Part shown: positions 1 to 64,000 of the stretch, piece by piece | How positions within the stretch are numbered: position 1 is the stretch's first letter | Layout of the letters: every line of letters begins with the position of its first letter | NCBI GenBank assembly: GCA_016219285.1 | Contig: JACRNJ010000032.1 | Span: 21,721 to 85,720 of the forward strand | Reading direction: 5' to 3' | From: Deltaproteobacteria bacterium | Lineage (GTDB): Bacteria > Desulfobacterota > GWC2-55-46 > UBA9637 | DNA: 64,000 nucleotides | Notes under the pieces: generated by a model | Databases searched by the model: none | What the model was told of the DNA's origin: nothing | Seen by the model: only the letters and a program-made list of their open reading frames with translations | Made by a program: the position numbers and the translations under genes

Positions 1-36
1 TATCAATTGCCTGTCCTCTCCGTTCAGATTATATTT

Positions 37-732
37 ATGCTTATGATGATATTAAAAATTGCTATATCTCTTTTAATTGTTTCAGCCCTCTCAAGTAAGG
101 GTTATGCTGAGACTGATGTTAAAAAGATATACAATCTCAGGGAGAAAGAGGGGCTTTACAAAATTATAGATGGGGTTGAAAAGAAGATACATTCAGAGCC
201 TTCAGCTAAAGATAGCCTTAAAGTGCTGGGTATTGCATACCACAATTTAGCTGTCCTTGGGATGAAAGGGGCATCTGATAAGGCTGTGGAATACCTTGAA
301 AAGGCAAATCAATTATCACCAGAAGACTATGAAGTGATTGCCTATCTGGGCAGTGCGAAGACAATGGCTGCAAGGGATTCATGGAATTTATTTATCAAAC
401 TGAGTAAGGTGAATGATGGAATAAACATGATGGACAGGGCAGTAAGTAAATCACCTGATAATATTGCTATAAGGATGGTCAGGGCAAATAACAGCCTTAA
501 ACTGCCAAAGTTTTTTGGCAGGAGGGATATTGCAAATAAGGACTTCCTCCATATTGAGGGATTAATAAATGCCCAATCCGATATTGATTCAGATATAAAG
601 GCAGAGGTCTTTTATCATCTCGGTATGCTTTATAAAGAAGAGAATGAGGCATTATCAAAGGGGTATTTCAGGAAGACAATTGAGGCTTCTCCAAATTCAA
701 AATGGGGAGTCGAGGCAAGAAAGGGTTTATAA
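37..732 (+). CDS. secreted helical repeat (TPR-like) protein, function unknown; first gene of a putative exporter cluster
   Basis: ORF 7..732. The ATG at 37 gives a hydrophobic signal-peptide-like N-terminus (MLMMILKIAISLLIVSALSS). The protein is helical and repeat-rich. It is contiguous with the downstream ABC genes. Confidence 0.4.
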   Translation: MLMMILKIAISLLIVSALSSKGYAETDVKKIYNLREKEGLYKIIDGVEKKIHSEPSAKDSLKVLGIAYHNLAVLGMKGASDKAVEYLEKANQLSPEDYEVIAYLGSAKTMAARDSWNLFIKLSKVNDGINMMDRAVSKSPDNIAIRMVRANNSLKLPKFFGRRDIANKDFLHIEGLINAQSDIDSDIKAEVFYHLGMLYKEENEALSKGYFRKTIEASPNSKWGVEARKGL

Positions 733-1398
733 ATGATATCTCTAAAAGATGTAACAAAGGAATACAGGCTTGGTAAGTCCGTTATCAATGCCCTACGGGG
801 GATTGACCTTGAGATTAATGAGGGAGAGTTTATATCCCTTTGCGGACCATCGGGCAGTGGGAAATCTACGCTTCTCAATCTCATAGGGTGTTTAGATTTC
901 CCGACATCAGGAAAGATTATGGTGATGGATAAAGATGTGTCTGAATTATCGGATGCAGTGTTATCAAGATTAAGGAATAACACCATCGGTTTTATATTCC
1001 AGATGTTCAACCTTATCCCTGTTCTTACCGCCTATGAGAATACAGAGTATCCATTACTGATACTTGGCATGAATAGAAAGGAACGGCAGGCAAGGGTATC
1101 AAGGATGCTCGATGAGGTTGGACTTTCTAAATTTATTAAACATAAGCCTGATGAACTCTCCGGTGGGCAGAGACAGAGGGTTGCTATTGCAAGGGCGCTT
1201 GTTACAAACCCTAAAATTGTCCTTGCAGATGAGCCCACTGCAAATCTTGATTCACAAACAGGCATAGAAATACTTGAGCTTATGAAGATGATGAATGAGG
1301 AGCATAAAACCACATTTATCTTTTCAACCCACGATCAAAAAGTTGTGAGATATGCAAAAAAGGTATACAACATCACAGATGGGAGGATAAATAGTTGA
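733..1398 (+). CDS. ABC transporter ATP-binding protein (LolD/MacB/FtsE-like)
   Basis: Walker A GPSGSGKST, ABC signature LSGGQRQRVAIARAL, Walker B LADEPT. The stop overlaps the start of the permease gene. Confidence 0.9.
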   Translation: MISLKDVTKEYRLGKSVINALRGIDLEINEGEFISLCGPSGSGKSTLLNLIGCLDFPTSGKIMVMDKDVSELSDAVLSRLRNNTIGFIFQMFNLIPVLTAYENTEYPLLILGMNRKERQARVSRMLDEVGLSKFIKHKPDELSGGQRQRVAIARALVTNPKIVLADEPTANLDSQTGIEILELMKMMNEEHKTTFIFSTHDQKVVRYAKKVYNITDGRINS

Positions 1399-2618
1399 AG
1401 ACCATATTACTATCACTCCGTAATATATTCAGAAATAAGAGAAGGACTGCTATTACATTCATGGCAATTATCTCGGGTATGACAGGGATTATAGTCTTTG
1501 GCGGTTTTGTTAAATTTACCTATCAGGGCTTAAGGGAATCAACAATAAGGACTCAGCTCGGTCATGTCCAGATATATAAGAAGGGTTATTCGGAAAAGGG
1601 TGTTGCCAACCCAAACAAATACCTGATAAATAATCCGGAGGCTGTTGAAAAGGCATTATCAGTAATACCTGATATAAAGATGGTCAGCAGCAGGCTCACA
1701 TTTTCCGGTCTTATCAGCACAGGAGAAAAGACACTCACATGCAAGGGTATAGGTATTGCCGTAGAAAAGGAAGGAGAGATGAGCGACTTTGAAACCATTG
1801 TAGAGGGCGGACAACTTGAGCCGGATATGCCGGACGGCGGGGTAGTAGGCATCGAGCTCATGAAGGCGCTCGGTGCAAAGGTAGGGGATTATCTGACCAT
1901 CCTTACCACGACAACGGAGGGTGCTATAAATGCCTTAGATTTTAAAGTAGTCGGTGTGGCGCAGACAGGCTCACAAGATTATGACAGCGTATTCGTAAAA
2001 CTGCCGATTAAGCTCGTTCAGAGGGTTTTAGACACGGATTCTGCAGAAAAGATTATAGTTCTTTTAAATGATACTGATAATATCGGCAGGGTGTCCCTGG
2101 TATTGGAGGATATTATCAAAAAGAATGGATTCAATCTTGAGTATAAGCTATGGAGCGACCTTGCGATATTTTACAATAAGGTAGTTCAGCTCTATAACGG
2201 AATATTCGGTGTGATAAAAATCATTATAGGCGTTATTGTCCTTTTCAGCATAGCAAATACTATGAATATGTCCGTATTTGAGAGGGTGAGGGAGATAGGG
2301 ACATTAAGGGCAATCGGGACGACGAGGGCGGGTATTATGAGGTTGTTTATATCAGAGGGGATATTGGTCGGGATAATCGGCGGTTTGTTCGGTATTGCTG
2401 CCGGTATTTTAATAGCATACATCATCAACTTAAGCGGGGGGATATACATACCTCCGCCTCCTAACATGAACAAGGGATATATCGCACTTATATTGATTGT
2501 GCCGGAGGTAATACTCTATGCCTTTGTCTCAACAGTAATTGTATCCGCTCTATCATCAATCTATCCTGCATATAAGGCATCGAAACTAAAGGTAGTGGAG
2601 GCGCTGGGACATGTGTAA
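1395..2618 (+). CDS. ABC transporter permease, FtsX/MacB/LolCE family
   Basis: TTG start overlaps the upstream stop. An N-terminal transmembrane segment is followed by a large periplasmic domain and then three C-terminal transmembrane segments (FtsX fold). Length 407 aa. Confidence 0.85.
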   Translation: MKTILLSLRNIFRNKRRTAITFMAIISGMTGIIVFGGFVKFTYQGLRESTIRTQLGHVQIYKKGYSEKGVANPNKYLINNPEAVEKALSVIPDIKMVSSRLTFSGLISTGEKTLTCKGIGIAVEKEGEMSDFETIVEGGQLEPDMPDGGVVGIELMKALGAKVGDYLTILTTTTEGAINALDFKVVGVAQTGSQDYDSVFVKLPIKLVQRVLDTDSAEKIIVLLNDTDNIGRVSLVLEDIIKKNGFNLEYKLWSDLAIFYNKVVQLYNGIFGVIKIIIGVIVLFSIANTMNMSVFERVREIGTLRAIGTTRAGIMRLFISEGILVGIIGGLFGIAAGILIAYIINLSGGIYIPPPPNMNKGYIALILIVPEVILYAFVSTVIVSALSSIYPAYKASKLKVVEALGHV

Positions 2619-2628
2619 AAAAATCAAG

Positions 2629-3387
2629 ATGCAAGATTCAAGATGCAAGATTCAAGTTTTACATCTTAAGTTTCTACTCGCAACTATTTTCTTACAACTT
2701 GCAACTTGCAACCTGCAACTGTCTTTTGCCCTTACGCCGCAGGAGGTACTTGAAAAGGTAGATAATATAAGGGCGCCTGACAGGACATTCATCTTTAACT
2801 TAAAGGTAACTGTTAAAAAAGGGGATGATGAAGATGTTTCAGAATTTTCTGTAAGGGTCAAAGATGCAAAGAAAAGCCTTGTTGTCTTTAAATCACCCCC
2901 ATCAAATAAAGGACGGGTATTGCTTATGGTAGAAGATAATATGTGGATATACATACCAGGGACAAGAAACCCCATAAGAATATCGCCCCAGCAGCAGATT
3001 ATGGGGAGGGTATCAAACGGAGATGTTGCAAGGGTTGTATATAATCTCGATTACAACGTTGAATCATTGGAAAATGAAGGGGAAATTATAAAGATGACCC
3101 TCGCTGCAAAGACAAAGGGCGCAGCATATAAAAGTATAAATCTGTGGATAGAAAAGGAGACCTTTAAACCTATCAAGGCAGAATTTTTTGCCCTGTCTGG
3201 TAAACTTTTAAAAACAGGATATTACAAAGGCTACAAAGAGATACTTGGCAAAGAGAGACCAACCATCATAGAGATACATGATGGGATAAAGGAACCAGAG
3301 ATATCCATTATGGAATATAGCAACATAAAACTTGAAGACACTCCCGATGCACACTTTCAGAAGACATTTATGGAAAGGGTGAAATAA
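2629..3387 (+). CDS. LolA-like outer-membrane lipoprotein-sorting / periplasmic carrier-like protein
   Basis: About 250 aa periplasmic protein with a signal peptide (LLATIFLQLATCNLQLSFA). The N-terminal region is encoded by the tandem repeat at 2618-2735. The start could be 2611 or 2629. The gene sits in an ABC/FtsX operon, as expected for a LolA_like family member. Confidence 0.55.
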   Translation: MQDSRCKIQVLHLKFLLATIFLQLATCNLQLSFALTPQEVLEKVDNIRAPDRTFIFNLKVTVKKGDDEDVSEFSVRVKDAKKSLVVFKSPPSNKGRVLLMVEDNMWIYIPGTRNPIRISPQQQIMGRVSNGDVARVVYNLDYNVESLENEGEIIKMTLAAKTKGAAYKSINLWIEKETFKPIKAEFFALSGKLLKTGYYKGYKEILGKERPTIIEIHDGIKEPEISIMEYSNIKLEDTPDAHFQKTFMERVK

Positions 3388-3395
3388 AATGTAAA

Positions 3396-4673
3396 ATGCA
3401 AAATGTAAAATGCAAAATTAAGGTAACTTTTTTTGTCTTTTTTATTTTTCTCTCTTGCCTATCCCATGCGCAGGAATTTACCTATGAATTCAGCGGCAAG
3501 ATTATTGAACAGCCCGCATATTATTTTTTAAAAGATGATTATCTCCTGAACCCCAACGGAGAGATACTGGATTTTTCTCTCTCAAAAAACAGGTTTTATG
3601 GCGATATAAATTTCAACCTTGATTACCAGAATTTTAAATTCATCTCAAAATTTAGACCAACAGTTTTATCGGATAAAAAGGATACAAATATAAAAACCAT
3701 TATTGATGACGGGTATCTGGACATTGGTTTTAAAGATAGGTTTTTCCTCTATCTTGGCAAAAGGAATATAAGGGATGGGGTTGGGCTCGGCTCAAATCCT
3801 ACAGATTTCTTAGGTGAAGGAAAAGAGGTTGATATGGCAAAGAGGGAGGAGGAGAGGCGGGTGGAGAGGGAGGGTAATTACCTGATCGGTATGGATACCT
3901 ATTTTAAAGATATTACATTAACTGCAATATTTGCCCCCCATATAAAGGAACTACAGGATGAAAAGGATAGGGTCATTTTAAAGGCAGGTTTTCTGATGGA
4001 GCCGCTCAATACAGACATCTCTTTTCACTATTTTAACAGCAGCATACCGGGGGCGGGCATTAACATATCCACCACCATTGGAGAGAGTCTTGTTCTGCAC
4101 ACAGAGTCAGCCCTTCGATGGGGAAGCGATAGAAAGATAGTCAGGCTCATCCAGGAGGGAAGCCCAAACCTATACGAAATATATCATCCCGATGACAATC
4201 AAACAATCTATCCACATATAGCAGCAGGAGGACATTATACATTTAAAGACGGAACGAATGTTATATTAGAATACCTATATAATGGCGATGGATACAATAG
4301 CGAAGAATGGAATACTCTCAAAGGATTTATAAAATACAGCTATGACGAATACAAAACCGGCTTTTTAAAAGAGCTTATGAAAGGGAACCTACTGCAGGCA
4401 AACGAGATAATGAGATTCAGGGAGTTGAGGAGAAACTATATCTTTGCAAGGATAAGCAACTCCGGCATCACAGAAAAGATAGACGGGGCATTGGTCTTCC
4501 TTTTAAATACAGATGATAAGAGCTTTCTCATTTATCCATCCGTGGATTATAAGATCAAGGGCAATACTACCGTAGGATTTTCTGCCATAATATTTGTCGG
4601 TGAAAATGACACGGAATTTGGTATGACCCACTGGGGGAGCGAAGTTAGTATGGTATATAGGTATTTCTTTTGA
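3396..4673 (+). CDS. putative outer membrane beta-barrel protein
   Basis: Signal peptide ending SHAQEF. The sequence alternates amphipathic beta-like segments rich in Y and G. The C-terminus RYFF ends in an aromatic residue, typical of OMP beta-barrels. It is the last gene of the exporter cluster. Confidence 0.45.
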   Translation: MQNVKCKIKVTFFVFFIFLSCLSHAQEFTYEFSGKIIEQPAYYFLKDDYLLNPNGEILDFSLSKNRFYGDINFNLDYQNFKFISKFRPTVLSDKKDTNIKTIIDDGYLDIGFKDRFFLYLGKRNIRDGVGLGSNPTDFLGEGKEVDMAKREEERRVEREGNYLIGMDTYFKDITLTAIFAPHIKELQDEKDRVILKAGFLMEPLNTDISFHYFNSSIPGAGINISTTIGESLVLHTESALRWGSDRKIVRLIQEGSPNLYEIYHPDDNQTIYPHIAAGGHYTFKDGTNVILEYLYNGDGYNSEEWNTLKGFIKYSYDEYKTGFLKELMKGNLLQANEIMRFRELRRNYIFARISNSGITEKIDGALVFLLNTDDKSFLIYPSVDYKIKGNTTVGFSAIIFVGENDTEFGMTHWGSEVSMVYRYFF

Positions 4674-4707
4674 ATCTCCAAATGCGGGAGCCTTTATTTT
4701 CTTGATT

Positions 4708-6123
4708 TTATTTCTCTATACTTCCTGTCAGGGAATTCGGCGATGCCTTTATTATCCTGACCGGCACAATCCTTCCAATCATGTTTTTGTCAGCGGAAAG
4801 GTTTACCACCTTATTGCATGATGTCCTGCCTGTGAGCTGTGTTATTGCGTTTACAGCGTGATTGCGTTTTGCGTTATTTAATATGGCAGCTCCAACATCC
4901 TCTGCCTTGCTTTTCCCTTCTATTAAAATATCCACTGTCTTTCCTGCCATCTCTTGGTTTTTGCTATGGGTTATATTCATCTGCGTCTTCTGAAGTATTG
5001 CAAGTCTTTCCTCTTTTATTATATCAGGAATCTGTCTATCAAATGACGCAGCCATTGTCTCCTGTCTTGGAGAATACTTAAATGAAAATATATTGTCAAA
5101 CTCCAGTTCTTTTATTAAACTCATGGTATCTCTAAAATCAGCTTCTGTTTCTCCAGGAAAACCGACAATAATATCAGTTGTAATAGCCATGTCAGGATAT
5201 AGCATCTTCAGCTTTAATATTTTATTTGAATAACCTTCCCTTGTATATCCTCTATTCATTCTATTCAATATTGTATCGGAACCGGATTGAAGGGGCAGAT
5301 GAATATGTCTGCAAAGCCTGTCTTCCTCGTCAAACAATTTTATAAGCCCTTCAGACATATCCTTTGGATGCGAAGTTATAAATCTAACCCTTTCTATACC
5401 GTCCAGCCTGCATACCAGCTTAAGAAGTTCTGGAAATGAAATATCTGCGCCGTTATTGCCGTAGGAATTTACATTTTGCCCAAGAAGGGTTATCTCTTTC
5501 ACTCCTGCCTTTATCAGTTTTTTTGCCTCTTGAAGAATATCTGAGCTTTTCCTGCTCATTTCCCTTCCCCGCACATATGGGACTATACAGTATGAGCAGA
5601 AATTATCACATCCCCTCATTATAGTAATGGATGCCTTAACCATGCTGCCATGATTTTCCAATTTATTTTCCGGATATATATACTCCAAGGATTGCTCATC
5701 TTCAATAAAATTGAAGAATTCAGTAGCAGCAACCCTGCTTCTTGTGCTCTCAACCGTCTTAATCAAATCTGGCAGCCGATGAATATTGTGCGTGCCAAAT
5801 ACAACATCAAGATATGGAGCCCTCTTTAATAATCTATTCCCTTCTTGCTGCGCTACACAACCGCCTACACCAATAATTAAACCAGGCTTTTGTTTCTTAA
5901 GTTTTTTAAGCCTGCCCAATGCGCTATAAACCTTTTGTTCTGCCTTGTCCCTGATACTGCACGTATTGAGTATGACGATATCTGCCTTATCCGGACTATC
6001 GGTAGTTTTGCAGTTAAGGCGGTTCATCAGGCCAATTATCCTCTCTGAATCATTGTCATTCATCTGACAGCCAAAGGTTTCAATAAAAATGTATTTTTCT
6101 TTTTTATCTAATTGCGTTTCCAT
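4708..6123 (-). CDS. miaB: tRNA-i6A37 methylthiotransferase MiaB (radical SAM)
   Basis: N-terminal MTTase domain (ETFGCQMNDNDSE) and a radical SAM motif CDNFCSYCIVPYVRG. The ORF track starts at 6231, but the METQLDKK start at 6123 fits MiaB length better. Confidence 0.9.
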   Translation of the reverse strand: METQLDKKEKYIFIETFGCQMNDNDSERIIGLMNRLNCKTTDSPDKADIVILNTCSIRDKAEQKVYSALGRLKKLKKQKPGLIIGVGGCVAQQEGNRLLKRAPYLDVVFGTHNIHRLPDLIKTVESTRSRVAATEFFNFIEDEQSLEYIYPENKLENHGSMVKASITIMRGCDNFCSYCIVPYVRGREMSRKSSDILQEAKKLIKAGVKEITLLGQNVNSYGNNGADISFPELLKLVCRLDGIERVRFITSHPKDMSEGLIKLFDEEDRLCRHIHLPLQSGSDTILNRMNRGYTREGYSNKILKLKMLYPDMAITTDIIVGFPGETEADFRDTMSLIKELEFDNIFSFKYSPRQETMAASFDRQIPDIIKEERLAILQKTQMNITHSKNQEMAGKTVDILIEGKSKAEDVGAAILNNAKRNHAVNAITQLTGRTSCNKVVNLSADKNMIGRIVPVRIIKASPNSLTGSIEK

Positions 6124-6268
6124 AGCTGATGAGATTTGGTGATGGAAGATTATTAGAGGTAAGAAGTTAAGGGATGAGCAGGTCAGAGGCAAGAGATTTT
6201 TGCCTTCAACCTTCAAGCCTCCAACCTCCAACTTCGCTAATTATCTAATTCACTAATTAGACAATTCT

Positions 6269-6940
6269 CTAATTCATATGGTCCATTATCTCTTTTTTAA
6301 CAGGTCTAACCGGCCATATGCCATTTATATTGTAGCCGTTTGATATCTTCTGCCCTACAGCTCTTGCCTCGCTGGCCGAGGAATAAAACCCTATTCTGAG
6401 TCTATACCACTGCTTTCCTTTAAAGTCAAATTCCGTCACATATGCATTGTAATTATCCTGCTTAAATCTTTTTACCATAGCCTCTGCTTCTTCTCTTGAT
6501 ACATAAGATGCGATATGCACAACCCAAGGTTTATACGTCGTCTTCTTGCTGACAGATGGTTTTTGTTCCTCTTTCTTCACTGTTGTTTCCCTTTCAGGAG
6601 CAGATACTTTGTCCTGAGGTTTTTTCTCAATCATGGTTTTTACATCTTCTTTCTTTTTAACCTCAGGTTTCACAACACCAGGCTTGACAGGTGAAATTTC
6701 GGGTTTAGCCAATGCTGGCGCCTGCGCTTGAGCAGCGGCTGGTTTTGCTTCTTCTTTTTTTACTTCGGATGCCGCAGGAACCTCTATCTTCATCCTCTTG
6801 ACAATCTTCTCAGGCTCTGGAGGCGGAGTAACAGCCGTGCCGTGAAAAAATAAAAAATAGGCAATAATCCCTCCGCCTATTACTACAAGTGTAATAAGAA
6901 GCATGCTTGTTCTTTTGTTAAAACTATCGGCAATCCCCAT
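6269..6940 (-). CDS. SPOR-domain cell division protein (membrane anchored, Pro/Lys/Glu-rich linker)
   Basis: N-terminal transmembrane segment (LLITLVVIGGGIIAYFLFF), a low-complexity PEK-rich linker, and a C-terminal SPOR-like fold (HIASYVSREEAEAMVKRF ... YRLRIGFYSSASEARAV). Confidence 0.7.
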   Translation of the reverse strand: MGIADSFNKRTSMLLITLVVIGGGIIAYFLFFHGTAVTPPPEPEKIVKRMKIEVPAASEVKKEEAKPAAAQAQAPALAKPEISPVKPGVVKPEVKKKEDVKTMIEKKPQDKVSAPERETTVKKEEQKPSVSKKTTYKPWVVHIASYVSREEAEAMVKRFKQDNYNAYVTEFDFKGKQWYRLRIGFYSSASEARAVGQKISNGYNINGIWPVRPVKKEIMDHMN

Positions 6941-7065
6941 GGCCTCACCTCCCTAATGGTATTTGATTCACTCAGTCAAATGCTCTAAATTGGTTAGAGA
7001 TCATTATTTTATAACTTAGCAATGTACATCTCTCTAACATTTAACCTATTGATTTGTATAGACTC

Positions 7066-7128
7066 GCAGGGTGGGCTGTGCCCACCGCAAACATTGTCCT
7101 TTGTAATGGTGGGCAAAGCCCACCCTGC
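7066..7128. repeat. REPIN-like palindromic doublet (gggtgggcNNtgcccacc x2, inverted), copy 1 of 3
   Basis: gcagggtgggctgtgcccaccgcaaacattgtcctttgtaatggtgggcaaagcccaccctgc. Each half is itself a palindrome. Near-identical copies lie at 23151-23212 and 49400-49463. Confidence 0.85.
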
Positions 7129-7696
7129 TATTTTCATCCTCCTTTGTGAGCCAATGGCTCGTGAGGATTTGCCCCGAAAAATAAAAACTAAATGCATTTT
7201 TCGAGCAGGTTAACAAGCGCAGACCCAAAAATCAATTTTTGGAATAAGTATATCTTAAAAAAGAAACGTTTGAAAGGAGTTTTTCAGCAGCCTGCTGGAT
7301 TGCACAGATTAAAACTCCCTGGAATATCTGTGTCCTCGCTTTTCCTAATCTGCGCAATCAAGGCTGTTGGTGTCTTTTTCAACAATTTTTTCTTGTCTTT
7401 GGTTTCAACTCATCCTTGCTGTAAGAATAAAAATACATGCATTTTTATGGTTAACCCTTTGGCCATAGCAAAATGAAAAAGCAAATGGAAAAACGAAAAA
7501 AAGCATGTTGACCCTTAACAAATTATGTGTTTTACTTTTGTAAAATGTTTATCCATTTTTAACAAAGCAGCTGGTTTTGCGAGGCAAAATCAGCAAAAGA
7601 GGTTTAGGCATTGAATAAGCCGTCTAGTTGCATGCCTAACAGCATCTTGCACGGATGGCAGGTTGAATTTTATATGAATGGCTCTCTATAAATAAG

Positions 7697-8674
7697 ATGA
7701 AGATTAAGATTAAAATTTCACGCTGCGACCCTATGGGTAAAGGCTGGTGCGAGCCGTTTCTCCAAGCCTATGACATAGAGGTAAAAGAGGGTATGACTAT
7801 CCTTGATGCCATTCATCTTGTGAAGGATGTGCAGGATGGGACGTTGGCATTCAGACGGTCTTGCCGGAGCGCTATCTGCGGTTCCTGTGCTGTGAACATA
7901 AATGGTTTTCCAAAACTTGCTTGTAAGACACAGCTTATTACCGAATACAGGAAAAAAGAGTCAATGGTCATTGAACCCCTTTCAAACCACAGGGTGATAA
8001 AAGACCTTGTTGTTGATTTTAATCCATTCTGGGATAAGATAAATAAAGTGGAACCGTGGTTGAATCGTAAGTCGGCTATCAGCCATCAGCCATCAGCTGT
8101 CAGCAAAAAAGATGTTTTGAAGATAGATAATTCCAGCAAATGTATTATGTGCGGATGCTGTAATGGAGCCTGTAATACATTAGAGATTGATAAACATTTT
8201 ATTGCCCCGGCTGCTTTGGCAAAGGCATGGAGGTTTGTGGGTGATGTAAGGGAAGGGGAGAAGAAGAAAAGACTGGAAAAGCTCAGCGAGGCGCATGGTA
8301 TGTGGGATTGCGTAAGATGCGTAAACTGCACTCAGTATTGCCCAAAAGACGTAGCGCCACTTCAGGCAATAGAAAGATTAAGGGCAGAGGCAATAAATCA
8401 AGGAGTTATAGATAATCATGGCGCAAAACATGTAAAATCAATGGTTGATTCCGTGAAGAGGGTGGGCAGACTGGATGAGGCCGCAATGACTTTCAAGACG
8501 CTTGGTTTTTTGCGCTCTTTAGGCATGATACCCTTTGGGTTGAAAATGGAAATGCACGGAAAAATGCCTATGCCGCTCATATTTCCGCAGATTGAAAAAA
8601 TTGAAGAGGTGAAGAAAATATATGAGGAGATAGAGAAGAGAAAGGAGCAGGTTGAGGTTAAGGTAGAGAAGTAA
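7697..8674 (+). CDS. succinate dehydrogenase/fumarate reductase-type iron-sulfur subunit (FrdB/SdhB-like) with C-terminal extension
   Basis: 2Fe-2S ferredoxin motif CRSAICGSCAVNING plus two 4Fe-4S motifs CIMCGCCNGACN and CVRCVNCTQYCP. An in-frame simple-sequence insert lies at 8077-8104. A C-terminal extension of about 80 aa is present. Confidence 0.75.
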   Translation: MKIKIKISRCDPMGKGWCEPFLQAYDIEVKEGMTILDAIHLVKDVQDGTLAFRRSCRSAICGSCAVNINGFPKLACKTQLITEYRKKESMVIEPLSNHRVIKDLVVDFNPFWDKINKVEPWLNRKSAISHQPSAVSKKDVLKIDNSSKCIMCGCCNGACNTLEIDKHFIAPAALAKAWRFVGDVREGEKKKRLEKLSEAHGMWDCVRCVNCTQYCPKDVAPLQAIERLRAEAINQGVIDNHGAKHVKSMVDSVKRVGRLDEAAMTFKTLGFLRSLGMIPFGLKMEMHGKMPMPLIFPQIEKIEEVKKIYEEIEKRKEQVEVKVEK

Positions 8675-8748
8675 AACATAAAATCCTAATGTCTAATTTC
8701 TAATGAAATACCCACGAGCCTTTGGCTCACAAAGGGGCATGAAAATTA

Positions 8749-8836
8749 ACCCCACCCTCACCTTAATCCTCTCCCTGAGGGAGAGGAGACTTTTTTGTTC
8801 CCTCCCATTCAAGGGGAGGGTTAGGGTGGGGATGGG
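8749..8836. repeat. about 88 bp structured palindromic element (copy A), inverted partner at 9879-9963
   Basis: accccaccctcacc...ctccctgagggagagg...ccctcccattcaaggggaggg...gggtggggatggg. The ends are self-complementary and there are two internal mini-hairpins. Confidence 0.8.
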
Positions 8837-8948
8837 CTATTTTCGGAGCAAATACCCAATGACTGAATTTCTCATTTATGCTTTTTGTCATTTGATATTT
8901 TATTGGAAATTAGGATTTAGAAATTAGAAATTTTTAATTTAAATCGTT

Positions 8949-9839
8949 ATGGCCAAAACCTTGAAATACGCCTACTACCCCGGTTGTGCATCCCAGGCAG
9001 TAACAAAAGAGGCGAATTCAACAACCCGGAAGGTTGCCAAAATACTTGGTATAGAACTCCATGATATGCCAAAGGCAAACTGCTGCGGTGCTGGCCTCTT
9101 GACCGACTACGACTATGACCTTTCTGTCGCCCTGAATGCAAGGATCTTTGCGCAGGCAGAGGAGATAGGCATGGATATAATGACTATATGCTCCACATGC
9201 CTTATGGTGATGTCAACGGCAAACAGGGATTTAAAAAGCGACCCAAAGCTTTTAGAAAAGACAAATGCAATATTGGCAGCGGCAGGTTTACGATACAATG
9301 GCACTATAGAGGTAAAACAGCTTCTTTGGGTTTTAGCTGAAGATTATGGGTTGGAGAATTTGAAGAAGAAAGTGGCAATGCCGTTAAAGAATCTGAAAGT
9401 AGCTCCATTTTACGGATGCCATTCCTTAAGGCCGTCAGATGCATTGGGGTTTGATGACCCTGAAAGGACGTGGTCTCTGGAGGCGGTAATTACAATACTT
9501 GGGGCAGAGGTAGTAGAGTATGAAGGGAAAAACAAGTGCTGCGGATTTCAGGTGGATATGATAACAGAGGATACGGCAGTGGAGATGACAGGAAAGAGGC
9601 TTTTGGATGCTAAAAATGAAGGTGGAAATTGCATGGTTACACCGTGCCCTTTCTGTCATATAAACCTTGACAATTATCAGGGTATGGCAGAGAGAAAACT
9701 AAATATGAAGATAGGCATGCCGGTTTTTCATCTTGCTCAATTGGTTGGCCTTGCCATGGGTATGACAGCCGAGGATCTGGAGCTGTCAAGGCATCTTGTG
9801 TCAGCGAAGGATGTCCTGAAGGAGGCAAATCTTTTATAG
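8949..9839 (+). CDS. CCG-domain protein (HdrB / SdhE / GlpC-like cysteine-rich subunit)
   Basis: Two CCG-type cysteine-rich domains: CxnCCGAG ... CSTC, and CxnCCGF ... CPFC. It pairs with the upstream FrdB-like gene. Confidence 0.7.
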   Translation: MAKTLKYAYYPGCASQAVTKEANSTTRKVAKILGIELHDMPKANCCGAGLLTDYDYDLSVALNARIFAQAEEIGMDIMTICSTCLMVMSTANRDLKSDPKLLEKTNAILAAAGLRYNGTIEVKQLLWVLAEDYGLENLKKKVAMPLKNLKVAPFYGCHSLRPSDALGFDDPERTWSLEAVITILGAEVVEYEGKNKCCGFQVDMITEDTAVEMTGKRLLDAKNEGGNCMVTPCPFCHINLDNYQGMAERKLNMKIGMPVFHLAQLVGLAMGMTAEDLELSRHLVSAKDVLKEANLL

Positions 9840-9878
9840 CGTTCTAAATTGGAGGCTTTGAGGCAAAACCCATGAAAT

Positions 9879-9963
9879 CCCATCCCCACCTTTGTCCTCC
9901 CCTTGAAGGGGAGGAAACTATTTTCCTCTCCCTCAGGGAGAGGATGAAGGTGAGGGTGGGGTT
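9879..9963. repeat. about 88 bp structured palindromic element (copy B, reverse complement of copy A)
   Basis: cccatccccacc...ccccttgaaggggagg...ctccctcagggagagg...ggtgagggtggggtt. This is the reverse complement of 8749-8836, so the pair brackets the CCG gene in inverted orientation. Confidence 0.8.
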
Positions 9964-10025
9964 AAGGGATTTAATGTAAGGTCTCCTATTTTCTACGCTA
10001 CCAAATCTTTTATTAGGAGGTTAAT

Positions 10026-10679
10026 TTGAGCCTTTTTATCACATTTGAAGGAGTTGAGGGAAGCGGAAAAACAACGCAGATGGAGATGTTGAAAGAACAT
10101 CTGGAATGGAAAGGTTTCCATGTTGTTTCTACAAGGGAACCCGGTGGAACAGAACTGGGTGAAAAAATAAGAGGTGTGCTCTTAAATATGGAAGGCCAAA
10201 CTATTGCCCCATGGTCAGAACTTTTACTTTATGAAGTTTGCAGAGCGCAACTGGTTAGCGAGGTCATAAAGCCAGCGCTTCTTGATAAAAAAATAGTTTT
10301 ATGCGACAGATTTGCAGATTCTACTATAGTCTATCAAGGCTGTGTCAGAGGCCTAAACCTTGAGGCGATTGCCAGCCTTAATGAGTGGGTAAGTCAGGGT
10401 GTAATGCCAACCATTACATTTATTATAGATTGTCAGCCTGAAATTGGATTGAAACGCGCATTGGCACGGATAGACACCCGGCCAAACGGCAATAAGGAGG
10501 ATCGTTTTGAAAGGGAAAATATAGAGTTTCATAAACGTATACGGGACGGCTATCTGCAATTAGCTAAAGAATCGCCGGATAGAATTAAGGTTATAAACGG
10601 AAATAGAGATATTCCTGTAATTCACAAGGAGATATGTGGTATACTGGACACAAAATTTGAGGCGATGGGGGAGAAATAG
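10026..10679 (+). CDS. tmk: thymidylate kinase
   Basis: P-loop FEGVEGSGKTTQ, a DRF/DRY region, and a length of 217 aa. Gene order tmk-holB matches Bacillus. Confidence 0.9.
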   Translation: MSLFITFEGVEGSGKTTQMEMLKEHLEWKGFHVVSTREPGGTELGEKIRGVLLNMEGQTIAPWSELLLYEVCRAQLVSEVIKPALLDKKIVLCDRFADSTIVYQGCVRGLNLEAIASLNEWVSQGVMPTITFIIDCQPEIGLKRALARIDTRPNGNKEDRFERENIEFHKRIRDGYLQLAKESPDRIKVINGNRDIPVIHKEICGILDTKFEAMGEK

Positions 10680-10800
10680 GTATAATGCCAAATGTCAAAA
10701 TCCAAATTACAAATAAATTTCAAATGATAAATCTCAAATGACAAATTTAACGTTTGAATTTTGAAATTTGGGTTTTATTTGACATTTGGATTTTGATATT
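10680..10800. repeat. intergenic heptamer-type tandem/inverted simple repeat (caaatg/caaat units)
   Basis: aaatgtcaaaatccaaattacaaataaatttcaaatgataaatctcaaatgacaaattt ... followed by its near reverse complement, giving a long imperfect palindrome. Confidence 0.8.
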
Positions 10801-10820
10801 TGGATTTGTCTATCTATATT

Positions 10821-11882
10821 ATGTCATTCAAAGATATTTTAGGACATGATAGAGAAATAAGCATTTTGAAGAAAGCCATTTCAAATAATAGAGTTGCTCA
10901 TTCATTTTTATTTGCTGGGCATGAAGGGATAGGCAAACGGCTTGTTGCCATTTCCGTTGCAAAGGCGCTTAACTGCTCTGCTGCAAACAAGAGCCCCTCC
11001 TTATCGCCATTTAACAAAACAGGATGTGATGGAAGTAATAATGATTTTTGCGGGGTTTGTCAAAACTGCAAGGATATAGAGGCCTCTTCATACAGCGATG
11101 TCTTTCTGATTGAGCCGAGAGAGCCGGAATCCAAGGGCGGGAAAATAGACCATATAGCCGGCACAATAAAGATTGATGCTGTGAGAGATGTTCAGCAAAG
11201 GCTGTCTTACAGGGCAGCAAGAGGCGGCAAAAAGGTGTGTATAGTAGACTGCGCCGAGAAGATGAATAAAGAGGCTCAGAATGCATTCCTTAAAACACTT
11301 GAAGAGCCACCTTCTGATTCCATTATAATATTGGTTGTTAGCGATGGCGGAGCCATTTTGCCGACAATAACTTCTCGCTGCCAAAGGATCAATTTTACCC
11401 CGCTGCCGCAAAATGTTATGCTTGACATAGTCGGAGAACGATTGGGGGCAGCAAAAGAAACTGCTGTGCTGCTTGCTTGTTTGAGTGGAGGCAGCATAGG
11501 AAAGGCATTAAACTTGGATATGGATACCATGCTTGAACAAAGGAAAAAGATTGTTGAAGTATTATCACGGTTATCTTTGGATGATGCAGAAGGAATGTTC
11601 AAAGCAGCTGAAAAGATATCAAAAGGAGAGAGGCCTGTAGAGTCTCTGGAGTTTCTCAAAATATGGTATAGAGATATTGCGATATTAAAGGAAGGTGTGG
11701 AGGATATGGTTGTAAATTCAGACCTCCTGCCTGTTTTAAGACAGCATATGGAGCGCCAAACTTTTTCAAGGCTTATATCCGATTTTCAAATGGTGCTAAA
11801 TGCCCAATCTGATATTATGCCGCCAAGGTATGCAAATAAACAATTGACTATTGAAAATTTGCTTATGCAGCTTGCCACATAA
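10821..11882 (+). CDS. holB: DNA polymerase III subunit delta-prime
   Basis: AAA+ clamp-loader N-terminus (AHSFLFAGHEGIGKRLVA), a zinc-module-like CxxC...CxxC segment, and a SRC-like TSRCQ motif. Follows tmk. Confidence 0.8.
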   Translation: MSFKDILGHDREISILKKAISNNRVAHSFLFAGHEGIGKRLVAISVAKALNCSAANKSPSLSPFNKTGCDGSNNDFCGVCQNCKDIEASSYSDVFLIEPREPESKGGKIDHIAGTIKIDAVRDVQQRLSYRAARGGKKVCIVDCAEKMNKEAQNAFLKTLEEPPSDSIIILVVSDGGAILPTITSRCQRINFTPLPQNVMLDIVGERLGAAKETAVLLACLSGGSIGKALNLDMDTMLEQRKKIVEVLSRLSLDDAEGMFKAAEKISKGERPVESLEFLKIWYRDIAILKEGVEDMVVNSDLLPVLRQHMERQTFSRLISDFQMVLNAQSDIMPPRYANKQLTIENLLMQLAT

Positions 11883-12075
11883 TGATTTACGAATTACGAT
11901 TTACGAATTACGATTTTAAATACTTCACCTTACTTGCAAATCATAAATCTATACACAGCGACATAAATAGTTGCGCATACAGAGCGTCAGAACAAAGCAG
12001 ACCGAGGAGCAACACAGGTATGCGAAGTTATGACGCTCTGTATAAAATCGTAAATCATAATGGAGGATTGATATA

Positions 12076-12816
12076 ATGCCAAAGGTAGTAGGCGTAAGGT
12101 TTAAAAGGGCGTGCAAAATATATGATTTTGATGTCAATAATCTGGAGCTTAAAACTGGCGAACAGGTCGTTGTGGAGACACAAAAGGGGATGGGTCTGGG
12201 TTGGGTTGCGCGCAGCCCGCTTGACAAACCTGCCCCTGCAAGCAGTAAGCAGAGGGACGAGACAAACCTTGTTCAGCCGTTGAAAAAAGTAATAAGGAAG
12301 GCTACAGGTGGAGATAGGGAGCGGTTTGAATTCAACAAAGAGATGGAAGATGAAGCAGCTGCTGTATGCAGGAAAGAGATAGCCAAACACGGCCTTTCCA
12401 TGAAACTTGTAAATGTAGAATACCTTTTTGACTCAAGCAAGGTCATATTTTCATTTATTTCAGAAAACAGAGTTGATTTCAGGGATCTGGTCAAAGATAT
12501 GGCTAACGAGCTTCATACGAGAATAGAAATGCGTCAGATAGGGGTCAGGGATGAGGCTAAGATGTTAGGCGGTGTGGGCCCATGCGGAAGAATGCTCTGC
12601 TGTTCAACTCATCTTGTGGATTTTGAACCGGTAAGCGTTAAAATGGCAAAAGAGCAAAATATCTCTCTCAATCCTGCAAAGTTGTCAGGTGTTTGCGGCA
12701 GGCTTATGTGCTGTCTTTCGTATGAAGCATCGCAAGATGCCTGTGATTCAGGTTCAAATTGTTGCCATTCTCATAAGCCAGAACAAAGCCAACCATCCTC
12801 TTTACCAGGGGCATAA
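12076..12816 (+). CDS. PSP1 C-terminal domain protein (YaaT/RicT-like)
   Basis: Conserved PSP1 N-terminal region (VVGVRFKRACKIYDFD...) and a Cys-rich C-terminus (CGRMLCCSTH...CGRLMCCLSYE). Position after holB is as in Bacillus yaaT. Confidence 0.75.
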   Translation: MPKVVGVRFKRACKIYDFDVNNLELKTGEQVVVETQKGMGLGWVARSPLDKPAPASSKQRDETNLVQPLKKVIRKATGGDRERFEFNKEMEDEAAAVCRKEIAKHGLSMKLVNVEYLFDSSKVIFSFISENRVDFRDLVKDMANELHTRIEMRQIGVRDEAKMLGGVGPCGRMLCCSTHLVDFEPVSVKMAKEQNISLNPAKLSGVCGRLMCCLSYEASQDACDSGSNCCHSHKPEQSQPSSLPGA

Positions 12817-12822
12817 ATCCAG

Positions 12823-14367
12823 ATGCAGCAAAACAAGAAGGTATTTTACATAACAACGCCCATCTATTATGTCAATGATGTGCCGCATATCGGCCATGCT
12901 TATACCACCGTTGCAGCGGACTGCCTTGCAAGGTATAAAAGGCTCAAGGGGCGCAATGTCCTTTTTCTGACCGGCACGGATGAACATGGACAGAAGGTGG
13001 AGAAGGCCGCAAAGGACAGGGGAAGGACTCCAAAGGAACATGCAGACCTGATGGTGGATAATTTCAAGAACCTCTGGAAAACCTTAAATATAACCAACGA
13101 TGCATTCATACGGACGACAGATGATGGGCATAAAAATATTGTAAGAGAAGTTCTCCAGAAGCTGTGGGGCAAAGGAGAGATAGAGAAACGTTCATATCAA
13201 GGGCTCTACTGTACGCCGTGCGAGAGATTTTGGACAGAAAAGGATATTACGGAAGGCAGCTGTCCTGATTGCAAACGGCCTGTTGAACATATAGAAGAAG
13301 AGAATTATTTCTTCCTCATGTCAAAGTATCAGACGAGGCTTGTTGAACATATAGAAAAGAATCCCGGGTTTATACTTCCGGAGATGAGAAGAAATGAGGC
13401 GTTGGGCTTTCTCAAAAACAGAATCCTTGGAGACCTCTGCATATCACGGCCAAAGGCCAGACTTGCGTGGGGCATACCTCTTCCCTTTGATGAAAACTAC
13501 ACCACCTATGTCTGGTTTGACGCCCTGCTGAACTATTATTCCGCCACGAAATATCTTGCGCCCACAGATACAGAGTGGTGGCCTGCCGACCATCATCTTA
13601 TTGGAAAAGACATCCTTACTACCCATGCGGTTTATTGGTCTACCATGCTTATGGCCCTTGACATGAACCTGCCAAAGAATGTCTTTGCCCACGGCTGGTG
13701 GACCGTGGAAGGCCAGAAGATGAGCAAGTCTCTGGGAAATGTGGTTGACCCAAATGAGATAATTGATAAATACGGTGTTGACCAGTTCCGATATTTCTTA
13801 TTGCGTGAGGTTCCGTTCGGACTTGATGGAGATTTTTCAGTAAATGCATTGAAGGGAAGGATAAACGGGGATTTGGCCAATGATCTGGGGAATTTATTGA
13901 GCCGAGCGCTAACAATGATTGAAAAATATTGCGAGGGTAAAATTCCTGCTTATAGCTTTAATATTAGTACGGAACAGCAGAGTGAAGCCAATATCAAAAA
14001 CCGTTTTCCTATTGATATAGACCTTCACATGGGCAACCTTCAATTCCATCTGGTTTTGTTTGATATATGGTCTGTTATAAATAGTATGAACAGATATATT
14101 GAAGAAACTACGCCGTGGAAGGTATATAAACAAGGAAATAAAATAAAACTCAACGACATTCTTTACACCCTTGCCCAAGGTTTGAGAATAATTGCAATTT
14201 ATCTTTATCCCTTCATGCCATCCACTGCTGAAAAGATATGGCAACAGCTTGGCTTGGAAAAAAGTTTCAAAGGCATAGATTTTGATGAAGAAGTAACATG
14301 GGGCAAAGACATCAGCGGCACAAAGGTGTGTAAAGGAGATGTGCTGTTTCCTAAAGTAGAGACTTAA
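12823..14367 (+). CDS. metG: methionine--tRNA ligase
   Basis: HIGH motif (PHIGHAYT), a zinc knuckle CTPCERF...CPDCKRP, and KMSKS. Length 514 aa. Confidence 0.95.
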   Translation: MQQNKKVFYITTPIYYVNDVPHIGHAYTTVAADCLARYKRLKGRNVLFLTGTDEHGQKVEKAAKDRGRTPKEHADLMVDNFKNLWKTLNITNDAFIRTTDDGHKNIVREVLQKLWGKGEIEKRSYQGLYCTPCERFWTEKDITEGSCPDCKRPVEHIEEENYFFLMSKYQTRLVEHIEKNPGFILPEMRRNEALGFLKNRILGDLCISRPKARLAWGIPLPFDENYTTYVWFDALLNYYSATKYLAPTDTEWWPADHHLIGKDILTTHAVYWSTMLMALDMNLPKNVFAHGWWTVEGQKMSKSLGNVVDPNEIIDKYGVDQFRYFLLREVPFGLDGDFSVNALKGRINGDLANDLGNLLSRALTMIEKYCEGKIPAYSFNISTEQQSEANIKNRFPIDIDLHMGNLQFHLVLFDIWSVINSMNRYIEETTPWKVYKQGNKIKLNDILYTLAQGLRIIAIYLYPFMPSTAEKIWQQLGLEKSFKGIDFDEEVTWGKDISGTKVCKGDVLFPKVET

Positions 14368-14383
14368 AGATTTCAAACCTATA

Positions 14384-14622
14384 GTCAGCGACATAAATTT
14401 GTAGTATGCCGATTTACCCCGTTAGAAGCTTTTCAATTGAAGATTTTGATGAAACTTTATTAACATTAACTCCCTTAAAATGAACTTCTAACGGGGTTTA
14501 TCGGCGATTTTAAACTTGTCCCCGCAGGCTTTAAGCTGGGATACGCCCATGGGGGCACCCAACAGAAAGTTGGGTCGGGCAAACTACATCTACATTATTT
14601 TTATCGTCAACTATAAAGCCTT
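14384..14622. mobile_element. composite/nested MITE-like element (family: gtagtNtgcc...caaactac) directly after the metG stop
   Basis: Shares both ends (agcgacataaatttgtagt...ggcacccaacagaaNgttgggtcgggcaaactac...atttttNtcgtc) with the 45190-45312 copy. It carries an extra internal inverted-repeat insert (ccccgttagaag...cttctaacgggg). Confidence 0.8.
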
Positions 14623-14640
14623 GATAACACAGGAGATGCT

Positions 14641-15096
14641 ATGAAAAACTTACTGACTTTATTCACAATGCTTGCCTTTATTTCCAGTTGTTCAAAAGGA
14701 AACAATGCAGATGTGAAACCTGCTCAGGATAAGAAGCCTGCCAGAGTTGTGAAGTTGAATGTAGATATGACCGAGGAACAGAGACTTCAGAAGGCTGCGG
14801 ACAGTGGATATCAGTCATGGAGGAACAGCCCTGTAGATGTTGCGCAAGCCGCGCTTGTGAACGCAGGGGCAAATGTAAATATGGCGGACTGCAGATTATT
14901 GTCAGAGAAGGTAGACGAGGCAGTGGTTTCAGCAAGCAATAAAAAAGGCAGCTATAAGGTTATCTGTAAAAGAGTTGTAAAGGATGGAGGTATATGGACT
15001 GCAACAGAAGTTGAGGTCGGTGAATTATCAGGTGAAGCCGGCCATCAAATAGGTGGAGAAAATATGGAACATGAGCATAGGGAGCATGAACATTAA
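14641..15096 (+). CDS. lipoprotein with His-rich C-terminal tail, function unknown
   Basis: Signal peptide plus lipobox (FISSCSK). The C-terminus is GENMEHEHREHEH. Confidence 0.45.
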   Translation: MKNLLTLFTMLAFISSCSKGNNADVKPAQDKKPARVVKLNVDMTEEQRLQKAADSGYQSWRNSPVDVAQAALVNAGANVNMADCRLLSEKVDEAVVSASNKKGSYKVICKRVVKDGGIWTATEVEVGELSGEAGHQIGGENMEHEHREHEH

Positions 15097-15174
15097 AGAA
15101 AAGGTTAAGGCTGAGGTTAAGGTGAATGTATTTCTCAACCTTAACCTGTCTTTAGTATAGGTTAGGTTACCATA

Positions 15175-16599
15175 TTGTCAAACCAATATAAACTCATAGA
15201 CACCCATGCCCATCTTGACGACCCTAAATTTAAGAACGACCTGGATGACGTGATAAAAAGGGCAAAGGATGCAGGCGTTGGACATATAATCACTGTAGGC
15301 ACATGGCAAATTGAAAAAGGACTCAAGCATGTTGCAGAGCTTGCCGATGAATACGATTTTATCTATACTGCCCTTGGTGTTCATCCACATGATGCCAAAG
15401 ATGCAAATGATGACGCATTTAATGAAATCAAGGAACTGGCGCTCCATCCAAAGGTTATCGCCATTGGCGAAACAGGGCTTGATTATCATTACGAACACTC
15501 GCCGAGGGATGTTCAAAAAGCAGTATTTGCAAGGCAAATCCAAATAGCCCGTGAATTAAATCTGCCTCTTACCATTCACAGCAGGGAAGCACAGAACGAC
15601 ACTTTGGATATGCTTGCGCAGGAAGGTGTCAGAGACATCGGAGGTGTTTTGCATTGTTTTTCCGGCAGCTATGAAATGGCAAAGAAATGCCTTGATATGG
15701 GTCTCTATCTCTCCTTTACAGGTGTTGTCACATTTCCAAAGGCGGCAAATGTCCATGAGGTTGTAAAAAAGATTCCTATTGAAAGAATGCTCCTTGAAAC
15801 CGATTGCCCGTATCTGGCTCCTGAGCCGCACAGGGGCAAGAGGAATGAACCGGCATTTGTTGCAGAAACTGGAAAAAGGATTTCTGAGATAAAGGGATTA
15901 TCGTTTGACGATGTGGCAAGGATTACCACATTAAATGCAAAGGAACTATTCGGCATTGAGAAAGAAAATAAAGAAACCAGAATAGCGTATCCCATCAGGA
16001 ATTCACTTTACCTCAATATCACCAACCGATGCACCAACTACTGCACATTCTGCGCAAAGCATGCCCCCGCAGGCTTTAAGCGGGGGTCGAATGATTATAC
16101 TGTCAAGGGTCATTATTTGAGATTGAAGCAAGAGCCGGTCTTTCTTGATGTAATAATGGCTGTGGGCGACAGGCCTGCTGAAAAATATAACGAGATTGTA
16201 TTTTGCGGGTTTGGCGAGCCGCTTATAAGACTCGACCTTGTTAAAGAGGTTGGATTGTTTCTAAAAAAACAGGGTTGTAAGATACGGATAGATACAGACG
16301 GCCTTGCCAATCTTGTTCATGAAAGAAATATCCTGCCTGAACTTAAGTTTGTGGATACAATCTCCGTAAGTCTCAATGCCCCGGATTCAGCAACATATCA
16401 AAAACTCATCAAAACACCATTTGGCGACAAGGCATTTCCTGCCATAGTTTGGTTTTTGAAAGAGGCAAAAAAGCATATTTCAACGGTTGTTGCCACCGTA
16501 GTTGCTGTGCCAGAACTTGATATAGAGCCGTGCAGGAAATTGGCCGAAGATGAGCTCGGCGTTGGTTTCAGGGTGAGGGAGTATGATGAGGTGGGATAA
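15175..16599 (+). CDS. tatD: fusion protein: TatD-family metal-dependent hydrolase (N-terminal) plus TatD-associated radical SAM domain (C-terminal)
   Basis: TTG start. N-terminus DTHAHLDD ... GLDYHY ... ETDCPYL is a TatD fold. The C-terminal part of about 200 aa has CTNYCTFC (CxxxCxxC) and GFGEPL, a radical SAM core. It forms a single uninterrupted ORF of 474 aa downstream of metG, as Bacillus metS-yabD. Confidence 0.8.
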   Translation: MSNQYKLIDTHAHLDDPKFKNDLDDVIKRAKDAGVGHIITVGTWQIEKGLKHVAELADEYDFIYTALGVHPHDAKDANDDAFNEIKELALHPKVIAIGETGLDYHYEHSPRDVQKAVFARQIQIARELNLPLTIHSREAQNDTLDMLAQEGVRDIGGVLHCFSGSYEMAKKCLDMGLYLSFTGVVTFPKAANVHEVVKKIPIERMLLETDCPYLAPEPHRGKRNEPAFVAETGKRISEIKGLSFDDVARITTLNAKELFGIEKENKETRIAYPIRNSLYLNITNRCTNYCTFCAKHAPAGFKRGSNDYTVKGHYLRLKQEPVFLDVIMAVGDRPAEKYNEIVFCGFGEPLIRLDLVKEVGLFLKKQGCKIRIDTDGLANLVHERNILPELKFVDTISVSLNAPDSATYQKLIKTPFGDKAFPAIVWFLKEAKKHISTVVATVVAVPELDIEPCRKLAEDELGVGFRVREYDEVG

Positions 16600-16745
16600 A
16601 TACAAATTCCAAATTGCAAATCCCAAATAGCAAATAAATCTCAATCACCAATTCCCAATTTCCCAATCATATCCTTTGTTTGGCTATTGTAATTTGGTCA
16701 TTGGTTATTATTTGAATATTGATGCTTGCAATTTGGCGCTTATAT

Positions 16746-17831
16746 TTAATCCTTATATTTCTCAAATATCTCATCAAATGTTGAAGCAGGGAGTTCAATA
16801 AATGTCTTAAGCACTTCAGGGTCAAAGTGTTTCGGTTTTGTTCTTCCGTCACCCTCGGTTATTATTTTACAGGTTTCATTGTGGCTGAGAGGTTTTTTAT
16901 AAGGCCTTTTGCTCCTTAATGCGTCATACTGGTCAACGATTATAGTTATCCTGCCTTCTATTGGTATTCCCTCGCCTTTCAATCCTTGAGGGTATCCTGT
17001 GCCGTCCCATCTTTCGTGATGATTCAAGGCCACGGTTGCCGCCATCTGCAGATGAGGATGCATGGAATCTGCCATCATCTGCTTGCCTATGGTGGTATGC
17101 ATTTTCATAATATTGAACTCTTCCGGTGTGAGAGGGCCTGGCTTTAAGAGAATGTTATCAGAGATGCCTATCTTACCAATGTCATGCATGCTGCTTGCAA
17201 GGGTTATTGTCTCTATAAAATCTTTAGACATGCTCAACGTTTCTGCCAGTTTGCCGGAATACGCCCCTATCCTTTTAATATGCGCCCCGGTATCAATGTC
17301 CCTGTATTCAGATAGCACGGTCAGGCGGTGAACTACCTCTGTATTCATGCTCTTGACCATGATAAGGGCTTCAGCAAGTTCCTGTGTTCTTTCTTTTATA
17401 TCTTTTTCAAGTCTAAATTTATAATTTTTCTCCATCTGCATAAGCCTGTAATAGTCAACCGCCTTTTTTATGGAATGGGTAAGATAAGCAGTATCATAGG
17501 GTTTGAGAATAAAATCAGCCGCCCCTTTTTTAATGGCTTCAACTGCCATATTTAACTCTGCGTATCCGGTCATTAAAATTACCGGAATCTCCTTATTGAA
17601 GATGTGGATTTTTTCAAGAAGCTCAATGCCTGTCATCTCAGGCATGTTTATATCGCTCAGTACCACATCAAACTGTTTTTTTTGCAATTCAGCCAATGCC
17701 TCCCTGGCATTATCACAGGTAGCAACAAGATAACCTGACTCCCCGAAAATCAGAGAGGTGGCTTTAAGCACAGCAGGGTCATCGTCTACAATAATCATTG
17801 AAATCTGGTTTTCTATGTTTACAAGGGTCAT
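16746..17831 (-). CDS. response regulator with HD-GYP phosphodiesterase output domain
   Basis: REC domain (IVDDDP...DVVLSDINMPEMTG) followed by an HD-GYP domain (HDIGKIGI...HHERWDGTGYP). Confidence 0.85.
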   Translation of the reverse strand: MTLVNIENQISMIIVDDDPAVLKATSLIFGESGYLVATCDNAREALAELQKKQFDVVLSDINMPEMTGIELLEKIHIFNKEIPVILMTGYAELNMAVEAIKKGAADFILKPYDTAYLTHSIKKAVDYYRLMQMEKNYKFRLEKDIKERTQELAEALIMVKSMNTEVVHRLTVLSEYRDIDTGAHIKRIGAYSGKLAETLSMSKDFIETITLASSMHDIGKIGISDNILLKPGPLTPEEFNIMKMHTTIGKQMMADSMHPHLQMAATVALNHHERWDGTGYPQGLKGEGIPIEGRITIIVDQYDALRSKRPYKKPLSHNETCKIITEGDGRTKPKHFDPEVLKTFIELPASTFDEIFEKYKD

Positions 17832-20146
17832 TTATCCAGCGCCTCTCTTATCTTTGTTAAAAGCTCATTCGGCGCTATTGGTTTTGGAAGAAGAACAAAT
17901 CCTGGTTTAAGCAAATCTTTTGCCTTTATCACATCCGCTGTATATCCGCTTATAAAGATGGCCTTGATATTTAGGTCTAACTTTTTTATCCCTTCATAAG
18001 CCTGTCTGCCGTTTAGTCTTGGCATTATCATGTCAAGGATAAGGAGATTTATTTCATCTTTTTTATCAGTAAATTTGCTTATCGCATCTATTCCATCCAC
18101 AGCCTCTATAACCTTATAATTATATTCTTCAAGCACAGCTTTTATTGTTATTCTGCTGTCAGGGTCATCCTCTGCAACAAGAATGGTTTCCATATTGCCT
18201 TTTGGAGCGGCAGCCTCCGTCTCTTTCTTTTTACCCAAGACGCCTTTTTCTAACAGAGGCAAGTATATTTTAAATGCTGTGCCCTGCCCCGGTTCGCTGT
18301 AGACATTTATATAGCCGTTGTGTTGTTTAATAATACCATAGACCATTGACAGTCCAAGCCCTGTGCCTTTTCCAACCTCTTTGGTTGTGAAGAATGGCTC
18401 AAATATCCTTGATTGAATATTTTTATCAATGCCGATGCCTGTATCTGCAAAGGTTATAAGCGCATATTGTCCTTGAATACCGTAATCGTGGTTGTTTATA
18501 AGGTCATTGTCCAATTTCACACGGCTGACATCTATGGTTAATTTTCCCCCTTCCGGCATAGCATCTCTTGCGTTTGCGGCAAGATTTAAGAAAACCTGTT
18601 CAATCTGAGTGGTATCCATTTTCACTATCAGATTTTTATCTGCAAGGGTTACCTTAAGTTCAATGTGTTCGCCAATCACCCTTGCCAGAATCCTTTCAAC
18701 CATTTTTACAAGTTCATTCAAAAGAGCAGGCTGGGGGTTTATAGCATGTTTTCTGCTGAATGTAAGCAGATCCCTGGTAAGGACAGCCGCGCGGTTGGCC
18801 GAGGTTATTATCTCGCCTGTATATTCCTTTACAAGATTGTCGTCGGGTTTTTTTCTAATCAAAAGGGTTCCATATCCTATTATTGCAGTCAGGATATTGT
18901 TGAAATCATGGGCAATGCCGCTGGCAAGCTGGCCTATTGCCTCCATCTTCTGAGAATGTATTAATTGTTCTCCAAGCATCTTTTTTTCTGTGATGTCTCT
19001 GTATACCACCTGGATAGCTATAATTTTTCCATTCTTAAAAACAGGAGAACCATTTGCCTCTATAATGAAAGGATCCCCGTCTTTCCTTATTGCCTTAAGC
19101 TCTACCATCTCCAAAGTCTTGCTGCTCGCCATATCACAAAAGGCCTGTGAAGCCTTTGGGATATCAGTTTCAGCAATGAAATGCTTGAAGTGTTTTCCTA
19201 TAATTTCGTCGGGTTTGTATCCGGCAACCCTCTCCACCGCCGGGGAGGAGTAGATAAATATTCCATCCATATCTATAATATGTATCGCATCAAAGTTCCT
19301 CTCAACCATACTTCTAAACTTTTCCTCACTCTCCTTCAAACTGTCGGTCATGGTTTTGATATGATACGTCATAGTATTGAATGAGGTTGAGAGCATCCCT
19401 ATCTCGTCCCCGTATAATACCGGCACTGTCTGGGAAATGTCTCCTGAGGCCGCAGCCGTCACCGCCACGTTGAGCTTTTTGATTGGTTTAATGATAACAC
19501 TATAAAGAGCAATAAGGCTCCCCAATACAATGAGGCCGCTTAAAAATAAAAACGCAATTTGTAATTGGCGCAGCCTGTTAATCTTTTTCTCTGAAGGAAT
19601 CTTAAACAACATAACCAATCCATTTATATCATCAAGATATGTAAAAATCTCCTGCCTGTAGTCTTTTAATTTCCCTTTGATTCCCACTTTGTCAAAGGGG
19701 GATACAGGGGGATTATTTTCACTGCTTGATGCAAAAAGCATGTTTTGAAACATTGGCTTTACACTCTTATTCCATTTATCTATATTCTGATTAAGCTTGG
19801 CTATTATTTCAGGCGAGTCTTGCTTCTTAAGGTTATAGCTCTGATTACCGTCTCTGAGTCCGAAGAGGATATCTTCAAACAGATTTATCTCTTTATCAAG
19901 TTCGGTCTTTGCCCCTGCATCCTGTTCTATCCCCTCATCATAATTTTCTGCTAAAAACGCAATCTTCAATAATCTCACCCGCTCGGCACCAACCATATTT
20001 ATGATAACGGAGTTTCCCTTTAATGCAGCCACGGTATTTTCCCATATCATAAACAGCATGAGTTCAAGAAAACAGGCAGCAAACAAAACCACAGCAGTTT
20101 TGAAAAAAAGCGATTTTTTACCTTGGATATTAAACATATTTGTCAC
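17828..20146 (-). CDS. hybrid sensor histidine kinase (TM-sensor-HAMP-PAS-HisKA-HATPase-REC)
   Basis: HisKA H-box LASGIAHDFNNIL, an HATPase G-boxes region (DTGIGI...GTGLGLSMV), and a C-terminal receiver (ILVAEDDPD...LILDMIMPRLNG). Overlaps the downstream response regulator by 4 nt. Confidence 0.85.
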   Translation of the reverse strand: MTNMFNIQGKKSLFFKTAVVLFAACFLELMLFMIWENTVAALKGNSVIINMVGAERVRLLKIAFLAENYDEGIEQDAGAKTELDKEINLFEDILFGLRDGNQSYNLKKQDSPEIIAKLNQNIDKWNKSVKPMFQNMLFASSSENNPPVSPFDKVGIKGKLKDYRQEIFTYLDDINGLVMLFKIPSEKKINRLRQLQIAFLFLSGLIVLGSLIALYSVIIKPIKKLNVAVTAAASGDISQTVPVLYGDEIGMLSTSFNTMTYHIKTMTDSLKESEEKFRSMVERNFDAIHIIDMDGIFIYSSPAVERVAGYKPDEIIGKHFKHFIAETDIPKASQAFCDMASSKTLEMVELKAIRKDGDPFIIEANGSPVFKNGKIIAIQVVYRDITEKKMLGEQLIHSQKMEAIGQLASGIAHDFNNILTAIIGYGTLLIRKKPDDNLVKEYTGEIITSANRAAVLTRDLLTFSRKHAINPQPALLNELVKMVERILARVIGEHIELKVTLADKNLIVKMDTTQIEQVFLNLAANARDAMPEGGKLTIDVSRVKLDNDLINNHDYGIQGQYALITFADTGIGIDKNIQSRIFEPFFTTKEVGKGTGLGLSMVYGIIKQHNGYINVYSEPGQGTAFKIYLPLLEKGVLGKKKETEAAAPKGNMETILVAEDDPDSRITIKAVLEEYNYKVIEAVDGIDAISKFTDKKDEINLLILDMIMPRLNGRQAYEGIKKLDLNIKAIFISGYTADVIKAKDLLKPGFVLLPKPIAPNELLTKIREALDK

Positions 20147-20184
20147 AAAAATGGGATGAGGCCGCCCCTTGGTTAGGCACTGTT

Positions 20185-20218
20185 AAAACCGTGCCTACAA
20201 AAGTGTAGGCACGGTTTT
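20185..20218. promoter_or_regulatory. perfect 15-bp-stem palindrome in a divergent promoter region
   Basis: aaaaccgtgcctacaAAAGtgtaggcacggtttt, lying between the divergently transcribed histidine kinase gene and the cysteine desulfurase family gene. Confidence 0.4.
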
Positions 20219-20320
20219 ATTCGTGCTAAGAGCATAGCACAAACTTTATGAATTGCAAGGAGGGGCATTCTTTTCTTGAACAATCCATAGAAATTGATAT
20301 TATGATTGAGATTTTAGAAT

Positions 20321-20373
20321 GTAGTTTGCCCATTTATGGGCGTCTTAAAAATCGCCGATAAATCGGCAACTAC
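20321..20373. mobile_element. MITE-like palindromic element, canonical 53 bp copy
   Basis: gtagtt-tgcccatttatgggcg-tcttaaaaat-cgccgataaatcggca-actac. It has terminal inverted repeats and two internal perfect palindromes. Confidence 0.85.
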
Positions 20374-20392
20374 AACTTGAGGTTATAGAACC

Positions 20393-21523
20393 ATGATATA
20401 CTTAGACAATGCAGCCACATCATATCCAAAACCCGAATCGGTCTATCAAAGGATAGACCATATCTTGAGGCACACAGGCGGAAATCCGGGGAGGAGCGGC
20501 CACAGAATGGCCCTGGACGCAAGCCGTGTGATATTTGAGGCAAGGGAAAGCGCTGCCAGACTTTTTAACATCAAAAATGCCTCAAGGATTGTATTTACAA
20601 AGAATGCCACAGAGGCTATAAATATTGCGTTTAAGGGTATTTTAAGACAAGAAGAACATGTTGTTACGACATCCATTGAGCATAATGCGGTTGTAAAACC
20701 TCTAAAAAGACTGGAGGCGCGGGGGGTTCAAGTTACACAACTTAAGGTTGATAAAAACGGCTGGGTTGAGCCAAAGGATATTGAAAAGGCAATAAGAAAA
20801 GAGACAAAACTCATATCTGTTGTCCATGCCTCGAATGTGTTCGGCGCAATACTTCCTGTGGCAGAGATAGGCAGGATATGCAGAAAGAAAAATGTTTTAT
20901 TCATGGTTGATGCCGCTCAAACAGCAGGCGCAATGCCCATAGATATTGAGGCATTAAATGTGGATATATTCGCTGCCACAGGACACAAGAGCCTGTTTGG
21001 CCCGCAGGGCACAGGGTTATTGTATGTTAGGGAAGGGATTGAACCGTTGCCTTTTATTGACGGAGGCACAGGCGAGGATGATGAGCTGGTAGAAATCCCT
21101 GACAGGCTTGAATCAGGCACCATAAACACCCCAGGCATAGGAGGGCTTGGCGCAGGCATAGAATTTCTCTTAAAAGAGGGTGTTAAAAAGATAAGGCGGT
21201 ATGAAGAGGGGCTAATAAGGCAGATATTGGATGGTTTATCAGGCATAAAAGGCATAGAGATTATCGGGCCGCAGGATGAAAAAAAGAGAACACATCTTGT
21301 TTCGTTTAATATGCAAGGCAAAGACCCTTCGGATATCGGTTACAGACTGGATAATGAATTCGGCATTATGTTAAGATGCGGTCTTCACTGCGCCCCTTGC
21401 GCTCATAGGTCTGCCGGCACTTATCCATCAGGGGCTGTTAGGGTAAGCCCGGGATATTTTAATACGGCTGATGATATAGAGGAGTTTTTGAGGGGAGTGA
21501 GGGAGATAAGTTGCGGGTTTTAA
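20393..21523 (+). CDS. cysteine desulfurase family protein (aminotransferase class V, NifS/CsdA-like subgroup)
   Basis: PLP-dependent class V fold with a conserved lysine region (ATGHKSL) and a C-terminal Cys loop (RCGLHCAPCAH). Length 376 aa. Confidence 0.75.
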   Translation: MIYLDNAATSYPKPESVYQRIDHILRHTGGNPGRSGHRMALDASRVIFEARESAARLFNIKNASRIVFTKNATEAINIAFKGILRQEEHVVTTSIEHNAVVKPLKRLEARGVQVTQLKVDKNGWVEPKDIEKAIRKETKLISVVHASNVFGAILPVAEIGRICRKKNVLFMVDAAQTAGAMPIDIEALNVDIFAATGHKSLFGPQGTGLLYVREGIEPLPFIDGGTGEDDELVEIPDRLESGTINTPGIGGLGAGIEFLLKEGVKKIRRYEEGLIRQILDGLSGIKGIEIIGPQDEKKRTHLVSFNMQGKDPSDIGYRLDNEFGIMLRCGLHCAPCAHRSAGTYPSGAVRVSPGYFNTADDIEEFLRGVREISCGF

Positions 21524-21600
21524 GTTATTAAGATTTAAGTTGTAAGATTTAAGTCTTTTACTTACAACTTTCAACCTACAACTTGAATCTTTAATTTATT

Positions 21601-22716
21601 ATGTTAATCCTCGGTATTGAATCTTCATGCGATGATATGGCTGCTGCGGTTGTAAAAGACGGCAGGTATATCCTTTCCAATGTTGTGTCTTCTCAAGATG
21701 AGATACATAAAAAATATGGCGGTATTGTGCCTGAACTTGCGTCAAGAAGGCACCTTGAGACAGTTATACCGGTAGTAGAGGAGGCATTAAATCAGGCAAA
21801 AGTAACATTGGATGATATAGATGCCATTGGTGTCACGCAGGGTCCCGGGTTGGTTGGCTCCATACTTGTCGGTCTTTCATTTGCAAAGGCTATCTGCTAT
21901 GTAAAGGACATGTCATTTGTCGGAGTGAATCATATAACAGCGCATCCTATGGCAGTGTTTTTAGAGGCAGGGAGCAGGGAACAGGGAACAGGGAATGGAA
22001 ATGATAATATCCGACCCCCGATCCCTGATCCCCAATATCCGATTTTTCCCTTCATCGCCCTTGTTGTATCAGGCGGGCATACCACACTTTTTAAATTTAA
22101 AGACTTTGATAATTATGAAATCCTTGGCCAAACCAGAGACGACGCGGCAGGAGAGGCGTTTGACAAGGTTGCAAAACTTTTGGGGCTCGGCTATCCGGGC
22201 GGCGCTGTTATAGACAGGCTTGCAAAAAGCGGAAATGTTTCTGCAATAGAGTTTACACGGCCATATATATCAAAGGATACCCTTGATTTCAGCTTCAGCG
22301 GCATTAAGACAGCAGTTCTTAATTATCTTAAGGAAACTGAAAGTCATGGGTCAGGGGTCAGTGGTCAGGGGTCAGGGTTTAAATCGAAAATCGAAAATCG
22401 AAAATCGAAAATCAATATAAACGACCTTGCGGCCAGTTTTCAAGAGGCAATCGTTGATGTGCTGACAGACAAGGCTGTTTCGGCATGCAAGGCTAATAAC
22501 ATAGATAGCCTGGTAGTTTCCGGCGGAGTTGCCTGCAACAGCAGATTGAGAGAAAAAATGCGCATAAAATCTAAAGACAATAGCATAAAGATTTTTATCC
22601 CGGAGCCAGGACTGTGCAGCGATAACGGCGCTATGATTGCGGCGGCAGCGTATCATTTTTTAAAGAATGGAATCAGAGGCGGGCTTGATATGAATGCGAT
22701 ACCAAATATGGAATAA
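21601..22716 (+). CDS. tsaD: tRNA N6-adenosine threonylcarbamoyltransferase TsaD (Kae1/Gcp) carrying two in-frame repeat insertions
   Basis: Conserved motifs LGIESSCDD, GGIVPELASRRH, VSGGHT and GGVACN are present. There are two low-complexity inserts (EQGTGNGND..., HGSGVSGQGSGFKSKIENRKSKI), each encoded by DNA tandem repeats. Confidence 0.9.
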   Translation: MLILGIESSCDDMAAAVVKDGRYILSNVVSSQDEIHKKYGGIVPELASRRHLETVIPVVEEALNQAKVTLDDIDAIGVTQGPGLVGSILVGLSFAKAICYVKDMSFVGVNHITAHPMAVFLEAGSREQGTGNGNDNIRPPIPDPQYPIFPFIALVVSGGHTTLFKFKDFDNYEILGQTRDDAAGEAFDKVAKLLGLGYPGGAVIDRLAKSGNVSAIEFTRPYISKDTLDFSFSGIKTAVLNYLKETESHGSGVSGQGSGFKSKIENRKSKININDLAASFQEAIVDVLTDKAVSACKANNIDSLVVSGGVACNSRLREKMRIKSKDNSIKIFIPEPGLCSDNGAMIAAAAYHFLKNGIRGGLDMNAIPNME

Positions 22717-22721
22717 AGAAT

Positions 22722-22790
22722 GTAGTGTGCCCATTTATGGGCGTATTTAAAAACGTAGATAAACCGATAAGCTGCAAATCATTGACTACA
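22722..22790. mobile_element. MITE-like element, degenerate copy
   Basis: gtagtgtgcccatttatgggcg...cgtagataaaccgataagc...gactacaatc. Confidence 0.6.
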
Positions 22791-22797
22791 ATCAAGA

Positions 22798-23763
22798 TTG
22801 CCGATGTTAAACAAACCAAAGAAAAATTCTAAAACGCCGATAAATCGGCAACTACAATCTTACGGTTTTTCTCCCTTAAAAAGATTCAGCCAAAACTTTC
22901 TCACCGATGAACGGATTGCCGGCAAGATTATTGATGCGTTTGAACTGAAAGAGGACGATACGGTAATAGAAATAGGCCCCGGTCTTGGCATGCTGACAGA
23001 GCGGCTGTTGGACACAGGGGCAAAGGTTCTGGCAATAGAGATAGATAAGGGTTTTGCAGATATTCTTGATAAAAGATTCGGCAGCAGGGATAATTTTGAA
23101 AAAATAATATGTCAAGATGCATTAAAAATTTCGTATAAAGAATTGTTTTGTAGGGTGGGCTGCGCCCACCAAAAACAGACGGATAAAAATGGCGGGCAAA
23201 GCCCGCCCTACAACGATAACAAGAAGCTTGCCCCTGCGGGCATAAAACAGTGGTTTAAGGTTATTTCCAATCTCCCTTACAACATCTCAACACCCATTAT
23301 TTTTAAACTTCTTGAGGAGCGCGAGATATTTTCAATGTTCCTGCTTATGCTGCAAAAAGAGGTGGCCGAACGGATTGTATCGCAGCCTGACACAAAAGAG
23401 TACGGTGTTTTGTCTATATTTGTTCAACTGTTTGCAGATGTAAATATAGAGTTTGATGTGCCGCCATCTTCATTTTATCCAAAACCAAATGTCTATTCTT
23501 CTGTTGTTAGGTTCACTATATTGCAGAAACCGAGAGTTGAAATATATGACATCAGCTTTTTTAAAAGAGTTGTTAAGGCGTCTTTTGGGCAGAGGAGGAA
23601 AACCCTGCTAAATGCCTTAAAGGTTTTAAAACTGACAACCCAGGAGATTAGAAATGCCTTAGAGCAATCTGGTATAGAGCCGCAGGCAAGGGGGGAGACC
23701 CTTAGCCTTAAAGAATTTGGAATATTAAGCAATAACTTGAAGAAAATAGCAGAACATATTTAA
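22798..23763 (+). CDS. rsmA: 16S rRNA (adenine1518/1519-N6)-dimethyltransferase KsgA/RsmA with in-frame REPIN-derived insert
   Basis: Conserved motifs FSQNFL, IEIGPGLGMLT and NLPYNIST are present. A half-MITE (22832-22860) encodes part of the N-terminus. The full REPIN-like doublet at 23151-23212 is translated in frame as CRVGCAHQKQTDKNGGQSPPYN. Confidence 0.85.
   Translation: MPMLNKPKKNSKTPINRQLQSYGFSPLKRFSQNFLTDERIAGKIIDAFELKEDDTVIEIGPGLGMLTERLLDTGAKVLAIEIDKGFADILDKRFGSRDNFEKIICQDALKISYKELFCRVGCAHQKQTDKNGGQSPPYNDNKKLAPAGIKQWFKVISNLPYNISTPIIFKLLEEREIFSMFLLMLQKEVAERIVSQPDTKEYGVLSIFVQLFADVNIEFDVPPSSFYPKPNVYSSVVRFTILQKPRVEIYDISFFKRVVKASFGQRRKTLLNALKVLKLTTQEIRNALEQSGIEPQARGETLSLKEFGILSNNLKKIAEHI
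23151..23212. repeat. REPIN-like palindromic doublet, copy 2 of 3, located inside the rsmA coding sequence
   Basis: tagggtgggctgcgcccaccaaaaacagacggataaaaatggcgggcaaagcccgccctaca. Confidence 0.85.
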
Positions 23764-23830
23764 AAAGGCTTTTATAATTGGATATGACTTTAAAAATTTT
23801 AACAATGCGCAACTTGAAAGAGGAGACAAT

Positions 23831-24151
23831 ATGGAAAAATATATCATGGTTTTGATTGCTGCAGGCTCCTTGCAGGAGGGGGAGGAGATAGGGAGCGAAC
23901 TTGTGAAACATGGTTTGGCAGCCTGCTGCAATATCATACCTGAGATAAAATCCATGTTTAAGTGGAAGGGTGAAATATGCAAACAAACCGAGGTTCTGCT
24001 TTTGGTGAAAAGCAAGGCATCTCTCTTTAAAAAGCTGGAAAAACGGGTTAAAAAACTGCACAGTTACGAGGTGCCGGAGATTATAGCCTTTCCAATAGAG
24101 GCAGGGTTGCAGGATTACTTTAAATGGATGGATGAGGTATTGAAAACATAA
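23831..24151 (+). CDS. cutA: divalent-cation tolerance protein CutA
   Basis: Size 106 aa with the CutA1 pattern (HGLAACCNI...KWKGEI...SYEVPEI). Confidence 0.8.
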   Translation: MEKYIMVLIAAGSLQEGEEIGSELVKHGLAACCNIIPEIKSMFKWKGEICKQTEVLLLVKSKASLFKKLEKRVKKLHSYEVPEIIAFPIEAGLQDYFKWMDEVLKT

Positions 24152-24159
24152 AAACCGTG

Positions 24160-24230
24160 AGCCGTGACCGTTTCCAGTGTCCGTATTTGTATTTTACGGT
24201 CACGGTAAACGGACACTGACAACGATATTT
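24160..24230. repeat. long inverted repeat (ccgtgaccgt / acggacacgg family) in a 5' leader
   Basis: gtgaccgtttccagtgtccgta...tacggtcacggtaaacggacact. A related copy lies at 60395-60480. Confidence 0.7.
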
Positions 24231-24233
24231 TCT

Positions 24234-24899
24234 ATGTCCATTTCCGTCATAATTCCAACCTTGAATGAAGAAGATAATCTTGAACATACCTTGAAATCAG
24301 TTGGCCAAGATGCGGAGATTATTATTGCAGACGCCGGAAGCAGTGATTCCACAATCAAAATAGCCAATGGGTTCACAGACAAGATTATCATGTCGGAAAA
24401 AGGAAGAGGCGCTCAGATGGATAACGGGGCAAGAATGGCGACAGGCGATATATTCCTTTTCCTACATGCAGACACAAGGCTTCCTGATGGCTGGATGGAA
24501 AAAGTTGCAGAAGCGCTAAAAGATGCTAAAGTTGTTGGAGGGGGGTTCAGGTTAAAAATAAACTCAGGAAAATTCTCTTTTAGTATTATAGAGGCAATAG
24601 TTAATCTTCGGTCAAGACGCCTTGGCTTTATCTACGGGGACCAGGCTATATTTGTCAGAAGGGATGTCTTTTTATCGGTTGGAGGTTTTATGGGGCTTCC
24701 ACTGATGGAGGATGTGGACTTAATGAGAAGGCTCAAGAAGGTTGGCAAGGTTATTTTAGTGGATGCGCAGGCCTCTACATCTCCGAGGCGCTGGGAGAAG
24801 AGAGGTGTTTTGAGGACAACTTTAAGAAACTGGATGTTTTTGAGCCTTTATTATCTTGGTGTTTCTCCGCAAAAATTATATAAATGTTATTATCAGTAG
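24234..24899 (+). CDS. family 2 glycosyltransferase
   Basis: N-terminal pattern SVIIPTLNEE...IIADAGSSD...GRGAQMDNG...GDIFLFLHADT is a GT-A fold with a DxD region. The ATG at 24234 is preferred over the ORF-track start at 24177, which lies in the hairpin. Confidence 0.7.
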   Translation: MSISVIIPTLNEEDNLEHTLKSVGQDAEIIIADAGSSDSTIKIANGFTDKIIMSEKGRGAQMDNGARMATGDIFLFLHADTRLPDGWMEKVAEALKDAKVVGGGFRLKINSGKFSFSIIEAIVNLRSRRLGFIYGDQAIFVRRDVFLSVGGFMGLPLMEDVDLMRRLKKVGKVILVDAQASTSPRRWEKRGVLRTTLRNWMFLSLYYLGVSPQKLYKCYYQ

Positions 24900-25014
24900 T
24901 CTGCCGATTTATCGGCGATTGTAACTCAAACCTTCAGATTTGAGTTTTTCAAGGCTAAAGCCTTGAGTTACAAAATGCGCCCATAAATGGGCAGGCTGCA
25001 AAAATATTAACTAC
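24896..25014. mobile_element. MITE-like element, inverted orientation with nested internal hairpin insert
   Basis: gtagtctgccgatttatcggcg...(gtaactcaaa...ttgagttac insert)...cgcccataaatgggcag...aactac. Confidence 0.8.
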
Positions 25015-25062
25015 GTCCAATAAGATTAATCCTGCGGCTATAAAGCATTTACAGGTAATTTT

Positions 25063-25274
25063 ATGTGTAAAACTAAGATTGTTGCCACATTAGGACATTC
25101 TACTACGACTTTAGAAGGAATAAAAAACTTACCAGGACATGGCTTCTGAAAGACGGAAAACCAATAAGGCTTATTAAATCAGGAAACCATATTACCATAA
25201 CCACACGAGATATTTATGGCAAAGAAGGGCTTATTGCCGCATCGTATAATCAAAAATCAAAAAAAGATTCTTGA
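25063..25274 (+). pseudogene. pyk: pyruvate kinase remnant (severely deleted, frameshifted)
   Basis: MCKTKIVATLGHSTTTLEGIKNL matches the pyruvate kinase N-terminus (TKIVxTLGP). After a stop and frameshift, DGKPIRLIKSGNHITITT...GLIAASYNQ resembles the B-domain. Only about 0.2 kb of a roughly 1.4 kb gene remains. Confidence 0.5.
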
Positions 25275-25411
25275 AAAGGGGGGATGTGGTTGTTATAGTC
25301 TAGGGGGGCTTCACCGACAACGGGTGCAACAAATATGATGAAGGCGAGCAGGGTAGGGGAGTAAAAAGACTTTAAACTTCAAATTGAAATCCTAACAACA
25401 AGGAGGTTTTT

Positions 25412-26857
25412 ATGGAGCTTAAGAAAACGGTTTCGGATGTCTATGATTCCCTGAAAGGCGTTGTAAAGGTTGAAAAAGAAAAGGCAGATGTGCTGGATAT
25501 TAAAAGATTCAGGGATGCAGTGGATTGGCTTGTTTATAATGCAGTGTTTAATGACAGCAAAGAAATAAAGGCCAATTGCAGGTGGCTGATAAAATCTGCC
25601 GCATTATCTATGCAGACAGGCGCTGCATCAATCCAGAGGCTTTATGAGGCAATGGGGATGGGAGAGGTTTGCGGATTTACAGTTCCTGCCGTAAATGTAA
25701 GAGGCCTTGCCTATGATACTGCAAGGGCATTATTCCGTTCAGCAATTAAAAATAAGGCGGGAGCCTTTATCTTTGAGATAGCAAAAAGCGAGATGGGGTA
25801 TACAGACCAGAGCCCCTATGAATATGCAGCTGTGGTGCTTGCTGCTGCATTAAGAGAAGGTTACAAAGGCCCTGTATTTATTCAAGGAGACCATTTTCAG
25901 GTAAATCCTAAAAATTATGCGCAGGATAAGGAAAAAGAAATTGACGGCTTAAAAGACTTGATAACAAAGGCGGTTAATGCCGGTTTTTACAATATAGATA
26001 TTGATTCGTCAACAGTTGTGGATTTAAGCAAGCCGAATGTTGTGGATGAGCAGCGGCCTAATTTTGAGGTTACGGCGCAGCTTACTGAATTTATACGGGA
26101 TATTGAGCCTGATGAAACGCCGATATCAATAGGCGGAGAGATAGGCGAGGTAGGAGGCAAGAATTCAACCGAAGAGGATCTAATGGTATTTATGAACAAC
26201 TATCTTGCAACCCTCGCCGGCATGGGCAACAATATGAAAGGTATCAGCAAAATGAGCATCCAGACCGGCACAAGCCACGGCGGCGTTGTTTTGCCTGACG
26301 GCACAATCGCAAAGGTTAAGGTTGATTTTGACACCATTGAAAAACTTTCCAATCTGGCGCGCAAGGCTTACGGCCTTGCTGGCGTTGTCCAGCACGGCGC
26401 ATCAACCCTGCCTGATGATGCCTTTGACCTGTTTCAGAAAAAAGGGGCTGCGGAGGTTCATCTGGCCACAGGTTTTCAGAACATGATTTATGACAGCAGA
26501 TATCTTCCGGATAGCCTGAAACAGGAGATTTATAAATATCTGCGCGAGAATATGGCAAAAGAGAAAAAGCAAGGGGAAACAGATGAGCAGTTTATATACA
26601 AGACAAGGAAAAAGGGATTAGGGCCATTTAAAGAAAAATTATGGAATCTGCCGGTATCTGTCAGGCAAGGAATTGGAAAAGAGTTGGAGGAGAGGTTTGA
26701 CCTTCTATTTAAGAAATTAAAGGTAAACGATACATACAATCTGGTTCTCAAATGGGCAGTACCTGTAAGGTCAGGCTTAAAGCTTGAGAAGGAGATAGAG
26801 GGATCTGCCTCTGAAGCTAAAAAGGTAAAACAAGAAAAGGGAGACAGAGGAGAGTAG
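25412..26857 (+). CDS. class II fructose/ketose-bisphosphate aldolase family protein (long form)
   Basis: Aligns by eye to class II FBA motifs: IQGDHF (DHxx metal ligand), ISIGGEIGEVGG (ELG..GGEED), TSHGGV (NVHG) and VQHGAST (HGGSG). Length 481 aa. Confidence 0.55.
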   Translation: MELKKTVSDVYDSLKGVVKVEKEKADVLDIKRFRDAVDWLVYNAVFNDSKEIKANCRWLIKSAALSMQTGAASIQRLYEAMGMGEVCGFTVPAVNVRGLAYDTARALFRSAIKNKAGAFIFEIAKSEMGYTDQSPYEYAAVVLAAALREGYKGPVFIQGDHFQVNPKNYAQDKEKEIDGLKDLITKAVNAGFYNIDIDSSTVVDLSKPNVVDEQRPNFEVTAQLTEFIRDIEPDETPISIGGEIGEVGGKNSTEEDLMVFMNNYLATLAGMGNNMKGISKMSIQTGTSHGGVVLPDGTIAKVKVDFDTIEKLSNLARKAYGLAGVVQHGASTLPDDAFDLFQKKGAAEVHLATGFQNMIYDSRYLPDSLKQEIYKYLRENMAKEKKQGETDEQFIYKTRKKGLGPFKEKLWNLPVSVRQGIGKELEERFDLLFKKLKVNDTYNLVLKWAVPVRSGLKLEKEIEGSASEAKKVKQEKGDRGE

Positions 26858-26930
26858 TCTAATATTTAATCTTACTTTAATGTATCTTTTGGTAGTGTGG
26901 TATTGAAAAACAGCAAGGTGGAGATGGGAG

Positions 26931-27404
26931 ATGAAGAAAGGCAGAGTATTTTATATCGCACTATTTATTACGATTTTTGCGGCAGGCTGGTTCCTTTTTG
27001 GAAATGTTTTTTCTGGCGCAGAGATGGCTGATGATAAGAAGTTGTCAAAGGGTATATCCTACCACAGAGAAAAAGAAAAAATGGAGAACATAATGCAGCA
27101 GAATTTTGCACATGTCCATACAATGCTAAATGGGCTCATATATAGCAAATCCGATATTATCCTGGATGCAGCCCAGTTGTTAAGGAAACATGCATATGAA
27201 CTAAAACAATTAAAGCCCGATAAGAATCTGGGAAATATTAAAATATATCAATTTCTTGCAGAAGACTTGATTGCGCATACCGATAACATCATATTAGCTG
27301 CTAAAAATAATAATCTTGAACTTATTTCCACAGAGCTTGGAAAGATGGTAAACGAATGTGTTACATGTCATATAAAATTCAGAGATAAGCCTATTCAGAA
27401 ATAA
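26931..27404 (+). CDS. class II cytochrome c (cytochrome c-prime-like)
   Basis: Signal/anchor segment, a helical body, and a single CxxCH (CVTCH) six residues from the C-terminus, which is the cytochrome c-prime architecture. Confidence 0.55.
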   Translation: MKKGRVFYIALFITIFAAGWFLFGNVFSGAEMADDKKLSKGISYHREKEKMENIMQQNFAHVHTMLNGLIYSKSDIILDAAQLLRKHAYELKQLKPDKNLGNIKIYQFLAEDLIAHTDNIILAAKNNNLELISTELGKMVNECVTCHIKFRDKPIQK

Positions 27405-27453
27405 ACCTTGTCGGGAATGCATTTTCTGGGTGAAGCCGTAAAAGGAGATTTGG

Positions 27454-28122
27454 GTGGAAAATAATGAATATAAGGCAGTAAAGGTATGGGATTGGCAGAC
27501 AAGGATTTTGCACTGGTTTAATGCAATACTCATTATTACCCTTGCCATACTTGCATTTGGTTTTGAGATAGCAAAGGAGCTTGGCATGCCAAAACAGGGG
27601 AGAGGGGTCTTAAAGGAGATACATGCAATAATCGGCTACTTTTTTGTTGCCACCTTTACCTTGAGGATTTTATGGGGTTTTCTTGGGAATGAATATGCAA
27701 GATGGGGTGATATCATCCCTTACCATAGAGAGAAATGGCAGATGATAGGCTCTCATATAAAGTGGTATTTAAGCGGTTTTAAGGCAAAACCGCCGATTAT
27801 CCCAGGGCACAACCCCGTTGCTTCCCTTTTCTATATTTTTTTATTTATTATTCTAATCAGCCAGGTGATTACAGGCCTTACCCTTGCCGGCCTTGCATTT
27901 GATTTTTTCCCGGGCTCATTATTCTTTAGCGGATGGAGTGAAGGGGCAAAAGAGGCTTTGGAAGATGTTGCTGAAGAAATCCATGAATTTGGCTTTTTCT
28001 TCATTATATTATTTCTTGTTGCGCATATTGGCGGTCTGGTTGTTCATGAGATAGGTGAGAAAACAGGGCTTTTTTCCTCAATGATTCACGGAAGAAAGTA
28101 TTTGCCGAAGGATGGCGATTGA
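27454..28122 (+). CDS. cytochrome b561 / Ni-Fe hydrogenase b-type cytochrome family membrane protein
   Basis: Four transmembrane helices with conserved His residues in helices 1, 2 and 4 (HWFNAIL...HAIIGY...HIGGLVVH). Length 222 aa. Confidence 0.7.
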   Translation: MENNEYKAVKVWDWQTRILHWFNAILIITLAILAFGFEIAKELGMPKQGRGVLKEIHAIIGYFFVATFTLRILWGFLGNEYARWGDIIPYHREKWQMIGSHIKWYLSGFKAKPPIIPGHNPVASLFYIFLFIILISQVITGLTLAGLAFDFFPGSLFFSGWSEGAKEALEDVAEEIHEFGFFFIILFLVAHIGGLVVHEIGEKTGLFSSMIHGRKYLPKDGD

Positions 28123-28142
28123 ACATAGAGACAAGGGCGGCT

Positions 28143-29489
28143 TTATTTGGCGCTGACCGGTATTGTAAACCTAAAAGTGGTTCCTTTGTCCAGTTCACTT
28201 TCTATTGAAATAGTGCCGCCGTGCCTCTCAATTATATGCCTTGTCATGGCAAGGCCAAGACCTGTGCCTTTTGTTGTTTTTATAACATTACCAGCCCTGA
28301 AGAATTCTTCAAAGATGTGCGGCATGTCATTTGACGGTATGCCAATCCCTGTATCTTTTATCTCCGCAATAATGTAGCCATTTTTTCGTGAAACCTTTAT
28401 CCAGACATTTCCTCCATGTTGAGTATATTTGAACGCATTGGCAATGAGGTTTAGGAAGGCATAGGTTATTAATTCCCTGTCAGCCTTTATATCTGGCAAC
28501 TGCGCATCAATTTCTATGTTTAACTGTATATCCTTTTCTCCCATCTTCGACGATGCAATCTCCACAGCGGTATCTATAGCCTCTTTTATATTAAATATCT
28601 TCAGATTAAGATTTTTCTCCGCCCTTATTCTGGAGAGATCAAGAAGGTCTTTTGCATAATGATGGAGAAATTCTGTTTTTTTCTGAATTCTCTGCAAAAC
28701 CTCTTTTACCTTTTCATCAAGGGTACCGGCAAACCCGCCTATCACTACCTCCAAAAGGCTCTGAATGGAGGCAAGGGGAGACTTTAAATCATGGCTGACC
28801 ATCTTTACATATTCATCTTTAAGTCTATCCTTTTCCAATAATTTCAGGTGAGCCTCCTCTAACTCTTTTTCCCTGTTTTTAAGCTTTTCTGCCAGGGATG
28901 CAGTGAAAAAGGTGGCGATGAAAATGGTGGATGTCAATACGAATGATATAGCTGCCGTATATATCTTATTTTTGTAAAGGTCTATGCCCAAAAATCCATT
29001 TACAGAGTGGTGAGGTAGAGTGTTTAGATATTCAAGCGTAAAGAGGCCGACTGTCAGAATAGAAATAATGCATGCCTGGATATAGGCCTCTTTTTTTGAG
29101 AGGAGCATGCTCGTAAGTATAGTATGGAAGATGAAATAAAATATAAATGGGTTTTCAGCGCCGCCTGTAAAGTGTATGAGAACAGTCAGGCTCAAAATGT
29201 CCAGCATACTCTGAAGAATCGCAAATCTCCGTATGGTCTTATGCAGATTGCCGGCAGATCTCTTGTTTATATAAAACTTAAAAATGGCATTATAAAGAGC
29301 TATGAATATGGCGATGAGATATACAGGAAGGTCAGGAAAGGAGACATTGAATAGATAGATAGACGTAAACGTTGCGGCAATAATAAATATCACAGCAGCC
29401 CAGCGTATATTTATGAGCCACTTTAGTCTTTCTACGAGTTCTTCTTGCCACAGATCTGTCTTATGCACATTTGTTTGCAGTTGCCGCAT
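28143..29489 (-). CDS. membrane sensor histidine kinase
   Basis: N-terminal 5-6 transmembrane segments, HisKA H-box MVSHDLKSPL, and an HATPase (DTGIGIP...GTGLGLAM). Confidence 0.85.
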   Translation of the reverse strand: MRQLQTNVHKTDLWQEELVERLKWLINIRWAAVIFIIAATFTSIYLFNVSFPDLPVYLIAIFIALYNAIFKFYINKRSAGNLHKTIRRFAILQSMLDILSLTVLIHFTGGAENPFIFYFIFHTILTSMLLSKKEAYIQACIISILTVGLFTLEYLNTLPHHSVNGFLGIDLYKNKIYTAAISFVLTSTIFIATFFTASLAEKLKNREKELEEAHLKLLEKDRLKDEYVKMVSHDLKSPLASIQSLLEVVIGGFAGTLDEKVKEVLQRIQKKTEFLHHYAKDLLDLSRIRAEKNLNLKIFNIKEAIDTAVEIASSKMGEKDIQLNIEIDAQLPDIKADRELITYAFLNLIANAFKYTQHGGNVWIKVSRKNGYIIAEIKDTGIGIPSNDMPHIFEEFFRAGNVIKTTKGTGLGLAMTRHIIERHGGTISIESELDKGTTFRFTIPVSAK

Positions 29490-29530
29490 TTATTGGGCTT
29501 ATTAAAGGCGCCGATAAATCGGCACACTAC
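29476..29530. mobile_element. MITE-like element, degenerate copy
   Basis: gcagttgccgcatttattgggc...ggcgccgataaatcggcacactac. Confidence 0.55.
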
Positions 29531-29913
29531 TTTTTCCTAAGAAGTTTTTCAACTTTTACAAGCAGGTCTTTTGGTTTTATGGGTTTTTCAACCAATTCAT
29601 CCACTGGCAGATAATCTTCGTCGGTTTCTTTGCTGAATTTAAAACCAGTCTCTTTGCCTATAGATGTAAGCATAAGTATTGGTATCTTGGAAAGCTCCGC
29701 ATGGTTTTTTAATTTGTAGCTTGTTTGAAAGCCCTGATCCTTGGTTTTCATTACAACATCAAGGATTATGAGGTCTGGCTTCTCCGCCTCCGCTTTTTTA
29801 TAGCCAGCGTCGCCTTCACTGGCAGATATGACTTTATAACCCTTACTTTCAAGCACTATCTTGATTGCTTCAACTATATCAGCGTCATCGTCAATAATTA
29901 GGATTTTGGACAT
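29527..29913 (-). CDS. single-domain response regulator (CheY-like receiver)
   Basis: ILIIDDD...DLIILDVVM...LMLTS with Asp and Lys at canonical positions. Length 128 aa with no output domain. Confidence 0.85.
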   Translation of the reverse strand: MSKILIIDDDADIVEAIKIVLESKGYKVISASEGDAGYKKAEAEKPDLIILDVVMKTKDQGFQTSYKLKNHAELSKIPILMLTSIGKETGFKFSKETDEDYLPVDELVEKPIKPKDLLVKVEKLLRKK

Positions 29914-29996
29914 AATTCCTCCGCACTTAAAACAGGTTGGGGTTTAGGCTAAGTATTTTTTCCTCAGCCTTAACCTTGACCTTAATCTTTATGCTT

Positions 29997-31298
29997 TTAT
30001 ACAAACCTTACATCCATTATATGCGTAGAGCACGAAATACACGGGTCATACGCCCTGACCAGTGTCTCAATATTTCTCACTATCTCATGCTTTGGCTTAT
30101 CTAAAATTGTCGGCACAAAACCCCTTAAATCTTCTTCTATCATGCGCAGGTTTTGGGCAGTCGGTATAATGCAGTTTGCATCTGTTACAATGCCGTTCTT
30201 GTCAATAGTATATTCATGATACAGGGTTCCCCTCGGCGCCTCAACAATGCCTACGCCTGTGCTGCGCCCGGAGTGCGGCAGCTTTGGTTTTTTTAATTCT
30301 TCTTTTTTAAGGCCGCTTGATAAGAGTTTATCTATCAGCTTTATGGCATCCTCTGTGCAGTGGAATGACTCCACAAGTTGTGCGGTATTATTCATAAACG
30401 GGTTGAAGCAGAGGGGAGTAAGGCCCAGTTCTTTTGCAGCCTTTTTTGCCTTTGGAGAAAGCTGTTTAAAGTTATTGCATACCCTCGCAAGGGCGCCTAC
30501 CATATAAATACCTTTCTTACTTTTTGTATGTTTTGCGGTGGAGTAAGGGACAATGCTCTCTTTTATAAGTTTTCTGTAGTCCCTTGGTTTAGTGCTGTAT
30601 TTCAGGTTTGAAACCATATTGCCGTCATAGAAGGCAAACTCCCCCTCTTGTTTCAGCGACAGATATTCTCTTTCTTTAGAATATTCCAATGTCTTAAAGC
30701 CTTTGAAAAGTTCAAGCGTGGCCTCCAAATCTTCAAATGAATCTTCAAGTTTTTTCTTCAAGGTTTTCAACTCGCTGATTTTCGGCAGATGGGCAACGCC
30801 TCCTGGAAAAAGGGAAATAGGATGTATGTGTCTCCCTGCAATGATTTCGCATATCTCATTGCCAAGTTTTTTAAGTCGCAGTCCGCGTGTTACAGCATCA
30901 GGATTGGTCTTTGTCAAAGGCACGACACTGCCAACCTTGAAAAAATCCGGCAAGACAAGAAAATAGAGATGAAGGATGTGGCTCTGGAGTATTTCTCCAT
31001 GAAAGGCGAGTTTTCGCAATAAAGTTGCCTGCTTTGAAATGGTTATGCCGAGGGCATCCTCAATCGCCTTGAGCGATGCCGATGTATGGCTTACAGCGCA
31101 TATCCCGCATATCCTTGACATGATATGCTGAGCCTCATCATACTTTCTGCCTCTGAGCATTGCCTCATAAAACCGTGGAGACTCCACAATCTCAAGCTTC
31201 AGCTCTTTTATGACGCCCTTCTTAATATCAATAACCACATTCCCGTGTCCTTCAACACGGGTGATGTGGTGGATGTCTATTTTAATGTTTTTGTGCAT
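29997..31298 (-). CDS. [NiFe] hydrogenase large subunit (group 3-like, cytoplasmic)
   Basis: L1 motif RICGICAVSH near the N-terminus and L2 motif DPCISCSTH near the C-terminus. Only 7 residues follow the His. Length 433 aa. Confidence 0.9.
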   Translation of the reverse strand: MHKNIKIDIHHITRVEGHGNVVIDIKKGVIKELKLEIVESPRFYEAMLRGRKYDEAQHIMSRICGICAVSHTSASLKAIEDALGITISKQATLLRKLAFHGEILQSHILHLYFLVLPDFFKVGSVVPLTKTNPDAVTRGLRLKKLGNEICEIIAGRHIHPISLFPGGVAHLPKISELKTLKKKLEDSFEDLEATLELFKGFKTLEYSKEREYLSLKQEGEFAFYDGNMVSNLKYSTKPRDYRKLIKESIVPYSTAKHTKSKKGIYMVGALARVCNNFKQLSPKAKKAAKELGLTPLCFNPFMNNTAQLVESFHCTEDAIKLIDKLLSSGLKKEELKKPKLPHSGRSTGVGIVEAPRGTLYHEYTIDKNGIVTDANCIIPTAQNLRMIEEDLRGFVPTILDKPKHEIVRNIETLVRAYDPCISCSTHIMDVRFV

Positions 31299-31362
31299 AA
31301 GAGGTTTATATGAGTATTGAATGACTCTGTTTGTTCTGCCTGTAAGGGTCTGAAGGCAGCCA

Positions 31363-31554
31363 TCATGTCTTTTCGTATGCCTTTATGAAATCGTCTCTTG
31401 AAATGCCAGCTTGTGTGCAAATTGTTCTTAATGTGGAAGCCTTTATTTTGGGATGATTTGGCATGGTCAAAGGAGTTTTACTACCATCAGGGTTCTCCCG
31501 CACCATTGAGATATGTTCTTTTTCACGAACGATACGGAAACCTAAGATTTCCAA
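31363..31554 (-). CDS. hicA: HicA-family toxin (mRNA interferase)
   Basis: 63 aa with the pattern GF...E..HI.M....DGSKTPLTMPNHPKIKASTLRTICTQAGIS, typical of HicA/YcfA. Immediately downstream of hicB. Confidence 0.6.
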   Translation of the reverse strand: MEILGFRIVREKEHISMVRENPDGSKTPLTMPNHPKIKASTLRTICTQAGISRDDFIKAYEKT

Positions 31555-31602
31555 TGCCTTTACTACTTTCCGCTTTGTGGCGTCAACTGGAAACTTAGGT
31601 AT

Positions 31603-31827
31603 TTAAGCATCTACCCCTGTTTCGGCAACAAATGCCTCAAGGATAGGTGGTTCAATATCAAGGCCTTCTTCTCCAAAAGTCTCTATATGAAAACGGATTG
31701 CGGATTTAACATCCGCCAACGCCTCTTCGTATGTATCACCTTGGCCAACTACAATACTCTTGATTCCTAAAGGATATGCAACATAGCCATCAGTATGTTT
31801 TTCCACTATTATTTTATACTGTTTCAT
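31603..31827 (-). CDS. hicB: HicB-family antitoxin
   Basis: 74 aa with YKIIVEKHTDGYVAYPLGIKSIVVGQGDTYEEALADVKSAI, typical of the HicB N-domain (UPF0150). Confidence 0.65.
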   Translation of the reverse strand: MKQYKIIVEKHTDGYVAYPLGIKSIVVGQGDTYEEALADVKSAIRFHIETFGEEGLDIEPPILEAFVAETGVDA

Positions 31828-31890
31828 ACCATCTCCTTTGATTTTCTTTTGATTGAATTATATAACAAAAAAATGATTTGTTCATCATTT

Positions 31891-32100
31891 TTAAATGTTG
31901 CCTAACGTGATTGGTCTTTGTGAAGTCCCGCCCTTGGCGGGATTTGGGCGAATGAAGTGAGTCACAAACACCCTGTTATCTGCCGTTGCAGGCAATCTTA
32001 AAGTAAATCCATCCAATTTTTCTTCAAATGCTAAAAAGCAAGACCTGACCCCCATGCCCTCTGCTGGCACAGATACCAATCTTTCGCGTGACAATTTAGA
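31891..32100 (-). pseudogene. vapC: C-terminal half of a PIN-domain (VapC) toxin gene, displaced by the RAYT element insertion
   Basis: ...LDGFTLRLPATADNRVFVTHFIRP resembles the PIN C-terminal D..IAATA...LVT.N..DF region. It lies immediately outside the left inverted repeat of the RAYT element, while the N-terminal half lies outside the right inverted repeat. Confidence 0.45.
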
Positions 32101-32101
32101 G

Positions 32102-32723
32102 GTAGGTTGGGTTGAGCAAAGCGAAACCCAACAATTCATTCATACCCTACATCCTCATCAAATTGAATCTCACAACCTGCCCCCCAATCGCTCTTGTAAA
32201 TGCCCTGTTTAACATAACGATGAAAACTTGAATATGCCCAGTCGCGTGGCAATGTTACCAGACTATGTTTAACAGGATTGTAATGGATGTAATTACAATG
32301 CGCCTCAAAATCTTTCTCGTCTCTAATCTGATGCTCCCAAAACCGCCTCTGCCAAACCGCTTGTTCTCCCTTACTTAATTTTGAGGCAGATCTAAAGCCT
32401 TTATATCCATCCTGACATTGTCTGCTAAAATAGCTTTTTATAAGCCCCCATCGCAGAGAAAAATCATTATCGTTGTGCGGCAATGTCCAGATACAGTGAA
32501 TATGATCGGGCAGCAAAACAAATGCGTCAATCCGAAAGGTGTGTCTGTTGATAACATACTGAAACGCTTCTTTTATCAACCGTATGTTTGCTTCATGGCA
32601 TAAAATCCTTTTCCTCCCGTGCGTTACCACCGTAAAGAAAAATGCCGCCCCTTTTGCCTTTGACCTGCGATAACGCATTGCTTTTTATGATTATGTTGGG
32701 TTTCGTTCCTCAACCCAACCTAC
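32102..32723. mobile_element. RAYT (REP-associated tyrosine transposase) unit bounded by hairpin inverted repeats
   Basis: Left end is gtaggttgggttgagcaaagcgaaacccaaca. Right end is tgttgggtttcgttcctcaacccaacctac, its inverse, and each end is an 8-bp-stem hairpin. The unit encloses one transposase gene. Confidence 0.8.
32136..32678 (-). CDS. REP-associated tyrosine transposase (IS200/IS605 TnpA-like, Y1 HUH family)
   Basis: HuH motif LPDHIHCIW and catalytic Tyr region NYIHYNPVKH. Length 180 aa, which is longer than IS200 TnpA and typical of RAYTs. Confidence 0.8.
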   Translation of the reverse strand: MRYRRSKAKGAAFFFTVVTHGRKRILCHEANIRLIKEAFQYVINRHTFRIDAFVLLPDHIHCIWTLPHNDNDFSLRWGLIKSYFSRQCQDGYKGFRSASKLSKGEQAVWQRRFWEHQIRDEKDFEAHCNYIHYNPVKHSLVTLPRDWAYSSFHRYVKQGIYKSDWGAGCEIQFDEDVGYE

Positions 32724-32898
32724 CAACTTCAGTAAGGGTTATGACAGAAGAAAAAGCGCTCAATCTCTCTGACTGAAAAGAATCAACCACTTCTTTGGCA
32801 ATTGATCCAAACTGAGGATTAGCTTCGATGTAATAAATGATGGGCGCTGTATCTATGAAAATAGTATTTATTTGATCAAGTTCATCCGAGAGGGTCAT
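32710..32898 (-). pseudogene. vapC: N-terminal half of PIN-domain (VapC) toxin gene truncated at the RAYT element boundary
   Basis: IFIDTAPIIYYIE has the first PIN Asp and ITLTEV has the second acidic residue. The ORF ends inside the right inverted repeat of the RAYT unit. Confidence 0.5.
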
Positions 32899-33119
32899 AT
32901 CCGATCCTCTCTCAAACGATTAACATACTCTTGAGCATCTTCACCTTTCCATAACCCTTTCCCAAGGCCATAGAGTTTATTCCAGTCAAGTTCCTTTTTC
33001 ATAGCAAGTCCTGTCTTGCCTAATTGATGAACAAGCCTTTCTACTAATTTTAACTGTTCCTGAGGCGTAAGTTTTCCTATCTCTTTTCCAATCTTTTCTA
33101 AGGTAACTCCTTTTTTCAT
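32895..33119 (-). CDS. putative antitoxin partner of the disrupted PIN toxin
   Basis: 74 aa, 4-nt overlap with the vapC fragment, positioned upstream as antitoxins usually are. Family not recognised with confidence. Confidence 0.35.
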   Translation of the reverse strand: MKKGVTLEKIGKEIGKLTPQEQLKLVERLVHQLGKTGLAMKKELDWNKLYGLGKGLWKGEDAQEYVNRLREDRI

Positions 33120-33577
33120 TTTAACCCCCTTTCTTTAATTTATTATCATTCTCCAAGGTAAACAAATATGTCTGTATTATAATATCAACACAAAAGTTTT
33201 GCTATATTATTAAAGCGCCCCAAAAATAGATATTGATTTTTTGAGAAACCTGCAAGTCCTTGACAGACGTTTCACCTGTCAAGGGCAAGTTGGCTGTTAG
33301 ACAACACACCCCTAAATCCCCTCTCGAGAGGGGACTAAAGGGGCGTGTTATTTACAACGAGCCCTCCCCCTTTATCCCCCTCATGGAGGGGGACAGGGGG
33401 AGGATACGGTGAGGAGCAAAGATGTGCCGATAACGAAGTATGGCAGGCAAATCGCAGGTTTGTAAAATAGCGAGGTTTTTAATCGCTATTTTACGGAAGT
33501 GCTTAATGGTGTCTGACGTGTTCATAGGCGAATAATTCGCTTTTTTATTTGGGAACAGTCTCCTTGGAAGTCTTTTC

Positions 33578-34342
33578 TCATTTGCCTTCCCCATGCCTCT
33601 CCCACCCTCCATACAAATCAAATTTGTTTACTACCCCTTCTGCTGTCAATCCGTATCGTTTCAAGGTTTCCTCATGCGCCTCTATATTCGGGTCATCAAC
33701 CAGTCCTCTACATCCCCAGCATACACAGCCGTAGGTAACACATATTGCGGAGCAGCCTGCGCGTGTAACCGGGCCCACGCATGTCATGCCTTTTTCAAAT
33801 ACACAGATATTTCCTGCCATCTTGCAGTCAACACATACAGGGTAATTGGGTATTTCCGGTTTTTTGCCAAGAAGCAGAGACTTGAGCACATCCAGGAATT
33901 CTGATTTTGTTATGGGACAGCCGTGGATGTAGTAGTCTACAGGGATTACAGCATCAATCGGCCTTGCAGGTATGGTATCAAGGTGTTTGTATTTTTTAGC
34001 CTTGTCGCCATAAACGACTCTTTGCACCTCTTCCATGGGGAATCTATTTTTAAGGCAATTCAGCCCTCCGGTTGCAGAACATGCGCCTAAGGCCACAATA
34101 ATCTTTGCCTTTTCCCGTATCTTTTTAACCTCTTCTATCTCATGGTTTCTGCTAACGCTTCCTTCAATGAAGGCAATGTCATAGTCATCCCGTTTTTCAT
34201 CAATGGCCTCTCTGAAGTTTACGATGTCAACAAGGCTTAATATATCGGGGAGTTCGTCCTCGCATGCAAGGACCTGAAGCTGGCAGCCTTCACAGCAGGT
34301 GAAGGAGAAAAAGGCGAACTTGGGTTTGTGTTTGGTTTTCAT
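33578..34342 (-). CDS. [NiFe] hydrogenase small subunit (group 3-like, no Tat signal)
   Basis: N-terminal proximal-cluster motif FTCCEGCQLQV, as in group 3 delta/MvhG/FrhG small subunits. There are additional C-terminal Cys clusters. No twin-arginine leader is present. Confidence 0.85.
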   Translation of the reverse strand: MKTKHKPKFAFFSFTCCEGCQLQVLACEDELPDILSLVDIVNFREAIDEKRDDYDIAFIEGSVSRNHEIEEVKKIREKAKIIVALGACSATGGLNCLKNRFPMEEVQRVVYGDKAKKYKHLDTIPARPIDAVIPVDYYIHGCPITKSEFLDVLKSLLLGKKPEIPNYPVCVDCKMAGNICVFEKGMTCVGPVTRAGCSAICVTYGCVCWGCRGLVDDPNIEAHEETLKRYGLTAEGVVNKFDLYGGWERHGEGK

Positions 34343-34732
34343 GGTTCAATATAGACAAAAGTCCATATGAATGGGTAATCTGTCAAGTGCAAATAGTTTC
34401 TGCCCTCATCAATATTTTGAGGGATATCACAAAACAATAAGGAATACAAATAAAAAGAAAGAAAATGTTCCTTTATCAAACACATCGTCTGTCAAGATTG
34501 TATTGATTTTTAGGTTTAGTTTTGGTAAAAGGCAGAAAATATATTATATAGAGTGTGCTATAGCATCTCACTTTGGACATTTGAAACGATTCACGTTGCA
34601 AAATAGTGATGACGCTTCAAATGCGGAACCAAGAAGTAGAATCTATCGCTGCCTTGCCTGGCATAATAAACAATGTGGAGGTAATATCGTCCACTTTATA
34701 AATTTAGGTGTAGCAAGTTGGAATAGCGGTAG

Positions 34733-34969
34733 TTACATCTTTTTTGCGGGTTCTTCAGGTTTTGTTGCAGACGTAGGTTTTGTTCCTGCGGCAGATTCCA
34801 ATTTTTCCTTTTGGGGAGTTACATCTATCTCTTCTTCGGAAGATGACTTTTTAAAGTTTCTGATAGCCTCGCCAAGACCGCTGCCTATACTGGGCAGTTT
34901 CCCAACGCCAAATATTATCAGGATGATTACAAGGATAATTATAAGTTCAGTTGTTCCTATGCCAAACAT
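34733..34969 (-). CDS. tatA: twin-arginine translocase subunit TatA/E
   Basis: [26 protein letters not shown]...G.G.AIRNFKK is the canonical TatA transmembrane helix plus amphipathic helix. Confidence 0.8.
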
Positions 34970-35021
34970 ATAAAAATATACCTCCCAACGAGGCTTTTAT
35001 TATTGCAAGATTGTTTTATAT

Positions 35022-35873
35022 ATGTCAATAAAAATCTTATCTCTGGATAAAGGTCAGCTCTTTGTTTTTTTGATAATTTCCATTCTTCTCCATATTGGGA
35101 TTATTTTGATTGTTCCACATGCAAGAGAAGACAAAAAGGTTTTGCCAAGGTTGATACCTGTTGATGTAATAGAATTGCCGCAGCCAAAAAAGATAGAAGA
35201 AGGCAAGACGGTGGAGAAGGTTCAGGGTGGGGAACAAAAAAAAGAAATATTACCTGTGCCACCGCCGGCAAAAGAGGAAGAAACAGCAAACCATATTCCT
35301 ATTAAGGGGCATCCTGTAGAACCAGAACAAGCCCTGCCTCTAGAGACAAAAAATTCACTAAAAGAAGAAGAGCAGGAGATTCAAAGCCAGAAGTCAGAAA
35401 AAAACAAAGAAACACCTCAGTCACCAGAGGCATTAAAACAAGAAAAGCCTTTAAGTCTCTATCCCACAGGAGAACGTCTTTCAGAGTTATCAGAGAAATA
35501 TGAAAAGGAAACCCCTGTGGCAGAGGAGAATAAAAGCCTTTCCCTTGAGGCAAGCGACCCTAAATCTATTTCCTATCTTCAAGGGCTCAAAGGCAAAATT
35601 TATCACAAATGGGAATATCCTGAAGCTGCTGCAAGAACGGGACAGACAGGCAGGCTTTGGGTTCGGTTTATTATTAAGAAAGACGGGGAATTAGAAGAAG
35701 TAATAGTTATAAAATCCTCTGGCTATCCAATGCTTGACGATGCGGCGCTCTCTGCTATACGATTGGCAGCGCCCTATTATCCCTTTCCAAATGGCTTTGG
35801 CAGCCTTGAAAGGATTACCATTAATGCCTCTTTCGAATACATGATAGAATTTCTACCGCGTGTGAAGAGATAA
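35022..35873 (+). CDS. TonB-family energy transducer
   Basis: N-terminal transmembrane anchor, a Pro/Glu/Lys-rich spacer, and a C-terminal TonB fold (KIYHKWEYPEAAARTGQTGRLWVRFIIKKDGEL...SSGYPMLDDAAL). Confidence 0.75.
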   Translation: MSIKILSLDKGQLFVFLIISILLHIGIILIVPHAREDKKVLPRLIPVDVIELPQPKKIEEGKTVEKVQGGEQKKEILPVPPPAKEEETANHIPIKGHPVEPEQALPLETKNSLKEEEQEIQSQKSEKNKETPQSPEALKQEKPLSLYPTGERLSELSEKYEKETPVAEENKSLSLEASDPKSISYLQGLKGKIYHKWEYPEAAARTGQTGRLWVRFIIKKDGELEEVIVIKSSGYPMLDDAALSAIRLAAPYYPFPNGFGSLERITINASFEYMIEFLPRVKR

Positions 35874-35904
35874 TTTTACAGGATAATAAAGGAGTTTATT
35901 TATC

Positions 35905-36543
35905 GTGAAGATGTCCGAGATATTCTTAAGCATTCAAGGCGAGTCAAGCTACACAGGGCTTCCCTGTATATTTATCAGGCTTGCAGGCTGCAACCTGCGC
36001 TGTAGCTGGTGCGATACCACATATGCCCAGACTTCTGAGCAGGGTGAGAATCTTTCCATTGAACAGATAATCGGCGAGCTAAAAAAAATCAATTGCAAGT
36101 TGGTGGAGATTACCGGCGGCGAACCGCTGTTTCAGAAAGAGACACCTGTACTGGTAAACAGGCTGTTGAAACTGGGCTATGAAGTGCTCCTTGAAACCAA
36201 TGGCAGCATCAATCTTGAGCCAGTTAATACAAATGCAGTAAAGATAGTGGATGTCAAGTGCCCCTCCAGCGGTCATGACGGAAGCTTCTTCATGGAAAAT
36301 CTCAGATTTATTACATTGAAGGATGAGGTAAAATTTGTTATAGCGGACCGGAAAGATTACGAGTTTGCCTGCGATTTTTTGGAGACATGCATTAAAGATA
36401 AAGCCACAAAGATTCTTTTTGCTCCGGTGTATCCCGATATGCCTTCTCAGGAGCTTGCCAAATGGATACTTGCAGACGGGATTAAGGTAAGGCTTCAACT
36501 TCAGATGCATAAATTGATTTGGGGAGAAGAAAAAGGAAGGTAA
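35905..36543 (+). CDS. queE: 7-carboxy-7-deazaguanine synthase
   Basis: EIFLSIQGES...RLAGCNLRCSWCDT (QueE-type CxxxCxxC after a Gly-rich cap). Length 212 aa. Confidence 0.85.
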   Translation: MKMSEIFLSIQGESSYTGLPCIFIRLAGCNLRCSWCDTTYAQTSEQGENLSIEQIIGELKKINCKLVEITGGEPLFQKETPVLVNRLLKLGYEVLLETNGSINLEPVNTNAVKIVDVKCPSSGHDGSFFMENLRFITLKDEVKFVIADRKDYEFACDFLETCIKDKATKILFAPVYPDMPSQELAKWILADGIKVRLQLQMHKLIWGEEKGR

Positions 36544-37341
36544 ATGAGGTTATTTGTTTTCAGCGCTTTAATTCTATACATTTTAACTTTTCTGCTTGTT
36601 ATCTTCTATCACATAACAAAAAAAGAGAGCATTGAAACCCTTTCCAAATCTGCCGTCATAATCGGGCTTATCACCCATACCATTGCTTTATCTATAAGGA
36701 CATATGAATCAGGCCATGCGCCCATGATGGCCATGTATGAAACACTGCTTTTTTATAGCTGGTCAACTATTCTTGTAAGCGCCATTGTGATATTCCGATA
36801 CAATGAAAGACTTACAGAGCTTATAACCATCCCTGTTGCCATACTGGCAATGGTCTTCGCTCAACTCAATGAAACGTCTGCAAAACCATTAACGTTGATA
36901 TTAAAGACACGTTGGTTTGAAACCCATGTAATAGCGTCATTTGCAGCATACGCCATGTTTACACTATCATTTTCAGGAGCGCTGTTATATTTACTCTCTG
37001 AACTCCGCGTCAGTTCTGCGGGCGCCCAAAACGCTGAACTTAAAAAAGATTTCCAGGACATTGCCAATAGAAGCATCCTCTGGGGGTTTTTCTTCTTTTC
37101 CGCTTCCATGTTTGCAGGCGCGATATGGGCATACCTTGCATGGGGCACATACTGGCTTTGGGAGCCGAAGGTCATCTGGTCATTCATCGTCTGGTTTTAC
37201 TATGCAGGCGCAATGCATGCATATTATGTAAAGGAGTGGAGGGGCAGAGGCTTGGTAATTGCAACTGTGCTCGGATTTTTTGTGGTGCTGTTTACATATC
37301 TTGGGGTGAGTCTCTTAATGAAGAGTAGCCACAGTTTTTGA
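36544..37341 (+). CDS. ccsA: cytochrome c assembly protein CcsA/ResC family (heme handling)
   Basis: Polytopic membrane protein with a tryptophan-rich WWD-type segment (WAYLAWGTYWLWEPKVIWSFIVW) and conserved His residues. Confidence 0.7.
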   Translation: MRLFVFSALILYILTFLLVIFYHITKKESIETLSKSAVIIGLITHTIALSIRTYESGHAPMMAMYETLLFYSWSTILVSAIVIFRYNERLTELITIPVAILAMVFAQLNETSAKPLTLILKTRWFETHVIASFAAYAMFTLSFSGALLYLLSELRVSSAGAQNAELKKDFQDIANRSILWGFFFFSASMFAGAIWAYLAWGTYWLWEPKVIWSFIVWFYYAGAMHAYYVKEWRGRGLVIATVLGFFVVLFTYLGVSLLMKSSHSF

Positions 37342-37428
37342 CGGCTTTGTAAAAAGTCCATCTGTGGAGCCTGTTCCGAGCAAAGTGAGAAATCTTGGTC
37401 TTCGCTGCGGCTTCTGCGTTCAACACCT

Positions 37429-37483
37429 GTAGTTTGCCCATTTATGGGCGTTTTTTAAAAGCGCCGATAAATCGGCAGACTAC
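37429..37483. mobile_element. MITE-like element, canonical copy
   Basis: gtagtttgcccatttatgggcgttttttaaaagcgccgataaatcggcagactac. Confidence 0.85.
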
Positions 37484-37530
37484 ACCCATATTCTATAGAT
37501 ACAGAAGAAAGAAAAACCATTTTATTATTC

Positions 37531-37830
37531 ATGGCGATACTTAGTATTGTTTTGTCTTGGAGTTTTTATAATGTAATTAACAGTTATCAAATTATTTTGC
37601 CTTGGTGGGTTGAAAGTCCTTCTGTGTTGTTTTTCTATGGATTACTTTTTGTTGTCTTTGATAAATGGGCTTGGAAATATTTTAGGAAGATCGGTATTGT
37701 AAGAACTCCTAATCTAAATAGGGAGCGGAACGGACATTTAAAATTTTCTTTTGATGAGCATTCATCAGAAATAAAAGCAACTTTACGAATTTTTCAAACT
37801 TGGACAAAAATAAAAACTTTATATCTCTAA
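37531..37830 (+). CDS. small two-transmembrane-helix membrane protein, function unknown
   Basis: ORF only, with two hydrophobic helices. No recognisable family. Confidence 0.3.
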   Translation: MAILSIVLSWSFYNVINSYQIILPWWVESPSVLFFYGLLFVVFDKWAWKYFRKIGIVRTPNLNRERNGHLKFSFDEHSSEIKATLRIFQTWTKIKTLYL

Positions 37831-37943
37831 AAATTAGTCAGACTACCATCAAACACCGCATTGAACAGCGAACTCTATAACGTTGAGGAAAATAGAGGGA
37901 ACAGCAACCATTTAAATTGCCTTTGTCTGTAAGAATATATGGA

Positions 37944-38007
37944 AATAAAATCAGGACAGGCATTTTTCTTCTGTATTGCAAAAGTGGGAAACGCCACAGG
38001 CGCATTA
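37944..38007. repeat. direct repeat DR-left bracketing a toxin-antitoxin islet
   Basis: aatcaggacaggcatttttcttctgtattgcaa...gccacagg. A 35 bp near-identical core is repeated at 39497-39530. Confidence 0.8.
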
Positions 38008-38071
38008 TCTTTCAGAACAAAATGTAAGAGATTGCAATTGTGAAGGGGAAAGGGTAAAATGGAGAAAATCA

Positions 38072-38266
38072 ATGAAAGTGCGTGATATTATAAAGCTGAT
38101 AGAGGCTGATGGATGGTATAGAGTGGACACAAAGGGCAGTCATAGGCAATACAAACATGCATGGAAAACTGGCAGGGTTACTATTGCTGGACATCCGAAC
38201 TACGATTTAGCCCCTGGCACTCTGAACAGCATCTTAAAACAATCTAAGTTAAAGGAGGTAAAGTAG
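38072..38266 (+). CDS. hicA: HicA-family toxin
   Basis: MKVRDIIKLIEADGWYRVDTKGSHRQYKH...GRVTIAGHPNYDLAPGTLNSILKQ is the canonical HicA motif. A GGAG ribosome-binding site lies upstream. Confidence 0.75.
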   Translation: MKVRDIIKLIEADGWYRVDTKGSHRQYKHAWKTGRVTIAGHPNYDLAPGTLNSILKQSKLKEVK

Positions 38267-38479
38267 ATGCATCGTTTTCTTATTGTAATTGAAAAAGCCG
38301 AGGGTAACTACTCGGCATATTCTCCAGATTTGCCGGGTTGCATTGCAACAGGCGCAAGCAGGGAAGAAACGGAACGCAACATGCATGAAGCAATTGAAAT
38401 GCATGTGCGCGGTTTGATAGAGGATAATCTGCCTGTCCCTGTGTCAACATCTTTTGCTGAATATGTGGCAGTTCCCTGA
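38267..38479 (+). CDS. hicB: HicB-family antitoxin
   Basis: FLIVIEKAEGNYSAYSPDLPGCIATGASREETERNMHEAIEMHV is a HicB/UPF0150 fold. Confidence 0.7.
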   Translation: MHRFLIVIEKAEGNYSAYSPDLPGCIATGASREETERNMHEAIEMHVRGLIEDNLPVPVSTSFAEYVAVP

Positions 38480-38506
38480 ACCGGACTTGTATGAAACCAC
38501 GGTAAG

Positions 38507-38707
38507 TTGTCCCTCGCTGCTCAAATCCTCGCCGCCAAAAAGCAACACACCCCTCAATCCCCTCTTGATAGAGGGGAATTACCCAACGCCGATACCTCCG
38601 CCTTTGAGCGTCAGATTGATGAAATGGTTTATAAACTCTACGACCTCACACCGGAGGAGATTGCAATTGTGGAGGGGTTGGATATTGATGTTGACAAATT
38701 ACAATAA
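38507..38707 (+). pseudogene. C-terminal tail remnant of a DNA methyltransferase/restriction-modification type gene
   Basis: ERQIDEMVYKLYDLTPEEIAIVEG is the conserved C-terminal helix of many N6-adenine methyltransferase and type IIG restriction-modification proteins. Only about 66 aa are present. Confidence 0.35.
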
Positions 38708-38778
38708 GCCTATTGATACAACAGTCTGTTTCTGTTATGATAGTCTTAATTCTGGTCAACCAGAAAGGAGGTTAAAAA

Positions 38779-39039
38779 ATGAAAACATTGTCGCTCTCTG
38801 AGGCAAAGATGAAACTAAGCAGCCTTGTGGATTCGGTATATAAAACTGACGAGGAGGTCATCATTACAAAAAACGGCTCACCTGCTGCAGTCCTGATAAG
38901 CCCTGATGAATTTGAAGGATGGAAGGAGACTATTGCCATACGTTCTGATGCTGCCTTTATGGAGGAAATAAAGAAGGGGTTGGCATCCCTGAAAAAAGGC
39001 AGGGCAAAGTTCTATACACTCGAGGAGCTGTTCAGATAG
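38779..39039 (+). CDS. Phd/YefM-family antitoxin
   Basis: MKTLSLSEAKMKLSSLVD...EEVIITKNGSPAAVLISPDEFE is the Phd/YefM signature. Confidence 0.8.
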   Translation: MKTLSLSEAKMKLSSLVDSVYKTDEEVIITKNGSPAAVLISPDEFEGWKETIAIRSDAAFMEEIKKGLASLKKGRAKFYTLEELFR

Positions 39040-39330
39040 ATGAGCATTCTCAGGCTGAAAATGTCTGATGAGATGGCGGACTTAATCCGCTCCCTTCACC
39101 CTGATATAAAACGAAAGATTAAGGCCGCATTACAAACTGTTTTAAGTGACCCCCTGTCAGGCAAGGCATTAAAAGATGAACTTGAGGGACTGCAAAGTTT
39201 TAAAGTGGGGAAGTTCAGGGTGATTTATAAAACAACAAAAGACAAAGGAGTTATTGAAGTTGTAACCATTGGACCTCGAAAAACTATATATGAAGAAACT
39301 TTGAGGCTTTTAAAAAGGGGAAAATTATAA
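39040..39330 (+). CDS. relE: RelE/ParE-family toxin
   Basis: 96 aa. The 1-nt junction with the antitoxin and the pattern ...KVGKFRVIYKTTKDKGVIEVVTIGPRK is the RelE/ParE fold. Confidence 0.75.
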   Translation: MSILRLKMSDEMADLIRSLHPDIKRKIKAALQTVLSDPLSGKALKDELEGLQSFKVGKFRVIYKTTKDKGVIEVVTIGPRKTIYEETLRLLKRGKL

Positions 39331-39490
39331 GACAAGAATTTAGTCTTCTCTGAAGACAGCCTTATCGAACAACCAGCCATTTAGATTTTCAGGTCTCTCG
39401 CCTATGCACATCTGGACTGCTATAACGAAACCTTTGGCGAGACCGGCACTCTCGGCAGAGAGACTTCAACTGATGCTGTTTTAAAACCAG

Positions 39491-39568
39491 AATAAAAATC
39501 AGGACAGGCATTTTTCTTCTGTCTTGCAATCTGTCTTGCAATAGAGAAAAGCCACAGACATATAATGA
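39491..39568. repeat. direct repeat DR-right bracketing the toxin-antitoxin islet
   Basis: aatcaggacaggcatttttcttctgtcttgcaatctgtcttgcaa...gccacagac. The ttgcaa unit is duplicated relative to DR-left. Confidence 0.8.
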
Positions 39569-39613
39569 GTGCATTAATATTCGCAATGTGCTAATCAGTG
39601 CTTGCCAAAATAC

Positions 39614-39642
39614 TTGACAAAATTATTAAGGTATATTAGAAT
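39614..39642 (+). promoter_or_regulatory. sigma70-type promoter for the isc operon
   Basis: TTGACA, then a 17 bp spacer, then TAGAAT, lying 31 nt upstream of the iscR start. Confidence 0.55.
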
Positions 39643-39672
39643 TTTTGCAATTGATTAAACAGTATCAATACT

Positions 39673-40119
39673 ATGAGGTTATCTACCAAAGGGCAATATG
39701 CAGTAAGGGCGATGGTCAGCCTTGTTTGCCATGAAAATGGAGGGCCTATTACACTGAAAGATATATCTGAGAGCGAGGGTATATCACTGGCTTATCTTGA
39801 GCAGCTGTTTGTTAAGCTCAGGAAGGGCAATATTGTAAAGAGTGTAAGGGGGCCTGGCGGCGGATATGTGTTGGCGAGGCCGGCAAGCGAGATAAAAGTT
39901 GGAGAGGTTATAACCGTGGTAGAAGAGTCTTTAAACCCGGTTGCATGTCTTGATGGTGACATTTCCATGTGCACAAGGACAAATAAGTGCGTAACCCAAC
40001 GTGTTTGGAAAGGGCTGGGCGATAAGATGAAGGAGTTCTTGGATTCAATAACAATAGAAGATTTAAGCCGAGAGGCAAATGAGTTAAAGAGTGCTGGAGT
40101 TAAGGAGTTTAGGAGTTAA
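39673..40119 (+). CDS. iscR: Rrf2-family Fe-S cluster regulator IscR
   Basis: Rrf2 helix-turn-helix (LSTKGQYAVRAMVSL) and three Cys ligands (C...C....C) at IscR spacing. Sits upstream of iscS-iscU. Confidence 0.85.
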   Translation: MRLSTKGQYAVRAMVSLVCHENGGPITLKDISESEGISLAYLEQLFVKLRKGNIVKSVRGPGGGYVLARPASEIKVGEVITVVEESLNPVACLDGDISMCTRTNKCVTQRVWKGLGDKMKEFLDSITIEDLSREANELKSAGVKEFRS

Positions 40120-40164
40120 CTCCTAAACTCCTTAACTCTCAACTTAAAAAATAAGGAGGTTGTT

Positions 40165-41376
40165 TTGAAGAGAATATACCTTGATAACAATGCAACAACA
40201 CCAATCCACCCTGAGGTTTTTGATGCGATGCTTCCATATCTGAAACATGAATTTGGAAATCCATCCAGCATCCATTGGGCAGGGAGGAATCCCAGAAGGG
40301 TTGTTGATGATGCGAGAGAGAAAGTGACGAAGCTTCTCAATTGTGATGCAAATGAAATCATTTTCACAAGCTGCGGGTCAGAAAGTAACAATCTTGCTAT
40401 AAAGGGAGTTGCCGAATCAAAAAAAGATAAAGGCAACCATATTATTACTACTAAAGTGGAGCATCCAGCCGTTTTGAGTACTTGCAAATACCTTGCAAAA
40501 AACGGTTTTGATGTAACCTTTCTTGATGTTGATAATCATGGCATGCTGGATTTAGACCAGCTTAAAAAGGCAATAACTCCAAAGACAATACTTATTACGA
40601 TAATGTTTTCAAATAATGAGACGGGAGTGATATTTCCCATAGAGGAGATAGGCAAGATTGCAAAAGAGCATAATATTCCTTTCCATACCGATGCTGTTCA
40701 GGGTGTGGGAAAGGTTCCTATAGATGTAAAGAAAATGAATGTAGACCTGTTGACGCTTTCAGGCCATAAGCTCTATGCGCCAAAGGGGATTGGCGCACTC
40801 TATGTCAAAAGAGGTGTAAGGTTGGTGCCATTAATTCATGGCGGTCATCAGGAGCGGAACAGAAGGGGCGGCACAGAAAATGTCGCCGGTATTGTTGCAC
40901 TTGGAAAGGCGTGCGAGATTGCCGCCAGAGACATGGAGCAAGAGATAAAACATATTACAGCTTTAAGAGACAGACTTGAAAAAGGACTGATGCAAAGGGT
41001 AACGCATGTGCGGCTTAATGGCCATCCAATAGAGAGGATTCCTAACACGGTAAACCTAAGTTTTGAATTTGCAGAGGGAGAGTCGCTGCTTTTAAACCTT
41101 GATATGAAGGGGATAGCTGCATCGTCTGGTTCGGCATGCACATCCGGAACATTGGAGCCGTCCCATGTGCTTGTGGCTATGGGTGTTCCGATGGAGGCAT
41201 CTCACAGTTCTGTGCGATTTAGCCTTGGGCGTGGGAATACGATAGAGGATATTGACTATGTTATAGATGTCTTGCCGGCAATGGTGGAAAGGATGAGGAG
41301 CATGTCGCCGCTTTATTCTACGATTACCGGAAAAGGTGAGAATATAACGTTCAGTGAAAGCAATTGCAGCCATTAA
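40165..41376 (+). CDS. iscS: cysteine desulfurase IscS/NifS
   Basis: PLP Lys motif SGHKLYAPKGIGALYV and active-site Cys loop SSGSACTSG. Length 403 aa. Confidence 0.9.
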   Translation: MKRIYLDNNATTPIHPEVFDAMLPYLKHEFGNPSSIHWAGRNPRRVVDDAREKVTKLLNCDANEIIFTSCGSESNNLAIKGVAESKKDKGNHIITTKVEHPAVLSTCKYLAKNGFDVTFLDVDNHGMLDLDQLKKAITPKTILITIMFSNNETGVIFPIEEIGKIAKEHNIPFHTDAVQGVGKVPIDVKKMNVDLLTLSGHKLYAPKGIGALYVKRGVRLVPLIHGGHQERNRRGGTENVAGIVALGKACEIAARDMEQEIKHITALRDRLEKGLMQRVTHVRLNGHPIERIPNTVNLSFEFAEGESLLLNLDMKGIAASSGSACTSGTLEPSHVLVAMGVPMEASHSSVRFSLGRGNTIEDIDYVIDVLPAMVERMRSMSPLYSTITGKGENITFSESNCSH

Positions 41377-41509
41377 GAAAGATTCAAGATTTAAGATACA
41401 AGATTTAAGATACAAGATGCAATATGCAAGATTCAATATTTATAATTATTTTTGGCTGCAATCTGAAACTTGTAACTTGCAACCATATTCATTGAAAGGA
41501 GATTGAGAT
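41377..41509. repeat. intergenic tandem simple repeat (aagatttaagatacaagat units) plus tgcaa-type tail
   Basis: gattcaagatttaagatacaagatttaagatacaagatgcaatatgcaagattcaa...ctgcaatctgaaacttgtaacttgcaacc. Confidence 0.8.
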
Positions 41510-41881
41510 ATGTATAGCGAAAAGGTAATGGATCATTTCAGCAACCCACGTAATGTAGGAGAGATAGATAATGCCGATGGTGTAGGTACGGTTGGAAACC
41601 CTGCCTGTGGTGATATCATGAAGCTTTCTATCAAAATAGAAGACGATGTTATTAAGGATGTCAAATTCAAGACATTCGGATGCGGCGCTGCCATTGCAAC
41701 AAGTTCAATGGTGACAGAGCTTGTAAAGGGAAAGCACCTCGCTGAGGCGGAGACAATATCCAATGCGACTGTTGCAGAGGCGCTTGATGGGCTTCCGCCA
41801 GTCAAGCAGCACTGTTCAAACCTGGCAGCAGATGCGCTTCATGCTGCGATTGAGGATTATAAGAAAAAGCATACAAAATAG
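41510..41881 (+). CDS. iscU: Fe-S cluster scaffold IscU/NifU
   Basis: Contains the conserved segments GNPACGD, FKTFGCGAAIATSS and LPPVKQHCS, giving three Cys ligands. Confidence 0.9.
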   Translation: MYSEKVMDHFSNPRNVGEIDNADGVGTVGNPACGDIMKLSIKIEDDVIKDVKFKTFGCGAAIATSSMVTELVKGKHLAEAETISNATVAEALDGLPPVKQHCSNLAADALHAAIEDYKKKHTK

Positions 41882-41941
41882 TTTTTAGCTGATAGTTATT
41901 AAGTTAAAAATAAAAATCAACAGCTAAAAGCTGTATTGCTT

Positions 41942-41972
41942 GGCGGACTTTTTGTCCGCCACTTTTTATTTA
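41942..41972 (+). terminator. rho-independent terminator-like hairpin after iscU
   Basis: ggcggactttttgtccgcc (7-bp GC-rich stem) followed by the T-rich tract actttttattta. Confidence 0.55.
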
Positions 41973-41992
41973 TGGATGCAGTTTCTAATACA

Positions 41993-43087
41993 ATGGTCCG
42001 AAAAAAGTCAAGGGTAGTTATTGCCATGAGCGGTGGCGTGGATTCATCCACTGCCGCAGCGCTGCTCAAGGAGCAGGGTTATGATGTAATCGGCATATCC
42101 ATGCAGTTATGGGATTATACGGATGGAGAGAGAGACAGGTTTGGAAGCTGTTGTTCTCTGGATGACCTCTATGATGCGAGGAGGGTTGCGGATAAGTTAG
42201 ATATACCGTTTTATGTGGTCAATTTTGAAGAGGCATTTTCGAAATCAGTTGTGAATTACTTTGTAGAAGGTTACCTCAATGGAGAGACCCCAAATCCTTG
42301 CCTTAAATGTAATCAGATTTTAAAATTTGAGGCGCTTTTAAAAAGGGCATTGGAATTGGAGGCAGATTATCTTGCCACAGGCCATTATGCAAGGGTTGCC
42401 TATGATGACAAAAGCGGCAGATATCTTCTCTTAAGAGGAAAGGATGCGTCAAAAGATCAGTCTTATTTCCTTTTTACCATGACGCAGGAGCAGCTTGCAA
42501 AGACCATTTTCCCTCTGGGAGATTTAACAAAACCTGAAGTCAGAAAGCTTGCAGCAAGATTCAACCTGAATGTTGCCGATAAAAAAGACAGCCAGGAGAT
42601 ATGTTTTGCGCCGGAGGATTATCCATCTTTTATCATGCAGCGCGCAGGTAACGCTATTACTGCAAAAGGTGAGATAGTTGATATAAGCGGCAATGTCCTT
42701 GGAATGCATAACGGGCTTTATAAATACACAATTGGCCAGAGAAAGGGTATAGGGGTAGCTAATGGAGGGCCTCTTTATGTGCTTAAGATAGATAGTAAAA
42801 GGAATAGGCTTGTGGTTGGCGCTGAGGAAGGTTTATTATCAAATGGTCTTGTCGCAAAAGAAACGAATTGGTTCGGGATTTCTTTTCCAAAGGATGAGAT
42901 AGAGGTTATTGCCAAAATAAGATACAGACATAAGGGTATGGAGGCTAAAGTTGTGCCTTTGGACAACAAAAGGGTTGATGTTCGTTTTAAAAGGCCTGAA
43001 AAATCTGTAACACCCGGGCAGGCAGTCGTGTTTTATAATGGAGATGAGGTGATTGGAGGAGGATGGATTGAAAAATATAACTCCTAA
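41993..43087 (+). CDS. mnmA: tRNA-specific 2-thiouridylase MnmA
   Basis: PP-loop VIAMSGGVDSS, catalytic Cys region, and an OB-fold C-terminus. The start at 41993 is preferred because the ORF-track start at 41936 lies inside the terminator hairpin. Confidence 0.9.
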   Translation: MVRKKSRVVIAMSGGVDSSTAAALLKEQGYDVIGISMQLWDYTDGERDRFGSCCSLDDLYDARRVADKLDIPFYVVNFEEAFSKSVVNYFVEGYLNGETPNPCLKCNQILKFEALLKRALELEADYLATGHYARVAYDDKSGRYLLLRGKDASKDQSYFLFTMTQEQLAKTIFPLGDLTKPEVRKLAARFNLNVADKKDSQEICFAPEDYPSFIMQRAGNAITAKGEIVDISGNVLGMHNGLYKYTIGQRKGIGVANGGPLYVLKIDSKRNRLVVGAEEGLLSNGLVAKETNWFGISFPKDEIEVIAKIRYRHKGMEAKVVPLDNKRVDVRFKRPEKSVTPGQAVVFYNGDEVIGGGWIEKYNS

Positions 43088-43154
43088 TTTCTAATTACAA
43101 ATTCCAAATGCGGTTGGGGAATTAAGTATTCCATTGGAAACTTATCATTAGAAA

Positions 43155-44489
43155 TTGGAAATTGATCCGGAGGTTTTCTTGCGGGCTTCCATAACAACAC
43201 TTGGCTGCAAATCCAACCAGTATGATTCGGCTGCCATAGAGGATATTTTAAAGGAAAATAACTTTAATATAACCGCGTCCAAAGGGCGTCAGTCTGAGCC
43301 GGCAGATGTCTGTATAATAAATACATGCACTGTTACAGGCAATACAGACTACCAATCACGTCAGCTTATAAGAAAGGCGGTGGCGGCAAACCCGGACGCT
43401 ATTATCCTGGTAACCGGTTGTTATGCCCAGGTTTCATCACAGGAGATTGCCGATATAGAAGGTGTTGATTATGTAGTGGGAAATCTGGAAAAGGAAAGGG
43501 TTTTGCACTACATACTTGAAGGGAAGAGAAAACATCCAAAAATAGATATAAACGGGGCAGTTCAAGACAGGCCTTTGACCCTTAGGGCAAAAGGTTCTTC
43601 CAATAGAACGCGGGCATATATCAAGGTGCAGGATGGCTGCAACAATTCATGCTCCTACTGCATCATCCCTGCGGCAAGAGGCATATCTAGAAGTTTATCG
43701 CTATCTAGTATTCTTAAAGAGATAGACATCCTTATTGCAAATGGATATAAAGAGATTATACTTACAGGCATACATCTTGGCGCATATGGGTTGGATTTGG
43801 ATTCAAAGGTTAATATTACAGGCCTTATAAAGGCTATCGCAGATAAAGATTATCCGTGCAGATTCAGGATTAGTTCGTTAGACCCTGACGAGGTGTCAGA
43901 TGAACTGATTGAGATAATGGCCGATTCCAAAACCATTTGCAACCATCTCCATTTGCCGTTGCAAAGCGGGGATGATGATATTGTAAAGATGATGAACAGG
44001 CGATATACAGGAAGGTTATTTGCGGAGCTGATAGAAAAGATAGTAAAGGCAGTCCCTGAAATTTCTATAGGTGTGGATGTGATTGCCGGTTTTCCGGGAG
44101 AAGGAGAAAAAGAATTTTTAAATACATACAACCTGCTCAGAGATTTGCCTATTGCCTATATGCACGTTTTTCCATTTTCAAGGAGAAAGGGAACGTTTGC
44201 GGCAGAATTTTCAAATCAGGTAGATGCAAAAATTGCAAAACAAAGATGTGAAATGCTTAAGAATCTGGATAAGATAAAGAGGAGGAATTTCTATGAAGGT
44301 TTTATTGGGAAAAGGGTCTCTGTTTTGGTTGAAGCCTCACGGGATAAAGACACAGGGTTTTTCACAGGCAGATCCAGAAATTATATTCCATTTCTTATAA
44401 AAAACCATAACGGCCTTAAAAATGTTGAGATAGATTTCATTTGCAGCGCAATTGATGGAGACAGGGCGGTGGGCTATGCAGGCAGCTAA
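43155..44489 (+). CDS. MiaB/RimO/MtaB-family radical SAM methylthiotransferase (MtaB-like)
   Basis: MTTase N-domain (TLGCKSNQYDS), radical SAM CNNSCSYCIIPAARG, and a C-terminal TRAM-like domain. Length 444 aa. Confidence 0.8.
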   Translation: MEIDPEVFLRASITTLGCKSNQYDSAAIEDILKENNFNITASKGRQSEPADVCIINTCTVTGNTDYQSRQLIRKAVAANPDAIILVTGCYAQVSSQEIADIEGVDYVVGNLEKERVLHYILEGKRKHPKIDINGAVQDRPLTLRAKGSSNRTRAYIKVQDGCNNSCSYCIIPAARGISRSLSLSSILKEIDILIANGYKEIILTGIHLGAYGLDLDSKVNITGLIKAIADKDYPCRFRISSLDPDEVSDELIEIMADSKTICNHLHLPLQSGDDDIVKMMNRRYTGRLFAELIEKIVKAVPEISIGVDVIAGFPGEGEKEFLNTYNLLRDLPIAYMHVFPFSRRKGTFAAEFSNQVDAKIAKQRCEMLKNLDKIKRRNFYEGFIGKRVSVLVEASRDKDTGFFTGRSRNYIPFLIKNHNGLKNVEIDFICSAIDGDRAVGYAGS

Positions 44490-44493
44490 TAAG

Positions 44494-45183
44494 ATGGATT
44501 TGGAAGAGTTGGCTTTAAAGCTTTCCTACACATTCAATAATCTTAACATCCTTGAGCAAGCCCTTATACACCGTTCTTTTCTTAATGAAAAGAGCGACCA
44601 GAATAGAAAAAACAACGAGAGATTGGAATTTATGGGCGACGCCGTTCTTTCTGCCGCTATAAGCCATCTTCTTATTAACAAGTTTCCTGATGCAGATGAA
44701 GGAATACTTTCCAAATTCAGGGCAAGATTGGTAAACGAGAATACACTGGCCAAACTTGCAATGGATATTGAATTGGGAAAGTATCTTTTGCTTGGCAAGG
44801 GTGAATATCTTACTGGCGGCAGAGAAAAGCCATCTATACTTTCTGACGCATACGAAGCAGTGATAGCGGCTGTATATCTGGACGGAGGATTTGAAAAGGC
44901 GTTTTCTCTGGTATCAAGGCAGTTTTCCGTTATTATGGAAGATGTCTCTATGGCAGAGAGTTCCAGAGATTATAAGACAGAGCTGCAGGAGCAGACCCAG
45001 GAATTATTTAAGGTTGCGCCAATATATGAACTCATTAGCGAAAAAGGGCCGGAGCATAACAAAATTTTTGAGGTTGAGGTTTTAATTAAAGGTGAAAGAT
45101 TTGGAAAAGGGCATGGAAAGGCAAAGAAAGAGGCTGAACAGCGGGCCGCGATGGAGACACTGAGGATATTAAAAGAGCCATAG
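44494..45183 (+). CDS. rnc: ribonuclease III
   Basis: RNase III signature ERLEFMGDAVL and a C-terminal dsRBD (KTELQEQTQ...GPEHNKIFEVEV...GKGHGKAKKEAEQRAA). Confidence 0.9.
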   Translation: MDLEELALKLSYTFNNLNILEQALIHRSFLNEKSDQNRKNNERLEFMGDAVLSAAISHLLINKFPDADEGILSKFRARLVNENTLAKLAMDIELGKYLLLGKGEYLTGGREKPSILSDAYEAVIAAVYLDGGFEKAFSLVSRQFSVIMEDVSMAESSRDYKTELQEQTQELFKVAPIYELISEKGPEHNKIFEVEVLIKGERFGKGHGKAKKEAEQRAAMETLRILKEP

Positions 45184-45189
45184 ATTATA

Positions 45190-45312
45190 GGCAGCGACAT
45201 AAATTTGTAGTCTGCCGATTTATCGGCGGTTTTAAAATACGCCCATGGGGCACCCAACAGAAGGTTGGGTCGGGCAAACTACAGCTACTTATTTTTGTCG
45301 TCCACTATAGAA
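45190..45312. mobile_element. MITE-like element (long form) directly after the rnc stop
   Basis: agcgacataaatttgtagtctgccgatttatcggcgg...cgcccatggggcacccaacagaaggttgggtcgggcaaactacagctac...atttttgtcgtc. It is the un-nested counterpart of 14384-14622. Confidence 0.8.
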
Positions 45313-45398
45313 GTTAGAGATTAGATATTGCCCATTAAGCTGGCAGAAAGCAGAGTTTGACGCCAGAAGAATGGAAATGATGAGTTTGAAAAATGTTT

Positions 45399-45890
45399 TT
45401 ATATCTTTCCACATTCTTCCTGGCTTCCCTTTATCTTTTCTATAGTATGACTTATGGTTGGCAAAACAACAGTCAGGTTTTCTCTGACAGCCTTCGGGCT
45501 CCCTGGAAGATTTATGATAAGAGAGTTTTTCCTGATACCGCATACAGCCCTTGATATCATTGCATTTGGCGTCTTCTTAAGCGACTCAAATCTCATTGCC
45601 TCTGACATGCCTGGGAGTTCTCTTTCAATGACCGCCTTTGTAGCCTCTGGCGTAACATCTCGGGGGGTAACACCTGTCCCGCCTGTTGTTACGATTAAAT
45701 CAAGTTTTTTATCATCAACGTATTCAATTAGTTTTTTAGAAATTATTTCTGACTCATCAGGGATTATCTCATAAGCCTTTACCTCTGCAGGAAGGGCTTT
45801 TATCATCCTCTCTATTTCCTTTCCGCTAAGGTCTTCCCGTTCACCACGAAAGCCTTTATCACTCATTGTAAGTATGCCGACTGTTATCAT
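45399..45890 (-). CDS. mogA: molybdenum cofactor biosynthesis protein MogA/MoaB family
   Basis: ITVGILTMSDKG ... TTGGTGVTPRDVTPEA (the GGTG motif). The start at 45890 gives an ATGA overlap with the moaE stop. Confidence 0.8.
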   Translation of the reverse strand: MITVGILTMSDKGFRGEREDLSGKEIERMIKALPAEVKAYEIIPDESEIISKKLIEYVDDKKLDLIVTTGGTGVTPRDVTPEATKAVIERELPGMSEAMRFESLKKTPNAMISRAVCGIRKNSLIINLPGSPKAVRENLTVVLPTISHTIEKIKGSQEECGKI

Positions 45891-46309
45891 GGGCGCTCCT
45901 CCACCCATACATCGCCCTTTTTCGTTGTCTCTTTCTTCCATATGGGCGTTATCCTCTTTAGTTCTGATATTGCCCACTCGCAAGCCATGAACGCATCGTT
46001 TCTGTGTCTTGCAGCAGCAATGATGAGGACAATATTTTCGCCAATGGCAATCTTCCCAATCCGGTGAATCAAAGCCATCTCAATTATATTAAAGTTCTTA
46101 ATCGCCCTCTCTCTTATATCATTAAGTTTTTTCTCCGCCATCTCAGGATAACTTTCAAACTCAAGTTCAATTATGTCCTCTCCCTTTGATACATCTCTTG
46201 CGGTACCAAGAAATACAACAACACCCCCGATGCTCATGGAGGATGCCTTTACCATTTCAACTTCTTCTGAAACTGAAAAATCCTTTTTCTGTATTCTGAC
46301 AAGACTCAT
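45887..46309 (-). CDS. moaE: molybdopterin synthase catalytic subunit MoaE
   Basis: 140 aa with the MoaE pattern (GAVVTFLG..R...G ... HRIG.L.IGE) and a conserved Lys region. Confidence 0.8.
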   Translation of the reverse strand: MSLVRIQKKDFSVSEEVEMVKASSMSIGGVVVFLGTARDVSKGEDIIELEFESYPEMAEKKLNDIRERAIKNFNIIEMALIHRIGKIAIGENIVLIIAAARHRNDAFMACEWAISELKRITPIWKKETTKKGDVWVEERP

Positions 46310-46342
46310 TGTTATAACCCCTCTCTAATGTTCTTGAACGGA

Positions 46343-46588
46343 TTAGCCTCCTGAAAAAGGCGGCAGTAGCGCAACTTCGTCGCCATCTTTAATGATTGTG
46401 CCTGATGCGGCAAATTCCTGATTAACTGAAATCAGTACACTTTTATCTATAAATCCGCTTATGCATGGAAATTCTTTTTTAAGAATGTCCTTAAATTCCA
46501 TAAGGGTAATCTGACCAGGGATTGATATAGCGGCTTCGTCCCTGCCAACCTTATTCTTCAGCATGGCAAAAAACTTGATTGTAATCAT
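46343..46588 (-). CDS. moaD: molybdopterin synthase sulfur-carrier subunit MoaD
   Basis: 81 aa ThiS/MoaD fold ending in Gly-Gly (PPFSGG). Confidence 0.8.
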   Translation of the reverse strand: MITIKFFAMLKNKVGRDEAAISIPGQITLMEFKDILKKEFPCISGFIDKSVLISVNQEFAASGTIIKDGDEVALLPPFSGG

Positions 46589-46870
46589 TAAGTGAAAAAA
46601 TAGCAGAAGAGAATAGAAAAGTCAATCAGGCGTTATAGGTAATGTCAATCATTACCGGTATTAGCACAAAACTTGCCTTTTCTAATATATTGATATATCC
46701 TTTGTAAAAATGAAGATATGCACTTGAAGAGCCGCACAGCTTGCCAGGAACAGAAATTGCAGCACTCTGTTTAGAAATCAAAATACAAAAAGAAAAATTT
46801 AAAAAACTATTCATCAGATTTTAATTTCGACATTTCATTTTACATTTTCTCATTCACCGGAGGCCTTTGT

Positions 46871-48256
46871 ATGCGCAAGTTTGATGTCCTGATAATCGGC
46901 TCTGGGCCAGGGGGGCAAAGGGCTGCCTTCCAGGCATCAAAACTCAGGAAAAAGGTTGCAGTCATAGAGCGGCAGCCGTATATCGGCGGCGCAGGCATTC
47001 ACACAGGCACGTTGCCTAGCAAGACCTTAAGAGAGGCTGCGCTTTTTCTCGCAGGCTTTAAACAGAGGGCTGTCTTCGGCTTCCAGCTCGCAATCGGCAG
47101 GGAAGTAACCTTGCAAGAGCTAATGCACAGAAAGATGGATGTCATAAAAAGACAGATGGAGGTCATCATAGAGCAGTTCAGCAGAAACAATGTAGAGATA
47201 ATCTATGGAGAGGCTTCATTCATAGACGGGCATAAGTTAACTGTAAAAGGCGCAACCACCTCAGAACAAATCTATGCAGAGGTTATAATAATAGCAACAG
47301 GCACAAGGCCGCTTCGGCCAAGAGATGTTCCGTTTGATGAAGCGCATATATACGATACAGACACGATTCTGAAGATAGATAATATCCCATCAACACTTAC
47401 TATAATCGGCGGCGGCGTAATAGGCTGCGAATATGCATGTATATTTGCATCTCTGGGAGTAAAAGTTACGCTTATAGAAAAAAAGCCAAGGCTATTGCCA
47501 TTTGCAGATGAGGAGATTGTAAACAATCTGAGCTACTGGATGAGGCAGAGCGGAATTACACTGAGACTTAGCGAAGAGGTAGTAAAGATAACTGTAGAGA
47601 CAAAGAATAGAGTTGTTACAACATTAAAAAGCGGCAAACAGGCTGCTTCTGAAAAGCTGCTCTATACCATGGGACGGGTTGGGAATACGGATATGCTCAA
47701 TCTTGAGGCTATAGGAATTAAGCCAAATGAACGCGGCGGCCTGAATGTGAATGAAAATTTTCAAACTACCCTGCCGCATATCTATGCAATCGGAGATGTT
47801 ATAGGATTTCCAGCCCTTGCATCCACCTCAATGGATCAGGGCAGAAGGGCAGTTTGCAACGCATTTCATACAGAAGGCGTTACCTGCGAGGTTGTATCCC
47901 ATCTTCCTTTTGGGATATACACAATACCGGAAATTTCCATGGTTGGGGCAACAGAAGAAGAATTGACTAAAAAAAGAGCGCCTTATGAAATCGGATGCGC
48001 GCTCTTTCAGGAAGTTGCAAAGGGACAAATAATAGGCGATACCCACGGCATGTTAAAGCTTTTGTTTAATAGAGAAAACAGGGGGCTTTTAGGCGTTCAT
48101 ATAATTGGAGAAAGGGCTACAGAACTGATTCATATAGGCCAGGCGGTCATGAGCTTTGGCGGAACAATAGATTATTTCAAGGATACGGTATTTAATTATC
48201 CCACCCTTTCTGACGCATACAAGGTTGCGGCATTGAACGGATTGAACAGGCTATAG
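46871..48256 (+). CDS. FAD/NAD(P)-binding pyridine nucleotide-disulfide oxidoreductase family protein (SthA/Lpd-like, lacking redox-active CxxxxC)
   Basis: FAD site VLIIGSGPGG, NAD site TIIGGGVIGCEYA, and a C-terminal dimerisation domain with HxxxxE-like region. The usual GGxCxxxGCxP disulfide is replaced by GGAGIHTGTLP. Confidence 0.75.
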   Translation: MRKFDVLIIGSGPGGQRAAFQASKLRKKVAVIERQPYIGGAGIHTGTLPSKTLREAALFLAGFKQRAVFGFQLAIGREVTLQELMHRKMDVIKRQMEVIIEQFSRNNVEIIYGEASFIDGHKLTVKGATTSEQIYAEVIIIATGTRPLRPRDVPFDEAHIYDTDTILKIDNIPSTLTIIGGGVIGCEYACIFASLGVKVTLIEKKPRLLPFADEEIVNNLSYWMRQSGITLRLSEEVVKITVETKNRVVTTLKSGKQAASEKLLYTMGRVGNTDMLNLEAIGIKPNERGGLNVNENFQTTLPHIYAIGDVIGFPALASTSMDQGRRAVCNAFHTEGVTCEVVSHLPFGIYTIPEISMVGATEEELTKKRAPYEIGCALFQEVAKGQIIGDTHGMLKLLFNRENRGLLGVHIIGERATELIHIGQAVMSFGGTIDYFKDTVFNYPTLSDAYKVAALNGLNRL

Positions 48257-48268
48257 GGCGCTGCCTAA

Positions 48269-48979
48269 TTATCTGCCTAACCGGAGATATTTTTTTCTTC
48301 TTTCTTCAGGAAACTTTTTTATTGCGTACCGCAACATAGTACGGGGCATAGCCTTGTAATGTTTTTTTAAAAAACCCTCTTCTGCTCTGATATTTAGTTT
48401 CCCTATCTCCCTGAGCATCCAACCAACAGCTTTATGAATTAAATCTTCTTTATCATGTAATAAAATCTCTGAAACCTTCAATGACTCAATAAATTCATTA
48501 TTTTTTATAAAATGGAAAGTAGACATTATTGAAATTCTACGTTCCCATAAACTTTTGGAAACAGCAAGATTATAAATCGGCTGCTTATTGCGTTCCCGCA
48601 GATAAGCGCCAACAATATGTTCGGCAGAACAGTCAACAATATCCCAATTGTTAATAAATTTTGTGTTATTGAGATACAGGGTGTAAATGAGTTCTTTGTC
48701 TTCCTCATTTGTCTTTTTGAAGATATTTATAAGCATAAGAAGGGACAACAATCGTTCTTCGTGGAATTGAGATTTAAGCAGCCGAGAGGCTTCTTCAATG
48801 GATACTCCTTGATACTTCCTTGCCAATTTCCTTAATACAGGAACCCGAACTCCCAAAAATCTATCTCCTTCACCATACCCTCCCTCTCCTGTTCTAAAGA
48901 ATCTTTGAGAATGTTCTGCTATTTTTTTATTGCCTAACTTTCTTAGTTCATTCTGAATGCTTAGTAGTTTACCGTTCAT
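48269..48979 (-). CDS. DNA alkylation repair protein (AlkD/AlkC-like HEAT-repeat glycosylase family)
   Basis: N-terminus L..L...G....A.....FF.TG.G.YGEGD.FLG..VP.LR is characteristic of the DNA_alkylation family. Length 236 aa. Confidence 0.7.
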   Translation of the reverse strand: MNGKLLSIQNELRKLGNKKIAEHSQRFFRTGEGGYGEGDRFLGVRVPVLRKLARKYQGVSIEEASRLLKSQFHEERLLSLLMLINIFKKTNEEDKELIYTLYLNNTKFINNWDIVDCSAEHIVGAYLRERNKQPIYNLAVSKSLWERRISIMSTFHFIKNNEFIESLKVSEILLHDKEDLIHKAVGWMLREIGKLNIRAEEGFLKKHYKAMPRTMLRYAIKKFPEERRKKYLRLGR

Positions 48980-49047
48980 TGGGAGGTATTAATTATTTAA
49001 CGCTGGAACTGTGCGGCAGGCAACAGCCTGTCCGCATAAGTGAAATG

Positions 49048-49269
49048 TTATGCCATTACCAGTTCTAATTTTTCTTTTGTAGCAGTAGGTAGCCTTACAG
49101 GAGCAAAAAAACTTTCAGGATATAAATAATCCTCCCCTGATTCATCAATAACTCTTATTTGGTGATGTTTTTCAGCCATCCTGTCCGTCAACACCTCATA
49201 TAGTTTTCTTGCCTCCAATGACGATTCGTAGCCACGATTATCTACACATATCATGAAATGCTTTCTCAT
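49048..49269 (-). CDS. small hypothetical protein
   Basis: ORF only, 73 aa. Sits in a decayed region next to a small ORF disrupted by a REP-like element. Confidence 0.3.
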   Translation of the reverse strand: MRKHFMICVDNRGYESSLEARKLYEVLTDRMAEKHHQIRVIDESGEDYLYPESFFAPVRLPTATKEKLELVMA

Positions 49270-49399
49270 AGTTACCTCCTCATAAATACCTTTTGATTTT
49301 TATTTCTTTCTTACCTATGCCGTGTCCTTCATACCAGTGAACTTCCGCCTTCAAAACAGCGCCATCTTCCAGTTCTACATTGCAAATGCCTTTGATCTG

Positions 49400-49463
49400 G
49401 TAGGGTGGGCTATGCCCACCTTTTTGATTGTGCCGCAATTTTGGTGGGCATAGCCCACCCTAC
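49400..49463. repeat. REPIN-like palindromic doublet, copy 3 of 3, interrupting a small ORF
   Basis: gtagggtgggctatgcccacctttttgattgtgccgcaattttggtgggcatagcccaccctac. The minus-strand ORF 49375-49566 reads through it and is then frameshifted. Confidence 0.85.
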
Positions 49464-49583
49464 TACCTTTTCCATGCACCTTGTTTAAGCGATTCAAATT
49501 CTTTATTCCATGCCCTGTTGCAATAATTTCAATCTCCAGAATTTCCCCTTTTATCTTAAAAGGCATATCTCATTTAACCATTT

Positions 49584-49928
49584 TTATGAATTTTTGCATA
49601 GGTATAACAAAGAGCTCAAAAGCGGAAGATTAGCGCCGCCCTTGCCGCCTGCCGCAAAAAATCCCAAATCCTTTTCTATCCCCTTTATCCCCTCCTTTAC
49701 AGCGCCGCAGACCGTTGTAGTAACACCACTGCTGTGCCAGTCAAAACCCAATGCACAGCCAAAGGCCTGAAACCAGTGGGGGTCTGACAATCGTTTTAAA
49801 GTCTCTTCTGGCCCAAACTCCTGTATGATGATTATAATAATCTCCCTCGCAAGCCTCGTCATCCTCTCAAAAAGCCAGCGAGGGGCTTTGCCGCCATGAA
49901 GCGGCAGGTGAGCAATACCAGTTTTCAT
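49584..49928 (-). pseudogene. N-terminal fragment of a DUF763-like protein (truncated)
   Basis: KTGIAHLPLHGGKAPRWLFERMTRLAREI...GPEETLKRLSDPHWFQAFGCALGFDWHSSGVTT matches, from memory, the conserved DUF763 N-terminus. Only 114 aa remain of a family that is usually about 400 aa. Confidence 0.4.
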
Positions 49929-49978
49929 AGGACATAATTATAGCAACAATATGGGGATTATGATATAGATTTGCCCTT

Positions 49979-52900
49979 ATGCTAAAAAACCCATTACATA
50001 TGCAAGAAAATACAGCCTTGCTTCATGTAAAAGGTTTAGGCTTTTCTGAAGAGGCAAAGACGCTCCAGAACCTAAGGCTTTTAAATGAAACACCTTTTAA
50101 AGAACATATTGAAGAGCTGATAAATCTTATTCTAACCGCACCCTCTCCTGATGATGCCATGAATAATATGGAGAGAGTAGTTTCACAGCTTTACGTAAAA
50201 AGCATAAATGCATTTATAGCTGATAGAGAAAAACTTAAAAATCTCGTCATTATATGCGGCTCATCTAATCTTTTATCAAATACTATTGTAACCAATCTTA
50301 TCTATGCAGAGCAGCTTTTTTTAGAACAAGGCCTTTATAAGAAAAAGGATATAACACTTTTTCTCAAAGAATTAGAAATGGAGGCTCAAAACCTCTCCAA
50401 TCTTAACTCTGCTGCCACGGCGCTTCGTCTTTACAAACAAAAGGAGTATCTGAGGATAGGGACAAGAGATATTCTTGGACTGGCGTCCATGCAAGAAACA
50501 ACATTGGAACTGTCCGACCTTGCAAGCGCATGCCTTGAGATTGCATACAGATTTTGCCTCAAACAACTCAAGGCAGAATACGGGACGCCTCTCTACAAAG
50601 ATATTGACGACAAAGATGTGGAATCAGAATTTGCAGTCATAGGAATGGGAAAGCTGGGCGGCAGGGAGTTAAACTTTAACTCAGATATTGATATTATCTA
50701 TATATATTCCTCTGACAAGGGGGAAACATCCGGAATAGAAAATCCTCCCTCACCCCCCTTTACTAAAGGGGGGATGGGGGGATTTAATAACAAAATATCA
50801 CTCCATGCCTTTTATGTAAAACTCTCAGAGATGATAACAAAAATCATAGGTAATGTGACAGAGGATGGAATTGTATTCAGGGTTGATTTGAATCTCAGGC
50901 CTGAGGGAAAGGGCGGCGACCTTGCCAACTCTATCAGAAGCGCAGAGATTTATTACGAATCATGGGGGCAGGCATGGGAGCGGGCAGCTATGATAAAGGC
51001 AAGGGTTGTTGCAGGAAGCTTAAAACTCGGAGAGGCATTTTTAAGTATGATTGAGCCCTTTGTCTACCGCAGATATCTTGACTTTACGGCTATTGAAGAG
51101 ATACGGGGCATGAAGGAAAAGATTGACGTAAGCCTGCTGCGGGCAGCCCCCGATGCAGTTGATGTCAAATTAGGGGTTGGAGGAATACGAGAGATAGAAT
51201 TCTTTGTTCAGGCTATTCAACTTATAAACGGAGGAAAGGATAAGGCTATCAGGGAGAAGAACAGCCTCCGTGCTATAGAGTTACTAAAACAAAAGGGATA
51301 CATTAATGAACAAGATGCATCTGCAATAAGCAATGCATATATATTTTTAAGAAATTTAGAGCACAGGATTCAGATTGTGGAAGGGAGGCAGACACAGGTA
51401 ATTCCATCAAAGGCAGGGGAGATAGAAAGGCTTGCCAGAATGCTTGGATTTGAAGATACCGCTTCGCCCACTCCACTTGAAGCAGGGGGAAAGATAAGCG
51501 CGGCGGAACAATTCCGGGACGAATATAAAAAACAGACCAACATTGTGCATGAGATATACAACACGCTTTTTTTCAAGGCTTCAAAGGATCTGGATGAAAA
51601 AATATCAAAATATGTGATCCTTATCCTTGGCGAAAGTTTAGATAAGCAGGAAGTGGTCTCAAGATTATCTCAATCCGGCTTCCATGAGCCGGAAGCTGCC
51701 TATGAAAACCTTAAGCTCTTAAAAGACGGGCCTCCCTTTGCACACTTTCCTGTCAGGACAAAGATGCTTTTAAAAAAGATAGCCCCGTTTCTCCTGACCT
51801 GCATTATGGAGTCCCCTGCCCCGGACATGGCACTTAATCACCTTGAACGATTTCTTTCCGCCATCGGCGCAAGAACCACCTTCTATTCGCTCCTTGCAGA
51901 AAACAGGAAGGTAATGGAGCTGCTCGTCAAATTATTTGGCACAAGCATATTTTTGTCAATGGCAATCATTGAGCATCCTGAAAATATTGATACCCTTCTC
52001 TCGCCTGAATTAAACAAGCCATTCAAGAATAAACAAGAGCTTCTGCAAGAACTTTCAGCAATGCTTGATGCGGCTGCAGACCATGAAGAACATCTGGATT
52101 GTATAAGGAGGTTCAGAAATGGCGAGATATTAAGGATAGGGATACATGACATATTTGAAGAACTAAAACCGGCAGAGGTCTCGAGGCAGATTACCTGTCT
52201 CGCAGACGTTTGTCTGATCAAGGCATATGAGATTTCATTGCTGGAGTTGAAAAAAAGATTCGGCACTCCCGGACAAGACGATGGTGAAAATGCTCAGTTT
52301 GCCGTCCTTGCCCTTGGCAAGATGGGCAGCGAGGAACTCATCTACAGCTCGGACCTTGATATAATCTTTATCTATTCAAAAGGCGGAGAAACTTCAGGGC
52401 CGAAGGTCATATCAAATCACGAGTTTTTTGCAAAGTTGTCGCAGCGCATTATATCAACCCTGTCAATCATTACCAGGGAAGGGGTTGCCTTTAAAATTGA
52501 TGCGCGGCTCAGGCCATCCGGCAGCTCAGGCCCCCTTGTCATATCCGAGGATACCTTTATAAAATACCATAAGGAAACCGCTCATATGTGGGAAAAGCAG
52601 GCCATGCTCAAGGCAAAATTTGCTGCAGGGGACGATAAGTTCGGGGCTAAGGTGTTAGATGAAATACAAAAACATATATACGCAGCAGCGCCAAATCATG
52701 AGGATTTGAAAGAACTTTATCGGATTAGGAAACGGATGGAGGCGGAGATTGCTAAAGAAGATTTTGGAAAGTATAATATCAAATTTGGAAAGGGAGGGCT
52801 TGTAGATGTGGAGTTTGCTGTTCAGGTTCTTCAGTTAAAGTTCGGCAGGCAAAAACTATCTATAAGAAAACCAAACACTGCTGATGCAATACATGCATTA

Positions 52901-53209
52901 AAAGATATTGACATAATCTCAAAAACGGATTATGAGATTCTCATAAATGCTTATAATTTCTACAGACTGCTGGAAAACCGCTTGAGGATTGTGCAAAACA
53001 GGGCAGAAGGCGAGATTGTAAAGGATTCCAGAGAACTTCTTATCCTTGCGAAAAGGCTTGGTTACAAAGGTGAGGGTGCCGGCGCAAAACTTCTTGAAGA
53101 TTATCTGAGCCATGCAGCCAAGGTAAGGAATTTATACGAGAGGGTAATGAATTTTTTGGTGAACTGTGATTTTACACCTCATAGCAGAATCGGATGGAGT
53201 GCGCAATAA
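49979..53209 (+). CDS. glnE: bifunctional glutamine synthetase adenylyltransferase/deadenylyltransferase
   Basis: Two nucleotidyltransferase cores (GKLGGRELNFNSDIDIIYIYS and GKMGSEELIYSSDLDIIFIYS). Length 1076 aa. A palindrome-encoded insert lies at 50747-50784. Confidence 0.9.
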   Translation: MLKNPLHMQENTALLHVKGLGFSEEAKTLQNLRLLNETPFKEHIEELINLILTAPSPDDAMNNMERVVSQLYVKSINAFIADREKLKNLVIICGSSNLLSNTIVTNLIYAEQLFLEQGLYKKKDITLFLKELEMEAQNLSNLNSAATALRLYKQKEYLRIGTRDILGLASMQETTLELSDLASACLEIAYRFCLKQLKAEYGTPLYKDIDDKDVESEFAVIGMGKLGGRELNFNSDIDIIYIYSSDKGETSGIENPPSPPFTKGGMGGFNNKISLHAFYVKLSEMITKIIGNVTEDGIVFRVDLNLRPEGKGGDLANSIRSAEIYYESWGQAWERAAMIKARVVAGSLKLGEAFLSMIEPFVYRRYLDFTAIEEIRGMKEKIDVSLLRAAPDAVDVKLGVGGIREIEFFVQAIQLINGGKDKAIREKNSLRAIELLKQKGYINEQDASAISNAYIFLRNLEHRIQIVEGRQTQVIPSKAGEIERLARMLGFEDTASPTPLEAGGKISAAEQFRDEYKKQTNIVHEIYNTLFFKASKDLDEKISKYVILILGESLDKQEVVSRLSQSGFHEPEAAYENLKLLKDGPPFAHFPVRTKMLLKKIAPFLLTCIMESPAPDMALNHLERFLSAIGARTTFYSLLAENRKVMELLVKLFGTSIFLSMAIIEHPENIDTLLSPELNKPFKNKQELLQELSAMLDAAADHEEHLDCIRRFRNGEILRIGIHDIFEELKPAEVSRQITCLADVCLIKAYEISLLELKKRFGTPGQDDGENAQFAVLALGKMGSEELIYSSDLDIIFIYSKGGETSGPKVISNHEFFAKLSQRIISTLSIITREGVAFKIDARLRPSGSSGPLVISEDTFIKYHKETAHMWEKQAMLKAKFAAGDDKFGAKVLDEIQKHIYAAAPNHEDLKELYRIRKRMEAEIAKEDFGKYNIKFGKGGLVDVEFAVQVLQLKFGRQKLSIRKPNTADAIHALKDIDIISKTDYEILINAYNFYRLLENRLRIVQNRAEGEIVKDSRELLILAKRLGYKGEGAGAKLLEDYLSHAAKVRNLYERVMNFLVNCDFTPHSRIGWSAQ

Positions 53210-53397
53210 CTTAAAAAAACAGACTTTGTTTTTATATGGTGATATTGAGTATCATTTTCAATATTTGTCAAGTTTTTTTAGAACGTGAAAAACATGGGAT
53301 TTGTGTTTTGTCATAAAACAACATGCAAGATATAAAAATATATCCGAGCATGGATAGAGGGGCGGAATGTATAAGAAGATAAATTTACCTTAAGCCA

Positions 53398-54513
53398 TCA
53401 GCCTTTCGCCTGCCTTTCAGGTATTATCCAGATACTCTCTTTTTTCAAAGATACTGTTATGGTTTTGCCTTTGCTGAGTTTAAGCTTTCTATATGCGAAG
53501 TTTGGGATTTCTATCTTAATGGTTGCGTCTCTGTCTCTTACCTTAAAATAAATGGTATGGCTCGCCCCTTTACCAAGGGTTGTCAATACCTCGCCTTCCA
53601 ACAGATTATCCTGCACCTTTTTGTCTATCGGCTTGTCGGGTCTTATAATCATAATCTCTTCAGGCCTTATTCCAAATGTCACCTTTTCTCCAACAGTCAT
53701 GCGCTGCTCTTCATGGTGGAGCAATGCCTTAATCTCTCCAATATCGGGGTTTTCTATTGCCACTGCTTTTTCATACAGAGAAACAATTATGCCGCTAAAG
53801 ATATTCCTTGCCCCCAAAAACCTTGCGACATTTTTAGTCTTTGGCTTATAAAATACATCTTCCCTTGCGCCGAACTGTTCAAGCCTGCCGTTGTTTATTA
53901 TGGCTATATTTTCCCCCATAACAAATGACTCCTCAAGGTCGTGGGTAACAAAGAGTGTTGTTATCGGGTATTTCTGATGTATGAGCAACAGGTCTGCCCT
54001 GAGCTTTTCCCTGACCTGATAGTCAAGGGCTGAAAACGGTTCATCCAGAAGCAGTATACTTGGTTCTGCTGCAAGCGTTCTTGCAAGGGCTGCCCTCTGT
54101 TTTTGCCCGCCCGACAGCTCCTTTGGAAATCTGTGTTCAAGCCCGCCAAGCCGCATGAGGTCAAGAAGTTCTTCTACTTTTGTCTTGCTCTTATTTTTAG
54201 GTTCATGGCTTATGCCGTAAGCTATATTCTCAAAAACAGTCATGTGCGGGAAAAGGGCATAATCCTGAAAAAGATAGCCTATCTTTCTCTCTCTTATGGG
54301 AATATTTATTCCGGTTGCAGAATTAAAAATTTCCCTGCCTTCAATTCTCACAAAACCTTCATCAGGTTTTATAATGCCAGAGATTAAATTTAACAAGAGG
54401 CTCTTGCCGGCGCCTGATGGGCCAAACACAACAGCCATGTTTTCCTCAATGGAAAACGCTATATCAATTGAAAAGTCGCGGAAATGCTTTTTGAGATGAA
54501 AGGAAAGAGACAT
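53398..54513 (-). CDS. modC: molybdate/tungstate ABC transporter ATP-binding protein with C-terminal TOBE/Mop domain
   Basis: Walker A GPSGAGKS and signature LSGGQKQRAALAR, with a TOBE-like C-terminal domain of about 130 aa. Operon with modB and modA. Confidence 0.85.
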   Translation of the reverse strand: MSLSFHLKKHFRDFSIDIAFSIEENMAVVFGPSGAGKSLLLNLISGIIKPDEGFVRIEGREIFNSATGINIPIRERKIGYLFQDYALFPHMTVFENIAYGISHEPKNKSKTKVEELLDLMRLGGLEHRFPKELSGGQKQRAALARTLAAEPSILLLDEPFSALDYQVREKLRADLLLIHQKYPITTLFVTHDLEESFVMGENIAIINNGRLEQFGAREDVFYKPKTKNVARFLGARNIFSGIIVSLYEKAVAIENPDIGEIKALLHHEEQRMTVGEKVTFGIRPEEIMIIRPDKPIDKKVQDNLLEGEVLTTLGKGASHTIYFKVRDRDATIKIEIPNFAYRKLKLSKGKTITVSLKKESIWIIPERQAKG

Positions 54514-54586
54514 AAAAAAATTGTAGATTTACGAATTACGAATTACGATTTAAAATCTAAAATCATAAATCTAAAATAGTAAATCC
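54514..54586. repeat. intergenic tandem simple repeat (attacga / aaatcta units)
   Basis: gtagatttacgaattacgaattacgatttaaaatctaaaatcataaatctaaaatagtaaatc. Confidence 0.8.
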
Positions 54587-55246
54587 CTAATACCTGCCTT
54601 TGGTAAATCTATTTACAAAATAAATAACTGAAAACGAAAACAGCGTTATAATTCCTACAAGGATGTTTGCCAAACTTGTATTTCCCATTTGAACCGCATC
54701 GTATATGGCAATAGGGATGGTCTGGGTCATGCCTGGGATATTTCCTGCAACCATAAGTGTTGCGCCGAACTCGCCTGTCGCCCTTGCAAATGCTATGATG
54801 CTGCCCGCCGCTATTCCTCTCCAGGCCAGAGGAATTGTTATGGTCTTCAATACCGCCCACTCTGTTTTGCCCAGAAGCCTTGCCGCATTTTCCAGATTTT
54901 TATCCACCCCTTCAATTGCAGCCCTTGCCGGTCTCACAAATAGCGGCAGAGAGGCTACAAATGCCGCAACTACGGCCGCCTTCCATGTAAATACAAGGGT
55001 TATGCCTAATGTATCTTCAAGAATCCTTCCGAACGGGCTTGACCTTCCAAGAAGCACAAGAAGGTAATATCCAAGAACAGTCGGTGGAATAACAATGGGC
55101 TGCATAACAAGGGCATCCAGAATTCCTTTTCCAAAAAATTCCTTTCTCGCCATGAGCCATGCCAGACAAAGCCCTATAATTATGGAAAAAAAGGTGGCAA
55201 CAAAAGAAACCTTTAAGGTAAGGTATAGTGGGAATAAGTCTATCAT
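54587..55246 (-). CDS. modB: molybdate ABC transporter permease
   Basis: Five transmembrane helices with the MetI-type EAA loop (ARLLGKTEWAVLKTITIPL). Length 219 aa. Confidence 0.85.
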   Translation of the reverse strand: MIDLFPLYLTLKVSFVATFFSIIIGLCLAWLMARKEFFGKGILDALVMQPIVIPPTVLGYYLLVLLGRSSPFGRILEDTLGITLVFTWKAAVVAAFVASLPLFVRPARAAIEGVDKNLENAARLLGKTEWAVLKTITIPLAWRGIAAGSIIAFARATGEFGATLMVAGNIPGMTQTIPIAIYDAVQMGNTSLANILVGIITLFSFSVIYFVNRFTKGRY

Positions 55247-56067
55247 TAAAATTCTCCCGGCAGAAGAAAACCGTATTTTTTCATGATTGGCCTGCCTATA
55301 GGGCTGGTTACATAGTGTATAAATTCCCTTGCCTCTTTTTCAGCCTTTGTCTTTTTTATCACAGCCGCCGCCTGATTGATAGGGTTATGAAGGATATTAT
55401 CAATAGGTGTATAGGTTATTTCAGGCACATTGGCAACCGATAATGCAATAATGCCAACAGGCACATCTCCTGTCTGGAGATACTGCAATGCCTGTCTTAT
55501 AATTTCGCCATAAACAAGTTTGGGTTTAAGTTTATCCCATAATTCAAGTTTTAGCAGTGCCTCTTTTGCGGCAATGCCATAAGGCGCATGGTCTGGATTG
55601 GCAATAGAAATCTTTTTAATAGACGGGTCAAGGAGGTCTTCAAGTTTTTTTGCGTTTATCCCATATGTTTTATTCGCAGCCAGAACGATCCTGCCCTGGG
55701 CATACAGTTTTTGTGTATCTGGAATAATGAGCCCGCCGTTTTTTAATTCATCAATATATTTTTCGTTGGCAGCAAAAAAAATATCAAATGGGGCGCCGTT
55801 TTCTATTTGCCTGGCAAGCATGCCTGTGGAACCGAATGACAGTACAACCCTCGTGCCGGTATTTATCTCAAATTGTTTGGCTATTTCCTTTAATGCAAAA
55901 GAAAGGTCGCTGGCGGCGGCAATAGTGAGAGATTTTTGTTCCGCAAAAATAGCAGCAGGCAGTAGGCAGTAGGCAGTAAGCAGTAACAGGATTTTAGATT
56001 TTAGATTTACGATTTTAGATTTATGATTTTTTAATTCGTAATTCGTAATTCGTAATTCGTAAATCAT
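55246..56067 (-). CDS. modA: molybdate-binding periplasmic protein ModA; N-terminus and start codon encoded by an intergenic-type tandem repeat
   Basis: Mature part LTIAAASDLSFALKEIAKQFE...GTRVVLSFGSTGMLARQIENGAPFDIFFAA is the ModA fold. The only in-frame canonical start is the ATG at 56067, inside the repeat atgatttacgaattacgaattacg. Confidence 0.8.
   Translation of the reverse strand: MIYELRITNYELKNHKSKIVNLKSKILLLLTAYCLLPAAIFAEQKSLTIAAASDLSFALKEIAKQFEINTGTRVVLSFGSTGMLARQIENGAPFDIFFAANEKYIDELKNGGLIIPDTQKLYAQGRIVLAANKTYGINAKKLEDLLDPSIKKISIANPDHAPYGIAAKEALLKLELWDKLKPKLVYGEIIRQALQYLQTGDVPVGIIALSVANVPEITYTPIDNILHNPINQAAAVIKKTKAEKEAREFIHYVTSPIGRPIMKKYGFLLPGEF
55985..56066. repeat. tandem simple repeat (gattttagat and aattcgt units) spanning the gpsA-modA junction
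   Basis: gattttagattttagatttacgattttagatttatgattttttaattcgtaattcgtaattcgtaattcgtaaatcat. Confidence 0.85.
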
Positions 56068-56068
56068 A

Positions 56069-57067
56069 TCACTCTTCCTTCAATCTCCTTGTCATCAAAT
56101 CCATAACTGCATGCTTTGGCGATTTATTTTCATACAGGACGCGGTATACCTGCTCTGTAATCGGCATTTCCACACCATGCTTTTTAGCAAGCGCATACGC
56201 CGCTTCTGCGGTTTTTACGCCTTCTGCCACCATTTTCATCTCCGACAGAATGTCAGGAAGTTTTATCCCCTTTCCTATCAATATGCCGACAGACCTGTTT
56301 CTGCTAAGTTCGCCTGTGCATGTCAGAACAAGGTCGCCAAGCCCGGATAACCCTGCAAATGTTGCGGCGTCAGCGCCCATGCTTATGCCAAGCCTTGACA
56401 TCTCAGCAAGCCCTCTGGTTATTAGCGCCGCCCTTGCATTCATGCCCAACCCCAGCCCATCGGATATGCCGGCCGATATGGCGATGACATTTTTTAACGC
56501 GCCGCCGAGTTCTACGCCGAGCATGTCGTTGTTGGTGTAAACCCTGAAGGAGCTGGTGTTGAAGAGCTTCTGCACCTTTTCCGCCGCCGCCTTTTTATTA
56601 GATGCAACACAAATAGCGGTCGGGAGTTTCCGGCTTACCTCTTTTGCAAAGGTCGGCCCTGAAAGCACGGATAGATTTTTATGCATTGCCTTCGGAAGGG
56701 TTTGTTTTAAAATCTGAGATACGGTTAGCAGGGTTTCCTGCTCAATCCCCTTTGATGCGTTCACGACTATTGCATCTTTAGGCAAGATAACGGCTGCTTT
56801 TTGGAATACGTCTCTTACGCCGTGAGACGGAACCACGCATACGACAACAGCCCTGCCTTTTACAGCCTCTTCTATAGAATTTGCAGGTGTTATATTTTGG
56901 GCAAGCTTTATACCGGGCAGAAAAAAGGCATTCTCTCTCGTTTTCAGTACGATATGATATAATTCTTCTTCCCTTATCCAGAGGCTTATATCAAAACCTT
57001 TCTCAGCCAGTATATTGGCAAGGGTTGTTCCCCAGCTTCCGGCGCCAAGAACGCAAATCTTTTCCAT
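56069..57067 (-). CDS. gpsA: NAD(P)H-dependent glycerol-3-phosphate dehydrogenase
   Basis: Rossmann N-terminus ICVLGAGSWGT plus the catalytic domain, 332 aa. The conserved GxxKN (GGALKNV) region is present. Confidence 0.9.
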   Translation of the reverse strand: MEKICVLGAGSWGTTLANILAEKGFDISLWIREEELYHIVLKTRENAFFLPGIKLAQNITPANSIEEAVKGRAVVVCVVPSHGVRDVFQKAAVILPKDAIVVNASKGIEQETLLTVSQILKQTLPKAMHKNLSVLSGPTFAKEVSRKLPTAICVASNKKAAAEKVQKLFNTSSFRVYTNNDMLGVELGGALKNVIAISAGISDGLGLGMNARAALITRGLAEMSRLGISMGADAATFAGLSGLGDLVLTCTGELSRNRSVGILIGKGIKLPDILSEMKMVAEGVKTAEAAYALAKKHGVEMPITEQVYRVLYENKSPKHAVMDLMTRRLKEE

Positions 57068-57068
57068 G

Positions 57069-57944
57069 TCAATTCTCCTTAAGCGCCATCGGCGTATTCT
57101 TTTTCTCTCTTGCCTCTATTGCATCTAATCTTATCTTTATGACACCAGGGTTGGGATAGCTTTTTTCCAATGCCTTATAAAGCCCTATTGCCTCTGCAAG
57201 GTTTCCTGTTTCTTCAATGCAGACGGCCTTGCCGAGTTGCGCCTCATAAGCGTATTGGCTGTTTGGATATGATGAAAATACCAGTTCGTATGCCTTTATA
57301 GCCTCTTTGTAATTACCCTCCATGTAATAGGTGTTTGCCATCTCATAATAAACATTAGGGCCAAGCTCAGAAGACGGAGAGTTTTTGATAATTTCCTGAA
57401 GTTCAATCCTTGCCTGTTTGATGTCAGTGAGTTTAAGATATGCCATTGCTATCTGATATTGAAAATTGTCGCTCAGGGCCCCGCCTGTATTTTTTATAAG
57501 CCATTGATATTCCCCTATTGCCTTTCTATAATTGCCACTTTTAACATATATCTCCGCTATATCCTGCCTTGCCAGTACTATTTCTTTGCTGTTTGGATAC
57601 AACAGCATCAATGTCGCATATGCATTCATGGCCTTTTTAACATCCTTTAGATAAAGGTTATAGATAAGGCCAATCTTATACTGGCTTGCAGAGGCATACT
57701 GGCTTTCCGGATATTTGGTTACAATATTACTGTACCTCGCAATAGCCTTTACATATGCGCGTTGGCCGAAAAGTTCTTCTGCCTTTTCATAAGCAGGAAG
57801 GGTGTGGTCCTGGGAGCAGGATAAAAGAAAAATACATATTGCAAGTTGTAAAATGCAAAGGGGAAAATGCAAATTTAAAGGAAAAGACTTTAAGTTTTGT
57901 AATTTACAATTTACAATTTGCAATTTGCAATTTGCATTTTGCAT
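57069..57944 (-). CDS. TPR-repeat lipoprotein (BamD/YbgF-like)
   Basis: Lipobox LLSCSQ and multiple TPRs (AYEKAEELFGQRAYVKAIARY...). The N-terminal 17 aa are encoded by a tgcaaat tandem repeat, and an internal TTG is a plausible alternative start. Confidence 0.5.
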   Translation of the reverse strand: MQNANCKLQIVNCKLQNLKSFPLNLHFPLCILQLAICIFLLSCSQDHTLPAYEKAEELFGQRAYVKAIARYSNIVTKYPESQYASASQYKIGLIYNLYLKDVKKAMNAYATLMLLYPNSKEIVLARQDIAEIYVKSGNYRKAIGEYQWLIKNTGGALSDNFQYQIAMAYLKLTDIKQARIELQEIIKNSPSSELGPNVYYEMANTYYMEGNYKEAIKAYELVFSSYPNSQYAYEAQLGKAVCIEETGNLAEAIGLYKALEKSYPNPGVIKIRLDAIEAREKKNTPMALKEN

Positions 57945-60383
57945 TTAAGATTCCTCCTCCTCTTCCTCTTTCTCCGCAATCGGCGCGATGCCTGTTACCC
58001 GTTCTTCTTTTTCAACATCTATCAGCTTCACGCCCTGCGTATTTCTGCCGATGACCGATACGCCCTTCATGGCGATTCTGATGATCTTGCCTATATCGGT
58101 AGTAATCATGAGTTCATCTTCAGAAGTTACCTGTGCAATGCCGACCACAGGGCCGTTCTTTTCCGTAACCTTGATATTTATTATGCCCATGCCCCCGCGG
58201 AGTTGGCTCCTGTATTCTTCTGTTTCCGTCCTCTTGCCATATCCCCTCTCGGTTACGGTCAGGATGGTTCTGTTTTCCTCAAGCGCCTCCATTGCCACAA
58301 CCGCATCTCCTTTGCCGAGTTTTATTGCCCGCACCCCTCTTGCAATCCTTCCCATGTCTCTTACCTGCGATTCATTGAATCTTATTGCCTGGCCATCTCT
58401 TGTGCCGAGGAATATTTCTTTAGAGCCGTCGGTAAGCCGCGTTGCGATGAGCTCATCCCCTTCATCCAATCCAAGCGCAATCAGGCCGCCGGAGCGGATA
58501 TTGGCAAAGACTGTCAAATCCGTCTTTTTTATTACACCGTGCTTAGTGGCCATAACAATAAATTTACCTTCGGTAAATTCCTTGACCGAAAGAAATGCAG
58601 TCATTTTTTCGCCTTGAGAAAGATTTAAGAGATTTACAATGGCCTTGCCCTTTGCGGCGGGGCCTGCCTGAGGGATGTCATAGACCTTGAGTGAATACGC
58701 CTTGCCCTTGTCTGTAAAGAAGAGTATGTAACTGTGGGTAGAGGCAACAAACATATTTTCCACAAAGTCTTCTTCCTTTGTCGTCATGCCTGTCCTGCCT
58801 TTGCCTCCGCGTCTCTGTGTTCTGAACAGGCTTGTCGGATTTCTCTTGATGTATCCGCCGTGGCTGATGTTCACCATCATGTCCTCTTCGGCAATGATGT
58901 CTTCCATGGTTATCTCTCCGGTCTTTTCAATAATCTCTGTTCGCCTTTCATCGCCAAATTGTTTTTTAATCTCCTTAAGCTCATTGACAATGACCTCTAT
59001 AAGAAGTTTTTCACTTGCCAGTATTTCCTCAAGCCTTTTTATCAGATTTAAAACTTCCTTATATTCCTCAACTATTTTTTCTCTCTCAAGCGCAGTGAGC
59101 CTCTGTAGTCTCATATCAAGGATTGCCTGTGCCTGAATCTCGGAGAGCTTAAACTTATTCATCAGGCCTTCTTTGGCCTCTTGCGGACCCTTGCTCTTTC
59201 GTATCAGGGTTATGACAGCATCAAGATTGTCTAATGCAATCTTCAATCCCTCTAATATGTGCACCCTTTCCCTGGCCTTTTTAAGTTCAAAGATTGTCCT
59301 GCGTGTTACAACCTCTTTTCTGAACCGCACAAATTGCTGAAGAAGTTGCTTGAGGTTTAAAACACGCGGCTGGCCATCCACAATGGCAAGATTTATTATG
59401 CCGAAGGTGCCTTGCATCTGAGTATGCAAAAACAGATTGTTGAGGACAACCTCTCCAACTTCATCCCTTTTTAAATCAACAACAATTCTCATTCCGTCCC
59501 TGTCAGACTCATCCCTTATATCTGAAATGCCTTCAATCTTCTTATCCCTTACCAGTTCGGCAATCTTTTCAATCAGCTTTGCCTTATTGACCTGATAGGG
59601 GATTTCGGTGATGACAATTGCCTGCCTGTTTGTCCTCGGATTTTTTTCAATTGATGCCCTTGCACGCATCTGTATAATGCCCCTGCCTGTTTCATACGCG
59701 GCCTTAATCCCTTCCCTTCCGTGGATAAAACCTGCGGTCGGGAAATCAGGGCCTGGAATAAATTTCATCAGTTCTTTGATGGTTGCGTCGGGTTTATTTA
59801 TGATATGTATGATGCCGTCTATTACCTCTGAAAGGTTATGAGGGGGCATGTTCGTTGCCATGCCCACGGCAATGCCTGATGAGCCGTTCACCAGCAGATT
59901 GGGGAAGGCGGCAGGCATGACAAGCGGTTCTTTTAAAGAGTCATCATAGTTTGGACCCCAGTCAACGGTTTCTTTTTCTATATCAGCCAGAAGCCCGCCG
60001 GCAAGCCTTGACATTCTGACTTCCGTATATCGCATAGCAGCAGGCGAATCTCCGTCAACAGAGCCAAAGTTGCCCTGACCGTCTATGAGAGGATATCTAA
60101 GGGAGAAATCCTGCACCATCCTTGTTATTGCATCATATACTGCTGTATCTCCGTGCGGATGATATTTGCCGATTACATCTCCAACCACACGGGCAGATTT
60201 TTTGTATGGCTTATTCCATTCAACGCCCATCTCATGCATGGCATAAAGAATTCGCCGGTGAACAGGTTTTAAGCCGTCCCGCACATCAGGCAATGCCCTT
60301 CCCACAATGACGCTCATTGCATAGCCAAGATATGATTTTTTCATCTCGTCTTCAATATAAACCGGAATCTTTTCCTGTGACAT
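57945..60383 (-). CDS. gyrA: DNA gyrase subunit A
   Basis: [29 protein letters not shown] with active-site Tyr region. A C-terminal beta-pinwheel is followed by an acidic tail. The start at 60383 ([14 protein letters not shown]) is preferred. Confidence 0.95.
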
Positions 60384-60394
60384 TGAACCTCCAA

Positions 60395-60480
60395 AAATAC
60401 CGTGTTTCGTGTCCGTTGTCCGTGTCCGTATAAAAGCTGCATTTGTTTCTACGGACACGGGATACGGTCACGGATAACGT
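60395..60480. repeat. long inverted repeat (cgtgtccgt / acggacacg family) between gyrA and rarA
   Basis: cgtgtccgttgtccgtgtccgta ... tacggacacgggatacggtcacgg. Related to 24160-24230. Confidence 0.7.
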
Positions 60481-60644
60481 TTTTTATCTCCGATATAATA
60501 AGGTGGAATTATAGGGCTGTCAAGATTATAAAGAAGATTATAAAGGAGCCCCAAAAATCAATGTCTATCTTGTGGAGAAGGCCAAAAACCTGATAGGATT
60601 CAGGAAGTATTACCTATTTGCCCTCTTTTTGATTCTATAGTATA

Positions 60645-61952
60645 TTGAAAGCTATTATGGAACTTTTTGAAAAAAAGATTAAGAGGGAAGAAAGCAAAAC
60701 AAGCCCTCTGGCAGACAGAATGAGGCCAAGGAATAGAGAAGAGGTTGTTGGCCAGAGGCATTTGCTGGGAGCAGGAAGGTTTATAACAAGGCTTATAGAT
60801 AAAAAGGGACTCATATCTTTAATCCTCTGGGGGCCTCCGGGTACCGGCAAGACAACCCTCGCCAATATTATTGCTGAGGCATCGGGCGTAAATTTTGTAT
60901 CTTTTTCGGCAGTGCTTTCAGGGGTAAAGGATATAAGGGCGGTAATAGATGAGGCAAAGGGTGAGTTAAGGCTCCGCAACCGCAGGACAATCCTTTTTGT
61001 AGATGAGATACATAGGTTTAACAAGGCACAGCAGGATGCATTTCTCCATTATGTGGAGGATGGCACCATAACCTTAATCGGCGCTACAACAGAAAACCCT
61101 TCCTTCGAGGTTAATGCCCCGCTTTTGTCCAGATGCAAGGTTCTGGTCCTTGAACAGCTTGTGTCCGAGGATCTAAAAATTATCATCAAAAGGGCCATTG
61201 AGGATAAGGAAAGGGGCATGGGAAATCTCAATGTCTCGTTTGGTGAAGACGCCCTTGATTTTCTGGCCGATTATTCCCAGGGTGATGCAAGGGCTGCGCT
61301 CAATGGATTGGAGGCCTCTGTTATGATAACCCCCGATAGAGGCATTCGGGGGCAGGCTCAGCCGGATAAGGATAACAGCCGCAGGATTACCCTGGAGATA
61401 ATGCAGGAAGCTGTTCAGAAGATGGCCATTTTGTATGATAAAGGCGGCGAGGATCACTACAATATAATATCTGCATTTATAAAATCCATGAGGGGAAGCG
61501 ACCCTGATGCAGCCCTTTACTGGCTTGCAAGGATGTTAGAGGCAGGTGAAGCTCCTTTGTTTATTGTCAGAAGAATGGTTATATTTGCCTCAGAGGATAT
61601 TGGCAATGCAGACCCCAATGCCATATCTGTTGCCGTTGCTGTAAAAGATGCAGTGGATTTTGTGGGTATGCCTGAGGCATGGATTCCCCTTGCCCAGGGC
61701 GTTACCTATCTTGCAACAGCGCCCAAGAGCAATGCTTCATATCTGGCATATCTTGAAGCCTTGGAGGATGTGAAGAAAAAAGGCGCTTTGCCGGTTCCCC
61801 ATCATATAAGAAATGCGCCCACAGGGCTTATGAAAGAACTTGGATATGGAAAAGGCTATAAGTATCCCCATAATTATGAAGGCGCAAAGATAGAGCAGGA
61901 GTATCTGCCGGAGGCCTTGAAAGGAAGGAAATATTATAAAAAGAAAGGATAA
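60645..61952 (+). CDS. rarA: replication-associated recombination protein A (AAA+ ATPase)
   Basis: Walker A GPPGTGKTT, Walker B/sensor VDEIHRFNKAQQDAFL, and a MgsA C-terminal domain. Length 435 aa. Confidence 0.9.
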   Translation: MKAIMELFEKKIKREESKTSPLADRMRPRNREEVVGQRHLLGAGRFITRLIDKKGLISLILWGPPGTGKTTLANIIAEASGVNFVSFSAVLSGVKDIRAVIDEAKGELRLRNRRTILFVDEIHRFNKAQQDAFLHYVEDGTITLIGATTENPSFEVNAPLLSRCKVLVLEQLVSEDLKIIIKRAIEDKERGMGNLNVSFGEDALDFLADYSQGDARAALNGLEASVMITPDRGIRGQAQPDKDNSRRITLEIMQEAVQKMAILYDKGGEDHYNIISAFIKSMRGSDPDAALYWLARMLEAGEAPLFIVRRMVIFASEDIGNADPNAISVAVAVKDAVDFVGMPEAWIPLAQGVTYLATAPKSNASYLAYLEALEDVKKKGALPVPHHIRNAPTGLMKELGYGKGYKYPHNYEGAKIEQEYLPEALKGRKYYKKKG

Positions 61953-62207
61953 TTTTGTTCCCTGTTTTCTTTAAATTTTACCGCCGCTATACCAACCATC
62001 TGCCTCAATCAATTTTGTAATATCACGAATCTTCATTACAACTCTTTTATTCGGGCATTTCCGCTAACGGTTTGGGGCTTGCCGCTGTGTGGGATTAACT
62101 GCTACGGAATTGTCCCACGAAAAAAACTCTGGAAACCGCACCAACTGTCGCATTGCTTGGCAGCCCGCATAATAGCAAGCCATTGTTATTTGCTGCGCTT
62201 TTTATTT

Positions 62208-63209
62208 TTAAATCTTCCACCCTCTAAGTTTGTTTGCTTCTCTGATGAAATTAATATTCGGTCTGTCGTTCACTGCTGGCGGAACATTTATGATTGGTCG
62301 TAGGTCTTTCATAAACCTGTCCATTCCACCATCAAAGCCAATTTTTTTGAGCTTTTTCATTTCGTTTGTATTCACGATGATTTGATATTGCTCATTGAAA
62401 GTTACAAGTCCTTTGTCGTATGCACGATGATATAAAGCCGAAAGTGATATGCCGTTCGCTGTGTCATCAGTTGAATCATTGTAGTTAACAGGAACGATGT
62501 GAGCAGCGTCAACAAGTTTCAACTGCATTCCGCTAAATGCACATTTGTTGCTGTATGCTGTCAAAACTCTTGTCTTGAAACTTGTATCGCGAAGTTTTTT
62601 GCTTAACTGAATAACCGCTGTCTGCCTTTGCTTGCTTACTTGCTGAATAAGTTCTGCGTTTAATTCAAGAGGCTGGTCTGAAACTTCCGCTAAAACCTTG
62701 AAGTCTTTTGTGGAAACTCCGAAGCTGTGTAGTTGTTCTAAACTCTGAACATAGTTCACAAAAAAATCAGGACGAAATGCAGTTGCAATTTCTCCATTGC
62801 CTTTGTCGCAAGGGGAGAAACCATTGATGAGGGCTTTACGCAGAAATTCCTCTCTGATTTGCATTGATGGCGAAAAGCCAAGTTTTCCAGTGTGTTTCGT
62901 ATAATCAAAACCCGCGAAAACGCCAACTTCACTCCACCAGCCAAGTATTAATGTTTTCTCACCTTCTTTTTGTTCAAAATGGTCAGCGCCCGTAATTTGA
63001 ATACGATACTCGTCTTTTGGTCTTGCTGTACCACCCCCGTGAGTTAAATTCCAAATATAAATTCGGAGTAAATAACTTTCTTCATTGTTGTAAATTTTGA
63101 TGACAAAAGGATGGTTTGAAATGTCGCCAACATATAGCACATTCCAACCGCTATCGTTTATTGATTGAACGATAATATCAAGTAAGTCATACTTTCTGTG
63201 CTTTGTCAT
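62208..63209 (-). CDS. putative type II restriction endonuclease with C-terminal HNH nuclease motif
   Basis: C-terminal HNH core (CAFSGMQLKLVDAAHIVPV...NGISLSALYHRAYDKGL). Overlaps the upstream methyltransferase gene by 23 nt on the same strand. The segment is compositionally distinct. Confidence 0.5.
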   Translation of the reverse strand: MTKHRKYDLLDIIVQSINDSGWNVLYVGDISNHPFVIKIYNNEESYLLRIYIWNLTHGGGTARPKDEYRIQITGADHFEQKEGEKTLILGWWSEVGVFAGFDYTKHTGKLGFSPSMQIREEFLRKALINGFSPCDKGNGEIATAFRPDFFVNYVQSLEQLHSFGVSTKDFKVLAEVSDQPLELNAELIQQVSKQRQTAVIQLSKKLRDTSFKTRVLTAYSNKCAFSGMQLKLVDAAHIVPVNYNDSTDDTANGISLSALYHRAYDKGLVTFNEQYQIIVNTNEMKKLKKIGFDGGMDRFMKDLRPIINVPPAVNDRPNINFIREANKLRGWKI

Positions 63210-64000
63210 TTAGTTTATGCTCTGAATAGAAAAGGTCATGTTCTTCTTCAAAACGGATTTTACTTCCTTCTAAATATGGTTCGTTTATTTCTATTGCTAT
63301 CCATTTCCGATTAAGCAACTCAGCGACATAGCCAGTCGTATTGCTACCGGCAAAAGGGTCAAGGACTAAATCCCCCCTGTTTGTTGTGAACTTGATAAAG
63401 AAGTCCGCAAAGTCCTTCGGAAATCTTGCGGGGTGTGATTTTATTTCTAATTCTTTACAACGCCTCATATATTGGCTGTTGCTCTCAGTGTTTGCAAGTC
63501 CCAAAAGGTTTGGTGGAATTGCCCCGCCATTATCCGTTTTAAATTTTTCAGAAATGTCGTGCCCGCTTGGACGCATTTGTGCTTTGTAGCCATTTTTCAA
63601 AAGAGCTTTCATGCTGTCGCTGTATGGCTTCAAAACTTTTCTGTTGTCCGATTTTGGATATTCCGATTTTGAAAGCCACCAAACAACATTAACACTGTCC
63701 TTAACTCTTATTCTGCGAACTGTTACCCACTCGGCGGGTGTTGGTAGCCGTGCAGGGTTGTAATGAAAAAACTCTTGTGCAAGAAAAAAGTTTTGCTCTC
63801 GGCAAAGTCGCACAAGTAATTCATATTGATAAATGCTTCTTACAGGATGTCCAGGTAAATATGCACCCCCTAAGTCAATTACAAGTGAGCCATCATTTTT
63901 AAGCAGACGATGAAACTCTTTTGAGAACTGTAAAAACCAGCCAATGTAATGTTCTTCCAGTTTGTTGCCGTATTCCTTTTGTCGTGTCAGTGCAAAAGGT
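63187..64000 (-). CDS. DNA methyltransferase, N4/N6 beta-class (5' end beyond window)
   Basis: C-terminal motif I DPFAGSNTT preceded by the HPARFP (HPtxKP-like) motif. The reading frame stays open to position 64000 (…KNDGSLVIDLGG…), so the N-terminus with the DPPY motif lies outside the window. Confidence 0.8.
   Translation of the reverse strand, partial: PFALTRQKEYGNKLEEHYIGWFLQFSKEFHRLLKNDGSLVIDLGGAYLPGHPVRSIYQYELLVRLCREQNFFLAQEFFHYNPARLPTPAEWVTVRRIRVKDSVNVVWWLSKSEYPKSDNRKVLKPYSDSMKALLKNGYKAQMRPSGHDISEKFKTDNGGAIPPNLLGLANTESNSQYMRRCKELEIKSHPARFPKDFADFFIKFTTNRGDLVLDPFAGSNTTGYVAELLNRKWIAIEINEPYLEGSKIRFEEEHDLFYSEHKLNDKAQKV

Follow-up and report, generated by a model that had tools for sequence, protein, structure and literature searches.

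A probable REP-like hairpin unit of 27 nt, in frame within a widespread TatD-radical SAM fusion gene

We conclude, at a probability of roughly 0.8, that the TatD-radical SAM (TatD-rSAM) gene of the window (the whole 64,000-nt stretch of DNA that was analysed) is an ordinary, widespread fusion, and that its palindrome is a copy, 27 nt long, of a tiny, dispersed, REP-like hairpin unit. An architecture scan counted four such units in the window (0.13 expected). Three of the four lie in frame in genes (PSP1, TatD-rSAM and RarA), and the fourth lies inside a REP doublet. The coordinates are collected in Table 1.

Table 1. Features of the window discussed in the text (positions are those of the window)
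Feature	Position	Strand	Evidence and remarks
PSP1 unit, CCTGC-CCCTGC-AAGCAGTAA-GCAGAG-G	12229..12255	+	Encodes PAPASSKQR; imperfect stem; nhmmer E 2.7e-4, architecture scan
GTAG-type REP doublet (REPIN-like)	14380..14601	+	Hosts the intergenic unit and an 84-nt nested element; aligned with a simpler copy at 45186-45296
Intergenic unit, CTTGT-CCCCGC-AGGCTTTAA-GCTGGG	14515..14540	+	Nested in the REP doublet; nhmmer E 2.3e-8
TatD-rSAM gene	15175..16599	+	474-aa ORF; TatD hydrolase joined to TatD-associated radical SAM domain
TatD (YcfH/YabD-type) metal-dependent hydrolase domain	15196..15954	+	aa 8-260; PF01026, TIGR00010
Radical SAM domain, family TIGR04038	15982..16587	+	aa 270-471
CxxxCxxC cluster motif, CTNYCTFC (C286, C290, C293)	16030..16053	+	Sequence
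27-nt hairpin unit, CATGC-CCCCGC-AGGCTTTAA-GCGGGG-G	16060..16086	+	In frame; encodes HAPAGFKRG; empty-site orthologues L004, L130
GFGEPL SAM-binding-type motif (G345-L350)	16207..16224	+	Sequence
REP-associated tyrosine transposase (RAYT) gene	32136..32678	-	NF047646, 193 bits (cutoff 80); PF01797
RarA/MgsA unit, CCTGC-CCCCGA-ATGCCTCTA-TCGGGG-G (sister stem type)	61330..61356	-	Encodes PDRGIRGQA; architecture scan

The TatD-radical SAM fusion

The initial annotation had described this gene as a single ORF holding a complete TatD hydrolase and a radical SAM core, and the profile matches in Pfam and NCBIfam agree with it. The frame is uninterrupted by any stop or frameshift, the product is identical to the NCBI MAG protein P0001, and the HMM searches that had been suggested for the domain boundaries gave the limits listed in Table 1. 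The gene neighbourhood is the conserved tmk-holB-PSP1-metG-tatD.

The TatD part was matched by PF01026 (TatD_DNase) over the entire profile (1-253 of 253; E 2.5e-93, 312.6 bits against a cutoff of 27), and by TIGR00010 with 307.5 bits against a cutoff of 206. The metal ligands H11, H13, E99, H135 and D210 were invariant in 119 orthologues. The AF2 model had a pLDDT of about 96 in this part, and a Foldseek search with it retrieved the S. aureus TatD 2gzx (TM 0.97, 48% identity, rmsd 1.2 Å) and the E. coli YcfH 1yix (41% identity). The full-length model match, the metal ligands and the TIM-barrel fold establish the protein as a true TatD hydrolase.

The second domain matched TIGR04038 with 236.6 bits (cutoff 129.7; profile positions 2-192 of 192) and the Pfam Radical_SAM model (PF04055) at aa 280-458 with 53 bits. 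All three cysteines of the cluster motif, as well as G345, G347, E348 and L350 of the GFGEPL motif, were invariant among the same 119 orthologues. From the CxxxCxxC and the glycine-rich SAM motif, the protein is predicted to be a member of the radical SAM superfamily. The TIGR04038 domain spans 202 residues here against 191 profile positions, a surplus that is consistent with the 9-aa insert described below. A PDB sequence search with the rSAM domain as query gave a chance match only (E 0.096), and a literature search on TIGR04038 found no paper that mentions the model.

The fusion itself had been put forward as a Rosetta-stone finding, and in this respect it is not new. It is widespread and already catalogued: TIGR04038 was named for its TatD link (the model is typed 'subfamily_domain'), and all 120 of the 120 nearest database proteins were collinear TatD-rSAM fusions. 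The linkage to TatD that defines the family holds here, as the domain is physically fused to TatD. In the proposed survey of split and fused forms, the best 150 family representatives (at 50% identity) comprised 80 fused as against 51 stand-alone proteins. A literature search for the TatD and radical SAM fusion returned generic annotation papers only. The architecture is that of TIGR04038 joined to a YcfH/YabD-type TatD (TIGR00010, PF01026), with both models full-length and above cutoff, and the sole difference from the family lies in nine extra residues after the CxxxCxxC motif.

The hairpin unit and its copies

The nine residues (HAPAGFKRG) are encoded by the 27 bases CATGCCCCCGCAGGCTTTAAGCGGGGG, and they begin two residues past the third cluster cysteine, at a site where most orthologues read FCAK-FKS-YTVKGH. 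The suggestion that a repeat-derived segment sits beside the Fe-S site was thus borne out. The three residues that follow (SND) stand where other orthologues have FKS, and are not demonstrably repeat-derived. The general layout of the unit is CNTGY, a 6-bp G+C stem, a 9-nt loop, the return stem and R. In the rSAM gene the arms extend to 7 bp (16064-16070 and 16080-16086), and this copy was the best nhmmer match to the unit profile and was also recovered by the architecture scan. As the unit has four open frames among its six and a length divisible by three, the protein stays intact.

The hairpin cccccgcaggctttaagcgggggt has a perfect 7-bp stem with a 9-nt loop, as first claimed, and lies at 16064-16087 rather than at 16065-16088. 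Folded as DNA it gave -9 kcal/mol (z = -3.0), with 1 of 200 shuffles equalling it. The 17-mer CCCCGCAGGCTTTAAGC is indeed shared exactly with the upstream intergenic repeat, the two positions being 16065-16081 and 14520-14536 (the latter had been given as 14521-14537). With up to three mismatches allowed, we found three matches against 0.12 expected, a number that none of 100 shuffles attained. The likeness between the two sites extends to 29 nt at 86% identity.

The copy in PSP1 (gene 12076-12816) adds nine residues (LEK^...^D; junction GAAAAG^27 nt^GAT) that were missing in all four syntenic orthologues. The copy in RarA/MgsA (gene 60645-61952, minus strand; junction CTGAG^27 nt^GTTAT) was unique among 98 orthologues, one of them 89% identical, and falls within the AAA_assoc_2 domain, which has 90 residues here against 80 profile positions. 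Aligned with the paralogous repeat at 45186-45296, the intergenic copy shows up as 26 inserted nt, with the junction TTTTAAA^...^ATACGCCC (right side ATACG); this site is also filled in the locus L004. Comparison of filled with empty sites showed no target duplication at any of the four junctions (rSAM, PSP1, REP doublet and RarA), and the insertion point follows AAR or GAG. The PSP1 and intergenic copies folded no better than shuffled sequences, and Rfam, searched over the whole window at gathering thresholds, gave no match. The in-frame copies in PSP1 and RarA, and the RAYT gene, had been overlooked in the earlier reading.

The upstream intergenic repeat had been called a nested MITE. A more fitting description is a GTAG-type REP doublet (its inverted ends lie at 14408-14428 and 14485-14505) with two nested insertions, one of them a 26-27 nt copy of the mini-unit. 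We also rejected the unit itself as a MITE, for which we looked for terminal inverted repeats around a body of 70-300 bp together with a target-site duplication: it is a single hairpin of 27 nt, with neither inverted repeats around a body nor a duplicated target.

Outside the window, we found the 21-nt core in at least 118 contig stretches, where about 4 would be expected by chance. The sources were two Alteromonas isolates and MAGs assigned to many phyla, a spread that is based mainly on MAG bins and is liable to mis-binning. AAAG, GAAG, AGAG or TAAG stood directly before 44 of 60 CNTGY-led copies, a count that includes copies related by descent. In-frame copies were seen inside Pfam-confirmed domains, i.e. 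a T9SS tail, RibD_C, HATPase_c and a DNA methylase (MethyltransfD12). The 27-nt unit often sits in the loop of dRS3-like hairpins (GTCATTCCCGC...GCGGGAATCCA). A literal literature search for GCGGGAATGAC returned papers on unrelated topics only.

Filled and empty alleles and the origin of the insert

Conservation of the 17-mer among orthologues would have spoken against a repeat origin according to the initial annotation, and this is not what we observed. The insert is patchy and restricted to one 23-leaf clade among the 119 orthologues, with nine filled alleles in that clade, and for seven of the nine the nearest relative was an empty allele. The junction reads GCAAAR^27 nt^TTYAAR. The clearest pair was L005 and the empty L130, which share 94.6% identity over 1398 nt and are distinguished at the unit site by a single, clean 54-nt indel; the L004 orthologue has an empty site too. 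In some alleles the loop of the hairpin houses another 27-base hairpin (the 18-aa form), and in one of these the second unit is the same element inverted, placed after the loop's AAAG on the opposite strand. We considered whether the 18-aa form could be the original and the 27-nt form its deletion product, and rejected this as the inner 27 nt are a complete unit, in one case inverted. An assembly artefact was also rejected, because independent assemblies (ENA, NCBI, Logan and JGI) contain the insert as well.

Between the window and L003 the insert showed no difference in 27 positions, against 102 of 252 in the flanks and 54 of 84 at third codon positions. An identical insert amid such diverged flanks is probably best explained by recency rather than by constraint. 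The copy in L008 has decayed, with 6 of 27 positions changed, the hairpin lost, the ORF intact and the peptide altered to YAPAGFKGK.

We then weighed the possibility that the unit entered the rSAM gene only once, in an ancestor, and was spread by short-patch recombination (gene conversion) with occasional deletion, being by now an immobile fossil. Recombination of one old insertion could also produce the patchy pattern and the identical inserts of diverged genes. Several observations are in line with it: all filled alleles have exactly the same site and orientation, the double-nested allele is common to lineages only about 80% identical, and the insert and adjoining codons are nearly identical in the window and L003. 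The SND codons accompany the filled allele as well (3 filled against 0 empty in the metagenome scans), and while these are too few for assigning SND to the inserted patch, their being seen only with filled alleles hints at patch transfer. However, a single insertion leaves unexplained the lineage-specific copies in PSP1 and RarA (missing in orthologues up to 89% identical), the copy in the REP doublet, the nesting of copies in either orientation and the copies (at least 118) found elsewhere, and a fossil should decay as the L008 copy did. Overall we judge this account unlikely, though deserving of serious consideration.

The hairpin might instead act as a nucleic acid, either as mRNA structure (translation pausing, transcript stability) or as a protein-binding site. 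The perfect stem and a DNA sequence better conserved than its flanks would fit such a role, and REPs have been proposed as RNA or gyrase sites (PMC3733652). Close relatives manage without the hairpin, however, good pairing is gone in the L008, PSP1 and intergenic copies, the window has no Rfam match, and there is no common logic to the positions in other genes. We therefore hold this role to be improbable.

We consider it slightly more improbable that the insert is an adaptive extension of the cluster-binding region (for instance one that alters how the reductant docks or the substrate gains access), maintained through selection at the protein level. The position next to the third cysteine and the intact ORFs of filled alleles across lineages 65% to 100% identical could be read in this manner, but the insert is missing in most orthologues, very close ones included, the same DNA unit occurs in unrelated genes and in intergenic DNA, and 9-aa and 18-aa forms exist side by side along with the altered L008 peptide. 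The segment is also modelled at low confidence. In the comparison that had been proposed with and without the insert, AlphaFold gave a low-pLDDT loop both ways (residues 284-315 with the insert, 291-305 without), and other family members have long loops at the same position, the length of which varies across the family. Nothing in the data indicates that the insert serves the enzyme, which seems to tolerate it as a passenger. Room for 9 or even 18 added residues thus exists in the loop directly behind the radical SAM cysteine motif, which is of use for modelling or engineering the TatD-rSAM family.

Birth of the hairpin in place, through slippage or a template switch at a quasi-palindrome and with no repeat family involved, can practically be discounted: de novo hairpins can arise by template switching (PMC10710096), and the target contains the small palindrome TGCGCA, but the empty site offers no template and the same 21-27 nt occur at unrelated window loci and in at least 118 other stretches, dispersed identical copies that already contradict it.

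Mobility of the unit and comparison with known repeats

Returning to a dispersed REP-like unit, we tentatively propose that it moves as single-stranded hairpin DNA by means of a trans-acting enzyme, which may be of the HUH/Y1 type (RAYT or IS200-like) or another hairpin-specific enzyme. Insertion of the unit would occur 3' of a purine-rich A/G-A-A/G site, frequently where another hairpin has its loop; the target would not be duplicated, and precise loss would be possible. Such insertions and losses, together with short-patch homologous recombination between alleles, would account for the patchy pattern seen in the orthologues. The stronger form of this proposal, in which the unit is a currently active single-hairpin mobile element that crosses phyla, is moved in trans by a putative enzyme to sites 3' of A/G-A-A/G in single-stranded or loop DNA, leaves no duplication and is excised precisely, is possible but doubtful in our estimate. 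If it were true, few of the mobile DNA units described would, to our knowledge, be as small as the 27-nt unit.

The RAYT gene is the window's only candidate single-strand DNA transposase. It was found by tblastn with the RAYT of L003 as query, and is thus present in both. The REPs around it are of the GTAGGTTGGGTT type (GTAG-type) and not of the CCCCGC hairpin type, and we rejected it as a demonstrated mobiliser of the unit since its flanking REPs belong to another type. When the neighbourhood of the hairpin copies was examined (118 loci, up to 1.5 kb), only common families recurred, and the search thus yielded no cis-encoded transposase.

The picture of the enzyme is hardly altered, as the fusion is catalogued and the insert apparently passive. 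For mobile DNA, the interest lies in sites that are cleanly filled or empty, in nesting in either orientation and in three in-frame cases within 64 kb; with targets left unduplicated, AAR or GAG before the insertion point and hairpin loops favoured, the junction pattern provides a testable model of REP-like spread. Tests of mobility are feasible, since the same hairpin core is found in cultured Alteromonas, where A. alba 190 and A. lipolytica JW12 have its tagged form. For annotation, short in-frame repeat insertions inflate the apparent diversity of MAG proteins, and can be mistaken for lineage-specific functional loops.

As to mechanism, the IS200/IS605 'peel and paste' elements offer an analogy: hairpin recognition, no duplication, insertion 3' of a short specific sequence and precise loss are compatible with the junctions. 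They differ in that the unit has no associated transposase gene, and in that it is a single hairpin and not two ends around a gene. GTAG REPs and REPINs are hairpin repeats for which mobilisation in trans by a Y1 transposase, the RAYT, has been proposed (Bertels and Rainey 2011, PMC3116915; Nunvar 2010, as cited there). REPINs are doublets, REP singlets were judged to be immobile remnants, and repeat-into-repeat insertion has been described (PMC3116915). The window has both GTAG REPs and a RAYT gene, whereas the unit is a singlet, has no GTAG and does not flank RAYT.

The unit resembles the small dispersed repeats (SDRs) of heterocystous cyanobacteria, which belong to a different phylum. These repeats were reportedly described by Elhai and colleagues (in Genome Research, in 2008) as being of 21-27 nt, hairpin-forming, nested, and located both between genes and in conserved genes. 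RPE-1, one of the Rickettsia repeats, has a length of roughly 100-150 bp. Rickettsia RPEs are palindromic repeats inserted in frame in several genes per genome; the genes are left intact, and the peptide falls in loops or linkers (PMC3733652). The unit behaves in the same way, being dispersed and in frame with the genes open, in three window genes and in other genomes; it differs from RPEs in being 27 nt long, in occurring in free-living bacteria assigned to many phyla, and in nesting within itself.

A further comparison is with the CGTC-tagged REPs, which include the Neisseria dRS3 and the Rickettsia RPE-4 and RPE-6 (Di Nocera et al. 2013, PMC3733652). These are small G+C hairpins of several phyla, with no dedicated or known transposase, that are sometimes found in frame in genes, repair and replication genes included (PMC3733652). 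They are defined by an unpaired CGTC, TGTC or CCTC tag at one end, an AT-started stem of 8-9 bp, a loop of 4-5 nt and a 3-nt tail near CCA (PMC3733652). The unit is similar in its small G+C hairpin form, multi-phylum spread and in-frame genic copies, but in the window it lacks the tag (the leaders are CATGC, CTTGT and CCTGC) and has a C/G stem of 6-7 bp, a 9-nt loop and no CCA tail. Among 125 hairpin-core copies (window and fetched loci), 54 had a GTCAT leader; 49 of these had T or C before it (i.e. a TGTC or CGTC tag), 52 continued with ATC (an AT-started 8-bp stem), and 23 had the full ATCCA tail. The formation of new CGTC repeats may have ceased (PMC3733652), while the filled and empty sites of the unit argue for recent movement. 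Together, these comparisons have led us to conclude that the unit is an RPE-like intragenic relative of REPs that is devoid of GTAG and CGTC tags. Active movement, if true, would make it the missing 'live' example of how untagged and CGTC-type REPs without a dedicated transposase spread and enter genes in frame.

The TatD-radical SAM fusion

As the initial annotation had proposed, the TatD hydrolase and radical SAM (rSAM) domains were found in one reading frame, open throughout with no stop between them, and its product is identical to the NCBI MAG protein P0001 ('Deltaproteobacteria bacterium'). Both domains were matched by Pfam and NCBIfam (TIGR00010, 307 bits; TIGR04038, 'TatD family nuclease-associated radical SAM protein', aa 270-471, 236.6 bits, cutoff 129.7). 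They were also present together in 120/120 best homologues, which come from Thermodesulfobacteriota and 'Deltaproteobacteria' MAGs (length about 465 aa; identity 61-100%). The proposed survey of split and fused forms was run with the rSAM domain alone against 1.84 billion cluster representatives. Among the best 150 of the 1194 relatives, 80 were fused, 51 stand-alone (270 aa or fewer) and 19 partial.

Across 119 orthologues there was no variation in the metal ligands of TatD, in the three cysteines or in GFGEPL. The AlphaFold model (pLDDT 86) superposed on S. aureus TatD (TM 0.97, 48% identity), and likewise on E. coli YcfH; no solved structure related to the rSAM family was found by sequence search, and no paper on TIGR04038. 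The gene order around the fusion is tmk-holB-(DUF488)-PSP1-metG-x-tatD/rSAM. This order, tmk-holB-PSP1-metG-tatD, marks the TatD paralogue with a housekeeping role, as in E. coli (tmk-holB-ycfH) and Bacillus (metS-yabD). The fusion is genuine but ordinary, and already known. It is reasonable to infer that the rSAM domain may act jointly with TatD on nucleic acid, as the family name already implies.

A 27-nt hairpin after the cysteine motif

The palindrome in this gene proves to be a true copy of a REP-like element, very small and lying in frame: an untagged variant of 27 nt. The hairpin exists, one base away from where it had been placed (correctly 16064-16087), and has a DNA folding energy of -9 kcal/mol (z = -3.0). 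The 17-mer shared with the repeat upstream of the gene is exact, again after a shift of one base (16065-16081 and 14520-14536); with up to three mismatches, 3 matches were found against 0.12 expected. The upstream repeat is not the MITE it had been called. It is a REP doublet of the GTAG type, and alignment with its simpler paralogue (45186-45296) shows two additions: 84 nt inserted into the loop of one REP, and a unit copy of 26 nt.

In most orthologues the peptide after the motif reads FCAK-FKS-YTVKGH, and in the window FCAK-HAPAGFKRG-SND-YTVKGH, the repeat-derived HAPAGFKRG adjoining the Fe-S loop as had been claimed. Empty alleles (lacking the unit) read GCA AAA^TTC AAG TCG (locus L004) and GCT AAA^TTT AAA TCA (L130), and filled alleles GCA AAG^CATGYCCCCGCAGGCTTTAAGCGGGGR^TTY AAA TCN, exactly 27 nt with target duplication absent. 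L005, filled twice (54 nt), and the empty L130 are 94.6% identical over 1398 nt, this clean indel being the main difference; in their TatD part the two also differ by 12 nt, a further indel that keeps the frame (TCCGCCTCAGGC; L130 about 1638-1650). The 18-aa forms have a second 27-nt hairpin within the first loop, where it separates GGC from TTT. In L006 this is the first element in inverted orientation, following an AAAG present on the loop's opposite strand; in L001 and L005 it is a sister type, whose stem is CCTCGA/TCGGGG.

The 17-mer is not conserved across orthologues, consistent with the initial annotation: the tree of 119 proteins places all nine filled ones, interspersed with 14 empty ones, in a single clade of 23 leaves. 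Compared outside the insert, 7/9 are closest to an empty allele. The window and L003 share an identical insert amid flanks differing at 102/252 nt (third codon positions, 54/84), and the L008 copy carries 6 changes and has lost its hairpin in a gene that is still open. We read this pattern as recency (repeated insertion and/or short-patch recombination), not selection for the hairpin. Some patch transfer would be favoured, since the SND codons (TCK AAT GAT, 16087-16095), which replace FKS, are seen only beside filled alleles (also L003, L001, L127-L129; in metagenome scans, 3 with filled against 0 with empty). For the 27-nt variant as a whole, the evidence of recent gain or loss is unusually clear.

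The cluster-loop models, compared as had been suggested, are of low confidence both with the insert (residues 284-315) and without it (291-305, homologue P0012). Long loops occur independently at this position elsewhere in the family, and filled alleles are intact over 65-100% identity. Most simply, the insert would form a surface loop that is tolerated.

Copies of the unit and its proposed movement

The window was scanned for C-N-T-G-Y, a 6-bp G+C stem, a 9-nt loop and a return stem with at most one mismatch, giving 4 units against 0.13 expected. Three of the four are in-frame copies within conserved genes; by direct reading, 4/6 frames of the unit are open. The RarA insert is unique among 98 orthologues, one of them 89% identical.

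Features of the window
Feature	Position	Strand	Remarks
TatD-rSAM ORF	15175-16599	+	474 codons, open; sequence reading
TatD_DNase domain	aa 8-260		Pfam, E 2.5e-93
Radical_SAM domain	aa 280-458		Pfam
Unit in PSP1	12229-12255		adds 9 aa; absent from four syntenic orthologues
Unit in REP doublet	14515-14540		26-nt copy between TTTTAAA and ATACG, against paralogue 45186-45296
Unit in TatD-rSAM gene	16060-16086		filled against empty orthologues
Unit in RarA	61330-61356	-	9-aa insert PDRGIRGQA, inside AAA_assoc_2 domain
~84-nt element in REP loop	14408-14505		21-nt inverted ends (GCCGATTTACCCCGTTAGAAG / CTTCTAACGGGGTTTATCGGC); absent from 45186-45296 paralogue
GTAG + palindrome repeats (GTAGTNTGCCSATTTATSGGCG)	14380-14601, 45186-45296, 20316-20375, 22717-22857, 24896-24924, 29472-29521, 37424-37484
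Intergenic tandem arrays	2616-2675, 3383-3428, 11862-11935, 16600-16670, 41362-41456, 54511-54570, 55982-56027, 57833-57931		7-nt period
Palindromic repeat (A/G)GGGTGGGC-NNNN-GCCCACC	7068-7126, 23152-23209, 49401-49461		pairs about 40 nt apart
RAYT gene	32136-32678	-	NF047646, 193 bits

The GTAG repeats are partly inverted doublets (REPIN-like), with short hairpins in their loops (e.g. ACCCAAC-AGAAA-GTTGGGT). The array motifs include AAGATKC, TTACGAW and CAAATNC; the hairpin units of loci L022, L034 and L045 are flanked by similar arrays of GTCAnnn heptamers, which in L034 are apparently translated within RibD.

When 185,579 species genomes were scanned for exact matches to the pattern of the 21-nt core, it was found in at least 118 stretches, against about 4 expected by chance on uniform base composition. 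The matches listed carried MAG labels of Omnitrophota, Thermodesulfobacteriota, Nitrospirota, Methylomirabilis, Planctomycetes, Gamma- and Betaproteobacteria, Ignavibacteriae, Calditrichaceae and Nitrospinota, with two Alteromonas isolates, and several of these genomes held multiple copies. In other genomes, the core lies in frame within domains or proteins that Pfam confirmed: the T9SS sorting domain (two Ignavibacteriae), RibD_C, HATPase_c, a DNA methylase (MethyltransfD12), two AddA/UvrD-type helicases and BamB. Two Omnitrophota copies (L011, L076) likewise have the string GCGGGG-(A/G)TCTAATGA after the hairpin, and the inserted patch may at times exceed 27 nt.

We classed 125 core copies, from the window and fetched loci, by their flanks. 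GTCAT-led copies (54/125) were preceded by T or C (TGTC/CGTC tag) in 49/54 and followed by ATC in 52/54 and ATCCA in 23/54. CNTGY-led 27-nt units (60/125) were preceded by AAAG (19), GAAG (15), AGAG (6) or TAAG (4), and were often nested in dRS3-like hairpin loops (GTCATTCCCGC-GAAG^unit^GCGGGAATCCA).

The junctions show precise gain or loss of 27 nt with duplication absent, and the site 5' of the unit is purine-rich (AAA, AAG or GAG at four independent empty sites). The unit favours hairpin loops and also nests in itself. It may move by single-strand hairpin transposition, with an enzyme acting in trans. No gene family recurring beside unit copies was found among the 118 loci. The window does encode a REP-associated tyrosine transposase (RAYT), but the repeats on either side of that gene are GTAG-tagged hairpins (GTAGGTTGGGTT...AACCCAACCTAC type), in the classic 'REPtron' layout. 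The RAYT gene of a related MAG (L003 527-1051; Y1_Tnp, E 1e-5) likewise has flanking GTAG REPs, and in-frame copies of them inside its own coding sequence.

Relation to known REP families

The main bearing of this locus is on how REP-like hairpins move. CGTC-tagged REPs are defined by the tag, an AT-started 8-bp stem and a CCA tail; the superfamily takes in Neisseria dRS3 and Rickettsia RPE-4 and RPE-6, occurs within genes, notably repair genes, and lacks a dedicated transposase (PMC3733652). The GTCAT-led class of the core fits this definition, except for its own 9-nt loop. Two cultured bacteria, Alteromonas alba 190 and A. lipolytica JW12, carry the CGTC-tagged form of the core (L069 7849-7869, L082 728-748) and would make experiments possible. 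The window unit itself has none of the defining features of CGTC or GTAG REPs, and we have therefore filed it as a related variant, not a member; as an in-frame genic copy, it behaves like the RPEs and other intragenic REPs.

What the first reader, a model, noticed from the sequence alone, without database searches (positions are those of the whole stretch)
20321..20373. Abundant MITE-like palindromic element family with nested and intragenic copies
- Core structure: gtagtt-TGCCCATTTATGGGCG-(spacer)-CGCCGATAAATCGGCA-aactac.
- It has terminal inverted repeats and two different perfect 16-bp palindromes.
- Copies lie at 14384-14622, 20321-20373, 22722-22790, 22832-22860 (a half-copy inside ksgA), 24896-25014, 29476-29530, 37429-37483 and 45190-45312, plus fragments at 11935-12060 and 16065-16088.
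- Long forms add an agcgacataaat head and a cccaacagaaggttggg hairpin tail.
- Two copies carry further inverted-repeat insertions, so the elements are nested.
- Most copies sit within a few nucleotides of a stop codon (metG, rnc, tsaD, the GT2 gene, ccsA).
- No transposase belongs to the family within the window, so it is non-autonomous.
Basis: seen in the sequence. Interest (0 to 1): 0.7.

Follow-up and report, generated by a model that had tools for sequence, protein, structure and literature searches.

The report
GTAG-tagged REP doublets (REPINs)
The repeated palindromic element is a family of REP doublets (REPINs), small non-coding hitch-hikers that a single-copy tyrosine transposase (RAYT) is thought to copy, so it is a new example of a well-described kind of bacterial repeat, here in an uncultured groundwater bacterium.

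Summary
The repeat family is real. The window has 10 half-sites against 0.4-0.8 expected by chance: seven doublets and one singleton.

Each half is GTAG, two bases, then a 5-bp-stem hairpin (GCCCA-TTTA-TGGGC or GCCGA-TTTA-TCGGC). These are not perfect 16-bp palindromes. Two halves lie head-to-head with GTAG outside. In 41 of 42 perfect doublets one arm is the C-type and the other the G-type.

This is the anatomy of GTAG-tagged REP "HH heterodimers", or REPINs, not of a TIR/TSD MITE.

In a Doudnabacteria MAG a 137-aa Y1 (HUH) transposase gene sits exactly between the two halves. Relatives of that protein (at least 52% identity) carry the same or co-varying REPs. One subclade lies in genomes related to the window's lineage.

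A second relative occupies a site where a deltaproteobacterial MAG has a plain doublet.

The window itself (an NCBI "Deltaproteobacteria bacterium" groundwater MAG) holds a RAYT at 32136-32678, but that gene is flanked by a different REP. The cognate gene was not seen in this genome.

A syntenic relative (about 77% identity, 21 kb) has no copies.

Nesting, stop-codon donation and an in-frame half in ksgA are confirmed, and all are features already published for GTAG REPs.

Verdict: new member of a known kind, of modest interest.

The parts
20321..20373 (.). Simple REP doublet (REPIN). C-type arm GTAGTT-TGCCCATTTATGGGCG at 20321-20342, spacer at 20343-20352, G-type arm CGCCGATAAATCGGCA-ACTAC at 20353-20373. 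It lies 20 nt upstream of the aminotransferase start codon (20393).
   Evidence: Covariance model 74 bits. ssDNA fold -13.3 kcal/mol, z = -5.1.
37340..37483 (+). REP doublet at 37429-37483 inside a truncated outer inverted-repeat shell (shell B: T(G/A)ACGGCTTTGTAAAAAG...). The shell starts on the TGA stop codon of the ccsA-like gene. Its right half is missing here.
   Evidence: (80 bits). The orthologous copy in L013 is 90% identical and has a complete shell.
22722..22789 (+). REP doublet starting 5 nt after the tsaD stop codon. The C-type arm (22722-22743) is intact. The G-type arm (22754-22769) is decayed, and 15 extra bases precede ACTAC.
   Evidence: (42 bits).
22835..22855 (-). Single G-type REP half (CGCCGATAAATCGGCA-ACTAC). 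It lies in frame in the 5' end of the ksgA reading frame and encodes ..TPINRQLQ...
   Evidence: No start codon lies between it and the conserved KRFSQNFL motif.
24896..25014 (-). Interrupted REP doublet. G-type arm at 24896-24917; the TAG of its GTAG is the stop codon of the GT2 gene. A 51-nt inverted-repeat insert at 24921-24971 sits in the spacer. C-type arm at 24978-24993, then 15 extra bases before AACTAC at 25009-25014.
29477..29530 (+). REP doublet between a response-regulator gene and a histidine-kinase gene, both on the minus strand. The C-type arm is decayed and the G-type arm intact. The TAG of the minus-strand GTAG (29530-29527) is the stop codon of the response-regulator gene.
   Evidence: (35.6 bits).
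14380..14616 (-). Composite starting 13 nt after the metG stop codon. Outer shell A (TATAG-CAGCGACATAAATTT ... TTATCGTCAAC-TATAA) encloses a REP doublet at 14401-14587, which carries three nested insertions. (1) An 80-nt inverted-repeat element at 14417-14496 in the loop of the G-type arm, with TTTA present on both sides. (2) A 27-nt hairpin at 14515-14541 in the spacer. (3) A roughly 25-nt CCCAAC..GTTGGG hairpin in the loop of the C-type arm.
   Evidence: Intact reference copies are L035, L015 and L010.
45186..45310 (-). Composite starting 3 nt after the rnc stop codon. Outer shell A encloses a REP doublet at 45207-45282, with the same CCCAAC..GTTGGG hairpin inserted in the loop of the C-type arm.
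   Evidence: D11, D18; 61 nt 100% identical to L015.
32136..32678 (-). RAYT gene (180 aa) in the window. It is not the partner of this family. It is flanked by inverted copies of a different GTAG REP (GTAGGTTGGGTTGAG..AACCCAAC) at 32102-32132 and 32695-32723.
   Evidence: 42% identical to E. coli RayT, E = 1e-38. NCBIfam REP_Tyr_transpos 193 bits against a cutoff of 80; Pfam Y1_Tnp. Flanks.

Best explanation
The element is a REPIN: two GTAG-tagged REP hairpins in inverted, head-to-head order with the GTAG tags outside.

It belongs to a family whose partner is a particular clade of small (about 137 aa) REP-associated tyrosine transposases, or RAYTs. These are HUH/Y1 enzymes of the IS200/IS605 superfamily.

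**Shown here**
- The anatomy of the element.
- Its excess over chance.
- The strict pairing of a C-type arm with a G-type arm.
- Conservation of the hairpin through compensatory changes.
- The placement of RAYT genes exactly between the two halves in other genomes.
- Co-variation of REP sequence with RAYT sequence.
- Absence of the family from a syntenic relative.

**Inferred from published work on E. coli, Stenotrophomonas and Marinomonas TnpAREP and on IS608**
- When the DNA is single-stranded, for example during replication, each arm folds into its hairpin.
- The RAYT binds the hairpin together with the GTAG tag, here probably also the invariant ATT(T/C)AT centre.
- It cuts next to the tag through its tyrosine and moves or copies the doublet to a new site without a target duplication.
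- The RAYT gene itself stays single-copy in the chromosome.

**Secondary consequences**
- Copies survive only where they do no harm, so they pile up in the short gaps after stop codons.
- Sometimes a copy supplies the TAG stop codon.
- Occasionally a copy is tolerated in frame, as at the ksgA N-terminus.
- Other small repeats later insert into the copies.
- Two longer inverted-repeat shells (A and B) that enclose the doublet have multiplied as units.
For: **Excess over chance**
-.

**Anatomy and heterotypy**
- 41 of 42 perfect doublets in 40 loci plus the window pair one C-type arm with one G-type arm.

**Folding**
- The doublet folds as a long hairpin with two symmetrical 1x1 mismatches: -13.3 kcal/mol, z = -5.1.
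- An artificial homotypic version would reach -22 kcal/mol.

**RAYT between the halves**
- L025 (Doudnabacteria): GTAGCG-TGCCCATTTATGGGCG lies 15 nt before the ATG, and CGCCGATAAATCGGCA-CGCTAC lies 6 nt after the stop codon.
- That protein matches Pfam Y1_Tnp at 27.8 bits (cutoff 23) and NCBIfam REP_Tyr_transpos at E = 8.5e-21.
- It has the HxH and YYEH motifs, invariant in 22 relatives.

**The same pattern in relatives**
- L042-L048 carry the same pattern.
- L126-L128 have 13-18 REP halves clustered round the gene. The locus OMP-RAYT-tRNA-Leu-tig-clpP-clpX-lon recurs in 8 or more samples.

**Link to the window's lineage**
- The lon gene of L126/L127 is 75-81% identical to Delta MAG locus L032.
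- A 149-nt repeat is shared with the window at 92% identity.
- L134 has geneX|REP-RAYT-REP|pgi, where Delta MAG L011 has geneX|REPIN|pgi with the same GTAG-derived stop codon.

**Covariation**
- REP halves were picked only by GTAG, spacing and ATTYAT, near 49 of 58 RAYT genes.
- They are 87.5% paired against 56.9% in shuffles, with covariation score 0.793 against 0.227 (0 of 500 shuffles). All slid controls score 0.152 or less.

**Other points**
- No target-site duplication at simple copies.
- Empty sites: the syntenic relative L123-L125 has 0 halves in 21 kb, with a 7-nt metG|tatD gap and a 22-nt tsaD|ksgA gap.

**Published parallels**
- PMC3733652: GTAG REPs, HH heterodimers, dimers inside longer palindromes, TAG stop codons, intragenic REPs.
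- PMC3116915: REPINs.
- PMC8266576: TnpAREP biochemistry.
Against: - The partner RAYT was not found in the window or in any of the roughly 300 kb of deltaproteobacterial MAG loci held.
- No close homologue of the L048-type RAYT carries a 'Deltaproteobacteria' name in the protein collection. The link to this genome therefore rests on relatives at 66-81% nucleotide identity.
- The RAYT that is in the window has a different REP.
- The partner-clade proteins score 70-78 bits on the NCBIfam RAYT model, just under its 80-bit cutoff.
- No cleavage, excision or transposition was observed. The presence/absence comparison is at about 77% identity, too distant to define insertion points.
- Loss in the relative cannot be told apart from gain in the window's lineage.
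Confidence: 0.85

Rival explanations
1. The elements are a classical MITE. That is, an internally deleted DDE-type insertion sequence (IS630/Tc1, IS5 or similar), with terminal inverted repeats recognised as double-stranded DNA and a target-site duplication.
For: The element has inverted ends and is short and non-coding. One element nested inside the copy at 14417-14496 does look like this, with 12-nt terminal inverted repeats and TTTA on both sides.
Against: - No direct repeat flanks any of the simple copies.
- The ends are the GTAG tag typical of REPs.
- The only protein gene ever found between the two halves is a Y1/HUH transposase.
- No DDE transposase gene was seen next to a copy in the loci examined.
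Confidence: 0.03
2. The copies are kept mainly because the host uses them at the RNA or DNA level. Candidate uses are 3'-end mRNA stabilisers, brakes on translation of the upstream gene, transcription attenuators, or binding sites for nucleoid proteins or gyrase, as proposed for E. coli REP/BIME. On this reading mobility is secondary or extinct.
For: - Six of seven doublets, or their shells, begin 0-13 nt after a stop codon in the window.
- The TAG of GTAG is a stop codon in 9 of 104 halves, against 23 of 1275 other GTAG tetramers.
- The RNA fold is stable: -23.4 kcal/mol, z = -6.2.
- The 16-mers are identical across phyla.
Against: - No run of T follows the hairpin, so it is not an intrinsic terminator.
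- Copies occur in both orientations relative to the upstream gene.
- One copy lies in a promoter/5' region at 20321.
- A close syntenic relative manages without any copy.
- No Rfam family matches.
- In compact genomes any surviving intergenic insert is close to a stop codon.
- This reading does not explain the RAYT genes sitting between the halves.
Confidence: 0.1
3. The family is a fossil in this genome. The partner RAYT has been lost and the copies are decaying relics that no longer move.
For: - No partner RAYT was found in the window or in the held deltaproteobacterial MAG loci.
- Several window copies are decayed or interrupted: 22754-22769, 29477-29498, 14401-14587 and 24896-25014.
Against: - Many arms are still perfect 16-mers in several MAGs.
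- The composite carrying the loop insertion exists in two copies (14544-14587 and 45240-45282), so it multiplied after that insertion (D11).
- RAYT loci are surrounded by REP clusters, which tend to break short-read assemblies, so absence from MAG contigs is weak evidence.
Confidence: 0.15

Closest known systems
GTAG-tagged REP families and their head-head (HH) heterodimers (Di Nocera, De Gregorio and Rocco 2013, PMC3733652)
   Same: - A GTAG tetranucleotide lies at the outer end of a short stem-loop.
- Dimers have the GTAG tags outside.
- The partners differ at complementary stem positions (heterodimers).
- Dimers are embedded in longer palindromes; the Anabaena variabilis example even starts with TATAGG.
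- The GTAG supplies TAG stop codons.
- Some copies lie in frame inside genes.
- Several REP families coexist in one genome.
   Different: - The stem here is at the short end of the range (5 bp), with a 4-nt loop and an invariant ATT(T/C)AT centre.
- Two unpaired bases separate the tag from the stem.
- The spacer is only 8-16 nt.
- The host is an uncultured groundwater lineage not in that survey. I could not compare with their 24 consensus sequences because the figure is not held.
REPIN-RAYT systems of Pseudomonas and Enterobacteria (Bertels and Rainey 2011, PMC3116915; Bertels et al. 2017, PMC5581495)
   Same: - An inverted REP doublet forms a long hairpin.
- Doublets outnumber singlets.
- The RAYT gene is single-copy, sits in a fixed chromosomal locus, and is flanked and surrounded by the REPs.
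- REP sequence co-varies with the RAYT.
   Different: - The two arms are systematically non-identical: one C-type and one G-type arm, which gives two mismatches in the long hairpin.
- The RAYT is shorter (about 137 aa) and only 26-33% identical to E. coli RayT or to the window's own RAYT.
- The clade is spread over many uncultivated phyla.
- The same 16-mers occur with RAYTs that are only 57% identical.
E. coli BIMEs and the REPtron (TnpAREP/RayT; PMC8266576, PMC3479197)
   Same: - Alternating REP types in inverted order.
- The transposase gene is flanked by REPs.
- The GTAG tag plus a hairpin is the substrate.
   Different: - E. coli REPs have a bulged, longer stem, and BIME linkers carry IHF sites.
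- Here the stems are perfect and short, which resembles the 'group 3' small-REP type that relies on loop bases.
- No host-factor site was tested here.
IS200/IS605 insertion sequences and their palindrome-associated derivatives
   Same: - A Y1/HUH transposase.
- Subterminal hairpins at both ends, recognised on single-stranded DNA.
- No target duplication.
   Different: - In IS200/IS605 the two end hairpins are in direct order on one strand, and the element with its transposase is multi-copy.
- Here the hairpins are in inverted order, carry GTAG tags, and the enzyme gene is single-copy.

Membership tests
GTAG-tagged REP (PMC3733652) | A conserved GTAG (or close variant) at one end of a short palindromic stem-loop | tested here: met
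   GTAG precedes the hairpin on its own strand in 9 of 10 window halves (one is GCAG) and in nearly all halves of 40 loci.
GTAG-tagged REP (PMC3733652) | A stem kept by base-pairing (complementary changes among subfamilies) with a short loop | tested here: met
   85 distinct halves near RAYT genes are 87.5% paired against 56.9% in shuffles. All 6 pairs show changes on both sides, and slid controls score 0.152 or less.
GTAG-tagged REP (PMC3733652) | High copy number, mostly between genes | tested here: inconclusive
   There are 10 halves in 64 kb against fewer than 1 expected, and all but one are intergenic.
REPIN (PMC3116915) | Two REPs in inverted orientation with a spacer, predicted to form one hairpin in single-stranded DNA | tested here: met
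   -13.3 to -19.7 kcal/mol, z from -5.1 to -7.1.
REPIN (PMC3116915) | Doublets are the predominant and better-conserved form; singlets are remnants | tested here: inconclusive
   The window has 7 doublets against 1 singlet. The numbers are too small for statistics.
REPIN (PMC3116915) | A RAYT gene flanked by the same REPs in the same genome | tested here: inconclusive
   Met in other genomes: L025, L042, L048/L126-L133 and L134. Not found in the window or in the held contigs of related MAGs. The window's own RAYT has another REP.
REPIN (PMC3116915) | Evidence of movement (excision or insertion polymorphism) | tested here: inconclusive
   A syntenic relative at about 77% identity lacks all copies. 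An orthologous copy is shared with L013 at 90% identity. No read-level data were available.
RAYT / TnpAREP (partner protein of L025, L048, L042, L134) | Y1/HUH fold with an HxH motif and a catalytic tyrosine; matches to the curated models | tested here: inconclusive
   Pfam Y1_Tnp is above cutoff (27.8 against 23). HxH and YYEH are invariant. NCBIfam REP_Tyr_transpos scores 70-78 bits against a cutoff of 80, far better than the IS200 model at 18-27 bits.
RAYT / TnpAREP | Single copy in a fixed chromosomal locus, not multiplied with its ends | tested here: met
   P0241 lies in the same OMP-RAYT-tRNA-Leu-tig-clpP locus in 8 contigs from different samples. The L025 copy lies between purC-like and purB-like genes.
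MITE derived from a DDE transposon | Target-site duplication flanking the terminal inverted repeats | tested here: not met
   No direct repeat was found at the borders of 42 doublets.
Intrinsic (rho-independent) terminator | A G+C-rich hairpin followed directly by a run of T | tested here: not met
   The sequence after ACTAC is AACTTGAGG, ACCCATATT, GTCCAATAA and so on.
Integron attC site | R''(RYYYAAC)...R'(GTTRRRY) order, lying between cassette ORFs in one orientation | tested here: not met
   The ends read GTAGTT...AACTAC, which is the opposite order. The copies lie between housekeeping genes.
Any Rfam RNA family | Match at the gathering score | tested here: not met
   0 matches in the window.

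The most novel reading that the evidence does not exclude
One RAYT clade is spread over many uncultivated phyla. Named hits include Doudnabacteria (candidate phyla radiation, CPR), Brocadiales, Zixibacteria, WOR-3, Omnitrophota and Nitrospirota, plus the window's 'Deltaproteobacteria' lineage.

The clade keeps a fixed recognition code: GTAG, an invariant ATT(T/C)AT centre, and a 5' REP and 3' REP that always differ by compensated stem changes.

The very same pair of 16-mers is used in tiny CPR genomes and in a co-occurring groundwater deltaproteobacterium, although their RAYTs are only 57% identical.

If this identity reflects transfer of the REPIN-RAYT system between a CPR episymbiont and its host, rather than retention of an ancestral state, two things follow:
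- It would break the view that REPIN-RAYT systems are strictly vertically inherited.
- It could serve as a marker for host-symbiont pairs.

The obligatory heterodimer would also imply that this clade tells left end from right end, like an IS200/IS605 element.
Probability: 0.12. Interest if true: 0.6.

Novelty: new member of a known kind. Interest (0 to 1): 0.33.

Why it matters
REP/REPIN-RAYT systems have been studied almost only in Pseudomonas, Enterobacteria and a few other cultured Proteobacteria.

This family extends them in two directions. One is an uncultured groundwater deltaproteobacterial lineage. The other, through the partner transposase clade, is candidate-phyla-radiation bacteria with very small genomes.

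Its strict pairing of two different arms and its invariant loop give a simple, testable recognition code for a small RAYT.

There are also practical consequences:
- Such repeats break short-read assemblies.
- They create spurious N- and C-terminal extensions in gene calls; several database proteins here read through a REP.
- They can supply stop codons or in-frame peptide inserts (GT2, response regulator, ksgA).

None of this changes the general picture of what REPs are.

Tried and rejected
**Initial wrong guess about the organism**
- I first suspected a cyanobacterium, with Nostoc-type small dispersed repeats. The basis was the heptamer tandem repeats and ccsA.
- The genome scan and protein hits show a groundwater 'Deltaproteobacteria bacterium' MAG instead.

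**Searches that found nothing**
- Rfam at gathering threshold gave no match.
- Exact look-ups of two window proteins to get the source contig found nothing on record. The source was identified only through the cluster accession MBI5327638.1.
- tblastn with five RAYTs against all held deltaproteobacterial loci and the window found no partner-clade gene.
- A homologue search with the L048 RAYT found no hit named as Deltaproteobacteria closer than 71%.
- The nested inserts (80-nt inverted-repeat element, 51-nt inverted-repeat element, loop hairpin) have no or few other copies in the DNA held. Their families could not be characterised.
- A literature search for RAYT together with Patescibacteria gave one unrelated preprint.

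**Ideas tested and dropped**
- The window's own RAYT (32136-32678) as partner: rejected, because its flanking REPs are GTAGGTTGGGTT.., not this family.
- GTAG as an insertion target that would explain the stop-codon overlap. The overlap is enriched (9 of 104 against 23 of 1275), but it affects a minority of copies and is already described for GTAG REPs. I treat it as a by-product.
- Integron attC, intrinsic terminator and DDE-MITE readings: rejected (see the membership tests).

**Limit reached**
- The genome-contig scan is limited to one, so I could not scan the related MAGs for the RAYT.
Full report

The sequence at 20321-20373 reads GTAGTT TGCCCATTTATGGGCG TCTTAAAAAT CGCCGATAAATCGGCA ACTAC.

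Each 16-mer, with up to three mismatches, matches 10 places in the window. Dinucleotide-preserving shuffles give 0.76 and 0.37, and none of 100 shuffles reaches 10.

The two searches hit the same 10 places on opposite strands. The right arm is therefore the reverse complement of the left arm with two changes.

Neither 16-mer is a perfect palindrome. Each is a 5-bp stem with a 4-nt loop: GCCCA-TTTA-TGGGC ('C-type') and, read on its own strand, GCCGA-TTTA-TCGGC ('G-type').

Reading all listed copies gives seven doublets and one singleton.

| Copy | Coordinates | State |
|---|---|---|
| Doublet | 14401-14587 | interrupted three times |
| Doublet | 20321-20373 | intact |
| Doublet | 22722-22789 | right arm decayed |
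| Doublet | 24896-25014 | interrupted |
| Doublet | 29477-29530 | left arm decayed |
| Doublet | 37429-37483 | intact |
| Doublet | 45207-45282 | interrupted once |
| Single G-type half | 22835-22855 | intact |

I built a covariance model from 39 doublets and ran it over the window without filters. It found these copies and nothing new.

The 'fragments' at 11935-12060 and 16065-16088 contain no half of this family. They belong to other repeats.

**2. Where does the window come from?**

A pattern for perfect doublets found 40 stretches in the species-representative genome collection. They fall in these groups:
- Groundwater MAGs labelled 'Deltaproteobacteria bacterium': RIFCSPHIGHO2_02_FULL_43_33, GWC2_42_11 and several NC_groundwater bins.
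- One Thermodesulfobacteriota MAG.
- One 'Ignavibacteriae' bin.
- Four independent Candidatus Doudnabacteria (CPR) MAGs, including a 699-kb contig.

The window is about 90% identical to one of the deltaproteobacterial contigs over 34920-37484.

Its TsaD is identical to NCBI protein MBI5327638.1, from a 96,761-nt contig of a 'Deltaproteobacteria bacterium' MAG.

**3. Anatomy across copies**

In 41 of 42 perfect doublets, one arm is C-type and the other G-type. Random pairing would give about half.

The deltaproteobacterial and Doudnabacteria copies differ as follows:

| Lineage | Outer ends | Spacer |
|---|---|---|
| Deltaproteobacterial MAGs | GTAG(T/C/A)N ... NNCTAC | A/T-rich, TTTTAAAAG-like |
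| Doudnabacteria | GTAGCG ... CGCTAC | different sequence |

The 16-mers themselves are identical in the two groups.

As single-stranded DNA the doublet folds into one long hairpin with two symmetrical 1x1 mismatches (C/C and G/G). Energies run from -13.3 to -19.7 kcal/mol, with z from -5 to -7. A made-up homotypic version would reach -22 kcal/mol. RNA folds the same way.

No direct repeat flanks the simple copies.

**4. The partner gene**

I ran a tblastn with E. coli RayT, taken from the K-12 record.

It hit the window at 32136-32678 on the minus strand: 42% identity, E = 1e-38. NCBIfam REP_Tyr_transpos scores 193 bits against a cutoff of 80.

That gene is flanked by inverted copies of a different GTAG REP, GTAGGTTGGGTTGAG..AACCCAAC, at 32102-32132 and 32695-32723. 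It belongs to another REP family.

The same search hit L025, a Doudnabacteria contig. There a 137-aa Y1_Tnp protein lies between purC-like and purB-like genes.
- GTAGCG-TGCCCATTTATGGGCG ends 15 nt before its ATG.
- CGCCGATAAATCGGCA-CGCTAC starts 6 nt after its stop codon.

The element of the finding is thus the two ends of a 'REPtron' with the gene removed.

This protein has more than 1000 homologues. Several database versions even read through a REP; one has the C-terminal peptide ..ADKSANY, which is GCCGATAAATCGGCAAACTAC translated.

A metagenome scan with an alignment of the clade returned 80 loci.
- Those at least about 52% identical to the L025 protein are flanked by the same halves or by close variants (L042-L048).
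- More distant ones carry other stems, but always GTAG, a stem, an invariant ATT(T/C)AT centre, and usually different 5' and 3' stems. An example is GTAGGGG-TTCGATTTATCGAA upstream and GTAGGGG-TCGGATTTATCCGA downstream.

I collected halves near 49 of 58 such genes by tag, spacing and centre only. The six stem pairs are 87.5% paired against 56.9% in shuffles. Every pair shows changes on both sides, and the covariation score is 0.793 against 0.227 (0 of 500 shuffles). Slid controls score 0.152 or less.

**5. Is the partner clade present in the window's lineage?**

One member (P0241; L048, L126-L133) is 57% identical to the Doudnabacteria protein.
- It sits in a fixed locus, outer-membrane protein - RAYT - tRNA-Leu - tig - clpP - clpX - lon, in contigs from at least eight samples.
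- It is surrounded by 13-18 REP halves with the deltaproteobacterial type of ends and spacers.
- The lon gene of these contigs is 75-81% identical to the start of locus L032, a 'Deltaproteobacteria' MAG.
- Another 149-nt repeat is shared with the window at 92% identity.

A second member (P0264, 71% identical to P0241) lies in L134 between a conserved gene and pgi. The orthologous site of deltaproteobacterial MAG locus L011 (flanks 66-69% identical) carries a plain doublet instead. In both, the TAG of the left GTAG is the stop codon of the upstream gene.

I did not find the gene in the window or in the roughly 300 kb of related MAG loci held. No named deltaproteobacterial homologue turned up either.

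The clusters of repeats round RAYT genes are likely to break short-read assemblies, but that is an inference.

**6. Evidence bearing on mobility**

A syntenic relative (L123-L125, about 77% nucleotide identity over 21 kb, same gene order from holB to the aldolase gene) has no half of this family.
- Its metG and tatD-like genes are 7 nt apart. In the window an 809-nt segment, with the composite copy and an extra 151-aa ORF, separates them.
- Its tsaD and ksgA are 22 nt apart. In the window a doublet and a single half lie there.

At this distance gain cannot be told from loss, and insertion points cannot be defined.

The copy after the ccsA-like gene is shared with L013 (90% identity) but differs by an internal insertion and a truncation.

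The composite with a hairpin inserted in the C-type loop occurs twice in the window, 90% identical over 50 nt (D11). It therefore multiplied after that insertion.

**7.

*Nesting* is confirmed by comparison with intact copies.
- The copy at 14401-14587 has an 80-nt element with 12-nt terminal inverted repeats in the loop of the G-type arm, with TTTA on both sides. That inserted element looks like a true TIR/TSD MITE.
- The same copy has a 27-nt hairpin in the spacer and a roughly 25-nt hairpin in the C-type loop.
- The copy at 24896 has a 51-nt inverted-repeat insert in its spacer.

*The 'long form'* is a doublet enclosed by an outer inverted repeat (shell A). It occurs in 11 copies in the held loci, always with the same internal orientation.

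A second shell (shell B) begins T(A/G)ACGGCTTTGTAAAAAG or GTTCACGCTGAAAAA. It encloses the doublet in at least 10 copies and often starts on a stop codon.

*Stop codons.* In the window six of seven doublets or shells start 0-13 nt after a stop codon. In two (GT2 gene and response regulator) the TAG of GTAG is the stop codon. Over all loci this holds for 9 of 104 halves, against 23 of 1275 other GTAG tetramers.

*The half 'inside ksgA'.* It is in frame in an N-terminal extension (MLNKPKKNSKTPINRQLQSYGFSPLKRFSQNF). No start codon lies between it and the conserved KRFSQNFL motif. The claim is supported, although the real start has not been mapped.

**8. Comparison with what is known**

Every feature above has been described for GTAG-tagged REPs (PMC3733652):
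- the tag;
- HH dimers;
- heterodimers with different stems;
- dimers embedded in longer palindromes, including an Anabaena variabilis shell starting TATAGG;
- TAG stop codons supplied by the tag;
- in-frame intragenic copies;
- coexistence of several families.

The doublet as the replicating unit, and its RAYT partner, are the REPIN concept (PMC3116915, PMC5581495).

The biochemistry is published for three TnpAREP/REP pairs (PMC8266576). It covers strand-specific binding of the folded single strand, a role for GTAG and for loop bases in small perfect REPs, and cleavage at CT/CA next to the tag.

The finding is therefore a new member of a known kind. It is not a MITE in the TIR/TSD sense, nor a terminator, an attC site or a known RNA (membership table).

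**9. What is a little unusual**

- The strict C-type/G-type pairing, kept through compensatory changes across the whole RAYT clade. It suggests that this clade distinguishes its two ends, or that a perfect long palindrome is selected against.
- The presence of the system in CPR genomes.
- The identity of the 16-mers between Doudnabacteria and the deltaproteobacterial lineage, although their RAYTs are only 57% identical and neither is nested in the other among the proteins I compared. I rate retention of an old recognition code as more likely than recent transfer.

**10. Verdict**

My confidence that this is a GTAG REP/REPIN family partnered with the identified RAYT clade is about 0.85. Whether it is still mobile in this genome remains open.

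Noticed in passing
window 32136-32678 (-), with 32102-32132 and 32695-32723: A RAYT gene (180 aa, 42% identical to E. coli RayT) is flanked by inverted copies of its own REP, GTAGGTTGGGTTGAG..AACCCAAC. This REP has only these two copies in the window. Small ORFs on both sides (about 31440-31830 and 32740-33120) were not analysed.
   Followed up: partly
window 7066-7128, 23150-23211, 49400-49463: A third GTAG REP doublet family: (G)TAGGGTGGGCTGYGCCCACC - spacer - GGYGGGCAWAGCCCRCCCTAC. A RAYT in L027 (5477-5938, between oppA-like and oppB-like genes) is flanked by similar GGCGGG..CCCGCC hairpins. L019 carries a copy beside a doublet of the main family.
   Followed up: partly
window 23150-23252 (inside ksgA, 22804-23763): The copy of the third family at 23150-23211, plus a further hairpin at 23224-23252, lies in frame inside ksgA. 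It adds about 26 residues (..CRVGCAHQKQTDKNGGQSPPYNDNKKLAPAGIKQWF..) relative to the L123 orthologue, which has a shorter CRGARPCAPT at the same place.
   Followed up: partly
L011 6981-7041 and L134 2236-2790: At orthologous sites (conserved gene | pgi), one genome has REP-RAYT-REP and a deltaproteobacterial MAG has a plain doublet. In both, the TAG of the left GTAG ends the upstream gene. This is a possible snapshot of a doublet arising by loss of the transposase gene, or the reverse.
   Followed up: partly
L004, L007-L009, L014, L016, L018, L024-L026, L030, L031, L033, L034, L036, L039 (Candidatus Doudnabacteria MAGs): Four independent CPR MAGs, including contigs of 267 kb and 699 kb, carry the same pair of 16-mers with GTAGCG/CGCTAC ends. 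One has the RAYT between the halves (L025). In these loci the TAG of GTAG is a stop codon in 6 of 41 halves. I found no published description of REPINs in such small genomes.
   Followed up: partly
window 2616-2675, 3383-3428, 11862-11935, 41362-41456, 54511-54570, 55982-56027, 57833-57931: Runs of tandem heptamers (AAGATTC/AAGATGC, TTACGAA/TTTACGA, AAAATGC and similar) lie in intergenic regions. Similar runs occur in L126, L006 and L017.
   Followed up: no
window 33351-33497: A 149-nt segment is 92% identical to L126 9696-9844 and also matches L006, L023 and L038. This is another dispersed repeat, with G/C-rich hairpins (CCCTCCCCC..GGGGGAGG) followed by an A/T-rich palindrome.
   Followed up: no
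window 14617-15174: The window has an extra 151-aa ORF (14641-15096) between metG and the tatD-like gene. The syntenic relative L123 lacks it. The ORF has a lipoprotein-like N-terminus (MKNLLTLFTMLAFISSCS), a His-rich C-terminus and no Pfam match.
   Followed up: partly
window 11935-12060; L023 5241-; L038 6167-: A further repeat family shares the TATACA-CAGCGACATAAAT head of shell A. Its interior is different, a long hairpin CATACAGAGCG(C/T)CA...TGACGCTCTGTATA.
   Followed up: no
L015 1744-1804 (bin labelled Ignavibacteriae): 61 nt of a shell-A composite are 100% identical to window 45186-45246. The bin comes from the same groundwater study as the deltaproteobacterial MAGs, so this contig may be mis-binned rather than evidence of a third phylum.
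   Followed up: no

Follow-up and report, generated by a model that had tools for sequence, protein, structure and literature searches.

Two in-frame heptanucleotide-repeat inserts in the tsaD gene of a 'Deltaproteobacteria' metagenome-assembled genome

The tsaD gene and its inserts

We analysed a 64-kb stretch of DNA (the window) from a 'Deltaproteobacteria' metagenome-assembled genome, which carries a tsaD reading frame with inserts at two sites (Table 1). The host is an uncultured groundwater bacterium. The ORF at 21601-22716, whose product is NCBI entry MBI5327638.1, matches the TIGR03723 profile with an E-value of 9.7e-122 and 406 bits (cutoff 296.1), the match spanning residues 3-354 and profile positions 1-313 of 314. 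TsaD is defined by an H-H-D metal-binding site and a nucleotide-binding GGH/GGV site (PMC11648230, PMC13276492); these motif residues align with those of the T. maritima (Tm) and Aquifex enzymes, and H111, H115, S157-T161 (SGGHT), G308-N313 and D341 are invariant in our alignment of relatives (A1). The AF2 model shows the two-subdomain ASKHA fold and matches the solved TsaD structures 8ifx, 4ydu and 6n9a at E-values of ~1e-29 to 1e-30, with target-normalised TM scores of 0.80-0.82. Judged by its sequence, the ORF is an intact TsaD, the tRNA t6A37 threonylcarbamoyltransferase of the Kae1/TsaD/Qri7 family. Its core, with a dN/dS of 0.03-0.14 against relatives, evolves under strong purifying selection. 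Unicellular organisms are reported not to survive the loss of t6A (PMC11648230).

Tandem Repeats Finder places four period-7 arrays in tsaD (3.3-5.0 units, 81-100% matches), each with at least three head-to-tail 7-nt units, and together they form two in-frame inserts of ~21-25 residues each. An earlier note, made from the letters alone, had described two simple-sequence inserts in frame in a bona fide tsaD. The uninterrupted ORF and the full-length profile match bear this out: the window copy has no sequencing-error frameshift, and the translations given in that note (EQGTGNGNDNIRPPIPDPQYP and GSGVSGQGSGFKSKIENRKSKI) are correct. Its 8-mer 'aatcgaaa' for the second unit of repeat 2 is really the 7-mer aatcgaa, and the period is 7 in all four arrays. 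Every array is free of stop codons in all three frames. The AAATCGA array at site 2 is unique to the window genome among the sampled relatives, and the site-2 peptide carries a net positive charge.

Table 1. Features of the tsaD locus, in window coordinates.
Feature	Coordinates	Strand	Description
Inverted heptamer array pair (GTTTTAA-like / ACTTACA-like)	21517..21591	.	Intergenic, between the cysteine desulfurase gene and tsaD; z -3.8
tsaD CDS	21601..22716	+	371 aa, uninterrupted; H111/H115, VSGGHT, GGVACN and CSDNGAMIA in frame on both sides of the inserts
CAGGGAA x4.0	21968..21995	+	95% matches; G-rich left arm of site 1
Site-1 insert	21970..22044	+	Residues ~124-148; linker from the HxxxH metal-ligand helix to the first strand of the C-terminal subdomain
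Spacer and start of right arm, site 1	21998..22021	+	gaaatgataatatccgacccccga; 24 nt identical to the L087/L088 site-1 allele
CCGATCC-like x3.3	22011..22033	+	81% matches; C-rich right arm of site 1
Site-2 insert	22339..22413	+	Residues ~247-271; loop directly after helix alpha7
GTCAGGG x5.0	22343..22377	+	89% matches; homologous to the type A left arm of relatives (catgggtcaagggtcagg...)
AAATCGA x4.7	22381..22413	+	100% perfect; translated KSKIENRKSKI

Structural alignment agrees with the earlier placement of one insert between HxxxH and VSGGHT and of the other in a loop upstream of GGVACN. E. coli TsaD, as had been claimed, lacks about 20 residues at each site: the offset to 4ydu_A is 21 residues after site 1 (query 141 = residue 120) and 41 after site 2 (query 366 = residue 325). 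Compared with Aquifex TsaD (8iey), query 124-148 stand in place of 3 residues at site 1, and at site 2 query 247-268 are inserted between residues 223 and 224 of both 8iey and Tm TsaD. Helix alpha7, A210-E223 in T. maritima TsaD, contacts the tRNA D-stem (PMC13276492).

Both inserts are absent from 70 unrelated TsaDs. In these the spacing from HxxxH to SGGHT has a median of 20 (range 19-23) versus 41 in the window, and the site-2 spacing a median of 24 versus 42; loop length is nearly fixed at site 1 and moderately variable at site 2. Occurrence of the same segments in orthologues of unrelated taxa, which the earlier note had named as a refuting condition, was not found among these 70 proteins. 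One Omnitrophota TsaD bears a heptamer array at site 2, which is its own. The pLDDT falls below 50 at residues 124-143 (site 1) and 250-268 (site 2), and both inserts are predicted to be disordered. The tsaD inserts are frame-preserving and sit at permissive surface positions, as Rickettsia palindromic elements (RPEs) do.

Variation, slippage and arm pairing in the clade

Inserts occur at both tsaD sites in ~40 relatives at 64-80% identity, where they fall into at least 10 unrelated families at site 1 and ~8 at site 2 (alignment A1, allele table). Relatives at 43-50% identity formed the outgroup panel, and the EAFDKVAK pattern is universally conserved. Differing cassettes sit on near-identical cores (P0013/P0036, 99.0%; P0008/P0019, 98.7%; P0040/P0006, 97.5%), cassette differences at the DNA level appear from dS 0.029-0.10, and some close relatives are nearly insert-free (P0040, with 335 aa; P0027, P0028 and P0031). 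There is no amino-acid conservation between cassettes, the insert peptides of different alleles being unrelated; nearly all sampled alleles are in frame. In junction alignments the entire loop is replaced, not interrupted, and in relative L082 the right arms at site 1 and site 2 are identical. The window's site-1 insert equals the L088 allele in length and is 81% identical to it, with cores diverged to dS ~1; on this comparison, the cassette is old and vertically inherited.

The copy-number comparison that the earlier note had proposed as a check on slippage found near-identical tsaDs that differ by exactly one 7-nt unit. L211 differs from L212/L213 by 1 SNP in 1160 nt and by the loss of one TGCAGAA unit (7 nt) from the site-2 array, which splits tsaD into ORFs of 264 and 132 aa. 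This one-unit deletion in near-identical genes shows that replication slippage occurs. Other alleles differ by 7 aa, or three units (P0018 vs P0035, P0014 vs P0038), and one pair by a hairpin deletion (P0007 vs P0033), so unit-step copy-number polymorphism is present in relatives of the window genome. The frameshifted allele was assembled as the consensus in one sample, which is unexpected for an essential gene, and the two sites also mark one end of further short fragments (P0134/P0156, P0123). The statement that the repeats entered without breaking the frame therefore holds for the window but is one of survivorship, since a natural single-unit deletion does break it.

In most cassettes a G-rich heptamer array is followed by a loop and then by a C-rich array, and the whole folds as a hairpin. 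Fold z-scores are -4.0 to -5.6 for the cassettes of four relatives, -2.45 for window site 1 and -0.5 for window site 2. At site 1 the right unit is complementary to the left unit at 5/7 positions, giving a weak hairpin; at site 2 the z-score speaks against a hairpin. The window's GTCAGGG arm would pair at -38 kcal/mol with a type-A right arm versus -9.6 with its own partner, and the relatives' CTTGCCC arm, a strong predicted partner of the GTCAGGG array, is missing from window site 2, whose left arm resembles a type-A arm that has lost its partner. Arm pairing is specific in types A and B, and C-type complementarity is largely compositional. In 9 of 11 alleles, a right arm fully complementary to the left one would introduce TGA. 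We rejected the avoidance of stop codons as an explanation of the mismatched arms, since other organisms have GGGGCAA/TTGCCCC hairpins that pair perfectly and contain no stop; a mismatch is therefore not obligatory.

The CAGGGAA array of site 1 fits the quadruplex motif G3N4G3N4G3N4G3 on the sense strand. Four G3+ tracts are present at 21970-21993 (loops of 4 nt) and at 22348-22377 (loops of <=10 nt), and the window holds 4 G4 motifs, site 1 among them, versus 0.2 expected. Scans of the window for Rfam families and tRNAs gave no match.

Heptamer arrays in the window and beyond

A strict autocorrelation scan of the 64-kb window finds 6 arrays of period 7 and none of periods 5, 6, 8, 9, 10 or 11, and Tandem Repeats Finder reports ~27 period-7 rows. 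Unit 14-mer dimers occur 9, 5 and 3 times versus 0.98, 0.20 and 0.50 expected; the tsaD repeats are more than chance. Array density is 0.36 per kb in clade loci versus 0.04 per kb in 80 distant genomes, a 9-fold difference. This period-7 excess is mainly intergenic in the window: outside tsaD, nearly all arrays fall between genes or within spurious 5' extensions of ORFs, many are inverted pairs, and the intergenic ones are AT-rich. Relatives L081 and L084 have no spacer between the cysteine desulfurase gene and tsaD, where the window carries an inverted pair; there the two genes overlap. An SdhB-like protein of the same window has ATCAGCC x3 in its linker.

The earlier note had matched the aatcgaaa units of tsaD to the heptamer-type repeats of the intergenic gaps and concluded that intergenic selfish DNA had colonised the gene. 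AAATCGA is the only unit with such a match, agreeing at 12/14 positions with an intergenic (AAATCTA/AAATCGT)n array at 55990-56030 on the minus strand; CAGGGAA, CCGATCC and GTCAGGG do not recur elsewhere in the 64 kb. Because these G/C-rich units lack a second copy there, a donor for colonisation is unsupported, and site 1 is not a recent arrival, so the conclusion goes further than the data.

In the loci of relatives 19 of 24 arrays lie inside tsaD, which hints that the gene is a real hot spot, but since the loci were picked through an insert-bearing tsaD this is no valid enrichment test. In L168, the signal-peptide region of a TolB-like ORF likewise has type-A arms on either side. An in-frame GGGGCAA array (GQGARGKGQG) occurs in ThyX, CobQ, TatD, LeuRS, LarC and MnmA of other lineages; the window's own MnmA and TatD orthologues, 46-51% identical to the array-bearing hosts, lack it. 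A metagenome scan for (CTTGCCC)x3 was unspecific, with matches at GC 0.36-0.75 in unrelated lineages. In-frame arrays in housekeeping proteins are widespread, and the (CTTGCCC)x3 scan is no evidence of dispersal within the window genome. A protein search with the concatenated insert peptides gave 23 word-sharing candidates, of which 0 scored.

The tsaD inserts contain neither GTAG nor a REP sequence. By eye, codon-threaded alignments show no target-site duplication of the MITE kind at their junctions and no terminal inverted repeats beyond the arrays themselves. A dispersed family with a conserved peptide, as in RPEs, was not seen for the G/C-rich arrays in the 64-kb window or in the allele comparison. 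The neighbouring rsmA carries an in-frame REPIN at 23148-23213, with GTAG and a REP sequence. Genes for RAYT-like Y1 transposases are present in the window and in L083, in the latter at 1.4 kb from tsaD.

Interpretation and comparison with known repeats

We consider it probable that permissive loops of TsaD harbour translated heptamer-SSR/hairpin DNA that is tolerated there and turns over by slippage and replacement. At these two sites the cassettes of close relatives are quite different, which argues for fast-evolving tolerated DNA and against a new protein function. The inserts would be translated, disordered loop expansions of heptanucleotide arrays, an STRR-like class abundant in this lineage, and would have no specific role in TsaD catalysis. 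Arrays would survive only where the protein tolerates them, in the inter-subdomain linker after the HxxxH helix and in the alpha7-alpha8 loop, and surviving versions would be limited to stop-free ones with a total length that is a multiple of three. Turnover would proceed by replication slippage, with the frame kept by three-unit (21-nt, 7-aa) or compensated changes alone, by internal hairpin deletion, and by the swapping of whole cassettes between almost identical gene backbones, presumably through recombination or gene conversion with other arrays or through exchange between strains. Neutrality of the inserts is likewise what we would expect. Two findings count against this reading. The site-1 allele has persisted in length and at 81% identity over dS ~1, longer than expected of purely neutral, slippage-prone DNA, and complementary arms recur across unrelated cassettes, which could reflect nucleic-acid-level selection or a templated origin instead of passive tolerance.

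That the cassettes belong to an active small mobile element is unlikely. Non-autonomous hairpin cassettes, moved for example by a Y1 (IS200/RAYT-type) transposase acting on single-stranded hairpins, could prefer the two tsaD sites or pre-existing arrays, which would explain replacement at very low divergence. Unrelated cassettes on 97-99% identical backbones, their hairpin architecture, one cassette type at both sites of the L082 gene, the type-A arms in the TolB-like ORF, the RAYT-like genes in the window and near tsaD in L083 and the REPIN in adjacent rsmA are all consistent with such movement. However, the junctions bear no target-site duplication, GTAG motif or non-array terminal inverted repeat, and the window's G/C-rich arrays have no second copy in 64 kb. 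Within a cassette the units evolve in concert, and length differences come in whole units, as slippage predicts; the window's site-1 allele is old and vertically inherited.

We regard a function at the level of nucleic acid as quite unlikely. Hairpins or sense-strand G-quadruplexes would here regulate tsaD by pausing translation, affecting mRNA stability or acting as replication/recombination signals, with the peptide as a by-product. Complementary arms recur in cassettes of unrelated sequence with z-scores of -4 to -5.6; four units are typical of the G-rich arrays, as of the quadruplex-forming GGGNATC heptamers (PMC4692102), and site 1 is among the window's excess G4 motifs. Against this, window site 2 is unfolded and site 1 only weakly folded, several close relatives have no insert at all, no Rfam family matches in the window, and C-type complementarity is mostly compositional.

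The 7-nt unit shifts the frame when gained or lost, and a contingency (phase-variable) locus would use this to toggle tsaD between intact and frameshifted or split forms, tuning t6A and fidelity. The natural assembly that lacks one unit, with its two ORFs, is such a form, and the other short fragments begin or end at the two sites. Such a locus is nonetheless very doubtful: t6A loss is reported as lethal (PMC11648230), the arrays are short at 3-5 units, sampled alleles are nearly all in frame over a core under strong purifying selection, and the one variant seen could be deleterious, come from a minority haplotype or be an artefact. It is decidedly unlikely that the arrays are a slippage-driven switch between intact and frameshifted or two-piece tsaD of which rapid cassette replacement is the long-term trace.

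An adaptive protein feature is extremely improbable. Lineage-specific functional loops, such as a Lys-rich site 2 aiding tRNA binding by alpha7, would suit the position of site 2 beside the D-stem-binding helix, the net positive charge of its peptide and the persistence of site 1 over dS ~1, but the cassettes share no amino-acid conservation, their presence varies among 97%-identical proteins and the insert segments are predicted to be disordered. A sequencing or assembly artefact, for which the metagenome-assembled source might speak, has a practically negligible chance, given a frame intact across four arrays, same-site inserts in dozens of independent assemblies (NCBI, ENA, JGI, Logan) and arrays of 23-35 nt, far below the k=141 named in the assembled contigs of relatives.

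For tolerated repeat DNA of the kind we favour, the closest analogues would be RPEs and the heptamer repeats of cyanobacteria and Beggiatoa. RPEs, in the summary given by PMC10969869 (citing Ogata et al. 2000, 2002), are selfish palindromic DNA found in frame in protein-coding genes: palindromes of unique sequence of ~100-150 bp, with a conserved peptide, in few dispersed families. By that account, both are repeat DNA that lies in frame in unrelated housekeeping genes, at places that fold and function can accommodate, and that is translated as an extra peptide segment, as we infer for tsaD. RPEs form hairpins, as most tsaD cassettes of the clade are predicted to do. In contrast to RPEs, the tsaD inserts are 50-120 bp, are built of 7-nt tandem arrays, have no conserved peptide, and are hypervariable at two fixed sites, changing by unit slippage.

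Heptameric SSRs include the cyanobacterial STRR, GGGNATC of Xanthomonas and Nostoc (PMC4692102) and TAACTGA of Beggiatoaceae and cyanobacteria (PMC4679880). Shared with these are the 7-nt unit, arrays of ~3-6 units, a strong excess over other periods, a location mostly between co-directional genes, indels in 7-nt steps, G-rich versions with four units and quadruplex potential, and occasional occurrence within ORFs in a stop-free orientation. Known intragenic copies are reported mostly in hypothetical proteins, whereas in tsaD several units are paired as imperfect inverted arrays deep within a universally conserved enzyme, cassette turnover is clade-wide, and the host is neither a cyanobacterium nor a sulfur bacterium. 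REP/REPIN elements with their RAYTs (PMC3116915) are likewise short hairpin repeats dispersed in intergenic DNA, and the window has a RAYT-like gene and REPIN-like doublets, one of them in frame in rsmA. Unlike these, the tsaD inserts are tandem arrays without a GTAG-headed REP.

SSR contingency loci typically lie in surface or restriction-modification genes and have long repeats of 1-5-nt units near the 5' end. A repeat unit that is not a multiple of three within an ORF, and one natural single-unit deletion that causes a frameshift, recall such loci; tsaD differs in being core translation machinery with short, mid-gene arrays.

Bacteria have been known to carry heptanucleotide repeats since 1990. 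To our knowledge, their origin, spread and change are unexplained, and they are regarded as essentially intergenic. In tsaD every repeat change passes a strict screen, set by the reading frame and the stop codons, and leaves a record there, and the clade offers dozens of natural 'experiments' (swaps at dS 0.03, three-unit steps, a hairpin deletion and a one-unit frameshift), so that repeat dynamics become directly testable. Two positions of TsaD that tolerate 20-40 extra disordered residues, one beside the helix that binds the tRNA D-stem, may be of use in protein engineering. They matter for annotation too, because the inserts inflate lengths and can split genes in metagenome-assembled genomes. 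Should the frameshift variant be the product of genuine switching, tsaD would offer a rare example of phase variation within core translation machinery, and populations of this lineage would vary in t6A level and hence in translational fidelity.

Two pairs of heptamer arrays in an intact TsaD

The uninterrupted tsaD ORF encodes a 371-aa product that matches the TsaD equivalog model TIGR03723 end to end (E 9.7e-122, 406 bits against a cutoff of 296; residues 3-354 on profile positions 1-313 of 314), and it is therefore longer than the family by ~39 residues. No catalytic motif is missing or out of frame, and the gene order cysteine desulfurase-tsaD-rsmA-cutA is conserved between the window and its relatives. 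Tandem Repeats Finder places four period-7 arrays inside the gene (see the table). The earlier note had read two in-frame simple-sequence repeats here; its coordinates and translations are correct, its sole error being the unit "aatcgaaa", which is really a 7-mer. Since 7 is not divisible by 3, each array passes through all three frames, which yields 7-residue periodic peptides (GSGVSGQ followed by GSG, KSKIENR followed by KSKI).

Aligned to solved TsaDs, the site-1 insert (residues ~124-148) substitutes for three residues that link the helix of the two metal-binding histidines to the C-terminal subdomain's first strand; in the structure alignment, the site-2 insert (residues ~247-268) falls precisely after residue 223 and before residue 224 of the Aquifex and Thermotoga enzymes. 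Offsets from E. coli TsaD of 21 and then 41 residues bear out the claim of about 20 additional aa at each position. The HxxxH-to-SGGHT spacing is 41, against 19-23 (median 20) in 70 TsaDs of unrelated phyla, and the FSFSGxKT-to-FQE spacing is 42, against 20-39 (median 24) in the same set. In the 2026 cryo-EM structure of T. maritima TsaB2D with tRNA, helix alpha7 (A210-E223) runs along the D-stem, which is contacted by its first turn, F207SFSGLK213 (PMC13276492); insert 2 therefore begins at the far end of alpha7, in the alpha7-alpha8 loop. In an AlphaFold model based on 41 relatives (mean pLDDT 71.9), the two longest low-confidence segments are residues 124-143 and 250-268; the core of the model matches TsaD structures with a target-normalised TM of 0.80-0.82.

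Features discussed in the text (window coordinates unless a locus is named)
Feature	Coordinates	Strand	Remark
tsaD ORF	21601-22716	+	
CAGGGAA x4	21968-21995		tsaD site 1
CCGATCC x3.3	22011-22033		tsaD site 1
GTCAGGG x5	22343-22377		tsaD site 2
AAATCGA x4.7	22381-22413		tsaD site 2, 100% perfect
rsmA ORF	22798-23763	+	
rsmA insert	23148-23213		in frame
Copies of rsmA insert family	49400-49463; 7066-7128		intergenic; first with 100% complementary arms
Y1 transposase	32139-32678	-	
Transposase flanking hairpins	32102-32132; 32697-32725		inverted
Inverted array pairs	10688-10803; 21530-21591; 40097-40138; 54520-54577; 56004-56065; 57847-57943		intergenic
Inverted repeat	24919-24973		intergenic
CCCC…GGGG palindromic element	33317-33393		
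ATCAGCC x3	8078-8097		in ORF 7697-8674 (+)
Desulfurase-tsaD spacer	21524-21600		77 nt
CAAGATG/CTTGCAA-type pair	2625-2720; L089:5522-5589		
G-quadruplex motifs	2284-2310; 8813-8831; 12186-12205; 21970-21993	+	last in tsaD site 1
TsaD array of L064	3687-3718		site 2
Type-A cassette of L168	~2140-2260		TolB-like ORF
tsaD stretches compared	L211:1501-2657; L212:1501-2664; L213:1356-2519		

Hypervariable, hairpin-like cassettes on a conserved core

A protein identical to the window TsaD is on record from a "Deltaproteobacteria bacterium" MAG (NCBI MBI5327638.1). About 45 relatives in the protein database (64-80% identity, 328-387 aa) vary in length entirely at the two insert sites, with at least ten unrelated insert families at the first site and about eight at the second. 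Three pairs of relatives carry wholly different cassettes (insert alleles at one site), or none, despite cores that are 99.0% (P0013/P0036), 98.7% (P0008/P0019) and 97.5% (P0040/P0006) identical. Among the relatives' DNA loci, a site-2 difference separates L089 from L090 although core dS is only 0.029, and a site-1 difference separates L084 from L087 at a dS of 0.095. Core dN/dS is 0.03-0.14, that is, purifying selection, in every comparison except the near-identical pair L087/L088 (0.50 at dS 0.03). The window and L087/L088 share a homologous site-1 cassette: both versions have 27 codons, are 78-81% identical and contain an identical 24-nt spacer block, although between the genes dS has reached ~1 and overall nucleotide identity has fallen to 78%; the window's site-1 insert is thus old and inherited, not a recent arrival.

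In most of the relatives' cassettes a G-rich heptamer array is followed, after a short spacer, by a C-rich one whose unit complements the G-rich unit at 5-6 of 7 positions; as single strands these cassettes are predicted to fold into long hairpins with regular bulges (z -5.6, -5.1 and -4.5 at site 1 of L081, L083 and L086; -4.0 at site 2 of L082). When arms were swapped between arm-sequence classes, types A and B each paired specifically with their own partner, and type C pairing was mostly compositional. Window site 1 (z -2.45) is a decayed type-C cassette. No fold is predicted for window site 2 (z -0.5), whose left arm shares homology with the type-A left arms of L082, L086 and L090 and would pair with their CTTGCCC arm at -38 kcal/mol, and an AAATCGA array, perfect and therefore presumably young, takes the place of that arm. 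The remaining cassette families are different small palindromes, for example of the PLNPPLLKGDTGG type, one family being related to an intergenic inverted repeat of the window. A CCCC…GGGG palindromic element of the window (TCCCCTCTCGAGAGGGGACTAAAGGGG / CCCCTTTATCCCCCTCATGGAGGGGGA) is of the kind whose translation gives "PLNPPLLKGDTGG" cassettes, present at site 1 of the relatives P0023, P0029 and P0042.

No tsaD array contains a stop codon in any frame. In 9 of 11 alleles, a right arm that paired perfectly with the left one would introduce TGA. Other organisms nevertheless have perfect, stop-free GGGGCAA/TTGCCCC hairpins, so that stop avoidance is taken here as a filter and not as the reason for the mismatches.

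Two alternatives concerning the hairpins are less probable. One is a mobile hairpin element driven by an enzyme and preferring the two tsaD sites. The window does hold a 180-aa IS200-like Y1 transposase (PF01797, E 1e-7, above cutoff) between inverted GTAG-headed REP hairpins (GTAGGTTGGGTT…AACCCAAC / GTTGGGTT…AACCCAACCTAC), which is a RAYT architecture. The adjoining rsmA has a ~29-aa insert (…RVGCAHQKQTDKNGGQSPPYNDNKK…) formed by a GTAG-headed REPIN-like doublet (GTAGGGTGGGCTGCGCCCACC … GGCGGGCAAAGCCCGCCCTAC), a different repeat from the tsaD inserts; the REP sequence at the transposase is unlike it, and relatives' RsmA proteins lack the insert or have other short variants in the same loop. 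The other is selection at the nucleic-acid level, on the hairpin or a G-quadruplex.

Slippage and a split tsaD allele

Alleles of P0018 and P0035, and of P0014 and P0038, are exactly 7 residues (three units) apart, and between P0007 and P0033 the hairpin centre is lost. The clearest case, from the 90% clusters, is the locus L211 (ERZ27254846), in which tsaD is split into ORFs of 264 and 132 aa. Over 1160 nt its only differences from the intact L212/L213 are one SNP and the loss of exactly one TGCAGAA unit in the site-2 array (TGCAGAA)x3. The array provides the ATG start of the second ORF, which overlaps the first by 37 nt. Single-unit slippage thus occurs, or at least is sampled, in nature and breaks the frame, so that selection accounts for the other alleles being in frame. 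The presence of a frameshifted allele as assembly consensus might be explained by a haplotype that is deleterious or in the minority, by a tsaD gene that is dispensable or has a duplicate, by an enzyme that functions in two pieces, or by an artefact. Phase variation of tsaD is a further, less probable alternative. An adaptive protein role is unlikely, as is an artefactual origin of the inserts as a whole.

Heptamer arrays beyond tsaD and their closest analogue

Period 7 is strongly over-represented in the window (~27 Tandem Repeats Finder rows); a strict scan counted six period-7 arrays, and periods 5, 6 and 8-11 yielded none. The density of period-7 arrays is 0.36 per kb in clade loci versus 0.04 per kb in 80 distant genomes. 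Nearly all other window arrays lie in short spacers, where they tend towards inverted pairs, or in spurious 5' ORF extensions, with Pfam domains beginning 47-87 residues further downstream. Outside tsaD, only one array lies deep within a window gene: ATCAGCC x3, which an SdhB/FrdB-like Fe-S protein carries in frame (…SAISHQPSAVS…) in the linker that joins its 2Fe-2S and 4Fe-4S domains. Inverted heptamer arrays (fold z -3.8) make up the desulfurase-tsaD spacer. L081 and L084 instead have a 7-nt overlap of the two genes, and in other relatives the junction has gained a further gene, GIY-YIG in L083 and 23S_rRNA_IVP in L211-L213. A CAAGATG-type array followed by a CTTGCAA-type array stands at the start of a glycosyltransferase gene in L089 and upstream of a LolA-like gene in the window. 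Shuffled sequence would lead one to expect 0.2 G-quadruplex motifs with loops <=7 nt in the window, which has four.

When metagenomes were scanned for (CTTGCCC)x3, the matching contigs belonged to many unrelated organisms. On the low-GC contigs among them (41-50% GC, lineages other than the window's) a GGGGCAA/CTTGCCC array is in frame, as GQGARGKGQG, in LeuRS (editing domain), MnmA, TatD, ThyX, a CobQ-type amidotransferase and LarC (L128, L137, L126, L112, L123, L129); the window's MnmA and TatD orthologues lack such an array. A distant TsaD (47% identical) from a Candidatus Omnitrophota MAG, L064, has its own site-2 array of AACTCTG/AACTCCG units, translated NSELRTLNSEL, which suggests independent use of the same permissive loop. 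In a TolB-like ORF of L168, which has the only paired type-A cassette seen outside tsaD, GGGGTCA and CTTGCCC arrays lie on either side of the hydrophobic core of the signal peptide (MKTGVRGQGSGIR…LLLIFFTLAPCPLPLAS).

The closest functional analogue is the Rickettsia palindromic element, described in PMC10969869 as selfish palindromic DNA that sits in frame in housekeeping proteins, where their structure tolerates it; unlike the tsaD inserts, such elements are longer, unique in sequence and conserved as a peptide. By sequence class the inserts belong with the heptameric SSRs of cyanobacteria, Xanthomonas and Beggiatoaceae, which are described as mostly intergenic and as scarce in coding regions, intragenic cases being mostly in hypothetical proteins (PMC4692102, PMC4679880). 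A literature search of incomplete coverage returned no report of paired heptamer arrays as hypervariable cassettes in a universal enzyme. The data establish the anatomy and position of the inserts, their hypervariability, the constraint on the core and one slippage event; that the inserts are translated and neutral, and how cassettes are replaced, is inferred. In the best-supported account, the inserts would be translated loop expansions with little or no functional effect, made of the heptamer SSR/hairpin DNA of this lineage, kept only at two permissive TsaD positions and only in stop-free, frame-preserving versions, and would turn over through slippage, deletion and cassette replacement.
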